A stretch of 46,599 nucleotides of DNA from Patescibacteria group bacterium (GTDB taxonomy: Bacteria; Patescibacteriota; Patescibacteriia; UBA9934). Positions 1 to 46,599 of this stretch are shown one piece after another. The DNA is taken from the NCBI GenBank assembly GCA_018896835.1, contig JAHILS010000035.1, positions 1 through 46,599 of the forward strand. The letters run 5' to 3'. Position 1 is the stretch's first letter. Each line of letters begins with the position of its first letter. Under the pieces are notes generated by a model, which made no database searches, was not told the DNA's origin, and worked only from the letters and a program-made list of their open reading frames with translations. Made by a program: the position numbers and the translations under genes.

Positions 1-2105
1 CCACCCGACTCTGGGTCTTTGCCAAGGTTAACCAAAGGTTCTTGAGCAGCTTTTTTTTGTTGTTTGGTTGTTTCTAAAATCACCCTAGCGGTCGCCTCGT
101 CTACTTTTAGCACACTAACGTCTTCTGGAAATGAGGCATTAAGTTTTCCGGCTTTTAGATATGGGCCATAGGGACCAATTTGCGCCGTGATTACTTCACC
201 GGCCTGAGTTTTTCCAACTTCGCGTGGCAAGTCAAGAAGTGGCATAACTTCCTCAAGCGTGACAGTGTCCATGCTCATGCCTTTAAGTAGTGATGAGCTT
301 TTTGGTTTAGGAATAGTTTTATCTTCTTTATTATAAATTCCTAGTTGAACATATGGTCCAAAGCGACCCGATTTGATGAATACTGGCTTGCCAGACGCTG
401 GATCAATACCAAGTTCGCGTTCATGCAAAACGTCAGAGCGGGAAAGTCCACCAGTTTTTTCTTCTAAATTTTTATGAAAAGGTTTGTAAAATGCATCAAG
501 TGTTGGCACCCACTTTGCTTTTCCCTCAGCAATGTCGTCAAGATTTTTTTCCATGCTGGCAGTGAAAGCGTAGTCAACAATGTCAGGGAAATGTTCGACG
601 AGCAGGTCGGTGACAATGAGCGCCGTGTTTGTGGGAGCAAGTTTTTTGCGATCATCGCGCTCCACATAGCCACGATCAATAATTGTGCTTATTGTTGGCG
701 CATATGTTGAAGGTCGCCCAATCCCGTATTCTTCCATAATTTTAACAAGTGTTGCATCAGAATATCGGGCAGGAGGTTCTGTGAAATGTTGTTTTCCATC
801 AATTTGGTTGGCAACGATTTTGTCGCCCTTGGTAACTTCTGGCAAAACAGTTTCCTTGGCAGTGCGGTAGACCTTCATAAATCCATCAAAAACTATTACG
901 TTTCCAGTGGCTCGGAAGGTATAGTCCTTAGCAGTAAGGTCAATTCCAGTTTGGGCTATTTTTGCGTTTGGAAGCTGAGTTGCGATTGTTCGGCGCCAAA
1001 TAAGATCATAAAGTTTCCACATGCCATCGTCTTTAAGGCTTGATCGAATACTCTCAGGCGTAGCACCAGGATCAGTTGGACGAATAGCTTCGTGAGCTTC
1101 TTGTGCGCCCTTACTTTTTGTTTTATAGGCAACAGCACCTTTGGCATAAGTTGATCCAAAAGCAGACTGTATATATTGTTGCGCCTCTCCTAGAAATTTA
1201 TCAGCTAGGTTTAGAGAGTCGGTACGCATGTAAGTGATGCGTCCTGTTTCGTAAAGCTTCTGGGCCAGCACCATGGTTTGTTTGGCACCAAATCCAAGTT
1301 TCGTGTTGGCTTCTTGTTGAAGCGTGGAAGTGGTGAGCGGAACAGGTGGTTTTCTGGTAGCTTCCTTCTTTTCTATTGCCTCAACTACGAAGTTGGCTCC
1401 AACCAGATCTGTGGTAATTTTATCTGATTGTTCTTTTGTTTTGATATCAAGCTTATCGACTTTTTTGCCATTGATTTTGGAAAGTTTACCATCAAATTTT
1501 TCTGCGTCTTTTTCAAACTGGCCTTCAATGGTCCAATATTCTTCTTGCTTAAATGCGTTTCGTTCACGTTCACGCTCGACTATCAATCGCAAGGCAACAG
1601 ATTGTACACGTCCGGCGGAAAGCCCACGCTGAACTTTTTTCCACAAGAATGGTGAAAGCTCGTATCCCACAAGTCTGTCTAAGATTCGTCGAGTTTGTTG
1701 GGCGTCGACAAGATCTTCGTAAAGTGGACGTGGGTGTTTTAAGGCTTCCTCGATTGCATGCTTGGTGATTTCGTGAAAGGCAATCCGTTTAATATCTTTG
1801 TTATCAATATTTAGAACTTGAGCGATGTGCCAGGCAATAGCTTCTCCTTCTCGGTCTTCATCAGTTGCCAAGTAGATTTGTTCAACTTGTTTGGCAGCGG
1901 ACTTAAGTTCCAAAACACGTTTGCGTTTGTCAATTGGAATTTCGTAAGTTGGTTGGTAGTCATGTTCAACATCGACTCCAGTTTTCTTTTTTGGCAAATC
2001 TCGTATATGGCCAAAAGACGACAAAACCTCGTACTGCGCGCCGAGGAATTTTTTAATAGTTTTAGCTTTTGTAGGAGACTCAACAATCAGGAGTGTTTTT
2101 GCCAT
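1..2105 (-). CDS. topA: DNA topoisomerase I (type IA); C-terminal end runs off the window
   Basis: Not in the supplied ORF track because there is no in-window stop. The reverse complement from the ATG at 2105 reads open to position 1. It shows MAKTLLIVESPTKAKTIKKFLG (Toprim), ATDEDREGEAIAWH and the catalytic-Tyr motif GRITYMRTDS. The small track ORFs at 464-2111 are frame shadows of it. Confidence 0.93.
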   Translation of the reverse strand, partial: MAKTLLIVESPTKAKTIKKFLGAQYEVLSSFGHIRDLPKKKTGVDVEHDYQPTYEIPIDKRKRVLELKSAAKQVEQIYLATDEDREGEAIAWHIAQVLNIDNKDIKRIAFHEITKHAIEEALKHPRPLYEDLVDAQQTRRILDRLVGYELSPFLWKKVQRGLSAGRVQSVALRLIVERERERNAFKQEEYWTIEGQFEKDAEKFDGKLSKINGKKVDKLDIKTKEQSDKITTDLVGANFVVEAIEKKEATRKPPVPLTTSTLQQEANTKLGFGAKQTMVLAQKLYETGRITYMRTDSLNLADKFLGEAQQYIQSAFGSTYAKGAVAYKTKSKGAQEAHEAIRPTDPGATPESIRSSLKDDGMWKLYDLIWRRTIATQLPNAKIAQTGIDLTAKDYTFRATGNVIVFDGFMKVYRTAKETVLPEVTKGDKIVANQIDGKQHFTEPPARYSDATLVKIMEEYGIGRPSTYAPTISTIIDRGYVERDDRKKLAPTNTALIVTDLLVEHFPDIVDYAFTASMEKNLDDIAEGKAKWVPTLDAFYKPFHKNLEEKTGGLSRSDVLHERELGIDPASGKPVFIKSGRFGPYVQLGIYNKEDKTIPKPKSSSLLKGMSMDTVTLEEVMPLLDLPREVGKTQAGEVITAQIGPYGPYLKAGKLNASFPEDVSVLKVDEATARVILETTKQQKKAAQEPLVNLGKDPESG

Positions 2106-2173
2106 AATTAATGGTTTTCGCTAGTTTCGATGAGCAAATCATGCAGGAACACAAGCCATGTGTCAAGCTTTAC

Positions 2174-3205
2174 TTAATTTTTATGATTAGGATTGTAAGC
2201 AATAGAGTAGTCCCATCCAAATGCAGATGGGCCAAATAATTCGTACCCTTTTTCACTCTCCCAACAAGGGATTGATTTGCAGGCAAGAATCGCAACTTTT
2301 TGCGAAAGATAATTATTAAGATCTGAATTGTGAATTGGAAATCCATTTAAATCACAAAGTATTATTAGGTGTGGACAGGTGATGATTGGTCTGTTGTCCC
2401 TTAATAAAATTAAATGTTCATTTTGAATAAGATCTTCGTAGACGGCGCTTGATCCTTGAAGTACGACTTTTGATATTAAGAAATCGTCTTTTGCTTCCTG
2501 TTTAATGTCAGTAATTTTTGCAATATCAATCAAGTCAATGTTATGATTTTTTAATCCTTTTATCCCAAGTATGTTAATTGAATTTCCAATTTCTAGCGAT
2601 CTTTTTAGATTTCCGCAAGATAAGATTGGAATATCATGCGTTTCCATGAAATGATCAATCACAACAACAAGACTGTTTGTTTCTTTAGCAATAGATCGCA
2701 CGAAGTATTCAAGAGATTTTGGGTCCATGTCTTCTTTTATGAATATATTTCCTTTTGTGTCGAGGATAATCGCTGGCGTTGTTGATCGTCCATGTAAAGG
2801 GAATAGATCTTGCATTATCTCAGGCACTGCTCGACCACCTGTCCCATCAGCATCTAATAACTTGAGTCCAGTCTGATGTGCTATGCTCATTGCTAAATGT
2901 TCAACGCCAAGCTCGCCTACAATAATTCCAGCAAGTTTATTTTTTGCATATTCACGAGCAATGTCGATGCCTTTTGTGAGAAGGTCTGAAAATTGCGCAT
3001 TACGAAGCGACGCTGGACCAACAGCATAAACAGTACAAAGCATTTGACCAGGATGAAAATCCTTTGCTTCATAAATTGGAAAGTTTTCTTTTGGTAGTTC
3101 GATCAAAGAATTACATTTTTCTGCGTAAGGACAGCCTCCACCTGTTGCCAGAAGAGCAGCGCCTAAAAATATATCTTTTAATTGTTGCGTTGAGCAGTAA
3201 TACAT
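2174..3205 (-). CDS. DUF917-family protein (hydantoinase-associated / S-methyl-thiohydantoin desulfurase-like family)
   Basis: 343-aa ORF. N-terminal GAALLATGGGCPY and central GELGVEHLAMSIAHQTGLKLLDADGTGGRAVPE resemble the conserved DUF917 blocks (GTGGGG ... DaD.mGRA.PE). Confidence 0.6.
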   Translation of the reverse strand: MYYCSTQQLKDIFLGAALLATGGGCPYAEKCNSLIELPKENFPIYEAKDFHPGQMLCTVYAVGPASLRNAQFSDLLTKGIDIAREYAKNKLAGIIVGELGVEHLAMSIAHQTGLKLLDADGTGGRAVPEIMQDLFPLHGRSTTPAIILDTKGNIFIKEDMDPKSLEYFVRSIAKETNSLVVVIDHFMETHDIPILSCGNLKRSLEIGNSINILGIKGLKNHNIDLIDIAKITDIKQEAKDDFLISKVVLQGSSAVYEDLIQNEHLILLRDNRPIITCPHLIILCDLNGFPIHNSDLNNYLSQKVAILACKSIPCWESEKGYELFGPSAFGWDYSIAYNPNHKN

Positions 3206-3223
3206 AAAATTTTAACATTGGTT

Positions 3224-3249
3224 GGCTCGGGGATTTTAGTCCCCGAGCC
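3224..3249 (-). terminator. 10-bp GC-rich hairpin just downstream of the 427-aa gene
   Basis: GGCTCGGGGA-ttttag-TCCCCGAGCC lies 8 nt after the stop at 3257. It has no clean U-run, so it may act as an attenuator or stabiliser rather than a full terminator. Confidence 0.45.
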
Positions 3250-3256
3250 AGATGAG

Positions 3257-4540
3257 TTAGAACACCTGTCTAATCATGCGCGTAAGATATGCATACAGAA
3301 TATCATGTTGATTTTTCCATGTGCACATGAGCTCATGAGAGGCTCGCACTTTGAGTGTTGCTTCTTTCACTGCTTGGTGACGCTGTTTTACACTGATCCC
3401 ATAGGTTGGGATATGCGCACAAGCACGAGTTGATTCGTTTTCGATGTGTTGCCATAGTGCGTGAATTGCATAAAGCGCTTCTCGGCATTCTGGGAACATA
3501 TATAGACAGTTCAGACCGTCTGCGTAGAGATCGTCACTGACAAGTGCTGGCACTCGCGTGATGTCCATTGTTTTCAGGCGACTTGCCAAGAATTCCTCGC
3601 GTTTTCCTGTACAACAGGTTTGGCTGGATGTTGTATTTGCAAACCCCAGTCGCCCGTCTGCTTGCACATATGGGAAAAATGCGATTCCTCCGGCAACTCC
3701 TGAGTTGTCATTTTTGCCATAACCATTTTTCAACAAGTATTCCTTAAACATCATGAGTAGAATACTTATATTTGATCCTGAGTCATTTAGCGGATACATG
3801 GCTTCAGTGAAGTGGTGATATGGCTCTACAACCAGGTACTCGCTTTCCCTTGGAATAATCCCATGTTCACGCAGTGTATCTGCCCACGATCCAGTAAAAG
3901 ACCAGATGACCTGCGAACGGGTAAAACCGAGTGGTGCGCGCCTGAAGGATTTTAGGCCATTGAAGAATTCATCAGCTTTTTTCTGCATTGGCAAAGCAGA
4001 GAAGTAGCATGGTTTTATTTCTCCATGTACTCCATGTTGATCTGCAAATCGACTGAACATATGCAGATGTCGCTGCCCCTGTTCCTGGAAAGCACTTAGC
4101 AAATGCTCACGATGATCAGCAAACAAGCTGTCCTCGAGAATATCAAGGTGCATATCTGCGCCAGCGATTGGGAGCATGGGGTCAGTGATCTGAGTAAGAT
4201 TTGGGAGAGATTTGATTAGCTTGCTAATCTCATCCTCCTTCTGGCCAGTGTATTTTCCATCTGCAGTTGTGATCAGGCAGGACCCACCAGCGACTACAAT
4301 AGGCTTTGAGCTCCGAATAATGCTTATGATATCAGCTGAGAAGCGAATTGCCTTGAAGGCTGATGGCCCCATCCATTGATAGAGTTCGTCTGCTTCTTGC
4401 TCGGTAAGATCCTTCCAGCTAATACCATGGCCCATGAATCCCATCCACTGTTCAAGATCGAGCAGTTCAGCATAGCGGGGAATAAGAGTCGGGATGAGTA
4501 GCTCATCCTGGAAACGAATTACGCTCTGTGCTGTTGCCAT
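3257..4540 (-). CDS. hypothetical protein, 427 aa, family not recognised
   Basis: The track ORF extends to 4666. The ATG at 4540 is preceded by AGGAGAAGTC (a strong SD) and gives MATAQSVIRFQDELL.... GC is visibly higher than in flanking genes. Confidence 0.6.
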   Translation of the reverse strand: MATAQSVIRFQDELLIPTLIPRYAELLDLEQWMGFMGHGISWKDLTEQEADELYQWMGPSAFKAIRFSADIISIIRSSKPIVVAGGSCLITTADGKYTGQKEDEISKLIKSLPNLTQITDPMLPIAGADMHLDILEDSLFADHREHLLSAFQEQGQRHLHMFSRFADQHGVHGEIKPCYFSALPMQKKADEFFNGLKSFRRAPLGFTRSQVIWSFTGSWADTLREHGIIPRESEYLVVEPYHHFTEAMYPLNDSGSNISILLMMFKEYLLKNGYGKNDNSGVAGGIAFFPYVQADGRLGFANTTSSQTCCTGKREEFLASRLKTMDITRVPALVSDDLYADGLNCLYMFPECREALYAIHALWQHIENESTRACAHIPTYGISVKQRHQAVKEATLKVRASHELMCTWKNQHDILYAYLTRMIRQVF

Positions 4541-4897
4541 GACTTCTCCTTTTGAAGTATTTGACAGGTGTGAAGGAACGAAAGGAACCCCGCAAAATAG
4601 CGAGGTTCCTTTGAAGGCCTGTGAACTGTAATACGCAAAACAGCCCACAGAGAGCCTTCGAAGCAACCCCTCTGTTTGAGTAGTATTTGCGTATTACATT
4701 TAAAAAGAACATGAGCGACTCTCAGAGCCGCTCATTTTGATTCTTGTTTTTATTTTACTTAACAATCAAAATAACCGACTCTGAGAAACATAAAGCTCCA
4801 GAATCGGCGCATATTATTTTTGGTTGTGTTAATCATTGCTAACATATCTTGTGAATACAGTATCATCTAGGTTTATAATTTTGTCAAATTTATTTAT

Positions 4898-6226
4898 TTA
4901 GTGTTGTGGATATGATAAATTTGATTTTATTATTTTTTCTTCATCAATCCACTGTGTGCGCATTTCGCCACTTAAAAATAGTGAGCCGGTGATGATGATA
5001 GCTTCATCATTTTTGATAGTTTTTTTGGCATGCGCGAGTGCGTCTGCGTGGTCTAAGAATGCACCAGATTGTTTTGCTTTGGGAATAAGTTTTAGTAGCT
5101 GCGCCGGGTTGGAAGCTTTTCTTTGGTCCATTTCAAATCGAGTAGTCGTAATTTTGGTAACGTGAGGGATGAGTAGATCAAGCATTGTTGAGGCATCTTT
5201 ATTAGCTGCACAGCCAAAAATCAAATGCACTGGTTTGTTTAAAGTTTTTAGGCGTTTAACAGTTGTTGCGATTTTAGCAGGGGAGTGAGCGCCGTCCAAA
5301 ATAATTATTGGCGATTTTTGCATTGTTTCGAATCGACATGGCAGTCGCTTAAGGTTTTTTAAAACTGATTCGATCGCACTGTCTGATATTTGAATTTCTT
5401 TGGCAACCGCGATAGCTAGAGAAATATTGTGTTGTTGATGTTCGCCGTGCTCGACATTGATTAAGTTTTCTATAGGAGGATTAATAAAGAAAAGTGCGGA
5501 ATTATTTTTTATTGCTTCATCCATGAAAACTTTTCTAATTTTTGGTCTTGTCTCCCCGCAAAAAACAATACCATCTTTTTTTATAATCCCAGCCTTCTCA
5601 TAGGCAATCTTTGCCAGGGTGTCACCTAAAAGTTCGGTGTGATCTTTGTCGATATTGGTGATTATCGCAACCTCTGGAGTAGGAATAACGTTGGTTGCGT
5701 CCCATCTTCCGCCACATCCAGCTTCTAGTACACACCATTTTGCACCAGCGTTTTGAAAAGCAAAAAGTGCCAGGCATGTAGAAAGTTCAAAAAATGAAAG
5801 TGGGGTGTTATTACCTTGTAGAAATTTTTCGTAAACTTTAGTTAGTTTTTCGATATTATCAATCAAGTCTTTTGCTGGAAGAAGATTATTTCCAAATTGG
5901 AAGCGTTCCAAAAAAGTTGTTGTGTGTGGTGAAAGATAAGTGCCAACTTTTTTCTTATCAGCTGATAGCATTTGATGCATTGCGTAAGCTACTGAGCCTT
6001 TTCCGCTTGTGCCAGCGATATGAATTATTTTTAGTTTTTTGTGAGGGGAGCCAAGAGCGGTTAAAAAATCTTCTGTTCGTTTGAGTGAGTTTCTAAGCTC
6101 GGCTTTTGAGTCTGAATAATTTTTATCACAAAGATTTGCGAGCGATAAAAAAGATTTGTAAGTTTGTTTGTATTGTTCAAATAAGTTAAGCATATGTGTA
6201 ATATTGTCCGCCAGTATCTTGTACAA
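4898..6226 (-). CDS. folC: folylpolyglutamate synthase / dihydrofolate synthase (Mur-ligase family)
   Basis: P-loop HIAGTSGKGS, YLSPH and DATN motifs. The real start may be the ATG at 6193 (MLNLFEQ), because a 6226 start overlaps dprA by 41 nt. Confidence 0.85.
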   Translation of the reverse strand: MYKILADNITHMLNLFEQYKQTYKSFLSLANLCDKNYSDSKAELRNSLKRTEDFLTALGSPHKKLKIIHIAGTSGKGSVAYAMHQMLSADKKKVGTYLSPHTTTFLERFQFGNNLLPAKDLIDNIEKLTKVYEKFLQGNNTPLSFFELSTCLALFAFQNAGAKWCVLEAGCGGRWDATNVIPTPEVAIITNIDKDHTELLGDTLAKIAYEKAGIIKKDGIVFCGETRPKIRKVFMDEAIKNNSALFFINPPIENLINVEHGEHQQHNISLAIAVAKEIQISDSAIESVLKNLKRLPCRFETMQKSPIIILDGAHSPAKIATTVKRLKTLNKPVHLIFGCAANKDASTMLDLLIPHVTKITTTRFEMDQRKASNPAQLLKLIPKAKQSGAFLDHADALAHAKKTIKNDEAIIITGSLFLSGEMRTQWIDEEKIIKSNLSYPQH

Positions 6227-7313
6227 ATCCTTTAAGCTCGAGTACGGAAAGAATTGCAGAAATTTGGTGCGCTGGCAAATTAGTTTGGCGAGTTATTTCA
6301 TCTATGTGGATTGGTGCTTGAGAGAGAAGATTAAGTATTGCAGTTTCTTCTGGTGTTGATCCGATCGGCTTTTGTTTTATTTGGGTGCGAGCGGGCGTGC
6401 AAAATTCCATTTCAAATACGTCTGAAATATCCTGCGCACAGGTTACCATATGTGCACCATTTTTAAGAAGTAGGTTTGTTCCTTTGGAGGTTGGTGAGGT
6501 AATCGAACCAGGCACGGCGAATACTTCACGATTTTGTTCTAAGGCTGACTTGGCAGTAATTAAAGATCCAGATTTTTCCACAGCCTCAATTACCAGTGTG
6601 CCATTACTAATGCCAGAGATAATTCGGTTGCGGATAGGGAAGTTTTGTTTGGCGCCATGCATTAAAAGAGGGAACTCGCTAATAATTGTGCCATTATTTT
6701 CTATTATTAGTTTTTGCACAGCTTGTTCTCGGGTTGTTGGTGGATTTAAAATCCCAAATCCCAATACTGCTATGGTAATTTCGCCAACATCGATTGTTGA
6801 CCTGTGCACAATTTCATCAATGCCAAACGCTAGCCCGCTCACTGTCACAATTCCTTGTTTAGCAATTTCTTGCGTTAGATTTTTAGCAACCTGCATGCCA
6901 TAGTCGCTGGCTTTGCGTGAGCCAACGATTGAGAGTGAATTGTGGTCATTAAGATTTGGTAACGTACCTTTTACAAAAAGAAGATAAGGCGGGTCGTAGA
7001 TTTGTTTAAGCAGTGAAGGATAAGAATCATCAGTTAGTGTCAGAATTGATATTTGATTATCTAACACTTGTTGCATTAGCGCCTCGGGATTGATGTTTTT
7101 ACGGAATTCCAAGAATTCATTAATTACATTGTCATGAATTCCGGCTTGCTTTAGGTTAGACGCTGAGGTTTCAAATGCGCTTTGCGCTGAACTAAAATAA
7201 TCCATCAACCGTGCCAAAGATTTAGATCCGAATTTGGGAAATTCATTAAGAGCGATGAGGTAGTTTAGATCTGAAATCATAAGAGTATTATAGCAGACAT
7301 CCTTAATTTCCAT
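6186..7313 (-). CDS. dprA: DNA processing protein DprA/Smf
   Basis: IVGSRKASDYG ... VSGLAFGIDEIVH ... FPIRNRIISG ... KSGSLITAKSALEQNREVFAVPG, with a C-terminal winged-helix-like tail. Confidence 0.9.
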   Translation of the reverse strand: MEIKDVCYNTLMISDLNYLIALNEFPKFGSKSLARLMDYFSSAQSAFETSASNLKQAGIHDNVINEFLEFRKNINPEALMQQVLDNQISILTLTDDSYPSLLKQIYDPPYLLFVKGTLPNLNDHNSLSIVGSRKASDYGMQVAKNLTQEIAKQGIVTVSGLAFGIDEIVHRSTIDVGEITIAVLGFGILNPPTTREQAVQKLIIENNGTIISEFPLLMHGAKQNFPIRNRIISGISNGTLVIEAVEKSGSLITAKSALEQNREVFAVPGSITSPTSKGTNLLLKNGAHMVTCAQDISDVFEMEFCTPARTQIKQKPIGSTPEETAILNLLSQAPIHIDEITRQTNLPAHQISAILSVLELKGFVQDTGGQYYTYA

Positions 7314-7377
7314 CCCGACGCTATAAAGGATCTTCTTCGGTTCCCATCCCGACGTTAGGAGGGATCTTCTTGATGGT
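7310..7377. repeat. two tandem 34-nt units (about 70% identical) overlapping the dprA start codon
   Basis: CCATCCCGACGCTATAAAGGATCTTCTTCGGTTC / CCATCCCGACGTTAGGAGGGATCTTCTTGATGGT. Related copies occur at 9254-9285 (inverted) and 42093-42125. Confidence 0.6.
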
Positions 7378-7412
7378 TAAGAATTTATGGAAACATATAA
7401 ATTAAAATAGGC

Positions 7413-7456
7413 CTTAAAAATAAAAACAATGAACCCCCACACGAACGCAGGGGTTC
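7413..7456 (-). terminator. intrinsic terminator of the high-GC orphan gene
   Basis: Minus strand reads GAACCCC-tgcgttcgtgtg-GGGGTTC followed by ATTGTTTTTATTTTT. Confidence 0.7.
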
Positions 7457-7486
7457 AGGCGGGGGTGAGGGCTGGAGGGACTAGCC

Positions 7487-8368
7487 TCAGCGGTCGAAGC
7501 GGTCGTGGCTGCGACTGGTCTCGCGACACGCGCGGCGCGAGCTCTTGATGATGGCCTGCATGCGGGCGTCGAGCTCGGGGGTGGAGACGGCGCAGTGCTC
7601 CTGGAAGCCGGTGGCCGCGCGCATCACGAACGACCTCCAGTTCTCATCACTGACCTGCGGCTCGCGCTGGGGATCGTCCGGGTAGATGATCGACCAGCAT
7701 TGGTTGATCCACATCCGCACGGCATCGCCCCTGTCGCGGTTGCCGTCGAGGACCTCGATCTTGATCGTCGCGTAGCGGACCATCTCGACCAACTGGTTGG
7801 CCTCGCTGTGCGCGTCCACGAGGGCACGGCGGTACCGGGCGAACACCACGCCGTAGGCACGGCGGCGGATGTGGCCCATGAGCCGCTGCTCCTGAGATCC
7901 CTGCCGTTCGGTGTCAGCCGGGACGATCAGGGAGACGTTGGGGTTCTCGATCGGGGCACAGTCCCGCGCCTCTTCCCACAGGATGTAGCAGTCCCGCGGT
8001 TCGAGGCCGATCTTCCAGAGCTCCTCGTGCTTGCGCATGTCACCCTCACCGGTGCGGAAGCTCCGCTTGCCCGACATGAGCACGAGGGTGTTGAAGGCGC
8101 GGTGGGGGAGCCGGGGCCGGTCCTGGTCCCGCAGATCGCGGAAGACCGGCCTGTCGTGCCCGTCGCGGTGCATGAGGTGGCGGTCGGTGAGCAGTGCGGT
8201 GGCGGTTCCGTGCCAGCCACCGACATTTTCGACGAGGAATCGGCCCTCGCCGAAGCCGTAGGCGATCGGGCCCAGGGCCACGATGCCTTCCTTGAAGCTG
8301 TCGCGGGCTTCCTGGCGGTCGAAGCCGACCAGGGGGACGATGCAGGCCTCAGCGGGCTTGTCTAACAT
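7487..8368 (-). CDS. orphan high-GC protein, 293 aa, family not recognised
   Basis: Nearly all third codon positions are G/C on the minus strand. GAGGAG lies 8 nt upstream of the ATG at 8368 (the track starts at GTG 8377). A promoter lies upstream and a terminator downstream. The plus-strand ORF 7505-8365 is low-complexity Ala/Gly/Arg antisense shadow. Confidence 0.75.
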   Translation of the reverse strand: MLDKPAEACIVPLVGFDRQEARDSFKEGIVALGPIAYGFGEGRFLVENVGGWHGTATALLTDRHLMHRDGHDRPVFRDLRDQDRPRLPHRAFNTLVLMSGKRSFRTGEGDMRKHEELWKIGLEPRDCYILWEEARDCAPIENPNVSLIVPADTERQGSQEQRLMGHIRRRAYGVVFARYRRALVDAHSEANQLVEMVRYATIKIEVLDGNRDRGDAVRMWINQCWSIIYPDDPQREPQVSDENWRSFVMRAATGFQEHCAVSTPELDARMQAIIKSSRRACRETSRSHDRFDR

Positions 8369-8438
8369 GGCGGTCACTCCTCATTCCCTTTAGTTTTCAT
8401 CAGCTCAGGCAGGGAACACGCCTTTGAGCAGACGGACA

Positions 8439-8467
8439 AAAATATCACATTTTGGCCAAAATGTCAA
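8439..8467 (-). promoter_or_regulatory. sigma70-like promoter with an overlapping 18-bp perfect palindrome
   Basis: Minus strand reads TTGACA (8467-8462), a 17-nt spacer, then TATTTT (8444-8439). An alternative is TGTGATATT as an extended -10. The palindrome ACATTTTGGCCAAAATGT at 8447-8464 fills the spacer. Confidence 0.55.
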
Positions 8468-8475
8468 TCCCCAAA

Positions 8476-8508
8476 TGCAAAAAAATAGCCAATTTTTGGC
8501 TATTTTTT
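8476..8508. terminator. bidirectional intrinsic terminator after the lipoprotein gene
   Basis: A-run, then ATAGCCAA-ttt-TTGGCTAT, then a T-run. Confidence 0.7.
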
Positions 8509-8527
8509 GAGGTTTATCTGTAGTTGT

Positions 8528-16907: not shown

Positions 16908-19900
16908 ATGAACAATCTTTTGAAATACTCGCTATTAACCCTCGCTGTGGGAGTTTTTGGGTTTACACTTTTTGTTGGGAGTGTAAACGCCGAAGCTGTA
17001 AGTGTTTCGTGTTCTGGCACATCAGGAGCACCAACGGCAGTTACAGAAGCTGATCTTGCTGGAGATGATGTAACCTTCACTGACGGAGGTGATGGTTGGT
17101 GTGTATTGGACAATTCAATTTCAGCCGCCTCGGTTGTTATAAATACTGGGGTGACGATTACCCATACAATGGCTGATGTTGATGGAGTGACTATTACTAC
17201 GACAGGAAATTTTGAGATTCAGGCGGGGGCTTATATAAATGCGGATTCAAAGGGTTGTCAGGATTCATTGTCTGATAGTCATGGTTGGGGACCCGACGCT
17301 TCCAATATCTGTACCTATCTGGATAGTGGAGGACAAGGGGCAGGGAGAGGGCATTCCGGTATGGCTGTTGGTGCTACAGGGGCCGGCTACGGTGGAGGTG
17401 GAGCGGTTGGTACTACATCTCTTAGTGCCGGATCGGCATACGGTAATAATATTGCCCCTGACAAATTTGGGGCTAGCGGAGGTACTGCTTGGGATGTTCG
17501 GGGTGGTACGGGTGGCGGATTGATTCGTTTGGATGTTTCTGGTATTTTTACAAATAATGGCAGTGTCTCTGTAAATGGAGGAAATGGACTTGTAGGATCT
17601 TTCAACGCTGCTTCAGGTGGTGGCTCGGGGGGATCTATTTATATAACGACCAGTAGCATTTTAGGTTCCGGTTCCTTAAGTGCCAATGGAGGCAATGGTT
17701 ATGATGGCAGCTCCACTCATAACGGAGGAGGTGGCGGAGGAGGACGAATAGCAATTCTTTATACGAGTTCAACCTTTTCTTTCTCATCATCCAGTGTACG
17801 CGCAACAGGTGGAGATACCCCCGATTCTTCTGTGGATGGCAGTAATGGAACTGCGTATGTGGAAGACACAGACGATACAGCAGTAAGTATTTATAGTGGT
17901 TTTGATTATTCAACGGATTATGTAAAAAACAGCTGGACAGTTGATTCAGGTGCGTCAGGACAGCGTTGTGAAGTTTCGTCTGACACTTCACCTTCTGTTA
18001 CGGCTACAAACATTACTCTTGGAGGAACACTTGCGTGTGCCGATGCCACACTTGTTTCCTTAAATTTTTCTGCTTCAACAAGTTTTTCGGTTTTGGATAG
18101 TACATCTTTTTCTGTCACAACAACTGGTTCAACGGTAGATTTCAATATCCCTGCAGGGAATGATCAGATATGGACAAATGTTGTATTCACTGGCGCCGCT
18201 CAAGGATATTTCACAATCAATGATGCTGTAAGTATTGATTTAAATAACACAACAATTACAGCCAATGCCCAATGGACGAGTTTAACCGGATTGGATTTGG
18301 ATGGTACTTCTACGATTAATGCCAACTCAAAGGGTTGTCAGGCACTTAATGACGCTTTTGATGCTGACGGTTATGGGCCAAATGCGTCAAATGTTTGCGG
18401 ATATCAAACAGTTGGTTCTGGTTGGGGAGATGGAGCTGCCGATAATTTTGGTGTTCAAGGTGGTGGACATGGCGGGTCTGGTGGTGTTGGGAGTACCGCA
18501 GGATTTAATACAGGTGGCGCAACCTATGGAACTTCTACCGCACCAGTACTTTTTGGATCTTCCGGTGGTTCAGCATCAGCTAATTCTTTCGGCGGAGCAG
18601 GAGGCGGGTATATACGCTTAATTGTGAACGGAGGTTTTGTACTAGGCGGAAGTGTTTCCGCAAATGGAGGAACTCCAACATCAACAGAAGATTTTCGAGC
18701 AGGTGGTGGAGGGTCAGGCGGCTCGGTTTATATAACTATCAACGGAGCGTTAAGCGGTGCAGGTTCCGTTTCTTCAGTCGGTGGCAGTGGAGTTGACAAA
18801 TCCAGTGCAGATGGAGGTGGTGGTGGAGGTGGTAGAGTAGCAATTTATTATGGATCGGATCCAAATTCCTTGATTGCAGGATTATCAGCTGGTGTAACTA
18901 CTGCTGGTGGATCAGGCCCCGGCACTGCCGTAGACGGAACAGCCGGCTCTCTTTACACACTTCAATCCGTCTACCTTTCATCAATAGTTATTACTGACAC
19001 ATCCGGTTATACCAACGATTCCACTCCAGTAATTACAATCACACAGAGCGGTGCGACTCCAACTCATGTTGCATTCTCCTGCGATAACTCAAACTGGAGT
19101 TCATGGCTGACCTATCCTGACGACGAAGTCGTCAATGATGGCGATGGCCCGGCTTTTGACATCACTGCTGACGCAACTGGGTGCTCTGCCACAAATGAAT
19201 TAAAAACCATATACGCCAAAATCAAAGATGGTTCTTCAGAGTCTTCGGTAGTATCAGATACAACCACTTATGACACCGCGTCCCCAGGGGTAATGAACGT
19301 TAGTGCCACCAACCCAAACGGCACTTATACCACAGACGATGTTCTAACCATCACAGTTCAATTTGACGAATCAACCATGGTGGTGACAGGCACTCCGCAG
19401 ATTGAACTTGATATGAACGGAACAGACAGGCAGGCAAACTATGTTTCCACAGCTGCGGACACGCTTTCTTTTACATACACCATTGTCAACGGAGACAATA
19501 AGACAGACCTAGACTACACCGGAACAGATGCTTTGTCCCTCAGTGGAGGCACGATTTCGGATTTGGCTGGGAATACTGCAAATCTTACGCTTCCGTCTCC
19601 GGGAGCCGGAGGATCACTTGCGAGCAATACGAACATTAACGTTTCCACAAACCAAGCCCCAACCGTGGCCTCTATAACTGCTGTCCAACAGTCCAACGGC
19701 TCTGTCCTTATTACCTTTATCATGGACGACGCTGACGACGATGACACTCTCCAAGCCCTTGTTCAATACAATGTTGGCGGAGGTCTTACCAAGGCCACAC
19801 TCAGCGAAGTTGATGTTGATACTTTTACTGACAATGGTGGAGATCCTCAGGTAGAAAACGATGATGCTTACCAGGTTGGTAATGCTTCTGGATACATCTT

Positions 19901-22445
19901 ATCTTCTTCTGGCGCCAACACAGTCTCAACCATCTGGAACGCGCCAACTGACGCGACTGGTCTGGATATTAGTACCGCTGTTATTACAGTTACTCCGTAT
20001 GACGGAACTGAGGCAGGTACACCAAGCTCAAGCTCTGCCTTTGACTTAGACACTCTAGCTCCAACTGTTGTTTCTGCTTCTTATAAGGATATAAACGGAA
20101 ATGGCACAGTAGACAGGGTTGATCTTGTCTTTAACGAAAACATCGTTGTCACTAGCTATAACACTTCTGACTGGTCATTCCCAGAGGTGGGAAGTATAAC
20201 TTTGGATGACTCTAGTGCTTCTTATCTTGCCGACACAGTCCTGGTTACAGTCACGGCCGATGCTAACGAAACTGGCGGAGTCACACCACCAACAGTTCTA
20301 TATACAAACAATGCTGGTCGATTAACTGACGAATTTGGCAATTCAGCCTCAACCTTTGGCGCTCCGCAAACAGTCACAGACTTATCTGCTCCCCAGATTA
20401 AATCATTTGACTACAAAGACAGCGTCCTGGTTGACGGTAAAATCGACACCATCACAGTTAACTTCACAGAAGCTGTCACAGATGCCTCTTACCTGTCAGC
20501 TAACGATCTACTTTTTGATAATGTTGGAGAATTAACAGGCTCTGCTTTTGGAGCAAATTCTTCTAACCTTATTTCCGGCTCGGTTGAGAGCATTGATATT
20601 CCTCTGGGCACTGCCTCAACCCAAGTGGATACTCACGACTCTTCAGGAATTCTGGCTATTAGTTCACAAAATAGTTTTTCTATCACAGATGGCACAACAG
20701 CCAACTCGTCACTCAAATCTCAATCTCAAGCCACGTTTGTAGATGAGTCAGCTACGTTCCTTACTCAAATTGGCTACCAAGATACAAACTCAGACGGACA
20801 GATTGACTCGGCTGTTGCCGTATTCTCAGAGCCTACAACAATCTCATATACAGACACAGACTGGGTGGTTACTGCTAACGGGCTTACTGGTATGGATCTT
20901 TCCGATATCTCTTCTGGCAACGGAACAAGTAGTATTACCTTTACTGCCACAGCGAGTGCCAACAAGACTGGCGCCACTAGTGCTCCAAGCCTTACATTCA
21001 CCCCAACCACAGGTTCCATTCAAGACGCATATAGTAATGCAACCGCAACGTTCACTCAGGCCTTTGTTGACCAAGCCAAGCCTGTAATTCTATCTACTTC
21101 ACCAACCGACTCTTCGGTTGCTATTCCAAGAACAAACTCTATTGCCTTTACATTCTCAGAACCTATGGCTTCCACTTCCTGGGTTGAAGGCACAACTGGC
21201 TTTGATTCCACACCAAACGCTTCTGGTTGGTCAGGAGCATGGAGTGGAACAGGCAATACCACCTACACTCTTTCTCACGCACCGCTTTTGTGTGTTACTT
21301 CTTACACTATAACCACTGTAGAAGGGGATATTACGCCAACAGGAGGTGAAGATGGATACACAACACTAAGTGAAACAGGCGGAGGGTCCACCTTTGACGG
21401 ATCTTTGGTGTTTACCACTGCCTCTTGTTCATCTGCCTCACAGACTGGCTCTTCAGGCACTGCCAGCTCCTCAACCTTTACTAATCCCGTCACAGACGAT
21501 CTAAGTACCCCAGAAACTACCACAACCAATGCTTGCACTGGCATAACCTCAGGCTCAAGAGTCAGCCTAGCCTGGTCTGTGACCTCTGGCGTTGGTTTCG
21601 TTAACCTTTATTACTCCACCAATAATGGCTCAAGCTACACGAGTATTGTTAAAGCCACACAAAACACTGGCGCTTACTCTTGGACTGTTCCGTCAGGACT
21701 CACAGACAACTCAAGTATTCAATTTAAGATTGAAGGCACGGACTTGGTTAATATAACTAGCACCTACGTCACCGCACCGATGAATGTGTGTGGGGAAAAT
21801 GAAGAAGTTGAAGATGTCACAAACGAAGACGTTGGAGAGAGTGGCGACAACGCAGATGAGTCAAATTCACAACAAGATCAAGCCCCAGACACGGTTGTCC
21901 CTATTGGCATGGCTTTGGAAGGTGTGTTTGGTGACAAATGGCAAAGAGATGCAGCCAAAAGAGGAATAGATGCAACAGGATTTCCAACCGGAGAAGTTGC
22001 TATTGGATCTTTAGTAAAACTTGCCGACGATGGTAATCCTAATACTCAAACAGATTCGGCCGTCTATTACATTGGTTCTGACCACAGACGCCATCCATTT
22101 CCTAATGAAGCAGTTTACAAAACATGGTTTACAGGTTTCTATGGCATAAAGATTTTGGACGCAGAAATGATGTCTTCTATTCCTATGGGACCAATGGCAA
22201 CATATCGTCCAGGCTCAACACTCGTAAAGTTCCCATCTGTTAATAAGGTTTACGTAGTTGACGCTGAAGGATCTCTAAGATGGATAACCTCAGAACAACT
22301 TGCCCAAGCACTTTATGGAGACGAGTGGAACAAGTTTGTCATCGACGTCTCCGAAGCCTTTTACTCTAGCTACACATTTGGAAACACCCTCACATCACTA
22401 GGCGACATGACCTGGGACAGTGTAATGGCAGTGTACGGGAGGTAG
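16908..22445 (+). CDS. giant secreted surface protein (about 1845 aa) with duplicated Gly-rich beta-helix-like modules, Ig-like domains, an acidic linker and a C-terminal domain
   Basis: Signal peptide MNNLLKYSLLTLAVGVFGFTLFVGSVNAEA. There are two paralogous modules (about 17233-17775 and 18313-18860), each starting IN[AD/AN]SKGCQ and ending GGGGGGGR[IV]AI[LY]Y. Multiple Ig-like segments follow, and the C-terminal roughly 180 aa run (21900-22445) is rich in aromatic residues. Confidence 0.85.
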   Translation: MNNLLKYSLLTLAVGVFGFTLFVGSVNAEAVSVSCSGTSGAPTAVTEADLAGDDVTFTDGGDGWCVLDNSISAASVVINTGVTITHTMADVDGVTITTTGNFEIQAGAYINADSKGCQDSLSDSHGWGPDASNICTYLDSGGQGAGRGHSGMAVGATGAGYGGGGAVGTTSLSAGSAYGNNIAPDKFGASGGTAWDVRGGTGGGLIRLDVSGIFTNNGSVSVNGGNGLVGSFNAASGGGSGGSIYITTSSILGSGSLSANGGNGYDGSSTHNGGGGGGGRIAILYTSSTFSFSSSSVRATGGDTPDSSVDGSNGTAYVEDTDDTAVSIYSGFDYSTDYVKNSWTVDSGASGQRCEVSSDTSPSVTATNITLGGTLACADATLVSLNFSASTSFSVLDSTSFSVTTTGSTVDFNIPAGNDQIWTNVVFTGAAQGYFTINDAVSIDLNNTTITANAQWTSLTGLDLDGTSTINANSKGCQALNDAFDADGYGPNASNVCGYQTVGSGWGDGAADNFGVQGGGHGGSGGVGSTAGFNTGGATYGTSTAPVLFGSSGGSASANSFGGAGGGYIRLIVNGGFVLGGSVSANGGTPTSTEDFRAGGGGSGGSVYITINGALSGAGSVSSVGGSGVDKSSADGGGGGGGRVAIYYGSDPNSLIAGLSAGVTTAGGSGPGTAVDGTAGSLYTLQSVYLSSIVITDTSGYTNDSTPVITITQSGATPTHVAFSCDNSNWSSWLTYPDDEVVNDGDGPAFDITADATGCSATNELKTIYAKIKDGSSESSVVSDTTTYDTASPGVMNVSATNPNGTYTTDDVLTITVQFDESTMVVTGTPQIELDMNGTDRQANYVSTAADTLSFTYTIVNGDNKTDLDYTGTDALSLSGGTISDLAGNTANLTLPSPGAGGSLASNTNINVSTNQAPTVASITAVQQSNGSVLITFIMDDADDDDTLQALVQYNVGGGLTKATLSEVDVDTFTDNGGDPQVENDDAYQVGNASGYILSSSGANTVSTIWNAPTDATGLDISTAVITVTPYDGTEAGTPSSSSAFDLDTLAPTVVSASYKDINGNGTVDRVDLVFNENIVVTSYNTSDWSFPEVGSITLDDSSASYLADTVLVTVTADANETGGVTPPTVLYTNNAGRLTDEFGNSASTFGAPQTVTDLSAPQIKSFDYKDSVLVDGKIDTITVNFTEAVTDASYLSANDLLFDNVGELTGSAFGANSSNLISGSVESIDIPLGTASTQVDTHDSSGILAISSQNSFSITDGTTANSSLKSQSQATFVDESATFLTQIGYQDTNSDGQIDSAVAVFSEPTTISYTDTDWVVTANGLTGMDLSDISSGNGTSSITFTATASANKTGATSAPSLTFTPTTGSIQDAYSNATATFTQAFVDQAKPVILSTSPTDSSVAIPRTNSIAFTFSEPMASTSWVEGTTGFDSTPNASGWSGAWSGTGNTTYTLSHAPLLCVTSYTITTVEGDITPTGGEDGYTTLSETGGGSTFDGSLVFTTASCSSASQTGSSGTASSSTFTNPVTDDLSTPETTTTNACTGITSGSRVSLAWSVTSGVGFVNLYYSTNNGSSYTSIVKATQNTGAYSWTVPSGLTDNSSIQFKIEGTDLVNITSTYVTAPMNVCGENEEVEDVTNEDVGESGDNADESNSQQDQAPDTVVPIGMALEGVFGDKWQRDAAKRGIDATGFPTGEVAIGSLVKLADDGNPNTQTDSAVYYIGSDHRRHPFPNEAVYKTWFTGFYGIKILDAEMMSSIPMGPMATYRPGSTLVKFPSVNKVYVVDAEGSLRWITSEQLAQALYGDEWNKFVIDVSEAFYSSYTFGNTLTSLGDMTWDSVMAVYGR

Positions 22446-22465
22446 GGGGTAGAACATAGCAAAAT

Positions 22466-22506
22466 AAACCACCCATCCTAAACGAAGTTAGAGGCGGGTG
22501 GTTTTT
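22466..22506 (+). terminator. terminator-like hairpin after the 1845-aa gene
   Basis: AAACCACCC ... GGGTGGTTTTT with a structured 21-nt loop. Confidence 0.55.
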
Positions 22507-22575
22507 GATTTTTCTGTCCACACGTTCTCTGCAAAAGTTCGCTTAAATACGTTATAATAATATAGAACTAAACCC

Positions 22576-24372
22576 ATGCATGTGTTAATACAAAAAACGC
22601 TTTTCAGAAGAGCGACGCTATTGCTTATAAGTACCGCGTGTTTTGCGCTGGTCTTTTTTATTTTTAATGCTGGTCCTGTTTTTGCTCAGGCCGCGGAAGG
22701 CCTTGATCAGGTTGGTACAGCGTCAGGTCTTATGCAAACTGACTTGCCAACACTAATCGGGAATATCATAAAAGTCTTTTTAAGCATTTTGGGAATCATC
22801 TTCCTTGTTCTTACGCTCTACGCCGGTTACCTTTGGATGACAGCCGGTGGGGACGATGAACAGGTTAAAAAGGCAAAAGATGTTCTTATCAATGCAACGA
22901 TCGGACTTATTATTACGCTCAGCGCTTACGCTATAACATCATTTATCATCAGCAGACTTACAGATGCAACGTCAGGAACGGGCGGGTCGTCTTCATCAAG
23001 TTGGCTTTCTGTTGAAAGTTTATCGGGGTCGCTTGGCGCTGGCGGAATCCAAGATCATTATCCAGCGCGTAATGCAGTAGATGTTGCTCGCAATACAAAA
23101 ATCTTTATTACGTTTAAAGAGGCGATGGATATAGAATCATTTATTTCTGGATATGACACAGCTGGAACTCCGGAAGACGTAACTGATGACATTGCTGCCA
23201 CAACGCTAAATGACAGCAATATTTTAATTTATGCTTCGTCTGGTGGAGAGTCAACTGCACTTTCGAGCATAGATGTTTCTGTTAGTTTTACAGATGACTT
23301 AAAAACATTTGTTTTCGATCCACCACTTCTTGGTTCATCAACCGAAGATGTGTCATATACAGTTTTTGTTGACGATGCAATTAGAAATGCCAACGGCGGA
23401 TCTGTAATAAACAACGGTGGATATGAGTGGTCGTTCCAAGTGGGAACAGAGATTGATTTAACGCCACCAACCGTGCGCAGTGTTGTGCCAACAGCGTCAG
23501 GAACATATGCGCGTAACATCATGGTAGAAGTTACGTTTAGTGAAGCGATGGATCCAACCACTGTTTCTGGAATTCGCGAAGCAACGTCAGGATTTGATAA
23601 TCTGCAAGTTGCTGGCGCCGACAGCGTACCTGTGGCTGGATCGTATGTTATTAGTAATGAATACAAAACAGTCACTTTCACGTCAGATGATCCTTGTGGA
23701 ACGAATTCTTGCGGGGAAACAATTTATTGTTTGCCGGGCGCTCAGGCAATTTCTGCTTTGATTAATTCTGCAACACTTGGCACCGAACCGCCTCAGGCTG
23801 TAACCCCATACGATGGTGCTGTTGACGTTGTGGGCAATTCGCTTGATGGAAATGGGGATGGTGATGGTGGCGATGATTATTCCTGGACGTTTAATACTAC
23901 CAACGAGGTTTATTTGAGTGCTCCAGAAATTACCATTATTTCACCGAATATTTTGGAAGAAAATGTGGCGTTGGATCAGGATGTGCTGGTCACGTTTGAT
24001 AGCATCATGATGAGCTCAAGTTTGACTAACTCCAATATTACAATCACTCCAAGTCCTACCCATGAAATTTGGTATTCAGTTTCTGTAAATTCGTTAGACT
24101 CAACTGGCGGAGACGTTTCAACAACCGGAGCAACTGCTGTTGCCTCGCAAGCAGAAGTTAGCCACGGCGTATTTTTAGCAAGCACATCAGGAGAAGATGG
24201 AATCACGTTTTTGTATGCCACTAATGTTCTTAGTGGAGTTAAAAATCAGTATCAAAATTGTTTTGTTCCAGGCGAGGGTCCAACAGCGACAGGTTCGTCG
24301 TGCATGACCTCAAGCGAATATCCTTTCTGCTGTAACGGAGTTCCTTCAGCTACAATCTGTTCACTTTTCTAG
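22576..24372 (+). CDS. membrane-anchored surface protein: VirB2/TrbC-like pilin module plus three SbsA/Big_5-like Ig domains
   Basis: Signal peptide (..PVFAQA), then ILGIIFLVLTLYAGYLWMTAGGDDEQVKKAKDVLINATIGLIITLSAYAITSFIISRL (two TM helices flanking AGGD..KAK). Three units of the P..a.dV..n..I.vtFsEaMd type follow, then a Cys-rich C-terminus. Confidence 0.8.
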   Translation: MHVLIQKTLFRRATLLLISTACFALVFFIFNAGPVFAQAAEGLDQVGTASGLMQTDLPTLIGNIIKVFLSILGIIFLVLTLYAGYLWMTAGGDDEQVKKAKDVLINATIGLIITLSAYAITSFIISRLTDATSGTGGSSSSSWLSVESLSGSLGAGGIQDHYPARNAVDVARNTKIFITFKEAMDIESFISGYDTAGTPEDVTDDIAATTLNDSNILIYASSGGESTALSSIDVSVSFTDDLKTFVFDPPLLGSSTEDVSYTVFVDDAIRNANGGSVINNGGYEWSFQVGTEIDLTPPTVRSVVPTASGTYARNIMVEVTFSEAMDPTTVSGIREATSGFDNLQVAGADSVPVAGSYVISNEYKTVTFTSDDPCGTNSCGETIYCLPGAQAISALINSATLGTEPPQAVTPYDGAVDVVGNSLDGNGDGDGGDDYSWTFNTTNEVYLSAPEITIISPNILEENVALDQDVLVTFDSIMMSSSLTNSNITITPSPTHEIWYSVSVNSLDSTGGDVSTTGATAVASQAEVSHGVFLASTSGEDGITFLYATNVLSGVKNQYQNCFVPGEGPTATGSSCMTSSEYPFCCNGVPSATICSLF

Positions 24373-24378
24373 ATTTTT

Positions 24379-27300
24379 ATGAATGTACTTCAAAGACTCA
24401 CCTTACTCTTTAGCGGACTAGCCATAGTGTTTACACTTTCGGTTGGAATCCTAGTGCCAGTACAACAAGTGTATGCGCAAAGCGATACACTAGAAGACGT
24501 TGGTGCGCAAAGCGGTCTTGGAGACGAAGATTTGCGAATCGTTATTGCTCGACTAATCCGAACATTTTTAACAGTTCTGGGAATAATAGCGGTTGTTATA
24601 GTTTTATATGGTGGATTTGTTTGGATGACAGCCGGAGGTGATCCTGACAAGGTTAAGAAGGCCAAAGATATTTTGATTAACGGCGGAATCGGACTAGGAA
24701 TTTTTTTACTTTCCTGGGCAATAACATCGTTTGTTCTCTCAGCCCTACTTGGGGCAACAGGAACAGGTGACGGCACAGGCACGTCAAGCGGTGGATATAG
24801 TAGCACGTCAGGGCTTGGTGGAGGATCAGCATCAACATTTGCAGTTTCCACATTTTCACCAGAAGGCGAGGTATCAATTCGGAACATTGTTCCTAGGATT
24901 ACTTTTAGCAGGCAACTAGACGAAGCAAGCGTTGTTGATAATATAATTTTTACAAAAACCGAAACTGGAGAAGTTGTTGATGGAACGCTGGTTGTTTCTG
25001 GAAACAAGGCATCTTTTACTCCTTCTGCTTTTTGTCCAGAGCCAAGTTCCACCAGACATTGTTTTGATGCTGACACGCAGTATACAGTCACAGTTGGTAC
25101 TGACATTCAAAGTTCGGCTGGAGTTTCGCTTGATTGTTCAATAAAAAGCTGTTCGTCTTCTTTTACAACTGGAAGTTTAATCGATACAGAAGATCCGGTG
25201 GCTAGCATCAGCTATCCAGACAATGGTGATAGTATTTCAGTTGATAGTTTTACGCTTGTCCAAGTAGAAGCGACTGACGACAGCGAGGTCTCTACTGCAG
25301 ATTTTTATGGAAATGAAGCTTGGTTTGATTCTGTTGGCGCTAGTGGAGACGACCTTTCTGACGTCACCATTGAAAGCATTTGGTACACAGATGGTTTAGA
25401 AGAGGGAACTCGATATAATATAGAAGTAACAGTATCTGACATTGCTGGCAATGAAGATTCGGATACTGTCCGCATTGTTTCATTGCCAGCCCATTGTTTT
25501 GACGATGAATTAAGTGGTGATGAAGAAGATGTTGATTGCGGTGGTAGTTGCGGGGCGTGTGATGGATCAACCTGCACAGATGCTAGTGAATGTTCTGACG
25601 CAATATGTGAAAGTGGAATCTGTGTTTCTTATCCAGAGATTCAAGGCGTTTCACCAGCAAGCGGAGCAGTTGGCACTTTTGTAACAATTTCCGGAACCGG
25701 ATTTAGCACTTCTGGAACAGTTTATTTTTCCAATGGCGCTGGCGGATTTGTGTCAGCCAGCCAGCCATCTTGTGCCAGTGGTTGGGGTTCAAGCGAAGTT
25801 ATAGTGGAGGTTCCAGTTGGCGCATCAGACGGACCGATTAAAATTGATACCAGAACTGGGTATTCTGACCAAACCGATGACGATAACGGACCATTAATTG
25901 ATGATTTTGATGTCAACGATGTTGAGCATCCAAATCTTTGTTCAATTTATCCACGTACTGCCGAGGTTGGTGACAGCGTTACAGTATCGGGTACAAATTT
26001 TGGTTCAACTCAAGGATTGTCGTTAGTTTATTTTGATACTACTCAAGCTGGAAGTTACACGTCATGGTCGGACACATCGTCCGCCCTTACTGTGCCATCA
26101 CTAACTGCTGGTGATTTTGTTGACGTTTCAATCTCGGTTGGAGGAGTCAGTTCAAACACGGTCAGTTTTGGCGTTGACTTTAGTGATCAAGAATTACCAA
26201 CAATTTATTCTGTGAGTCCAGCAAGTGGAGGAGTCGGTCAGTATGTCACAATTTCTGGAACGCATTTTGGCTCACGGCTTGGTAGCGTTTGGTTTTCAAA
26301 TCCAGTGTCTGGTTATACAGCTCAAGGTAGTATCGCTTTTCCGTCAGAGTGTGACAACGATATCTGGAACGATAATCAAATTACGATAATAGTCCCGTCG
26401 GCATACACAAACGAAGAAGCGATCGATGAGATTGCTCACAATCTTTACATTACAACTCAAGCTGGCGTGGATTCAGAAGCAATAACGTTTACTGTGACCT
26501 CAGCCGATCCAACTCCGGGAATTTGTGCTATTGACCCGGCGGTTGGTCCAGTAGGAACTGGTATAACGGTTTATGGTGATAATTTTGGAACCAGTGTTGG
26601 CTCGCTTGAATTTTATAATGGAGTTTTGGCAATTATAGAGAGCGGAGATTGGAGCAATGGATCGATTATTTCCTCAGTTCCAACAGAAGCACAAACAGGA
26701 GTAGTAACCGTAACGTCATTGTCGGGTGTAGAAAGTAATCCGTTTAATTTTGAAGTCGGCGCAGGCAGTGCGGTGACAGCCACATCTTTAACTGGTGGAT
26801 ATGCTTGGTATTTTTCAACTGGAACAATCCCAGTGGTGCCAGAGCTTTTGATTGCTTGTTCTGATACTTTAGTAAGCGCTGTGCCAAATAGTCGTTTTAC
26901 AAGAGAGGCGTGTACAAATTCGGTCTTAATGGGAAAGTTTAATACTTTAATAGACGAGTCAACACTTAATAGCTCAAACATCCGAATTTACGAATGTGAT
27001 GGTACAGAATGTGAAGAAGATTCAAGCCTACAAGTTCCGTTTGGATCAATCGCTATTAGTTCAAGTACAACGCAAACATCATTTATTTGGAATGCTGATC
27101 CAACTTACAATAGCGGATCTTGGAAAACGAGCATGTCATACTACGTTGTTGTGTCTGATGGCATCGAGTCTACTGGCGGAATTTCGCTTAGCAGAGACGT
27201 TAGTTGGACGTTTAGAACAAGCTCAAGTTCTGTTGATTGTGACGTTGAAGAGGTTTTGGTAAGTCCAGTTACAGATACACTGGAGGAGTTGGGTGGTACT

Positions 27301-30300
27301 TCAGAATTTAACGCTTTACCACTTACTGCTTGTCAGGTTTTGGATCCAACAGATTATGCCTGGGATTGGGATACAGATATTTCCTCATCAATTAGTGTGG
27401 GGTCGTGTCCAGAATTATCATCAAGTTATTGTGCACAAACAACAGCACTTTTTGAAGGAACAACGATTTTGTCTGCCGAAGAACTTGCTAGTGGAACAGA
27501 TGGCAGTGCCACAGTGGTTGTTAATTTTACCGATCCATACGTATCTAGCTACACACCAAGTTGCGACAGCGCATGCGTTAATGGCGAGATTAGTATTACC
27601 TTTAATACTGTCATGGACGATTCTATAGAAAGCCCTGGTTATGTGATGCTTTATTCATGCGTGAACGAATTGTGTGCCACTTTAACGCAAATCGATGCGG
27701 TAGCAAATTGTAGTGATGTGGAAGGTTGTGGGGAAGTGGAACTGCAAATAACTGACCCAGATTATAGTGGAGTGTTAGATTCGAATTCATTTTATCGGGT
27801 AATTGTTTCAGGGTCAGCAACCTCGGCCAGTGGAGTCGCGCTCACGCGTACAAATTATGGCAGTGATTTTTCTTGGACGTTTAGCACAAAAGATGACGAT
27901 ACGCTTTGCTCAGTAGATAGGATTACACTTTCGCCAGAAGATGTTGTTTTGGAAAGTATTGGAGACTCGCAGTATTACGAAGTTTTAGCATTTGGTAGTC
28001 CTGACAGTTGTTCGGTGTCAGGTCAAGAATTAAGTGCTTATGGATATGATTGGAGTTGGACAGATCCAATTATCAGCGACGCTGGGATTGCAGAGTGGAT
28101 TACTATTGCTGGTAGTTTGTTAGACGTTGGCCGATCATCAATTCCGGAAGGTTGCACTGCGTCTTGTTTAGCTCAAGGATCTGGCTCTTACTATTCAGTC
28201 TGTGGTGATTGGATTAGGGGAACGGGAGAGGATTGTGAAGATGGAAATGTTATTGGTGGCGACGGCTGTTCGGCAAATTGTTTAAATGAAGGGACGTCTA
28301 CATGTCCGCTAATTTGTTCAGCTACCAGTATTTCCTGCACGCAGACTAGTGACTGTCAAGATGTATGCGTCATCACTGATACAGTTTTGTTAACTGGAAC
28401 CTGCTCGATTTCCAGCGCTGTTTGTTCTGCTGAAATCGCTTGTCCTTACTCAACAAGTACATGTGGGCGTACTGGAGTTGGATGTTGCGGAAACGGAACA
28501 ACGGATTTGCATGAGGAGTGTGATGACGGTGGAATTATTAGTGGTGACGGTTGTTCATCGATGTGTTTAAACGAGGGTTCGCGCATGGTTGGGGCTACTT
28601 GTGGAAATGGTGATATTGCTCATGAATATGGAACTGGAGGAGAAGAGTGCGATGACGGAAATACCTCGTCTGGTGACGGCTGTTCGTCAATTTGTCTAAA
28701 TGAAGGTTCAACATCAATCACACAAGTCTCTGCCGAATGTGGAGATGGAATCATTTATCCCCCATTTGAAACTTGTGATGATGGCGGAGTTGCAAACGGA
28801 GATGGTTGTTCGTCGTCTTGTTTGCGTGAAGGAAAAAATTCTACCTATTCTGCTTTTGGTAGTACGGGACGCTGTGGAGACAGTGCTGTTGATCAAAATT
28901 CTTTGACTGGAGCTGGTGAAGATTGTGACGGTGGCGAGGGTTGTTCCACGAGCTGTCTTTGGGCAGGCTCATCATTGTCATATTCGGAAGTTTCAGTTTG
29001 TGGCGATGGCATTGCTGGCGTCGGAGAGTATGATGCTTGCGAGGATAGCACTTATGGCGCAGGATCAGATAGTAAGATCGATCCAGTGCAAATGGCTCAA
29101 ATAATCGATGAAGCTGGCGAGCATGTTGATACTGACACGCAATTAGCAACCACGACCGTTGCGGTATCCTTGGACTCACTTGACGCCTCGACCTCACTTT
29201 CACTTTCATGCGTTGCGGAAATTGATGCTGATTGTAATACAGGTTACGGTCCAGCCGACAATAAGTGTTGTATGCCAAGACCGCAGGTTGATTTGTTCCC
29301 AAATGGAAGCGAGGCTTGCCGAAACGCTGAGTTGTACGGGCTTTTCACTACAAAAATGGCTGTATCGAGCTTTACAGATAATTTATATATAGAACTAAAC
29401 CTTGGCACTGGCGAAGACTGCCCGTCGGGTCACACAGTGCTAAGCACTGTCTCGGCTGGCGCAACATTATGGCAACGCGTAATGCATTTCTTTACGGCCT
29501 TTGTTGGGCTTGATGCCACAGCTCAAAGTATGGGTGATTGCATTGTACCGATTACCAGCGTTACTCAAGCACAAACGTCAGACGGACTTTATAAAGTTAC
29601 TTTCCATTACAATACTTTGCTCGAAGCTGACGCTAGCTACACAATTCATGTGATCGGAGACACGCTGGGCGATACAGACCGTGACGGCGCTTTGTCATAT
29701 TACGGAGTTGCCATGAACGGAGGTGAAGATCAGTCTTTTACTACTCAAGACGGAATTTGTGGTCTTGACGCAGTCTTGATTGATGATGCAGATCAGACAA
29801 GCCCAAACACGTTTACCATGACTGGCGAACAGCATACATTCACTGCCACTGCCTATTCATACGACACTGGAACGGCTCAATCGATCGAGCCGATTGCTGG
29901 AGTTTATGACTGGGGTTGGACAACTTGGGCCTTGGATAACGCTGACATTTTGGATTGGGTTAGTGAACAGTCAGGCGACGTTGAGCAGGCGAGTGTGGTT
30001 TATGAAGCTAGCGGAATAAGCGGAGAGGCAAATATTGTCACCTCGGCTATTATTACCTCGGACATAACAGGTGAGTCTTTCACCTGTAGCGATTCGCCTT
30101 CAATCCTTTGTTCTTCTGACGACTCTTGTCCTGATGACGAAACTTGTGAGGCAGATAGCGTGTCAGGCCTTGCCGAATTAACTGCTTTTGTTTGTGAAAA
30201 TCCATGGCCTTCAATTGAGTATTTCCCATTTGAAGATAATGCTGACGGCTATTATCCAGGCGTTGGCTCGTCGGCTACGCTTGGAAGCGGTTGGATGAAT

Positions 30301-33300
30301 TTTTCCATGTACTACTGTCGTGACGCTGGTGATGAAGACAGTACGTCAGATGATTACCCAGAGCTTCAGGTTTTATCAGCCAGTCAAAGCGGTACAGATG
30401 AGATCTTAAAGGAATATTTCTTAAATGTTTATTCAGACGATGGTCTGACTGGTGATGTTATTGGAGTTAGGGTGATTAGTAATGCATCTTATTTAAGTCC
30501 TTTGGCCTGGTACTACGCTAGTGGATTTGCTGGTAGTCCGTCAGAAACAACGGTAGATGGATTTAATGCAGTTGTGGATGGACGCACTACATATGTTTCA
30601 GTGCCAAACTATTCATCAGGAACACTTTATTCAAACATGATTGTTATTTCGTATAATCTTGGAGCTAGTGATGAGACGGTTGATATCTATGATCAGTTAG
30701 TTGAAAATATTTCGTTCGTTACCAACGTTGGCGATCTTTCTCTTTGCCATGATTCAATCGCAGGATCAGATTCTGGTTTGTGTGTTTCTGATCTTGATTG
30801 TTCAACAGGCTCGACTTGTGGCTCTAGTAAGAAAAAATTGGTGCGAGATATAGATAGGCTAAATGACATTACAGATTTGGCAAGCTCTATTGCCAGCACA
30901 ACTCCGCAATTAGTTTCTGGAACTTATGTTCGTTCATTGGATGCCAGCGCCTGGACTTCGTGGGATGATGTTTTGGCAGATGAAATAGGCGACTCAATAG
31001 AGCCAGATCCATTAAACGCGTATAACGGATGTGGAGCCGGAGCTTATAGTTCGTACGACTCAGAAACGTGTGTCAATCAAACAACTGGAGCATATGTTTG
31101 TCCAGTTGGCTCTTACACTTATCATTACCGAGCACTTGGCAGTGATGGTTATATGCTTGGCGCAGAACTAGAATTCCAAAGCGGAACATGGGCAACTGAT
31201 ATTGATTTGGACACAACTGATAATCGACAGATAAATATTGGTGCTCTGGGAAGCGGAGACGGATTTGCAAACGGTCCAGCATTTTGCAATGGCACAACTG
31301 TTTGGGGAGTATCAAGTACTTGCGGAGACGGAATTGTAGGAAGTGGTGAGACCTGTGAGATAGGAGATACTTCGGTGGGCGCATCTTGCACAACTAGCAC
31401 TAGCCTTAGTGGATTTTATGTCACAGAATGTAATTCAACCTGCACCGGTTACACAACTCCAACCGATGCACTCTGTGACCCGCTAAGTTGTGGAAATGGT
31501 GTAATTGAAGGCGCCGAGCAGTGTGATGACGGATCACTCAATGGAAGCTATGGATTCTGCGGAGCAGATTGTACAGACGCTGATCGAGTTTATTGTGGCG
31601 ATGGATCATTAGCAGGGGGCGAGCTTTGTGACTGTGGGGCTGTTACTCCTCCAGGTGGAGCCGCTTATGGTGGTGGCGCGTGTTCTATATTAAATGGAGT
31701 TTATAGCACATCGTTGGCAAATACTTGTGCCTGGGATTGTTCAGGGCCTGGTCCATATTGTGGTGACGAACAGGTTGACGACGCAGAAGAGTGTGATGGA
31801 AACACAGATTCATATTCTGAGAAGTTGTGTTCAGTTGGAACTTCAACCGACGGAAATAAATGTGATTCAGATGATGACTGTGTCTCTTTAACATTTTCAT
31901 ATGATGGTGAAAGCTATGTTGGCACCCAGTCAGTTGGTACGTGTGGAGTAACAAGCCTTGCAGACGATTGTCCATACACAACAGTTTGTGTTGAAGGCGA
32001 TCCTGACAAAATGGGCTTAGCCTGTACGGTTGATAGCTATTGTAATAGTAGTGCTGGCGGTGACGGAGTTTGCTCAACTTATGCTTATCAAACAACCCGT
32101 ACTAGAACGTGTAATAGTTCATCATGTATTTGGGTAGAGGATTGGGAGGACATCCTATGTCGCGCTCCTGGATCTTGCGGTGACGGAATAGTAGATGACG
32201 GAGAAGAGTGCGATGACGGCAATGATGATTCTTCAGACGCTTGCACTATCGAATGCACACTCAACGTTTGTGGCGATGGTTATTTCTATGCCGGAGAAGA
32301 GCAGTGCGATGAGGGGGACGACAACGGAACTTTGTGTACAGCTAGTTACGGCTCAACATGCACGTATTGTAATGAAGATTGTAAGGCGGTTTCGTCGTCC
32401 GGCAGTTTTTGTGGGGATGGAGTTATAAATGGATCAGAGTTCTGCGACGGGCTTGATGTTCCTTATACCTATTATAGTTTAACGTTGGATTCCATAGCTG
32501 CTGGATATTGTGACCCTGATTTATTGTATTCCTCGTCAGCAGATGGTTCGAGCAGTTGTTTGGAGCTTGGCGTGTGCAATGGAGGTACAGATAACGGTCA
32601 AAAGTGTTATCAATTCCTTTCTTGTGGCGGAGGTGGAGTTTGTGTTTTTCCACAGTGTAATGCCTCGTGCGGAACAATGTGTCCGTTTAGTTATGATGCT
32701 CAAAGATTGATGATCAAGACCAACAAGCTTGGAGCTAGCCGTTCTTACACGGCTGACGTTGAATCATTTAGCACAGCAATCACTCGTTTAAGCGCTGGTA
32801 ATTCATCAACTCTTTACATCCCAGCCTGTTCTGTGGCTGATGGACTTTCTTTAACATTAGATGATCAAAATAGAGATTATCCTGACGTTGAGATTATGCT
32901 TTTGCTTGATAAGTCTTACTCAATGTCGACAACTCTTGGGTCTAGTACAAGAATTGCTGTTTTGCGACAAGCAGTTGATGACGCTGTTGTTTCTTTATTT
33001 GATGCTTATGACGGGGTTGACGCTGACATGAGCATTGGTTGGGCATATATTTCTGGCGAGCATGACTTTGCAGATTCTGGTAAGTTTGTGGTGATGCCAC
33101 CAAGTTCTGAAAAGGATACTGTGCGTTCAAGTATTAGCTCAGGCTTAGCTACTGTGGATTCGGTACTTGGAACTCCAATTTATCAATCAATACAAGACGC
33201 CAATAACGAGTTTTCATCAGACCCAAACACAGTTAAGTACATGATAATTTTCACAGACGGGAGTATCACTAACTATGATTATGCTGATATATCTTGGAGC

Positions 33301-33828
33301 AATCTTGGCTATAGTACGATTCCAGCGTGGGGATTAGCAACAATCACGTCTAGCGACTATATGCGAGCAGTAAGTTTACAGCTCGATGACATAAAAGACT
33401 TAGGAGTTGAAGTGTTTAGCGCGGTGTTTACCAGCAACAGTTGCGATATTACGCAGATGCAACGTTGGTCAAGTATGGACTGTGATGCTGAGGCGCTCGG
33501 ATGCGCTGGTCAACGTATAGAAGGAAATTATATTTGCGTTGCACCAAGCAACGGAATTACATACGCTTATAGTGCGACAGACTCAGCTGGAATTGAGAGT
33601 ATGTATGACCAGATAGTAAATTCAATCTTGAATATCACAGTTTCTGTAATAATCGATGGAGAAACAGCTTCGACAACAATTGCTAACGGATCAAGTAGAG
33701 CGATAACACTGCCAGATACTTTCTCGTGTGACGATAGTGCTGAGCAGTCAGCTACAGTAAGAGCAACGTTTAATGGAAGCGGAACAATCCGATTGAGTAA
33801 TATTGTTTTGAATATGTGTACGCAATAA
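24379..33828 (+). CDS. giant (3149 aa) pilin-module-anchored adhesin-like protein: Ig-like, 4x IPT/TIG, Cys-rich repeat arrays, C-terminal vWA domain
   Basis: The N-terminal 124 aa are paralogous to the preceding gene (VLGIIAVVIVLYGGFVWMTAGGDPDKVKKAKDILINGGIGLGIFLLSWAITSFVLS). IPT/TIG units (VSPASGAVGTFVTISGTGF and similar) lie at about 25630-26760. Thirteen CG[DN]G..E.CDDGN..[GD]GCS..C-type units lie at 28201-29060 and 31321-32450. The vWA MIDAS motif DKSYSMS ... FTDGS lies at about 32880-33450. Confidence 0.85.
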   Translation: MNVLQRLTLLFSGLAIVFTLSVGILVPVQQVYAQSDTLEDVGAQSGLGDEDLRIVIARLIRTFLTVLGIIAVVIVLYGGFVWMTAGGDPDKVKKAKDILINGGIGLGIFLLSWAITSFVLSALLGATGTGDGTGTSSGGYSSTSGLGGGSASTFAVSTFSPEGEVSIRNIVPRITFSRQLDEASVVDNIIFTKTETGEVVDGTLVVSGNKASFTPSAFCPEPSSTRHCFDADTQYTVTVGTDIQSSAGVSLDCSIKSCSSSFTTGSLIDTEDPVASISYPDNGDSISVDSFTLVQVEATDDSEVSTADFYGNEAWFDSVGASGDDLSDVTIESIWYTDGLEEGTRYNIEVTVSDIAGNEDSDTVRIVSLPAHCFDDELSGDEEDVDCGGSCGACDGSTCTDASECSDAICESGICVSYPEIQGVSPASGAVGTFVTISGTGFSTSGTVYFSNGAGGFVSASQPSCASGWGSSEVIVEVPVGASDGPIKIDTRTGYSDQTDDDNGPLIDDFDVNDVEHPNLCSIYPRTAEVGDSVTVSGTNFGSTQGLSLVYFDTTQAGSYTSWSDTSSALTVPSLTAGDFVDVSISVGGVSSNTVSFGVDFSDQELPTIYSVSPASGGVGQYVTISGTHFGSRLGSVWFSNPVSGYTAQGSIAFPSECDNDIWNDNQITIIVPSAYTNEEAIDEIAHNLYITTQAGVDSEAITFTVTSADPTPGICAIDPAVGPVGTGITVYGDNFGTSVGSLEFYNGVLAIIESGDWSNGSIISSVPTEAQTGVVTVTSLSGVESNPFNFEVGAGSAVTATSLTGGYAWYFSTGTIPVVPELLIACSDTLVSAVPNSRFTREACTNSVLMGKFNTLIDESTLNSSNIRIYECDGTECEEDSSLQVPFGSIAISSSTTQTSFIWNADPTYNSGSWKTSMSYYVVVSDGIESTGGISLSRDVSWTFRTSSSSVDCDVEEVLVSPVTDTLEELGGTSEFNALPLTACQVLDPTDYAWDWDTDISSSISVGSCPELSSSYCAQTTALFEGTTILSAEELASGTDGSATVVVNFTDPYVSSYTPSCDSACVNGEISITFNTVMDDSIESPGYVMLYSCVNELCATLTQIDAVANCSDVEGCGEVELQITDPDYSGVLDSNSFYRVIVSGSATSASGVALTRTNYGSDFSWTFSTKDDDTLCSVDRITLSPEDVVLESIGDSQYYEVLAFGSPDSCSVSGQELSAYGYDWSWTDPIISDAGIAEWITIAGSLLDVGRSSIPEGCTASCLAQGSGSYYSVCGDWIRGTGEDCEDGNVIGGDGCSANCLNEGTSTCPLICSATSISCTQTSDCQDVCVITDTVLLTGTCSISSAVCSAEIACPYSTSTCGRTGVGCCGNGTTDLHEECDDGGIISGDGCSSMCLNEGSRMVGATCGNGDIAHEYGTGGEECDDGNTSSGDGCSSICLNEGSTSITQVSAECGDGIIYPPFETCDDGGVANGDGCSSSCLREGKNSTYSAFGSTGRCGDSAVDQNSLTGAGEDCDGGEGCSTSCLWAGSSLSYSEVSVCGDGIAGVGEYDACEDSTYGAGSDSKIDPVQMAQIIDEAGEHVDTDTQLATTTVAVSLDSLDASTSLSLSCVAEIDADCNTGYGPADNKCCMPRPQVDLFPNGSEACRNAELYGLFTTKMAVSSFTDNLYIELNLGTGEDCPSGHTVLSTVSAGATLWQRVMHFFTAFVGLDATAQSMGDCIVPITSVTQAQTSDGLYKVTFHYNTLLEADASYTIHVIGDTLGDTDRDGALSYYGVAMNGGEDQSFTTQDGICGLDAVLIDDADQTSPNTFTMTGEQHTFTATAYSYDTGTAQSIEPIAGVYDWGWTTWALDNADILDWVSEQSGDVEQASVVYEASGISGEANIVTSAIITSDITGESFTCSDSPSILCSSDDSCPDDETCEADSVSGLAELTAFVCENPWPSIEYFPFEDNADGYYPGVGSSATLGSGWMNFSMYYCRDAGDEDSTSDDYPELQVLSASQSGTDEILKEYFLNVYSDDGLTGDVIGVRVISNASYLSPLAWYYASGFAGSPSETTVDGFNAVVDGRTTYVSVPNYSSGTLYSNMIVISYNLGASDETVDIYDQLVENISFVTNVGDLSLCHDSIAGSDSGLCVSDLDCSTGSTCGSSKKKLVRDIDRLNDITDLASSIASTTPQLVSGTYVRSLDASAWTSWDDVLADEIGDSIEPDPLNAYNGCGAGAYSSYDSETCVNQTTGAYVCPVGSYTYHYRALGSDGYMLGAELEFQSGTWATDIDLDTTDNRQINIGALGSGDGFANGPAFCNGTTVWGVSSTCGDGIVGSGETCEIGDTSVGASCTTSTSLSGFYVTECNSTCTGYTTPTDALCDPLSCGNGVIEGAEQCDDGSLNGSYGFCGADCTDADRVYCGDGSLAGGELCDCGAVTPPGGAAYGGGACSILNGVYSTSLANTCAWDCSGPGPYCGDEQVDDAEECDGNTDSYSEKLCSVGTSTDGNKCDSDDDCVSLTFSYDGESYVGTQSVGTCGVTSLADDCPYTTVCVEGDPDKMGLACTVDSYCNSSAGGDGVCSTYAYQTTRTRTCNSSSCIWVEDWEDILCRAPGSCGDGIVDDGEECDDGNDDSSDACTIECTLNVCGDGYFYAGEEQCDEGDDNGTLCTASYGSTCTYCNEDCKAVSSSGSFCGDGVINGSEFCDGLDVPYTYYSLTLDSIAAGYCDPDLLYSSSADGSSSCLELGVCNGGTDNGQKCYQFLSCGGGGVCVFPQCNASCGTMCPFSYDAQRLMIKTNKLGASRSYTADVESFSTAITRLSAGNSSTLYIPACSVADGLSLTLDDQNRDYPDVEIMLLLDKSYSMSTTLGSSTRIAVLRQAVDDAVVSLFDAYDGVDADMSIGWAYISGEHDFADSGKFVVMPPSSEKDTVRSSISSGLATVDSVLGTPIYQSIQDANNEFSSDPNTVKYMIIFTDGSITNYDYADISWSNLGYSTIPAWGLATITSSDYMRAVSLQLDDIKDLGVEVFSAVFTSNSCDITQMQRWSSMDCDAEALGCAGQRIEGNYICVAPSNGITYAYSATDSAGIESMYDQIVNSILNITVSVIIDGETASTTIANGSSRAITLPDTFSCDDSAEQSATVRATFNGSGTIRLSNIVLNMCTQ

Positions 33829-33831
33829 TCT

Positions 33832-34746
33832 ATGGAACAAAATAATCAAGAGTTTGATGAAAATAAAGTTGACTGGTACCAAACCGACCAGGGTGGTCAG
33901 CCGGTTGTTACCCTTAAAGACAAGCTTATGCCAAAGGCAAAGCCAGTAATCATTGTGGTTGCGTCAATTTTAGTTTCGTTACTCGCTATTGTTCTTGTTT
34001 ATTCGGCTGTGAAATATTTTTATTCAACAAGTGATGCTAAAAAAATAGAGCAAGACACCATGCTTTATATTGAGGCCTGTCAAAGCCAAAAAGATGTGCA
34101 GAAGTGTATAGACAATGCGTCTCCGCAATTAGCGCAAGAAACTGGGAATAAAGAGTATTGCACCAGCCTTACTGGAGACCGCTATGATTCATGTCTTGTA
34201 TTGTCAGCCCTCACATCACACCTAATTGACGACTGTAAAGGAATACAAAATATCGAAACTAAGAATCAATGTAACGATGCTATTACAGCGCTCACACTGC
34301 CTTTGAATTACACATATGAAGATTGCTCAGATTATATTGATAGTAATAACAGGGAGCAATGTCAGGCAAGCTGGGTTTTTGATACAATGGTAGCAGGTGA
34401 TTGCGACCATCCACAGATTACGTCTCAAATGTGCGAAGACGGAGCGAAAATAAGCGAAGCTATTACCAAACGCAATCCTGATATCTGTGACGATATTACT
34501 GATATTCTCTTGGCAAGGAATTGCATCGAGTTAACTTCACCAGGAGACAGAGATTTTGATAATGTTGATGCTGATGAAGAGACTCGTCAAGGCACGAGCG
34601 ATACTGACTCTGACAGCGACGACGATGGACTGATGGATGGTGAGGAATTATTTAAGTACAATACAGATCCAACTAACGCTGACACTGATGGTGACGGATA
34701 CTCGGACGGTGAGGAAGTATTATCAGGACACGATCCTTTAAAGTGA
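33832..34746 (+). CDS. single-pass membrane protein with a Cys-patterned ectodomain and C-terminal TSP3-like repeats
   Basis: TM segment VIIVVASILVSLLAIVLVYSAV. C-terminus DTDSDSDDDGLMDGEELFKYNTDPTNADTDGDGYSDGEEVLSGHDP. The start is 3 nt after the stop of the giant gene. Confidence 0.75.
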   Translation: MEQNNQEFDENKVDWYQTDQGGQPVVTLKDKLMPKAKPVIIVVASILVSLLAIVLVYSAVKYFYSTSDAKKIEQDTMLYIEACQSQKDVQKCIDNASPQLAQETGNKEYCTSLTGDRYDSCLVLSALTSHLIDDCKGIQNIETKNQCNDAITALTLPLNYTYEDCSDYIDSNNREQCQASWVFDTMVAGDCDHPQITSQMCEDGAKISEAITKRNPDICDDITDILLARNCIELTSPGDRDFDNVDADEETRQGTSDTDSDSDDDGLMDGEELFKYNTDPTNADTDGDGYSDGEEVLSGHDPLK

Positions 34747-34782
34747 GCTAAAAAATAATGGGAAATATAAATATACTTCAAT

Positions 34783-35496
34783 ATGTTTGATGACCAAATG
34801 CCAACTACGCCCACAGATGCGCCTCAAGAACCAGCAGTGCAGGATATGTTTGCCGACGCCCCTAGCGTACCTGCTAATTTGCCTATAGCCTCAGCTCCAG
34901 CTGTGTCTTCACCCGCGTCTGCTAAAGAGCCAGAAGTCCAGGCTCAACCAACACCTGCGCCAGTTCAGGTTCAGAGTGCGTCCGTTGCTTCGGCTCAGCC
35001 CGCGCCTGTAGCTCCAACGCAAACTGAGGCTCCGAAAATGCAAACAATTGCTCCTGCACCTCCCAAGTCTTCTTTTTCTGGCGTCATTAAGGTCATTATC
35101 ATTGTACTTGTCGCCATAGCATTAATTGGAGCAGCTGTTTATTTGGCATTTAGATTAATGACTCAAGGCATTGTTACGCCAGTTGAGGATACTGTAATAA
35201 CTGATGAGCCTGTAGTTGAAAATCAGCCTGTAGTTGAAGAAGAGGTGCCTATTGTCTTGGAGGAGGTTGATACAGACGGTGACGGTCTAACGGACGCAGA
35301 AGAAGCTGTGGTTGGGACTGATCCAGAGAATGTTGATACTGACAAAGACGGGCTTGGTGACAGGGAAGAGGTCCAAGTTTATGGCACAGACCCATTTGAT
35401 GCTGATACTGACGAAGATGGTTACTTGGACGGACAAGAAGTAGTTGGTGGGTATAATCCTAATGGTCCCGGAAAGCTCTTTGAACTTCCAAAATAA
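34783..35496 (+). CDS. Pro/Ala-rich single-pass membrane protein with TSP3-like repeats
   Basis: PA-rich N-terminus, TM segment VIKVIIIVLVAIALIGAAVYLAF, then DTDGDGLTDAEEAVVGTDPENVDTDKDGLGDREEVQVYGTDPFDADTDEDGYLDGQEVVGGYNP. Confidence 0.75.
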   Translation: MFDDQMPTTPTDAPQEPAVQDMFADAPSVPANLPIASAPAVSSPASAKEPEVQAQPTPAPVQVQSASVASAQPAPVAPTQTEAPKMQTIAPAPPKSSFSGVIKVIIIVLVAIALIGAAVYLAFRLMTQGIVTPVEDTVITDEPVVENQPVVEEEVPIVLEEVDTDGDGLTDAEEAVVGTDPENVDTDKDGLGDREEVQVYGTDPFDADTDEDGYLDGQEVVGGYNPNGPGKLFELPK

Positions 35497-35540
35497 ATAC
35501 AAATCACTAAACCCTAGGCTTTTGCCTTTGGCTCTCACAT

Positions 35541-36488
35541 ATGTTCGAAGAAGCCCAAAAACAATCAGATATAAAACAAGCAGACAAGAAAGAGTCGCCT
35601 CTGAGTGATTTTATTATCCATGTCATGCCAGTGTCGTTTAGAGAAAAGAAGATTGTTGCCAAAGAAGAGAAAAAACCAGTAGTAAAGCCTGTTATCAAAG
35701 AGTTGCCAAAGCAACTTAAGCCTATTTCTGCCATGCCTGTTGCGAAAAAGTCTTCACGCATACCGTGGATCCTTGGTGCTGTTGGTATAGTTTTAATTTT
35801 GTCACTGCTGGTAATCGGGATTTATGCAATTAAGAGTTTCCAGCCAGAACCAGTTGTAGTTATAGACGAAACCCCAGAGACTGTGGTCGAGCCAATCGTT
35901 GAGGTTCCCCAAGAAATCATGGCTGGAAATGACTTGGATAGCGATGGGCTTACTGACGTTGAAGAAGCAATGTATGGCACCAACCCTCGAAATCCAGATT
36001 CAGATAACGATACTTTTTTGGACGGAAATGAAGTATTTCATAGATATAGTCCACTTGGCACGGCTCCGCAAACCCTTTTGGATACTGGAGCCGTAAAAGA
36101 ATATTTATCAAAAGATGGCTCATTTACTTTAACCTATCCAACGCAGTGGACTGTAGCTGGTGTTGTAGATTCATCGCTTGAGCAAACCGAGGAAATAGTT
36201 TTTAGAACAAATTCAACCGCTACCGTGCGACTTGTTTTGTCAAAACTAGCTGATGAAACGTTTGACCAGTGGTACATGAAAAATGCTTTAGATGGGCGCA
36301 CAGTTCAGCTTGAAACTACGCTGACAAAACAAGGTTATGTTGCCCACCAAAGCCCTGACGATCTTGTGGCATACGTTATTGCTGGCGACTCTGTGTTTAC
36401 CTTCCATTACGATTTAGCTGATGAAAAAGAGATTGTTTACATGCAGACGTTTCAGATGATGATTAACAGTTTTTCAATGCTTCCATGA
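35541..36488 (+). CDS. single-pass membrane protein with a TSP3-like repeat and an unknown C-terminal domain
   Basis: TM segment IPWILGAVGIVLILSLLVIGIYAI, then DLDSDGLTDVEEAMYGTNPRNPDSDNDTFLDGNEVFHRYSP. The stop overlaps the ybeY start (ATGA). Confidence 0.75.
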   Translation: MFEEAQKQSDIKQADKKESPLSDFIIHVMPVSFREKKIVAKEEKKPVVKPVIKELPKQLKPISAMPVAKKSSRIPWILGAVGIVLILSLLVIGIYAIKSFQPEPVVVIDETPETVVEPIVEVPQEIMAGNDLDSDGLTDVEEAMYGTNPRNPDSDNDTFLDGNEVFHRYSPLGTAPQTLLDTGAVKEYLSKDGSFTLTYPTQWTVAGVVDSSLEQTEEIVFRTNSTATVRLVLSKLADETFDQWYMKNALDGRTVQLETTLTKQGYVAHQSPDDLVAYVIAGDSVFTFHYDLADEKEIVYMQTFQMMINSFSMLP

Positions 36489-36904
36489 TAACTCTTCAAG
36501 TTTCACAGGACATCTTGGAGGCAGGCGATAATTTGTCGCTCGATGTTTTAAAACAAATCGAGTCTTGCCTTAATAATGCATTTTCAGGAAAACAGCATGG
36601 TAATATCGACGTTCGATTTGTTAGCGACAATGAAATCAAAAAGCTTAACCGCATGTATCGCTCTCTTGACGAAGTAACTGATGTTCTTTCTTTTGGATAC
36701 CCAGAAAATATTGATTTACTTGGTGACATTGCTATTTCATATGCCCAAGCTCAACGTCAGGCGGGCGACAGATCGGTTGAGCATGAAATCATCGAGTTGA
36801 TCGTTCACGGAGTTTTACACATTCTTGGTTATGATCACGAAAAACCAGGTGATGATAAAGAAATGTTTTCATTACAAGACGCTATAATTGAAAAAATATT
36901 ATGA
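36485..36904 (+). CDS. ybeY: rRNA maturation endoribonuclease YbeY
   Basis: HGVLHILGYDHE zinc-binding motif; 139 aa. Confidence 0.92.
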   Translation: MITLQVSQDILEAGDNLSLDVLKQIESCLNNAFSGKQHGNIDVRFVSDNEIKKLNRMYRSLDEVTDVLSFGYPENIDLLGDIAISYAQAQRQAGDRSVEHEIIELIVHGVLHILGYDHEKPGDDKEMFSLQDAIIEKIL

Positions 36905-37287
36905 TTTCTTTAAAACGATTTGGGAGAAGTATGAAATATGCATTTAGAGGAATTTTTAAAGTTATGGCACGAGAGCATAGCTTTAGGGTGCAAGTTGTGG
37001 CTGGAGCAATTGTTTTTATTATTATTCTTTTTGTTCCGTTGCAGGTCTGGGAGAGGATCGTGCTTTTATTGTTAGTTGGAGCTGTGCTTGTCTTGGAAAT
37101 GATTAATAGCATTTTTGAAAGATTATCAGATGGATTAAAACCACGACTAAATGACATGGTAAAAGATGTGAAAGATATGATGGCTGGCGCTGTGCTTATT
37201 ACGGCCTTTGTAGCTTGCATTGTGGCTATTATGATTCTTTACCCTTATATTTCCATCTATCTACAGGGCTGGCATCTTCTCGGATAG
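36901..37287 (+). CDS. dgkA: diacylglycerol/undecaprenol kinase (DgkA family)
   Basis: 128-aa protein with three TM helices and LVLEMINSIFERLSD (E..NSaiE..vD motif). ATGA overlap with ybeY. Confidence 0.85.
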   Translation: MISLKRFGRSMKYAFRGIFKVMAREHSFRVQVVAGAIVFIIILFVPLQVWERIVLLLLVGAVLVLEMINSIFERLSDGLKPRLNDMVKDVKDMMAGAVLITAFVACIVAIMILYPYISIYLQGWHLLG

Positions 37288-37314
37288 TCACAGATAAGGT
37301 AAAATATCACATGT

Positions 37315-38568
37315 ATGGCAGAAGAAATCATAACAGGTTTAGATGTTGGCTCATCAATGATTAGGGTTGTTGTTGGGCAGATTGTTCCTGATGATCAAGG
37401 AAAACCACAGTTGCATATTACAGGGGCTGTCGCGGTTCCATCTCAGGGAGTGCATAAGGGGGCGATCTCAAGCATGGAAGATGCAGTTTCTTCCATTTCT
37501 AAAGCGCTCGAGCGCGCTGAGCGAATGACTGGTACGGCTGTTAATGGTGCTTGGGTCTCTATTGCTGGGCATAATATTTTTGTGCAAGAGAGCCATGGTG
37601 TTATTGGAGTGTCAACACACGCTGACGCTGAAATTCGTGAAGAGGATGTAGAGCGGGTGATCGAAGCTGCCCGCACCGTGGCTACACCTTCAAATTATGA
37701 AATTTTACATGTTGTGCCAAAAAGCTTTACGGTCGACGGCCAGCATGGCATAAAAGATCCGGTTGGCATGAGCGGAGTACGTTTAGAGGTTGACGCTGTC
37801 ATTATTCAGACACTTTCCTCGCAGATCAAGAATATAACAAAGACAATTTACCGAACTGGGTTAAATATTGATGATTTGGTGTTTACGCCACTAGCAACTG
37901 CTGAGGCTGTTTTAACCCCACGTCAAAAAGAGCTTGGGGCCTGCGTGATCGATATTGGAGCCGCAACAACCAGTATGGTGGTTTTTGAGGAGGGTGACAT
38001 TTTGCACACGGCTGTATTACCAGTTGGCGGCGATCACATTACCAATGATATAGCTATTGGACTCCGAACGTCGCTTGAAGTCGCGGACCGAGTTAAAAAA
38101 GAGATTGGGAACGCAGTACCAGATGATGTTGACCGCAAAGGTCAATTTCAGCTGTCAGATTTTGGTTCAGAAGAACAGGAGCCGGTGAAGCAAAGGTTTG
38201 TGGCCGAGATTATTGAAGCACGAGTTGAGGAGCTTTTTGAAAATATCGACGATGAATTACGTAAGATTGATCGTTCGGGCATGTTACCAGTTGGAGTTAT
38301 TTTAACAGGATCGACCATGCATTTGCCTGGCATTGCCGAAGTGGCAAAGCGAGTATTGCGTTTGCCTTCAACCATCGGCAAGCCAATTGGAGTATCAAGC
38401 GTAATTGATGAGGTCCAGGATTGCGCGTATGCCACTGCGGTCGGGCTTACTTTATGGGGATTTGCAATTAGGTCGGCTCATGGCAAGGGATTTTCATTTT
38501 TGAATATAAAAGGAGTTAATCAAATCGCGGATCAGTTGCGTAAATGGATGAAGTCACTCATTCCATAG
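37315..38568 (+). CDS. ftsA: cell division protein FtsA
   Basis: Actin-like ATPase motifs GLDVGSSMIRVVVG ... VIDIGAATTSMVVF ... LTGS, adjacent to ftsZ. Confidence 0.92.
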   Translation: MAEEIITGLDVGSSMIRVVVGQIVPDDQGKPQLHITGAVAVPSQGVHKGAISSMEDAVSSISKALERAERMTGTAVNGAWVSIAGHNIFVQESHGVIGVSTHADAEIREEDVERVIEAARTVATPSNYEILHVVPKSFTVDGQHGIKDPVGMSGVRLEVDAVIIQTLSSQIKNITKTIYRTGLNIDDLVFTPLATAEAVLTPRQKELGACVIDIGAATTSMVVFEEGDILHTAVLPVGGDHITNDIAIGLRTSLEVADRVKKEIGNAVPDDVDRKGQFQLSDFGSEEQEPVKQRFVAEIIEARVEELFENIDDELRKIDRSGMLPVGVILTGSTMHLPGIAEVAKRVLRLPSTIGKPIGVSSVIDEVQDCAYATAVGLTLWGFAIRSAHGKGFSFLNIKGVNQIADQLRKWMKSLIP

Positions 38569-38590
38569 TTGGAATTTATTGTTTTATTAG

Positions 38591-38613
38591 TGGCCAGCAC
38601 CGGGTGCTGGCCA
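38591..38613 (+). terminator. 10-bp hairpin between ftsA and ftsZ (attenuator/terminator-like)
   Basis: TGGCCAGCAC-cgg-GTGCTGGCCA followed by ATTTGTT. Confidence 0.5.
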
Positions 38614-38752
38614 ATTTGTTATCCACAGATTGCTTTTATCGTTTTGCTTCCAATGTGATAAGTTGTGAGTACAAAAAGTATTGCAAGTTGGCGAAATTGA
38701 ACACAATAAGTGTTCATCACCAAAGTATGTGATCACAATATGTATTCATCAT

Positions 38753-39982
38753 ATGGGACAAATAAAACCAGAAGTCGAAACATTCGCAAAAATTAAGGTT
38801 TTTGGAATCGGTGGAGCCGGTGGTGCTGCCTTAAACCGCATGATTCTTGAGAAACTAAAAGGAGTTGGCTTTGTTGCAGTTAATACTGACGTTCAGGCAT
38901 TGCACCAGAATCTTGCCAAAGACAAACTGGCTATTGGAAAGACTGTTACCCGTGGCCTTGGAGCTGGTATGAATCCAGAGACTGGACGACGTTCTGCCGA
39001 GGAAAGTGCTAACGATATTCGTAGTGCTGTTCAAGGAACTGACATGGTTTTCTTAACAGCAGGACTTGGCGGTGGAACAGGTAGTGGAGCAATTCCCGAG
39101 GTGGCCAAAATTGCTCGCGAATGCGGTGCATTAACCGTGGCTGTGGTTACTAAGCCATTTTCTTTTGAAGGCGCCCAGCGCAAGCGGATAGCCGAAGATG
39201 CTTATCACGAACTTGCTGAACACGTTGACACAATCATTACAATTCCCAACGATCGCATACTTCAGATAATCGATAAAAAGACGTCACTACTTGAGTCGTT
39301 TGAAATTATCGATGACGTACTCCGACAGGGGGTTCAGGGTATCTCAGAAATTATTACTCTTCCTGGTTTAATTAACGTTGACTTTGCCGACGTTAAAGCA
39401 ATCATGCAAAACGCCGGTTCGGCGCTGATGGGAATTGGTTCTGCATCAGGAGAAAATAGAGCAGTCGAGGCAGCTAAAACTGCTATCGCTAGTCCGCTTT
39501 TGGAGCTTTCAATTGATGGAGCAAAAGGCATTTTGTTTACAGTTACTGGTAGTGCTGATCTTTCTATGTACGAGGTGGCAGAGGCAGCGAAAGTTATTAC
39601 TGGATCAGCTGACGATGACGCGCGCGTAATCTTTGGAGCAAACATTGACGAGTCACTTCAAGATGAGGTTCGTATAACAGTTGTTGCTACCGGATTTGAT
39701 AACAAGAAACAGCGCAATGCACCAACGCTCGCTGGCGACGTGGACATTGCCCCTCACGGAAGTTGGAAGTCGCCAGATAGGGAAGAGCGGACAAATGTAG
39801 CTCCAAGACGTGAGTCACCGTTTGAACAACATCGTGTCTCACCTACACCAGTTCACTCTTTTGAATCCAGACCAGTTGAAAAAAAAATTAGTACACCCCG
39901 AAATGAGCCTGTTAAAGAGCAGGTAGGTCAAGACGATGATGATTTAGGAATCCCAGCTTTTATACGTAGGAAGATGATGTAG
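38753..39982 (+). CDS. ftsZ: cell division GTPase FtsZ
   Basis: KVFGIGGAGGAALNRM, GLGGGTGSGA (tubulin signature), NVDFADV. C-terminal DDLGIPAFIRRK FtsA-binding tail. ATG at 38753 chosen over the track's non-ATG start at 38681. Confidence 0.95.
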   Translation: MGQIKPEVETFAKIKVFGIGGAGGAALNRMILEKLKGVGFVAVNTDVQALHQNLAKDKLAIGKTVTRGLGAGMNPETGRRSAEESANDIRSAVQGTDMVFLTAGLGGGTGSGAIPEVAKIARECGALTVAVVTKPFSFEGAQRKRIAEDAYHELAEHVDTIITIPNDRILQIIDKKTSLLESFEIIDDVLRQGVQGISEIITLPGLINVDFADVKAIMQNAGSALMGIGSASGENRAVEAAKTAIASPLLELSIDGAKGILFTVTGSADLSMYEVAEAAKVITGSADDDARVIFGANIDESLQDEVRITVVATGFDNKKQRNAPTLAGDVDIAPHGSWKSPDREERTNVAPRRESPFEQHRVSPTPVHSFESRPVEKKISTPRNEPVKEQVGQDDDDLGIPAFIRRKMM

Positions 39983-39994
39983 ATAATTTAAATG

Positions 39995-40062
39995 ACCACC
40001 CCATACCCCTCCTTTGAAAGGAGGGGATTTTAATCAAGTTTCTCCCCCTTTCAAAGGGGGAG
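39995..40062. repeat. dispersed hairpin repeat (copy 2) plus a second related hairpin; likely ftsZ terminator region
   Basis: ACCACCCCATA-CCCCTCCTT-tga-AAGGAGGGG (40006-40026) and CTCCCCCTT-tca-AAGGGGGAG (40042-40062). Confidence 0.6.
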
Positions 40063-40127
40063 GTAGAGGGGGTGATGTAATCTAATTTCGTTGCTTGCCT
40101 TATTGATGTTTAGTACACTTATCATAT

Positions 40128-40592
40128 ATGCACTGCCCTGTATGCAGGTTCAAATCCACACGAGTCGTAGATTCCAGGCTAATTCCTGACGGATCAGGTG
40201 TTAGGCGTCGCCGTGAGTGCGAGAAAGCATCGTGCGGATACAGGTTTTCCACAGTCGAAGAAATAGATCTTGTGAATATTACGGTTATAAAGCGAGATAC
40301 CAGAAGGGAATCGTACTCGCGTCCAAAATTGGAGTCGGGGCTAAAGCAATCGCTGCAAAAACGTCCGTTTACTGACGCCCAATTTCACTCTCTTATTTCC
40401 AAGATTGAAAGAGATATTCAAAAAGAGCGTTCGGGCGAGGTTACCAGCATTAAACTTGGAGAGATTGTTATGAAGCACTTGCGAGTGTTTGATAAGATTG
40501 CCTATATCCGTTTTGCTTCTGTTTATCATTCATTTGAAGATTTGAAAAAATTTGAAGAAGAGCTCCATAAGTTGCTCAAAAAACGTCGATGA
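40128..40592 (+). CDS. nrdR: transcriptional repressor NrdR
   Basis: MHCPVCRFKSTRVVDSR zinc ribbon plus ATP-cone; 154 aa. Confidence 0.93.
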   Translation: MHCPVCRFKSTRVVDSRLIPDGSGVRRRRECEKASCGYRFSTVEEIDLVNITVIKRDTRRESYSRPKLESGLKQSLQKRPFTDAQFHSLISKIERDIQKERSGEVTSIKLGEIVMKHLRVFDKIAYIRFASVYHSFEDLKKFEEELHKLLKKRR

Positions 40593-40625
40593 TCAAATTA
40601 GTTCGTGATATAATGGTTACGAACT

Positions 40626-42029
40626 ATGAAACGACGTACAAAAATAATCGCGACGATTGGTCCAGCATCTTCTTCCGCCCAAACACTTTGTCGCATGATG
40701 CGCGCTGGCATGGATGTCGCGCGTTTAAATTTTTCCCACGGTTCTTATGCTGATCATAAAATTTTATTAAAACACATCCGTAGCTCGGCTAAAAAAGAAG
40801 GAAAGTGTGTAGCTATTTTACAGGATTTGCAGGGCCCAAAGATTAGAATAGGAGAATTACCAAAAGAGGGGATAGCTGTGGAAAAAGGTCAAAGAGTAAA
40901 GCTTTGCTCAGGACAGCACGAATACAAAGGGGACGGAGTTTTGCCTGTCGTGTATGACAAATTGCATAAAGACATCAAAAAGGGTCACAGACTATTTATC
41001 GATGACGGCTTTATCGAAACCATAGTTGAATCTGTCCGTGGCAGAATTATCAATGTCAAAGTTGTTTATGGTGGAATAGTTAAGGCGCAAAAGGGAATTA
41101 ATATTCCAGATTCCACTGTTTCTTCGCCCGCGCTTACCAAAAAAGATAAAGAAGATTTATTGTTTGGACTGGAAATGGGCGTTGATTATGTGGCGCTTTC
41201 GTTTGTCACAAGTGCTAATGACGTCAGGATTTTGCGCAAAATTATTAACAGCGAGTGTTTAGATTTATCTCGAGTTCCTGCCAAGATTATTGCCAAAATT
41301 GAACGGGCAGAAGCAATAGAGAAGTTTTCCGAGATTTTAGAAGTTTCAGACGGCATAATGATAGCCAGAGGTGACTTGGGAGTTGAGATTAAACCAGAAC
41401 AAGTCCCGATCATGCAAAAAGAAATGGTTGAGCTTTGTCGTCAGGCAGGTAAGCCGGTTATTATCGCTACGCACATGATGGAGTCAATGACTAAGAACCC
41501 AAGGGCAACACGGGCTGAAACTTCCGACGTTGCAAATGCGGTAATTGATCACACTGATGCAGTCATGCTTTCGGCGGAAACTGCCACTGGCGAGTTTCCA
41601 TACGCTAGCGTGCGGGCAATGGCCATGATTATTGATGAAGCTGAAGCGTCACGTTTTGATGATATCTCGTTTTATCAACTGCATGATATTGATGCCGTGC
41701 AAACCTCAATTGCTCAGTCTGTGCATATTATGGCGCAGAATAAGCAGATTGATTTAATTGCCACGTCTTCGTCTTATCCGGCAGTTGCCTCGACTGTAAA
41801 CATTTTTCGACCAAACGTGCCAATTATTATTGCCTGTCCAAACGACCAAGTTGCTCGACAAATGGTTTTGCGAGCTGGGGTTGACCCTATTGTTATGTCA
41901 GAAGCCAATGGCACATTTATACTGCGCATACAACGCTACTTAGCGAAAAATAAATTAATAAAAAAGAATAGTCACGTGGCTTATGTGACTGCGTCTCCTG
42001 CCGGCGAGGTGCAACTGATAGTTAAGTAA
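40626..42029 (+). CDS. pyk: pyruvate kinase
   Basis: RRTKIIATIGPAS, ARLNFSHG, MIARGDLGVEI, MLSAETA. Confidence 0.95.
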   Translation: MKRRTKIIATIGPASSSAQTLCRMMRAGMDVARLNFSHGSYADHKILLKHIRSSAKKEGKCVAILQDLQGPKIRIGELPKEGIAVEKGQRVKLCSGQHEYKGDGVLPVVYDKLHKDIKKGHRLFIDDGFIETIVESVRGRIINVKVVYGGIVKAQKGINIPDSTVSSPALTKKDKEDLLFGLEMGVDYVALSFVTSANDVRILRKIINSECLDLSRVPAKIIAKIERAEAIEKFSEILEVSDGIMIARGDLGVEIKPEQVPIMQKEMVELCRQAGKPVIIATHMMESMTKNPRATRAETSDVANAVIDHTDAVMLSAETATGEFPYASVRAMAMIIDEAEASRFDDISFYQLHDIDAVQTSIAQSVHIMAQNKQIDLIATSSSYPAVASTVNIFRPNVPIIIACPNDQVARQMVLRAGVDPIVMSEANGTFILRIQRYLAKNKLIKKNSHVAYVTASPAGEVQLIVK

Positions 42030-42149
42030 GCTGTTGGAGCAGATCAGGTCGATATTTAATCGACTAATTTCCCATTCAGACAGCTAGTCATAGATCCCGA
42101 GCTTGTCGAAAGGGAGAGATCTTCTGCGACTAAAGTATAGACAAAATAC

Positions 42150-42181
42150 AAAACCACCAGGCTCAAGTCTGGTGGTTTTTA
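42150..42181. terminator. bidirectional terminator between pyk and the small membrane protein gene
   Basis: AAAACCACCAG-gctcaagt-CTGGTGGTTTTT. Confidence 0.8.
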
Positions 42182-42202
42182 GTTGTTTATGAATGCTGAC
42201 GT

Positions 42203-42505
42203 TTAGTTAGGGAAAACATTATTTATACCTTCCTGGGTTATATCTGTTACCCAATTCGTAGCGTTTGATTCAAGAGCTGACCAGTTCACAATAGCCTGGA
42301 GTGCGTAAATTATTAGACCAGCAACGATTGTTGTTCCAATGACAAGCCCAACGCCACGGATTAGTCCTGATACAAATGCGGAAAGGGCATTCTTCCAAAA
42401 AGGCTTGTGAATTTCACGTTCAATATTTGCACTTATTTCTTCCACTATTTTTTTGAGTTTTTTTATTTCTTCAAGTTGTGGGTCTTGTGGGGTTGTTGTT
42501 GGCAT
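42203..42505 (-). CDS. small membrane protein (100 aa), possibly DUF5665-like
   Basis: Coiled N-terminus, then hydrophobic FVSGLIRGVGLVIGTTIVAGLIIYAL. The family name is recalled only tentatively. Confidence 0.55.
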   Translation of the reverse strand: MPTTTPQDPQLEEIKKLKKIVEEISANIEREIHKPFWKNALSAFVSGLIRGVGLVIGTTIVAGLIIYALQAIVNWSALESNATNWVTDITQEGINNVFPN

Positions 42506-42576
42506 ATGAGGTTAGTATAACAACTCTTGCATTATTCCAAAAGTTTTGTTACTATTTTCCCGCCACAAGAGATTGT

Positions 42577-42653
42577 GGGCTGGTAGTTCAATTGGTTAGA
42601 GCACTGCCCTGTCACGGCAGAAGTTGCGGGTTCGAGTCCCGTCCAGCCCGCCA
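42577..42653 (+). tRNA. tRNA-Asp (anticodon GTC), CCA encoded
   Basis: Folded by hand: acceptor GGGCTGG/CCAGCCC, D arm GTTC..GAGC, anticodon stem CTGCC/GGCAG with loop CTGTCAC, T arm GCGGG-TTCGAGT-CCCGT, discriminator G, CCA. Confidence 0.95.
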
Positions 42654-42705
42654 GGACTATTTCTTATCGTGCAACCTATGTGGATAGCAAAGATAAGGAG
42701 GAGTC

Positions 42706-42744
42706 GCAATCAAAAAATCGCCACTATGGCGATTTTTTGATTGC
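42706..42744. terminator. 17-bp perfect hairpin, bidirectional terminator between tRNA-Asp and the SEC-C gene
   Basis: GCAATCAAAAAATCGCC-actat-GGCGATTTTTTGATTGC. Confidence 0.75.
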
Positions 42745-42756
42745 TACTTATCTGGA

Positions 42757-45225
42757 TTACCCCCCACAACATTTTTTGTACTTTATAGGTTTGCCGTTTG
42801 TATTCAGTGCGCCACAAGGGCACGGATCATTACGACCAATTTTTTTGCCGTCATGTCGAAAAAAGTGAACAGGAGTTTCTGTAAGCGTGTCTGTCGCGAA
42901 ATTGATCTCAAATTTTTTAAGATACTGATAATACTGCCATGCAGCATCTAACTTCAATTGTTTGTTAAGTTCTTTCTTGTCAATATCATCAAGTCGTTTG
43001 CGTAATGCTTGATGTTCAGGTGATTCATCGAGCCATTCTTTCCTTTTCTCGATCTCTCTCATTTGCTTGCAAATTTCATTAGCAGATTCTAGCTCATTGC
43101 GGTCTAAATAATATCCCTCAAGTTCTTCATGTACAGCACAATAAGCGTTGTAAATTGTTGGATAACAAGGGTCAACATCTTGTAATTTTTTCTTTTCACG
43201 TTCTTTAACCATCTTAAACGCTTCTTGCAAAATATACTCCTCCTCAGCGTAGTCAAGAACTCTATGTAATGCCTGCGCAACTGTGAAAAATGGATGTAAT
43301 TCATATTGGCGTTTATCGAGAATAGCTTGAAAAGTATTTTGCCAATTATTCTTCTTTTCAAGAATTTGACAGGTCAGTTCTACTTCGGCGAACATGCCAC
43401 TTTGGAGTCGCTTTTCGAATGCATTAGCTAGTTGCCTGGCATTTTCTCGATAACTTTCTTTCTCTACAAGAATCAAAAAGCAAGCTACGAGTGTGGCCAG
43501 ATCTCCAAAATCTCCATAAGTTTGCCAATGCTTTAAAAGTTCATCTGGTGATTCCACGATAAAACGAGAAAGTAATTCAAATTGTTTTTCCAAATCTTGC
43601 TTTCGAATCTTCTTTGCATAGACCGTTTTCTCTAGATTCTCTACCGTATCCAATAATTTATCTACATACAACAAATCAGGACACCAACGCTTAAATAAAA
43701 TATCTGCGGCGGTAAATACAAAATCTTCATCTTTTTTCGGGCCTGTATAACGAGGATAAAGCTCATGCTCAACCAAGTCATCAAGGCATATATAATCTTT
43801 TACCCACTCGTTAAATATTTGTTGATTTAAACTTATGCCAAAAGTTTCAAATTGATCAACCAACTGATCCGTTGTCCAGTTAGCCATCTCTTCAGAGTCC
43901 CAACGAAATACAGGAGCGATACCTTCTTCCTTTGCTTTTCGAAGGGAATCTCCTAATCCATGAAAAATCAAACTATCATATTCACCAGACTCCAATCTAG
44001 CTCGAATCTGGATTCCAAAATCATAATTCGGATTCATTTCTAATGCGATATCAACCATTGCCTTACCCATTGAACGCTCGCCCGCCGCAAAATGAGCAAG
44101 TGCTTTGTTAGCAAAAAGTCTATAGGGTTCAGGAGCTGTCGTTCGTTCATCTTTGAGTGATATAAAACAGTCTTTATATTCCTCCACAGCCTGCGTGTAA
44201 TCAGCCTTAGAAAAATACTGATGAGCTTGTGTATAGTTTTGATTCCATTCTGTTGGAGGTAATGGAATTTGGTCATGAATGATATCCGGTTCTCGATTAG
44301 GATCCTCCAACACTTTCTGTTGAGGCGTCTTGTTATCAAGGCGTTTTTGCGGAGTGGTACGCTGCAAATTTTGAATCACGCGCATGAATTCATCAATATC
44401 ATCTCTATCCAAACCATCAGGAAAAAGTCCAGACAGCATAGTTAGATATGTCATGCTGCATTCGTCTTCCATTTCGGAATTAATCCATTTTCTTATCAAG
44501 ATAGCATCTACCTTATCGAGAATACCTTTCTTTTTTAAAAAATCATTCAATTCTTGATCTGCAGTAATTGGATCAAGATTTAAGACATTATCTTTATCGA
44601 CAAGTTTCTTTAAGCAGCCTTCTTCTTTTGTATCGATATTTTTATTCTCATGGTTGCTGTACATTATGTTATATACATCCTTCGGAGAAATGGTTTCCTT
44701 TGACTTCAAAAAAGTTTTTCTCAAATGGTCGCCCAATTTTACTGGCAATGAGATTGTGTCAGCGCTGACTATCTCATAATGGTCACCTATTTGAACAATA
44801 CGAGAAAACATCAAGTGACCTTGAGTTAACTGATGAGTTGCACTGCGTTCCTTTACTTCATAATCCTTACCTGTTTGAAGATTCTTTAAGAGTAAACCTT
44901 TATTTATATCAATATGCAATACCTCAAACAAGCCAAATTGTGCTCTCTTTAAAGCATTTGCAACCTTGAATTCTTTCTCTGAAACAGAATCTCCGTGACC
45001 TACAATAAACTCTTCGATAATACTACGACCATTTTTCAACTTAAAGTCAAATAGTAACCACTCGTTAAACCAACCCTCAACATCTGGTCTTTCGTTTAGA
45101 TACTCAATGCAAACCAAATCTTCTTTACACTCAAAGAATTCTTTATAAGCTCTTTTAAATTCTTTTGAACTTTTCTCTGTGTAGAAATTTTCAAATATCT
45201 TTTTTAATAATTTTTTTGGAATCAT
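42757..45225 (-). CDS. 822-aa SEC-C motif protein with TPR-like helical region
   Basis: C-terminal GRNDPCPCGALNTNGKPIKYKKCCGG (SEC-C metal-binding motif). A TPR-like AHQYFSKADYTQAVEEYKDCF is present; the rest is unrecognised and mostly helical. It starts 16 nt (18 positions) after the Fic stop. Confidence 0.75.
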   Translation of the reverse strand: MIPKKLLKKIFENFYTEKSSKEFKRAYKEFFECKEDLVCIEYLNERPDVEGWFNEWLLFDFKLKNGRSIIEEFIVGHGDSVSEKEFKVANALKRAQFGLFEVLHIDINKGLLLKNLQTGKDYEVKERSATHQLTQGHLMFSRIVQIGDHYEIVSADTISLPVKLGDHLRKTFLKSKETISPKDVYNIMYSNHENKNIDTKEEGCLKKLVDKDNVLNLDPITADQELNDFLKKKGILDKVDAILIRKWINSEMEDECSMTYLTMLSGLFPDGLDRDDIDEFMRVIQNLQRTTPQKRLDNKTPQQKVLEDPNREPDIIHDQIPLPPTEWNQNYTQAHQYFSKADYTQAVEEYKDCFISLKDERTTAPEPYRLFANKALAHFAAGERSMGKAMVDIALEMNPNYDFGIQIRARLESGEYDSLIFHGLGDSLRKAKEEGIAPVFRWDSEEMANWTTDQLVDQFETFGISLNQQIFNEWVKDYICLDDLVEHELYPRYTGPKKDEDFVFTAADILFKRWCPDLLYVDKLLDTVENLEKTVYAKKIRKQDLEKQFELLSRFIVESPDELLKHWQTYGDFGDLATLVACFLILVEKESYRENARQLANAFEKRLQSGMFAEVELTCQILEKKNNWQNTFQAILDKRQYELHPFFTVAQALHRVLDYAEEEYILQEAFKMVKEREKKKLQDVDPCYPTIYNAYCAVHEELEGYYLDRNELESANEICKQMREIEKRKEWLDESPEHQALRKRLDDIDKKELNKQLKLDAAWQYYQYLKKFEINFATDTLTETPVHFFRHDGKKIGRNDPCPCGALNTNGKPIKYKKCCGG

Positions 45226-45243
45226 ATGGATTGATTTTTTTGA

Positions 45244-46296
45244 TTACATCTTTCTATACCGCGTACTGCGCCCTTGGCCAAGACGTTCGATTTTCTTGAG
45301 GCGCAGGAGGACTTCCAGTGCCTGAGAGACGGTTGGACGTGCTACGCCGGTTACCTCGACAATTTCTCGAGGAGCCGCCTCATCAACTTTGCTCAAATAG
45401 TTCCAAACCGCCAGCTGCTTAGGCGAAAGCAGTCGTTCGATGTTTTCATGAGAGAGAAGCTCGATCGCTTGCTGTACCTGTTCTTTGCAGATACTCAAGA
45501 AGAACACAAGCCATGCCTCAATATCTGGTTTGGTGGTGTTGAGTGTTTTCTGGCTTCGACGCAAGGTGAGATAATACTCCGACTTGCTTTCCTCTACCAA
45601 TTTCTCGTGAGATACGTATGGAACGTAAGCGTATCCGGCTTTAAGCATGAGCAGATTCGTAAGGATACGTGAAAGTCGACCGTTTCCGTCTTGGAACGGG
45701 TGGATGGCGAGAAATTCGACCAAGAAGTTTCCAATAATGAGTAGGGGATGATAATCGCTTGCATCCAGCGCCCAGCTTGTCCATTCAACGAGTTCTTGTG
45801 TCTGTTTCGGTGTGAGATATGCCGGCGTCGTCTCAAAGACAACACCGAGCGATTTGCCGGACTCATCAAACATCTCGACGTTGTTTTCTGTCTTTTTATA
45901 TTCACCTCGATGACGTTCGTCTTTGTCAACAAATTTTAGAAGTTCGTTGTGCAGGTATTTAACGATGCTCTCGTTGAATGGGATCTGTTTCCAGGTCTCA
46001 AAAACGTTTGAGAGGAGCTCGAAATACCCTTGTACTTCCTGCTTATCGCGATCCTTAAATTTCTGCACGGAAATCCCTTGCATGAGTTTCTCAACGTCAT
46101 CATCCGACAAAGTCGATCCTTCAATACGAATCGACGCCCCGGACGAGGTCACCAAAACAGAACGTTTGAGTCTTCCAAGCGCTTGAGGATTCAACTTAGC
46201 CCCGCCAATCCACTGGCCTTTTAAGTGGTCAATTCCATTGATTATCGACCATGTTTTTTGAGAAACATTTGCTATTCGTTTTTCTCGATTATCCAT
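45244..46296 (-). CDS. Fic/DOC family protein with N-terminal inhibitory motif and C-terminal winged-helix
   Basis: Fic motif HPFQDGNGRLSR (45667-45702). Inhibitory-helix motif S-x-x-x-E-G as SIRIEG (46117-46134). C-terminal wHTH-like PREIVEVTGVARPTVSQALEVLLRLKKIERLG. Confidence 0.88.
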   Translation of the reverse strand: MDNREKRIANVSQKTWSIINGIDHLKGQWIGGAKLNPQALGRLKRSVLVTSSGASIRIEGSTLSDDDVEKLMQGISVQKFKDRDKQEVQGYFELLSNVFETWKQIPFNESIVKYLHNELLKFVDKDERHRGEYKKTENNVEMFDESGKSLGVVFETTPAYLTPKQTQELVEWTSWALDASDYHPLLIIGNFLVEFLAIHPFQDGNGRLSRILTNLLMLKAGYAYVPYVSHEKLVEESKSEYYLTLRRSQKTLNTTKPDIEAWLVFFLSICKEQVQQAIELLSHENIERLLSPKQLAVWNYLSKVDEAAPREIVEVTGVARPTVSQALEVLLRLKKIERLGQGRSTRYRKM

Positions 46297-46417
46297 AAAG
46301 TTACATTCTAACTATATGAGATTATATACGAATAGCCTCACTTCATCAAGTTGAAGTTAACGAATATTTAAACACCTCTGCTAATATTAGCAAAAAGGCA
46401 TACGGGGCAACCCGAGT

Positions 46418-46599: not shown

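What the first reader, a model, noticed from the sequence alone, without database searches (positions are those of the whole stretch)
7413..8508. Self-contained high-GC single-gene cassette encoding an unrecognised 293-aa protein
Between dprA and the lipoprotein gene the sequence jumps from about 40% to roughly 65-70% GC (by eye) for about 1 kb.

- The minus-strand ORF 7487-8368 has G/C at almost every third codon position (ATG TTA GAC AAG CCC GCT GAG GCC TGC ATC GTC CCC CTG ...). No neighbouring gene looks like this.
- It is a complete expression unit. It has a TTGACA-17-TATTTT promoter and a perfect 18-bp palindrome (ACATTTTGGCCAAAATGT) filling the spacer like an operator. GAGGAG lies 8 nt before the ATG, and a hairpin plus T-run terminator follows the stop.
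- I cannot place the protein in any family. It is Arg/Asp-rich. An R-x5-H string (RALVDAH) in the helical C-terminal half is only weakly HEPN-like.

A recently acquired, individually regulated orphan gene in a streamlined genome is a reasonable candidate for a defence, anti-defence or host-interaction function.
Basis: partly seen in the sequence, partly recalled or inferred. Interest (0 to 1): 0.7.

Follow-up and report, generated by a model that had tools for sequence, protein, structure and literature searches.

The report
GC-rich gene cassette with pseudoknot leader
A real 1-kb GC-rich single-gene unit in an AT-rich ultra-small (Uhrbacteria/CPR) bacterium encodes a member of a tiny, unnamed protein family whose predicted fold matches nothing in PDB or BFVD, and every family member examined is preceded by the same, apparently undescribed pseudoknotted RNA leader.

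Summary
Window 7420-8435 is 66-70% GC against about 40% in the flanks. ORF 7487-8368(-) has GC3 0.90, which is z=11 against 25 other ORFs. The promoter, 18-bp palindrome, GAGGAG and terminator are all present.

- **Not a chimera.** Three assemblies carry the cassette.
- **Not an orphan.** About 25 relatives exist, mostly in Uhrbacteria/Patescibacteria and a few in larger, GC-richer genomes.
- **Not demonstrably recent.** A 41%-identical homologue sits in the same slot upstream of dprA in a distant relative, with similar GC3 (0.88).
- **Not HEPN.** The R-x5-H string is not conserved. The confident AlphaFold model (pLDDT 87) is a large beta-sheet plus two C-terminal helices, with no Foldseek match in PDB or BFVD.

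New findings:

- All 14 family members with upstream DNA share a roughly 60-nt leader. A hairpin's pyrimidine loop pairs with a purine tract next to the ribosome-binding site, forming an H-type pseudoknot. Covariation is strong and there is no Rfam match.
- The dprA-upstream slot holds different GC-rich single-gene cassettes in related genomes. They share a 3' terminator element and similar promoters.
- The family gene is GC-richer than its flanks in all 16 contexts.

Protein function is unknown. Translational control through the leader is my inference.

The parts
8439..8467 (-). Sigma-70-type promoter TTGACA-17-TATTTT with TG extended -10. Its spacer resembles those of other GC-rich cassettes in related CPR genomes.
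   Evidence: 10 of 12 matches, TG present. (only 2 such sites in the window, both in front of GC-rich islands). Similar spacers in L022 and in L004 ORF2.
8447..8464 (.). Perfect 18-bp palindrome ACATTTTGGCCAAAATGT, overlapping the -35 and the spacer. Candidate operator (inferred only).
   Evidence: unique; 0.02 expected by chance. It is partly kept in L022 (ACATTTTGACTAAAATAT) and L004 ORF2 (ACAATTTGGCTAATTTAT).
8369..8432 (-). 5' leader with an H-type pseudoknot. P1 arms are 8429-8420 and 8410-8403. The loop is 8419-8411. P2 pairs 8417-8411 (GUUCCCU) with 8389-8383 (AGGGAAU). The Shine-Dalgarno GAGGAG is at 8382-8377.
   Evidence: Found in 14 of 14 family members with upstream DNA. The covariance-model hit is window 8366-8429, 40.9 bits. 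The minimum-free-energy fold leaves the loop free. No Rfam match.
7487..8368 (-). Coding sequence, 293 aa (NCBI hypothetical protein KJ673_01890). Short form of a small unnamed family. Predicted as a large antiparallel beta-sheet (aa 8-229) plus two long C-terminal helices (242-258 and 264-292).
7420..7486 (-). GC-rich 3' element: a C-rich tract (CCCTCACCCCCGCC) followed by the intrinsic terminator hairpin 7457-7430 and a T-run. It is homologous to the 3' ends of unrelated cassette ORFs in the same slot in L004 (two copies) and L005.
   Evidence: terminator. (alignment A11, 34 invariant columns)..
8480..8508 (-). Terminator hairpin of the upstream lipoprotein gene. It marks the upstream edge of the cassette slot. 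It is conserved in L004 and L005 and duplicated after L004 ORF1.
   Evidence: I2: 13-nt arms, 100% complementary..

Best explanation
This is a compact accessory-gene module of CPR bacteria (Candidatus Uhrbacteria), not a one-off recent import.

Anatomy (shown): a near-consensus sigma-70 promoter, then a roughly 62-nt leader, then a 293-aa cytoplasmic protein, then an intrinsic terminator embedded in a C-rich 3' element.

The leader (shown by covariation) folds into an H-type pseudoknot. The 9-nt pyrimidine loop of a 5'-terminal hairpin pairs with a purine tract that ends immediately upstream of the Shine-Dalgarno sequence. The leader travels with the protein family across CPR and non-CPR genomes.

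Mechanism (inferred): the pseudoknot sets translation initiation and/or mRNA stability. The likeliest effector is a trans-acting factor, either the encoded protein itself (autogenous control) or a small ligand.

Locus (shown): the module sits in a variable slot between the lipoprotein or pth gene and dprA. Related genomes carry other GC-rich single-gene cassettes there, with similar promoters and a shared 3' element.

Exchange (inferred): cassettes are swapped there by recombination, plausibly after natural transformation.

Composition: the family gene is GC-richer than its flanks in all 16 contexts examined. This holds for syntenic homologues at 41% identity whose four-fold sites are near saturation. 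I therefore infer that the high GC is sustained, by selection, biased conversion or repeated re-supply from a GC-rich pool, and is not merely left over from a recent transfer.

The biochemical function of the protein is unknown.
For: **Composition.**

**Independent assemblies.**

**Family.** One search gives P0002 at E=2e-68, P0003 at 4e-20, and others between 1e-7 and 1e-4. AlphaFold with the 16-sequence alignment gives pLDDT 86.8 and pTM 0.86, against 35 for the single sequence. This supports a real, co-evolving protein family.

**Same slot in a distant genome.**. A second shared slot, upstream of WecG-Ndt-gltX-M23, links L012 and L022.

**Gene GC minus flank GC.** The difference is +0.02 to +0.27 in 16 of 16 contexts.

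**Leader.**
- 14 of 14 members have it.
- In alignment A8, 87.8% of cells pair against 75.5% in shuffles (0 of 500 reach it). The covariation score is 0.496 against 0.264 (0 of 500). Slid controls give 39-51%.
- In alignment A10, 89.5% pair, and 10 of 14 pairs show changes on both sides.
- The covariance model also found an extra copy in front of the neighbouring gene in L024.

**Slot.** L004 and L005 hold unrelated ORFs of 52-61% GC there, and L006 a roughly 52%-GC stretch without a coding signature. They share the 3' element and similar promoters.

**Saturation.**
- Between the window and L015, four-fold sites agree at 35-36% in housekeeping genes. The island-2 orthologue keeps GC3 0.72 (ORF 15238-15783) and 0.57 (L015 orthologue), against 0.29-0.33 in neighbours.
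- Between the window cassette and L018, 55% of four-fold sites are the same, against 41% expected if independent (n=40).
Against: - No transcript, structure-probing or protein data exist. Regulation by the leader rests on its position and covariation only.
- P2 is 6-7 bp and may fold constitutively, in which case it is a stability or enhancer element rather than a switch.
- The extra leader copy in L024 precedes an unrelated protein. This weakens strict autoregulation.
- No recombinase, att-like core or flanking direct repeats were found at the window cassette. The exchange mechanism is conjecture.
- "Sustained GC" cannot be separated from repeated independent acquisitions into the same slot with the data in hand. 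The four-fold-site sample is small (n=40).
- The taxonomy of the non-CPR contigs could not be established.
Confidence: 0.6

Rival explanations
1. One reading: a recent, single horizontal acquisition from a high-GC bacterium or phage that has not yet ameliorated. Its likely role is defence, anti-defence or host interaction.
For: - GC3 is 0.90 and R/(R+K) is 0.84, as in Actinobacteria-like genomes.
- Distribution among Uhrbacteria is patchy: L014-L017 lack it, and L004-L006 carry something else in the slot.
- Variable slots between core genes often hold defence genes (general knowledge).
- HGT into Patescibacteria is documented (PMC12455944).
Against: - A homologue occupies the same slot in a genome with 49-70% housekeeping identity, with the same leader and similar GC3.
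- The closest relatives are other CPR cassettes, not GC-rich genomes.
- There are no hits in PADLOC, PHROGs, or the phage and plasmid collections.
- The promoter and 3' element are shared with other cassettes of the same slot.
Confidence: 0.2
2. The leader is a small-molecule riboswitch (pseudoknot aptamer of the preQ1-I or SAM-II size class). The protein acts on or responds to that ligand.
For: - The pseudoknot is compact (about 60 nt), with invariant nucleotides beyond those needed for pairing (GG/CC closing pairs, the UU of L1, and CAA before the tract) and an A-rich L3.
- It abuts the Shine-Dalgarno sequence.
- It occurs before two different adjacent genes in L024, as expected for a regulon-type element.
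Against: - No Rfam family matches, even at E of 10 or less.
- P2 is long (6-7 bp) and probably stable without a ligand.
- The Shine-Dalgarno sequence itself is not inside the pseudoknot.
- No metabolic or transport gene association hints at a ligand.
Confidence: 0.2
3. The dprA-upstream slot is an integron-like cassette array. The shared 3' element is a recombination site (attC-like) used by a site-specific recombinase.
For: - Different single ORFs in one slot are each followed by the same roughly 60-nt element containing an imperfect hairpin.
- L004 has two in tandem.
- The junction terminator is duplicated in L004.
Against: - No tyrosine recombinase or IntI is called in the L001 and L002 gene lists that cover window 1-18368. 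An IS256-type transposase lies in L002 at 11232-12122, just past the window's start, beyond the window's contig end.
- The window ORFs beyond 18368 were not Pfam-screened.
- The cassettes carry their own strong promoters.
- The element ends in a T-run and scans as an ordinary intrinsic terminator.
- By eye, the hairpin's 3' arm (GTTCATT in the window, GTTCTGC in L004) does not fit the GTTRRRY core as I recall it.
- The element is absent from family members elsewhere, such as L018 and L008.
Confidence: 0.1
4. Assembly chimera or contamination: a fragment from a high-GC organism spliced into a CPR contig.
For: The composition step is sharp.
Against: - Three assemblies from different accessions carry the identical junctions.
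- AT-rich promoter and terminator signals are integrated at both edges.
- Homologous cassettes lie at the same slot in L018 and L019.
- The slot-specific 3' element is shared with L004 and L005.
Confidence: 0.01

Closest known systems
Pseudoknot translational operators in bacterial and phage mRNAs (E. coli rpsO/S15 leader; phage T4 gene 32 leader)
   Same: An H-type pseudoknot in the 5' leader lies next to the ribosome-binding site and is inherited together with the gene it precedes. In the known cases the encoded protein binds the pseudoknot to repress its own translation (my own knowledge; the rpsO pseudoknot is discussed in PMC7038950).
   Different: There is no sequence or Rfam similarity. 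The protein here is not a ribosomal or ssDNA-binding protein, and RNA binding is untested. One copy of the leader precedes an unrelated gene.
Small pseudoknot riboswitches (preQ1-I, preQ1-II, SAM-II, fluoride)
   Same: Size, H-type topology, an A-rich L3 before the 3' strand of P2, and closeness to the Shine-Dalgarno sequence (review PMC11625349).
   Different: No covariance-model match. P2 is longer and is a polypyrimidine-polypurine helix. The Shine-Dalgarno sequence lies outside the pseudoknot. No ligand-related gene association is seen.
Individually transferred genes and small genomic islands in Patescibacteria (PMC12455944)
   Same: A compositionally atypical accessory gene sits between core genes of a streamlined CPR genome, with patchy distribution.
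   Different: GC-richness persists in syntenic homologues across deep divergence. The cassette has a dedicated consensus promoter, a conserved RNA leader and a slot-specific 3' element.
Integron gene cassettes
   Same: A fixed genomic slot holds interchangeable single-ORF units, each ending in a conserved hairpin-containing element.
   Different: No integrase is called in the part of the contig whose gene calls I have, and no attC core. The cassettes have their own promoters, and the element behaves as an intrinsic terminator.
HEPN-domain RNases
   Same: An R-x5-H string occurs in one sequence.
   Different: The motif is not conserved. The region runs from a beta-strand into a loop, not a helix. 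The fold is mostly beta.

Membership tests
HEPN | Conserved R-x4-6-H catalytic motif | tested here: not met
   In the 16-sequence alignment the columns of RALVDAH (aa 181-187) keep R in 4 of 16 members and H in 3 of 16.
HEPN | All-alpha four-helix-type domain carrying the motif | tested here: not met
   In the AlphaFold model (pLDDT 86.8), aa 170-183 form a beta-strand followed by a loop. Only aa 242-292 are helical. No HEPN structure appears among the Foldseek PDB hits.
Known anti-phage defence proteins (PADLOC-DB 2.0) | Profile match to a defence-system component | tested here: not met
   0 families at E of 1 or less.
Any Pfam, NCBIfam or PHROGs family | Profile match above the curated cut-off | tested here: not met
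   The only hit is PF22186 at E=0.031 and 14.8 bits, below the 24.5-bit cut-off. NCBIfam and PHROGs give none. No family is shared by the 14 members.
Known protein folds (PDB, BFVD) | Foldseek match with E of 1e-3 or less | tested here: not met
   The best PDB hit has E=0.079 and TMq 0.16. The best BFVD hit has E=0.0056 and TMq 0.12. AlphaFold DB could not be searched.
H-type pseudoknot cis-regulatory leader (generic kind) | Two crossing helices supported by covariation, located in the 5' UTR next to the ribosome-binding site | tested here: met
   89.5% of cells pair against 76.6% in shuffles (0 of 500). 10 of 14 pairs change on both sides. Slid controls give 39-51%. The position is 2-6 nt upstream of the Shine-Dalgarno sequence in nearly all copies (0 nt in the window).
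H-type pseudoknot cis-regulatory leader (generic kind) | Demonstrated effect on translation or mRNA stability | not testable with these tools
   Needs reporter assays or structure probing.
Described Rfam RNA families (for example preQ1-I, SAM-II, ribosomal-protein leaders) | Covariance-model match at or near the gathering score | tested here: not met
   At the gathering threshold the window gives only a tRNA. An E of 10 or less scan of 8340-8480 gives only noise below 17 bits. Five other loci show nothing at their leaders.
Integron gene cassette | IntI integrase and attI near the array | tested here: not met
   No recombinase is called in the L001 and L002 gene lists that cover window 1-18368, apart from an IS256-type transposase in L002 beyond the window's contig end. 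ORFs beyond 18368 were not Pfam-screened.
Integron gene cassette | attC site with inverse core and GTTRRRY core; promoterless ORFs | tested here: not met
   The shared 3' element ends in GTGGGGGTTC plus a T-run and scans as an intrinsic terminator. The mismatch to the GTTRRRY core was judged by eye from recalled consensus. The cassettes have their own TTGACA-17-TATNNT promoters.
Horizontally acquired genomic islet | Atypical composition and patchy phyletic distribution | tested here: met
   GC3 z=11.2. Absent from L014-L017 and replaced by other genes in L004-L006.
Horizontally acquired genomic islet | Identifiable donor lineage or recent transfer (near-identical copy elsewhere) | tested here: not met
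   The best non-self homologue is 41% identical and lies in another CPR genome. Phage and plasmid collections are empty.

The most novel reading that the evidence does not exclude
The leader is a new class of pseudoknot riboregulator, either an autogenous operator bound by the protein or a riboswitch, coupled to a protein family with a previously unseen fold. In addition, CPR bacteria keep a set of "GC-locked" accessory cassettes whose high GC3 is actively maintained in AT-rich genomes. These cassettes have dedicated consensus promoters with operator-like spacers and a shared 3' element. Possible reasons for the maintained GC3 include mRNA stability, escape from AU-directed RNases, or expression throttling.
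Probability: 0.3. Interest if true: 0.8.

Novelty: new variant of a known kind. Interest (0 to 1): 0.62.

Why it matters
- CPR bacteria are uncultured and most of their accessory genes are opaque.
- This locus offers a defined, testable RNA-protein pair: a covariation-supported pseudoknot leader that is absent from Rfam, plus a confidently modelled protein with no structural neighbour in PDB or BFVD.
- It also poses a concrete evolutionary puzzle. A gene family stays at 55-70% GC whatever the GC of its host genome (39-66%), including in syntenic copies separated by near-saturated synonymous divergence.
- If the GC is actively maintained, that contradicts the usual reading of compositional islands as recent transfers. 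It would then affect how HGT is called in streamlined genomes.
- The variable slot next to dprA, with interchangeable promoter-bearing cassettes, may show how naturally competent CPR cells shuffle accessory genes.

Tried and rejected
- **Single-sequence AlphaFold** was uninformative (pLDDT 35). It succeeded only with the 16-sequence alignment.
- **Word-indexed protein search** found only the query itself. The exhaustive search was needed.
- **Metagenome scan with the short-form alignment** found nothing.
- **Phage and plasmid tblastn** gave no match.
- **Viral-contig scan with the leader 15-mer** gave at least 120 matches, consistent with chance. The covariance model scored only two of them, at about 23 bits, and these lack P1, a Shine-Dalgarno sequence and an ATG.
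- **Foldseek top hits** are levivirus coat proteins and Bet v1/PYL folds, all with TMq below 0.2. I treat them as noise, not as evidence of RNA binding.
- **PF22186 (HI1480)** at E=0.031 was rejected as below cut-off.
- **Organism names for the non-CPR contigs** could not be recovered from cluster look-ups.
- **The L006 slot sequence** is not a tmRNA and matches no Rfam family.
- **The 217-aa protein behind the extra leader copy** is unrelated to the family (hhalign probability 0.3).
- **The motif GATCCCTCCTAACGTCGGGATGG** upstream of dprA is not a dispersed repeat.
Full report
**1.

- The window is a complete 46,599-bp contig of a Patescibacteria genome bin. The protein is NCBI hypothetical protein KJ673_01890.
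- Close relatives of its dprA gene are labelled Candidatus Uhrbacteria.
- GC content rises from 0.36-0.43 to 0.66-0.70 between about 7425 and 8435.
- The minus-strand ORF 7487-8368 (293 aa) has GC1/2/3 = 0.67/0.45/0.90. This periodicity marks a genuine coding region shaped by GC pressure. The five neighbouring genes have GC3 0.31-0.40.
- Against 25 other ORFs of the contig (mean GC3 0.357, sd 0.049) the cassette is 11.2 sd out.
- The amino-acid composition is GC-type too: 38 Arg and 7 Lys, so R/(R+K) is 0.84, against 0-0.48 in the neighbours.
  - promoter TTGACA-17-TATTTT with an upstream TG;
  - the perfect 18-bp palindrome at 8447-8464;
  - GAGGAG 8 nt before the ATG;
  - a 12-pair hairpin plus T-run after the stop codon.
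- In 46.6 kb there are only two perfect TTGACA-N16-18-TATNNT sites, against 0.45 expected. The other one drives the window's second GC-rich island.

**2. Not an artefact**

- The identical arrangement occurs in GCA_022012805.1. That copy has 10 mismatches in 18,368 bp, none in the cassette.
- It also occurs in GCA_018895575.1. There the only differences near the cassette are a 4-nt indel in the terminator tail and one SNP in the 3' UTR.

**3. Not an orphan, and not HEPN**

- Pfam, NCBIfam, PADLOC, PHROGs and PDB sequences give nothing significant.
- The word-indexed search found only the query itself.
- The exhaustive HMMER search found P0002 (41% identity, E=2e-68), P0003 (27%, E=4e-20) and a dozen weaker full-length relatives. 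One further hit, P0004 (1392 aa), matched only a short stretch (aa 205-265 of the query) and I left it out of the family as probably spurious. More relatives came from the profile search and cluster look-ups.
- The family has two forms:
  - a short form of 293-309 aa (window, P0002, P0003, P0017);
  - a long form of 350-436 aa, with an extra C-terminal domain ending in LWNYTGD.
- Shared motifs include VPxxGF, AYNxxLLxxGxRQF, RDC(F/Y)xVW, ILDRDxxKDD and DxxWxxLxxxAxxGFxxxC.
- AlphaFold with the 16-sequence alignment gave pLDDT 86.8 and pTM 0.86, against 35 for the single sequence. The model is a large antiparallel beta-sheet (aa 8-229) followed by two long helices.
- Foldseek found no match with E of 1e-3 or less in PDB or BFVD, and every TMq was below 0.2.
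It keeps R in 4 of 16 members and H in 3 of 16. HEPN is rejected.

**4. Not demonstrably recent**

- P0002 lies in L018 and L019 in the order hisS-lepB-LytR-der-pth-225aa-78aa-[P0002]-dprA-folC-topA. This is the same slot as in the window. That genome has 51% GC, and its housekeeping proteins are 49-70% identical to the window's.
- P0002 is 65.5% GC with GC3 0.88. Its neighbours have GC3 0.48-0.62.
- Named family members include a Candidatus Uhrbacteria protein (HYV70_00220) and a Patescibacteria protein (WC702_00720).
- Two long-form copies (L012 and L022) share another slot, upstream of WecG-Ndt-gltX-M23.
- Other members lie in a 3.7-Mb genome (L024), a 320-kb contig (L007), and contigs whose flanks are 58-66% GC and where the next gene encodes a PP2C phosphatase (L010, L029).
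- In all 16 contexts the gene is GC-richer than its flanks, by +0.02 to +0.27. The gene's own GC stays at 0.55-0.70 while flank GC ranges from 0.39 to 0.66.
- At four-fold sites within identical residues, the window and L018 cassettes agree at 55%, against 41% expected for independent sequences (n=40). This is close to saturation.

**5. A conserved pseudoknot leader (new)**

- All 14 family members for which upstream DNA could be read share a leader of about 60 nt.
- Its parts run in this order:
  - a hairpin P1 closed by GGY/RCC;
  - a 9-nt pyrimidine loop (UUUCUCUCC-like);
  - a variable linker ending in an A-rich CAA-type segment;
  - a purine tract (AAGGAGAGA-like) complementary to the loop;
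  - 2-6 nt (none in the window), then the Shine-Dalgarno GGAG, then 6-9 nt, then the ATG.
- Loop and tract co-vary:

| Source | Loop | Tract |
|---|---|---|
| window | TTCCCT | AGGGAA |
| L018, L026 | TTCTCT | AGAGAA |
| L008 | GTCTTCC | GGAAGAC |
| L020, L011, L024 | TCTTTCC | GGAAAGA |
| L022 (L007, L010 and L029 pair with the 6-nt core CTCTCC/GGAGAG) | TCTCTCC | GGAGAGA |
| L009 | TTCCCC | GGGGAA |

- P1 also changes in a compensatory way. It is GGC/GCC in the window and L028, and GGU/ACC elsewhere.
- On the MAFFT alignment, 87.8% of cells pair against 75.5% in shuffles (0 of 500 reach it). The covariation score is 0.496 against 0.264 (0 of 500). Sliding the 3' partners drops pairing to 39-51%.
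- On the model-based alignment of 15 copies, 89.5% of cells pair, and 10 of 14 pairs show changes on both sides.
- The two helices cross, so the fold is an H-type pseudoknot.
- In the window, P1 is 8429-8420 with 8410-8403. P2 is 8417-8411 with 8389-8383. The Shine-Dalgarno sequence is 8382-8377.
- With the -10 hexamer ending at 8439, I predict that the hairpin sits at the very 5' end of the transcript (inference).
- The minimum-free-energy fold keeps the loop unpaired.
- Rfam 15 has no matching family.
- The covariance model found one further copy, in front of the gene next to the family member in L024 (39 bits). That gene encodes an unrelated helical repeat protein.
- The model found no other copy in the window, and none that is credible in viral contigs.

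**6. The slot**

- Related Uhrbacteria carry other elevated-GC sequences between the lipoprotein or pth gene and dprA:
  - L004 has ORFs of 198 aa (52% GC) and 328 aa (61% GC, GC3 0.77);
  - L005 has a 152-aa ORF (61% GC, GC3 0.80);
  - L006 has a roughly 52%-GC stretch without a coding signature.
- L014-L017 have dprA directly next to pth.
- None of these ORFs has a Pfam match.
- The window cassette, both L004 cassettes and the L005 cassette end in the same element: CTCACCCCCRCC..GRACCCC..GTGGGGGTTC plus a T-run, with 34 invariant columns.
- Their promoters are alike. The window has TTGACAttttggccaaaatgtgaTATTTT, and L004 ORF2 has TTGACAatttggctaatttatgcTATATT.
- In L004 the lipoprotein terminator is duplicated behind the first cassette.
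- The slot therefore behaves like a site of cassette exchange. No recombinase or attC-like core was found, so the mechanism is unknown. Homologous replacement after natural transformation is a guess.

**7. Interpretation**

- Shown:
  - the anatomy of the module;
  - the family and its predicted fold;
  - the leader and its covariation;
  - the slot architecture;
  - the systematic GC excess.
- Inferred:
  - the pseudoknot controls translation or mRNA stability, and I favour a trans-acting protein, possibly the product itself, over a small ligand or a purely constitutive role;
  - cassettes are exchanged by recombination;
  - the high GC is sustained, not a fresh relic.
- The window's second island supports the last inference.
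  - Its orthologue sits in the same hisS-rpsU slot in a 38%-GC relative.
  - There it keeps GC3 0.57, against 0.29 for hisS.
  - In the window the island-2 ORF has GC3 0.72.
  - Four-fold sites between the two genomes are saturated at 35-36% identity.
- Repeated import into the same slots from a GC-rich pool remains a live alternative.

**8. Verdict**

- This is a real and unusual locus.
- The most valuable results are the undescribed pseudoknot leader tied to an unnamed protein family without a structural match in PDB or BFVD, and the persistent GC-richness of these CPR cassettes.

Noticed in passing
window 14889-15850: A second GC-rich island (60-63% GC) lies between hisS and rpsU, with the same architecture. 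It has a 38-nt perfect palindrome (14889-14926), the promoter TTGACA-17-TATAGT (14945-14973), a purine-rich ribosome-binding site, an ORF starting at 15030, and its own terminator near 15795-15845. The reading frame breaks at a run of 8 G (15206-15213). Full-length homologues are 247-251 aa. By eye the protein has a Nudix-box-like GGYx..ERELREE string, but there is no Pfam hit.
   Followed up: partly
L014-L017 6001-6744 (island-2 orthologue P0019): The island-2 gene sits in the same hisS-rpsU slot of a 38%-GC relative. It is 70% identical there and keeps 56% GC (GC3 0.57, against 0.29 in hisS), although four-fold sites between the two genomes are saturated. Its promoter carries the palindrome ACGCCAAATATgacaATATTTGGCGT.
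   Followed up: partly
window 7307-7371: Two tandem 31-nt repeats (84% identical; TTYCCATCCCGACG..GGATCTTCTT) lie directly upstream of dprA, each with a small hairpin (ATCCC..GGGAT). One copy is conserved upstream of dprA in L003. They are not dispersed elsewhere in the window.
   Followed up: partly
L024 8253-8321: An extra copy of the pseudoknot leader (39 bits) precedes a 217-aa helical protein with C-terminal SEHRVLSDPRSVPTG repeats. This gene lies immediately downstream of the family member P0008 in a 3.7-Mb genome.
   Followed up: partly
L006 5330-5960: In this Uhrbacteria relative the pth-dprA gap holds a stretch of roughly 52% GC (about 600 nt) behind a TTGACA-17 promoter, with no coding periodicity. 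It is not a tmRNA (ARAGORN) and matches no Rfam family. It could be an unknown RNA or a decayed cassette.
   Followed up: partly
L010 1692-4058 and L029 3720-9197: In the two GC-rich non-CPR contexts the long-form family gene is followed by a PP2C-type phosphatase. L029 also has a sigma-70 factor upstream and a Ser/Thr kinase downstream. L010 also has a PRPP-synthetase-like gene. The two contigs may simply be related organisms.
   Followed up: no
L003 1-195: The closest other species (dprA 83% identical) has its contig end 195 nt upstream of dprA, just where the cassette would be. A run of 9 C lies nearby. The assembly break may reflect a variable or repeated cassette.
   Followed up: no
L002 11232-12122: An IS256-family (Transposase_mut) gene lies just beyond the position where the window contig starts. 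This probably explains the contig end.
   Followed up: no
L004 record title: Contig CAYVLY010000001.1 (709 kb) is labelled "uncultured Gammaproteobacteria". It is syntenic with the Uhrbacteria loci (der-pth-lipoprotein-dprA-folC) and its dprA is 60% identical to the window's. The label is probably a mis-assignment.
   Followed up: no

What the first reader, a model, noticed from the sequence alone, without database searches (positions are those of the whole stretch)
22576..24750. Adjacent genes share a VirB2/TrbC-like pilin membrane module fused to very different ectodomains
The first roughly 125 residues of the 598-aa and 3149-aa proteins are clear paralogues. Each has a signal peptide ending ..AQ, then a helix, the block Y(A/G)G(Y/F)(L/V)WMTAGGD..(Q/K)VKKAKD(V/I)LIN, then a second helix.

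This helix-AGG-helix hairpin is the layout of conjugative (type IV secretion) pilins. Here it is not a stand-alone pilin; it is the N-terminal anchor of a 0.5-kDa-to-330-kDa-scale range of extracellular domains. The two genes are separated by 6 nt.

This suggests a modular display system in which a pilin-like stalk presents interchangeable giant adhesin heads, plausibly for cell-cell attachment.
Basis: partly seen in the sequence, partly recalled or inferred. Interest (0 to 1): 0.6.

Follow-up and report, generated by a model that had tools for sequence, protein, structure and literature searches.

The report
Conjugative-type pilin heads on giant adhesins
Two neighbouring genes of an ultra-small (Patescibacteria, Uhrbacteria-type) bacterium each start with a complete conjugation-pilus-type "pilin" hairpin. 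The hairpin is fused to a 63-kDa and a 328-kDa surface protein, the pair is kept in almost every relative of the same class, and I found no paper that describes this layout.

Summary
The 598-aa and 3149-aa proteins share an N-terminal module (46% identity over 126 aa, E 3e-27) and are separated by 6 nt.

The module is a real member of Pfam PF18895 (T4SS_pilin, the VirB2-like pilins of Patescibacteria). It scores above the curated cut-off in both proteins. 36 of 148 orthologous modules also hit TrbC/VirB2 directly.

It consists of a signal peptide (A|Q site), two hydrophobic helices, a short basic loop and a Gly/Ser tether. Beyond the tether lie Ig-like rods and, in the giant, TIG, Cys-rich repeats and a VWA domain with an intact MIDAS motif.

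The same genome holds at least 4 small pilins, a VirB4-like ATPase, a PrgI/VirB3-like protein and two coupling-protein-like ATPases, none of them next to this pair.

The pair is conserved. It occurs in 75 of 80 related loci and in 21 of 24 sampled genomes of its class, against 0 of 376 from other classes. It always lies between yqeY and ybeY-dgkA-ftsA-ftsZ.

"Interchangeable heads" is therefore not supported, and display on a pilus remains an inference. Its rival is a static pilin-derived membrane anchor.

This scan has found the same pair before in other genomes. I rate it a new variant of a known kind.

The parts
22468..22558 (+). Intergenic region upstream of the pair. It holds a terminator-like hairpin (ACCACCC...GGGTGGT, 22468-22502) with a T-run at 22502-22506 after the 1851-aa gene, then a TATAAT box at 22553-22558, 17 nt before the ATG.
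   Evidence: Read directly. The consensus scan did not list it, so this is a weak assignment.
22576..22686 (+). Signal peptide of the 598-aa protein (aa 1-37, ...PVFA|QAAEG).
   Evidence: Hydrophobic stretch 9-40 and helix 3-29 in the model. A37 and Q38 are conserved in at least 90% of 46 orthologues. The cleavage site is inferred from the -3/-1 rule, not from a predictor.
22687..22971 (+). Mature VirB2-like pilin module of the 598-aa protein (aa 38-132): short helix, helix 1 (57-89), turn GGDD plus the basic stretch KKAK, and helix 2 (94-132).
   Evidence: PF18895 at 46.7 bits for this piece alone and 42.3 bits in the whole protein. AlphaFold2 model of the module has pLDDT 82.6. It is the best conserved part of the protein (63.5% against 47.3% for the ectodomain).
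22972..23040 (+). Gly/Ser/Thr-rich flexible tether (aa 133-155).
   Evidence: pLDDT below 50 at 131-143; sequence.
23041..24372 (+). Ectodomain of the 598-aa protein: a tandem of Ig-like (Big_5) beta domains and a Cys-containing C-terminal knob.
   Evidence: Big_5 at 63 bits in 3 stretches. pLDDT is above 90 over most of 150-560. Foldseek finds tandem-Ig proteins (the Ig domains of L,D-transpeptidase, S-layer SbsC) at E 1e-8 to 1e-7.
24379..24477 (+). Signal peptide of the 3149-aa protein (aa 1-33, ...QVYA|QSD).
24478..24750 (+). Mature VirB2-like pilin module of the 3149-aa protein (aa 34-124).
   Evidence: PF18895 at 37.6 bits and 46.1 bits in the genome search. It is 46% identical to the first module.
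24751..24834 (+). Gly/Ser/Thr-rich tether (aa 125-152).
   Evidence: Sequence.
24835..33828 (+). Giant ectodomain. It holds Big_5 (aa 170-264), Big_7 (273-342), an IPT/TIG array (about 420-800), further Ig-like units, two arrays of Cys-rich DUF4215/myxo_disulf repeats (about aa 1270-1570 and 2310-2690) and a C-terminal VWA domain (2839-2961). It contains 146 Cys.
   Evidence: Pfam, NCBIfam TIGR02232 at 131 bits, and the repeat map.
32908..32922 (+). MIDAS motif DKSYS (DxSxS) of the VWA domain, aa 2844-2848.
   Evidence: Regular-expression match. The VWA_2 hit is weak in this protein (19.3 bits, below cut-off), but VWA/VWA_2 is recorded for many orthologues.
33832..36488 (+). Three single-pass membrane proteins (304, 237 and 315 aa) with extracellular calcium-binding TSP3 repeats. 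They are the conserved downstream partners of the pair.
   Evidence: TSP3_bac hits. Each has one hydrophobic segment. Three genes of similar size follow the pair in relatives, and sequence relatives turn up in 15-23 of 80 loci, where the flank limit cuts most loci short.

Best explanation
Both genes encode Sec-exported surface proteins whose first roughly 95 mature residues are a complete VirB2/TrbC-superfamily pilin of the Patescibacteria type (PF18895).

Shown by sequence or model:
- a signal peptide with a conserved A|Q site;
- two long hydrophobic helices joined by a short turn followed by a basic stretch (KKAK);
- a disordered Gly/Ser tether;
- folded Ig-like rods and, in the giant, TIG units, disulfide-rich repeats and a VWA domain with a MIDAS motif.

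Inferred topology: N-out, loop in the cytoplasm, C-out. The whole C-terminal part therefore lies outside the cell on a flexible tether.

Inferred mechanism: the hairpin is the best conserved part of the protein and has the same consensus as free pilins. It is therefore still handled as a pilin. The two proteins would be 'modular pilins' that dock into, or prime, the tip of the T4SS-type pilus built from the small pilins encoded elsewhere in the genome.

This would give an adhesin to a system that lacks both VirB5 and PrgB-type adhesins. The VWA/MIDAS end would bind a ligand on a partner cell. The three TSP3 membrane proteins encoded downstream would be calcium-dependent partners.
For: - Family membership: PF18895 above cut-off in both proteins, and these are the two best PF18895 matches in the genome. 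148 of 148 orthologous modules hit PF18895 and 36 of 148 hit TrbC/VirB2.
- Hairpin anatomy.
- Conservation: the hairpin is the most conserved region of the 600-aa family (63.5% identity against 47.3% for the ectodomain). The consensus of 83 fused modules is practically identical to that of 29 free pilins.
- Similarity to a free pilin: a stand-alone 133-aa pilin in this genome's pilin array scores 133 bits against an HMM built only from fused modules.
- T4SS parts in the same genome: VirB4-like, PrgI/VirB3-like and two coupling-protein-like ATPases. 22 of 24 genomes of the class have the VirB4-like ATPase and 24 of 24 have 7-25 pilin modules.
- Local linkage to free pilins: in three lineages a free pilin gene sits between the two fused genes (L045, L046, L067).
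- Co-variation: the two modules of one genome are more alike than modules of different genomes (hairpin 58.2% against 48.2%, 65 of 75 genomes, Wilcoxon p 3e-12).
- Literature: Patescibacterial T4SS loci carry essential VirB2-like pilin arrays, and no PrgB-type adhesin was detected (PMC10633639; PMC12102498).
- Precedent in an unrelated pilus class: the modular type IV pilin PilB of Streptococcus sanguinis carries a vWA module (PMC8179133).
Against: - No T4SS gene lies near the pair in any of 80 loci. In five large relatives the pair, the pilin array and virB4 lie far apart.
- Two genomes with the pair showed no VirB4-like hit (G122, G404).
- Foldseek could not tell the module from generic helical hairpins (best E 1.4). 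A profile search of PDB sequences found no pilin.
- The excess same-genome similarity extends to the cleaved signal peptide and the linker. That fits gene conversion between adjacent paralogues at least as well as selection for co-assembly.
- Class-wide conservation at a housekeeping locus is not typical of host-specific adhesins.
- A folded 328-kDa domain would have to pass the cell wall.
- No T4SS-type pilus has been imaged in these organisms.
Confidence: 0.45

Rival explanations
1. Static anchor. The pilin hairpin has been co-opted purely as a two-helix membrane anchor. The two proteins, together with the three TSP3 membrane proteins, form a permanent envelope or surface-coat complex (S-layer-like or cell-cell contact layer) that never leaves the membrane and does not depend on the T4SS.
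For: - There is no genomic link to T4SS genes.
- The pair is a near-universal, single-copy class core gene set in fixed synteny beside ybeY-dgkA-ftsA-ftsZ.
- The ectodomain resembles tandem-Ig S-layer proteins such as SbsC and SbsB.
- All three large proteins of the locus are very acidic, pI 4.05.
- The pair is present in two genomes without a detected VirB4.
- PF18895 hairpins also occur as covalent tandems of 2-11 units, which look like polytopic membrane proteins.
Against: - A passive anchor needs only hydrophobicity. Here the hairpin is the most conserved part of the protein, with invariant W87, M88, G73 and G110 and the same motif as free pilins.
- The cleavable signal peptide with its A|Q site is also retained.
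- Free pilin genes are inserted between the pair in three lineages.
Confidence: 0.35
2. Precursor model. The tether is cleaved after export, so each gene yields a free pilin plus a released (secreted or wall-bound) Ig/VWA protein.
For: - A disordered, low-complexity Gly/Ser tether follows helix 2 in both proteins.
- From my own knowledge, not tested here: conjugative pilins such as RP4 TrbC are trimmed at the C-terminus.
Against: - No conserved cleavage motif is visible in the tether.
- The genome has a single S26 peptidase, the housekeeping signal peptidase, and no TraF-like second copy.
- Without an anchor a 328-kDa protein would be lost from a cell that has no outer membrane.
Confidence: 0.08
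3. Chance or ordinary topology. The N-termini are an ordinary signal peptide plus unrelated transmembrane helices, and the likeness to pilins is superficial.
For: The structure search finds only generic helical hairpins. TrbC PF04956 is below its cut-off for the window's own proteins (15.8 bits).
Against: PF18895 is above the curated cut-off in both proteins. 148 of 148 orthologues hit PF18895 and 36 of 148 hit TrbC at down to 1.6e-9. The consensus is identical to that of free pilins.
Confidence: 0.02

Closest known systems
VirB2-like pilins of Patescibacteria (Pfam PF18895 T4SS_pilin): the essential pilin array in the T4SS locus of Ca. Southlakia epibionticum, and the arrays of 2-11 pilin genes surveyed in 3,035 genomes (PMC10633639; PMC12102498)
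   Same: Same family by profile. Same signal peptide, hairpin and basic loop. Same consensus motif. Such arrays also exist in this genome (C3).
   Different: The known pilins are small, about 100-190 aa, lie in arrays and diverge fast (mean 25% identity within arrays according to PMC12102498). Here the module heads 598-aa and 3149-aa proteins, lies outside any array or T4SS locus, and is conserved as an orthologous pair across a class. The papers I searched do not mention fused forms.
TrbC/VirB2 conjugative pilins of Gram-negative T4SS (Pfam PF04956; T-pilin, RP4 TrbC, F-type TraA)
   Same: A long signal peptide followed by a two-helix hairpin with a short loop. There is a direct profile link for 36 of 148 orthologous modules. 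The signal cleavage before Gln resembles T-pilin (my own knowledge, not tested).
   Different: The window's own modules are below the PF04956 cut-off. Head-to-tail cyclisation is impossible with a C-terminal fusion. The host is a monoderm. No VirB5, VirB6/TrbL or outer-membrane core was found.
Modular type IV pilins, for example PilB of Streptococcus sanguinis, which has a pilin module plus a vWA module with MIDAS (PMC8179133)
   Same: Same design principle: a polymerisable pilin module at the N-terminus with an adhesive module, even a vWA/MIDAS domain, grafted behind it.
   Different: The pilin class and assembly machine are unrelated (type IV pilus, prepilin peptidase, single N-terminal helix). 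No class III signal peptide is present here. The likeness is functional, not homology.
Adhesins of T4SS: the VirB5 tip protein (Gram-negative) and the PrgB surface adhesin (Gram-positive pCF10)
   Same: The proposed role: providing target-cell contact for a T4SS.
   Different: No sequence relation. These are separate proteins, not fused to the pilin. None was detected in Patescibacteria (PMC12102498).
Mbov_0395/MMCAP2_0565 pilin-like conjugal transfer proteins of Mycoplasma ICEs (NCBIfam NF045849)
   Same: The hairpin aligns over the full 80-position model. NCBI uses this name for some orthologues.
   Different: Scores of 36.8 and 33.7 bits are below the 40-bit cut-off. The NCBIfam model is only 80 positions long, the size of a small stand-alone protein.
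Pam pili of CPR bacteria (PamA/PamB; Ig-like pilins joined by donor-strand exchange; PMC13278184)
   Same: A CPR-specific surface filament built from Ig-like domains.
   Different: No pilin hairpin and a different assembly route (chaperone-usher-like). Pam pili occur in Saccharimonadia and Microgenomatia, not in this class. No relation was tested or suggested beyond the Ig-like folds.

Membership tests
PF18895 T4SS_pilin (Patescibacteria-type VirB2-like pilins) | Profile score above the curated gathering cut-off (26.6 bits) | tested here: met
   42.3 and 37.6 bits, and 46.7 and 46.1 bits in the six-frame genome search. 148 of 148 orthologous modules match.
PF18895 T4SS_pilin (Patescibacteria-type VirB2-like pilins) | Signal peptide followed by two hydrophobic helices joined by a short loop with basic residues | tested here: met
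   Hydropathy and AlphaFold2 helices 57-89 and 94-132 with the turn GGDD and then KKAK. No dedicated topology predictor was available.
PF18895 T4SS_pilin (Patescibacteria-type VirB2-like pilins) | Small stand-alone protein of about 100-190 aa | tested here: not met
   598 and 3149 aa. Among the 150 best relatives of the module, 29 are shorter than 200 aa and 83 are 450 aa or longer.
PF18895 T4SS_pilin (Patescibacteria-type VirB2-like pilins) | Encoded with, or in the same genome as, T4SS machinery (VirB4, VirB3/PrgI, VirB6, coupling protein) | tested here: inconclusive
   The same genome has VirB4-like, PrgI-like and two coupling-protein-like genes but no TrbL/VirB6 hit. None is near the pair in 80 loci.
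TrbC/VirB2 pilins (PF04956) | Profile score above the gathering cut-off (27.9 bits) | tested here: not met
   15.8 bits, E 0.016 for the 598-aa protein, and no hit for the giant. However, 36 of 148 orthologous modules match at E 0.01 or better, best 1.6e-9. The superfamily relationship is supported; direct membership of the window's copies is not.
TrbC/VirB2 pilins (PF04956) | Fold match to solved conjugative pilins (F, pED208, T-pilus and others) | tested here: inconclusive
   Foldseek of the module model against PDB gave a best E of 1.4, with only generic helical hairpins and no pilin in the top 50. The profile search of PDB sequences found nothing relevant.
TrbC/VirB2 pilins (PF04956) | Polymerises with lipid into an extracellular pilus | not testable with these tools
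   Needs cryo-EM or proteomics of filaments.
NF045849 Mbov_0395/MMCAP2_0565 pilin-like conjugal transfer protein | Score above the curated cut-off (40 bits) | tested here: not met
   36.8 and 33.7 bits.
Modular type IV pilins (T4P, PilB-like) | Class III signal peptide cut by a prepilin peptidase, and a single N-terminal hydrophobic helix with Glu5 | tested here: not met
   Read from the sequence. The proteins have a classical Sec signal with an AxA-type site and a two-helix hairpin, and no G|F/M...E motif. The likeness is one of design only.
VWA adhesin domains | VWA fold with an intact MIDAS motif (DxSxS) | tested here: inconclusive
   DKSYS at aa 2844-2848. VWA_2 reaches only 19.3 bits (cut-off 27) in this protein, but VWA/VWA_2 is recorded in many orthologues. 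No structure model of this part was made.

The most novel reading that the evidence does not exclude
The ABY1-class Patescibacteria build a conjugative-type (VirB2-family) pilus whose tip or primer is a co-evolving pair of pilin-fused adhesins. These would be the first 'modular pilins' of the T4SS pilus class. They would covalently replace VirB5/PrgB and serve as a class-wide core device for attaching to, and perhaps feeding from, partner cells.
Probability: 0.3. Interest if true: 0.8.

Novelty: new variant of a known kind. Interest (0 to 1): 0.6.

Why it matters
Patescibacteria make up a large share of bacterial diversity and live attached to other cells. Their T4SS and its pilin array are essential in the one genetically tractable member, yet nobody knows what the system moves or how it contacts a host.

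A class-wide, conserved pair of proteins joins that pilin covalently to an Ig/TIG/VWA adhesin. That yields a concrete, testable candidate for the contact device.

It would also extend the 'modular pilin' principle, so far known only for type IV pili, to the unrelated conjugative-pilus family.

If the hairpin instead proves to be only an anchor, that is a clear case of a polymerising pilin being recycled as a membrane anchor for the largest proteins of a minimal genome.

Tried and rejected
- Foldseek of the isolated module against PDB gave nothing significant (best E 1.4). A two-helix hairpin is too simple a fold for this test.
- The profile search of PDB sequences returned only spurious hits to designed 'Pizza' proteins through the WMTAGG-like stretch.
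- PF03135 (CagE_TrbE_VirB) and PF04610 (TrbL/VirB6) gave no hit in the genome. The VirB4-like gene was found only with PF19044/PF12846.
- A FastTree of 161 modules was too poorly resolved to split the 600-aa and giant classes cleanly. I replaced it with paired identity comparisons.
- I tested whether fused modules track the free pilins of their own genome. In 6 genomes the own-genome best match averaged 45.2% against 38.8% for other genomes, and it was the highest in 4 of 6. That is too few genomes to conclude anything.
- I considered that the conserved S26 peptidase four genes upstream might be a TraF-like pilin maturase. I rejected this because it is the only S26 peptidase in the genome and is therefore the housekeeping signal peptidase.
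- I considered the Pam pilus (PMC13278184) as an explanation. It is unrelated, with no hairpin, and occurs in other classes.

Full report
**What is there**

The window is a housekeeping stretch of an 839-kb, 96%-complete genome. It carries lepB, hisS, rpsU, yqeY, ybeY, dgkA, ftsA, ftsZ, nrdR and pyk. Close relatives are labelled Candidatus Uhrbacteria.

ORF 22576-24372 (598 aa, 62.6 kDa) and ORF 24379-33828 (3149 aa, 327.9 kDa) lie head to tail, 6 nt apart. Their N-termini align at 46% identity over 126 residues, E 3e-27. The rest shares only weak Ig-like similarity.

Each protein has three hydrophobic segments, all at the N-terminus. AlphaFold2 with a 46-sequence alignment (mean pLDDT 85) gives this layout for the 598-aa protein:
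- a signal helix;
- a short helix;
- helix 57-89;
- a four-residue turn;
- helix 94-132;
- a disordered Gly/Ser tether;
- beta domains at pLDDT above 90.

The module alone, modelled with 148 sequences, gives the same hairpin at pLDDT 82.6.

**Is it a pilin?**

Both proteins pass the curated cut-off of Pfam PF18895 (T4SS_pilin): 42.3 and 37.6 bits against 26.6. They are the two best PF18895 matches in the genome.

TrbC/VirB2 (PF04956) reaches only 15.8 bits in the 598-aa protein. I also scanned 148 orthologous modules cut from 80 related loci. All 148 hit PF18895 and 36 hit TrbC, with a best E of 1.6e-9. The superfamily link therefore holds.

NCBIfam NF045849 (a Mycoplasma ICE pilin-like protein) aligns end to end but stays below its cut-off.

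The structural test was uninformative. Foldseek finds only generic helical hairpins, and a profile search of PDB sequences finds nothing relevant.

The consensus of 83 fused modules (proteins of 450 aa or more) is practically the same as that of 29 free pilins (under 200 aa) drawn from the same search. Within the 600-aa family the hairpin is the best conserved region, at 63.5% identity against 47.3% for the ectodomain.

**Rest of the genome**

PF18895 modules also occur in several other places:
- an array of at least four small pilin genes at the end of contig C3, one of which (133 aa) scores 133 bits against an HMM made only from fused modules;
- two mid-sized proteins with the hairpin in the middle (C26, 424 aa; C88, 512 aa).

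T4SS parts lie on other contigs. C81 carries a PrgI/VirB3-like protein and a VirB4-like ATPase that reads as two ORFs of 235 and 640 aa. C5 and C36 carry coupling-protein-like ATPases. No PF03135 or TrbL match was found.

This matches what is published for Patescibacteria: a monoderm-type T4SS plus VirB2-like pilin arrays, essential in Ca. Southlakia, with no PrgB-type adhesin detected (PMC12102498; PMC10633639; PMC12857230).

**Conservation**

The giant family has 48 clusters and the 600-aa family 59 clusters in the 90%-identity protein collection. All members of the giant family, and all but two of the 600-aa family, are recorded with PF18895 alongside Big_5/TIG/DUF4215/VWA domains.

In one genome per species, 466 stretches encode a relative, and the best 80 loci were kept. 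They are labelled Uhrbacteria, Magasanikbacteria, Falkowbacteria and Komeilibacteria.

In 75 of the 80 loci a roughly 600-aa gene is followed directly by a gene of 2,000-3,500 aa, both headed by the module. In L045, L046 and L067 a free pilin of 123-165 aa sits between them.

Synteny is fixed: lepB-hisS-rpsU-yqeY-[pair]-three TSP3 membrane proteins-ybeY-dgkA-ftsA-ftsZ. None of the 80 loci holds a VirB4, PrgI or coupling-protein gene.

The ectodomain of the 600-aa protein was found in 21 of 24 sampled genomes of the window's class and in 0 of 376 from other classes of the phylum. The three class genomes without it still have giant pilin-headed ORFs. All 24 have 7-25 PF18895 modules and 22 have the VirB4-like ATPase.

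In five large relatives the pair, the pilin array and virB4 are far apart on the chromosome.

A phmmer search with the 130-aa module against 1.84 billion cluster representatives found 25,773 proteins at E 0.001 or better. The 150 best fall into these length classes:
- under 200 aa: 29;
- 200-449 aa: 38;
- 450-1000 aa: 39;
- 1000-1999 aa: 4;
- 2000 aa or more: 40.

**Co-variation**

If the two modules had simply diverged since an old duplication, a 600-type module should be equally distant from the giant-type module of its own genome and of other genomes. It is not.

Hairpin identity is 58.2% within a genome against 48.2% between genomes. It is higher within the genome in 65 of 75 genomes (Wilcoxon p 3e-12).

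The excess is also seen in the linker (39.6% against 27.4%) and in the cleaved signal peptide (23.0% against 17.2%). That points to gene conversion between the adjacent 5' ends at least as much as to selection for a shared interface.

**Mechanism**

Shown:
- a Sec-type signal and the pilin hairpin;
- the tether and the folded Ig-like rod (Foldseek finds tandem Ig domains of L,D-transpeptidases and S-layer SbsC);
- TIG units and Cys-rich repeats;
- a DxSxS MIDAS motif at aa 2844-2848.

Inferred: N-out/C-out topology with the basic loop inside, so that the whole C-terminal part is extracellular.

My preferred reading (0.45) is that the hairpin is still used as a pilin. The two proteins would enter or prime the T4SS-type pilus as modular minor pilins and supply its missing adhesin. 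The support is that the hairpin is under tighter constraint than the ectodomain and carries the full free-pilin motif.

The main rival (0.35) is a static pilin-derived anchor for a core envelope complex with the TSP3 proteins. It is favoured by the housekeeping location, the class-wide conservation and the lack of any link to T4SS genes. Cleavage at the tether (0.08) and a chance likeness (0.02) are minor.

**Comparison and novelty**

The module is a known family, and its arrays in Patescibacteria are published. I found no paper that mentions its fusion to large ectodomains. Databases merely annotate these proteins as 'Ig-like domain-containing', 'cysteine-rich repeat protein' or 'pilin'.

The closest functional parallel is the modular type IV pilin PilB of Streptococcus sanguinis, which also carries a vWA module. 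It belongs to an unrelated pilus class (PMC8179133).

This scan has already reported the same pair in other genomes, with follow-up reaching similar conclusions.
- the class-limited distribution;
- the TrbC link in 36 of 148 modules;
- the within-genome co-variation, including the signal peptide;
- the identical consensus of fused and free modules;
- the negative structure search.

Noticed in passing
P0114 (606 aa), P0138 (1147 aa), P0128 (820 aa), P0121 (329 aa): Covalent 'poly-pilin' proteins. Each has one signal peptide followed by 2 to 11 tandem PF18895-type hairpins joined by linkers of about 25 aa. I read P0114 and it has seven clear repeats of the ...LYGGFLFMT.GGD...K... motif. Whether these are polytopic membrane proteins or pre-linked pilus subunits is unknown.
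   Followed up: partly
L037:9068-9832, L063:9095-9862, L073:9093-9851, L075:6721-7470: The yqeY gene just upstream of the pair is extended to about 250 aa in some relatives, and the extension carries a weak pilin-hairpin match at its C-terminal end (23-31 bits against my module HMM). L063 was confirmed as YqeY by phmmer.
   Followed up: partly
own genome, C26:4574-5848 (-) and C88:17727-19265 (+): Two mid-sized proteins (424 and 512 aa) have a Cys-rich N-terminal domain, a PF18895 hairpin in the middle and a further C-terminal domain. The C26 protein contains a YDCSGY motif reminiscent of NlpC/P60 hydrolases (no Pfam hit). It lies beside genes that I read as radA-like and recG-like.
   Followed up: partly
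own genome, C3:17394-18977: An array of at least four small pilin genes (115, 111 and 133 aa, plus one cut by the contig end). The 133-aa pilin is the free pilin closest to the fused modules: 45% identical to the giant's module and 133 bits against the fused-module HMM.
   Followed up: yes
own genome, C81:1058-4126 (-): A PrgI/VirB3-like gene (150 aa) is followed by two overlapping ORFs of 235 and 640 aa, which together look like one VirB4-type ATPase. I could not tell whether this is a natural split or a frameshift. A gene that I read as comF-like lies at the contig end, which fits the comF/recG/radA neighbourhood reported for ABY1 T4SS loci (PMC12102498).
   Followed up: partly
L045:8753-9250, L046:11935-12324, L067:7071-7442: In three species a free pilin gene (123-165 aa) sits between the 600-aa gene and the giant gene. 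It is closer to the giant's module (40-43%) than to the 600-aa module (30-33%).
   Followed up: partly
window 16890-22445: The 1851-aa secreted protein upstream has a signal peptide, two Gly-rich repeat blocks, an Ig-like domain and no pilin module. It is not part of the conserved set: relatives were found in only 5 of 80 loci, the gene is 1381 aa in L018, and it is absent from the P0014 contig.
   Followed up: partly
window 22468-22558: A terminator-like hairpin with a T-run follows the 1851-aa gene, and a TATAAT box lies 17 nt before the ATG at 22576. This suggests that the pair starts its own transcription unit. The only strong terminator-like site the scan listed downstream is after ftsA, at 38591-38613.
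   Followed up: no
record titles of L020-L099: Many of the related genome records are titled 'uncultured Gammaproteobacteria bacterium', and single ones 'Candidatus Kapaibacterium' or 'Candidatus Udaeobacter'. All carry this Patescibacteria-specific locus in the same synteny. The titles look like placeholder or wrong taxonomy.
   Followed up: no
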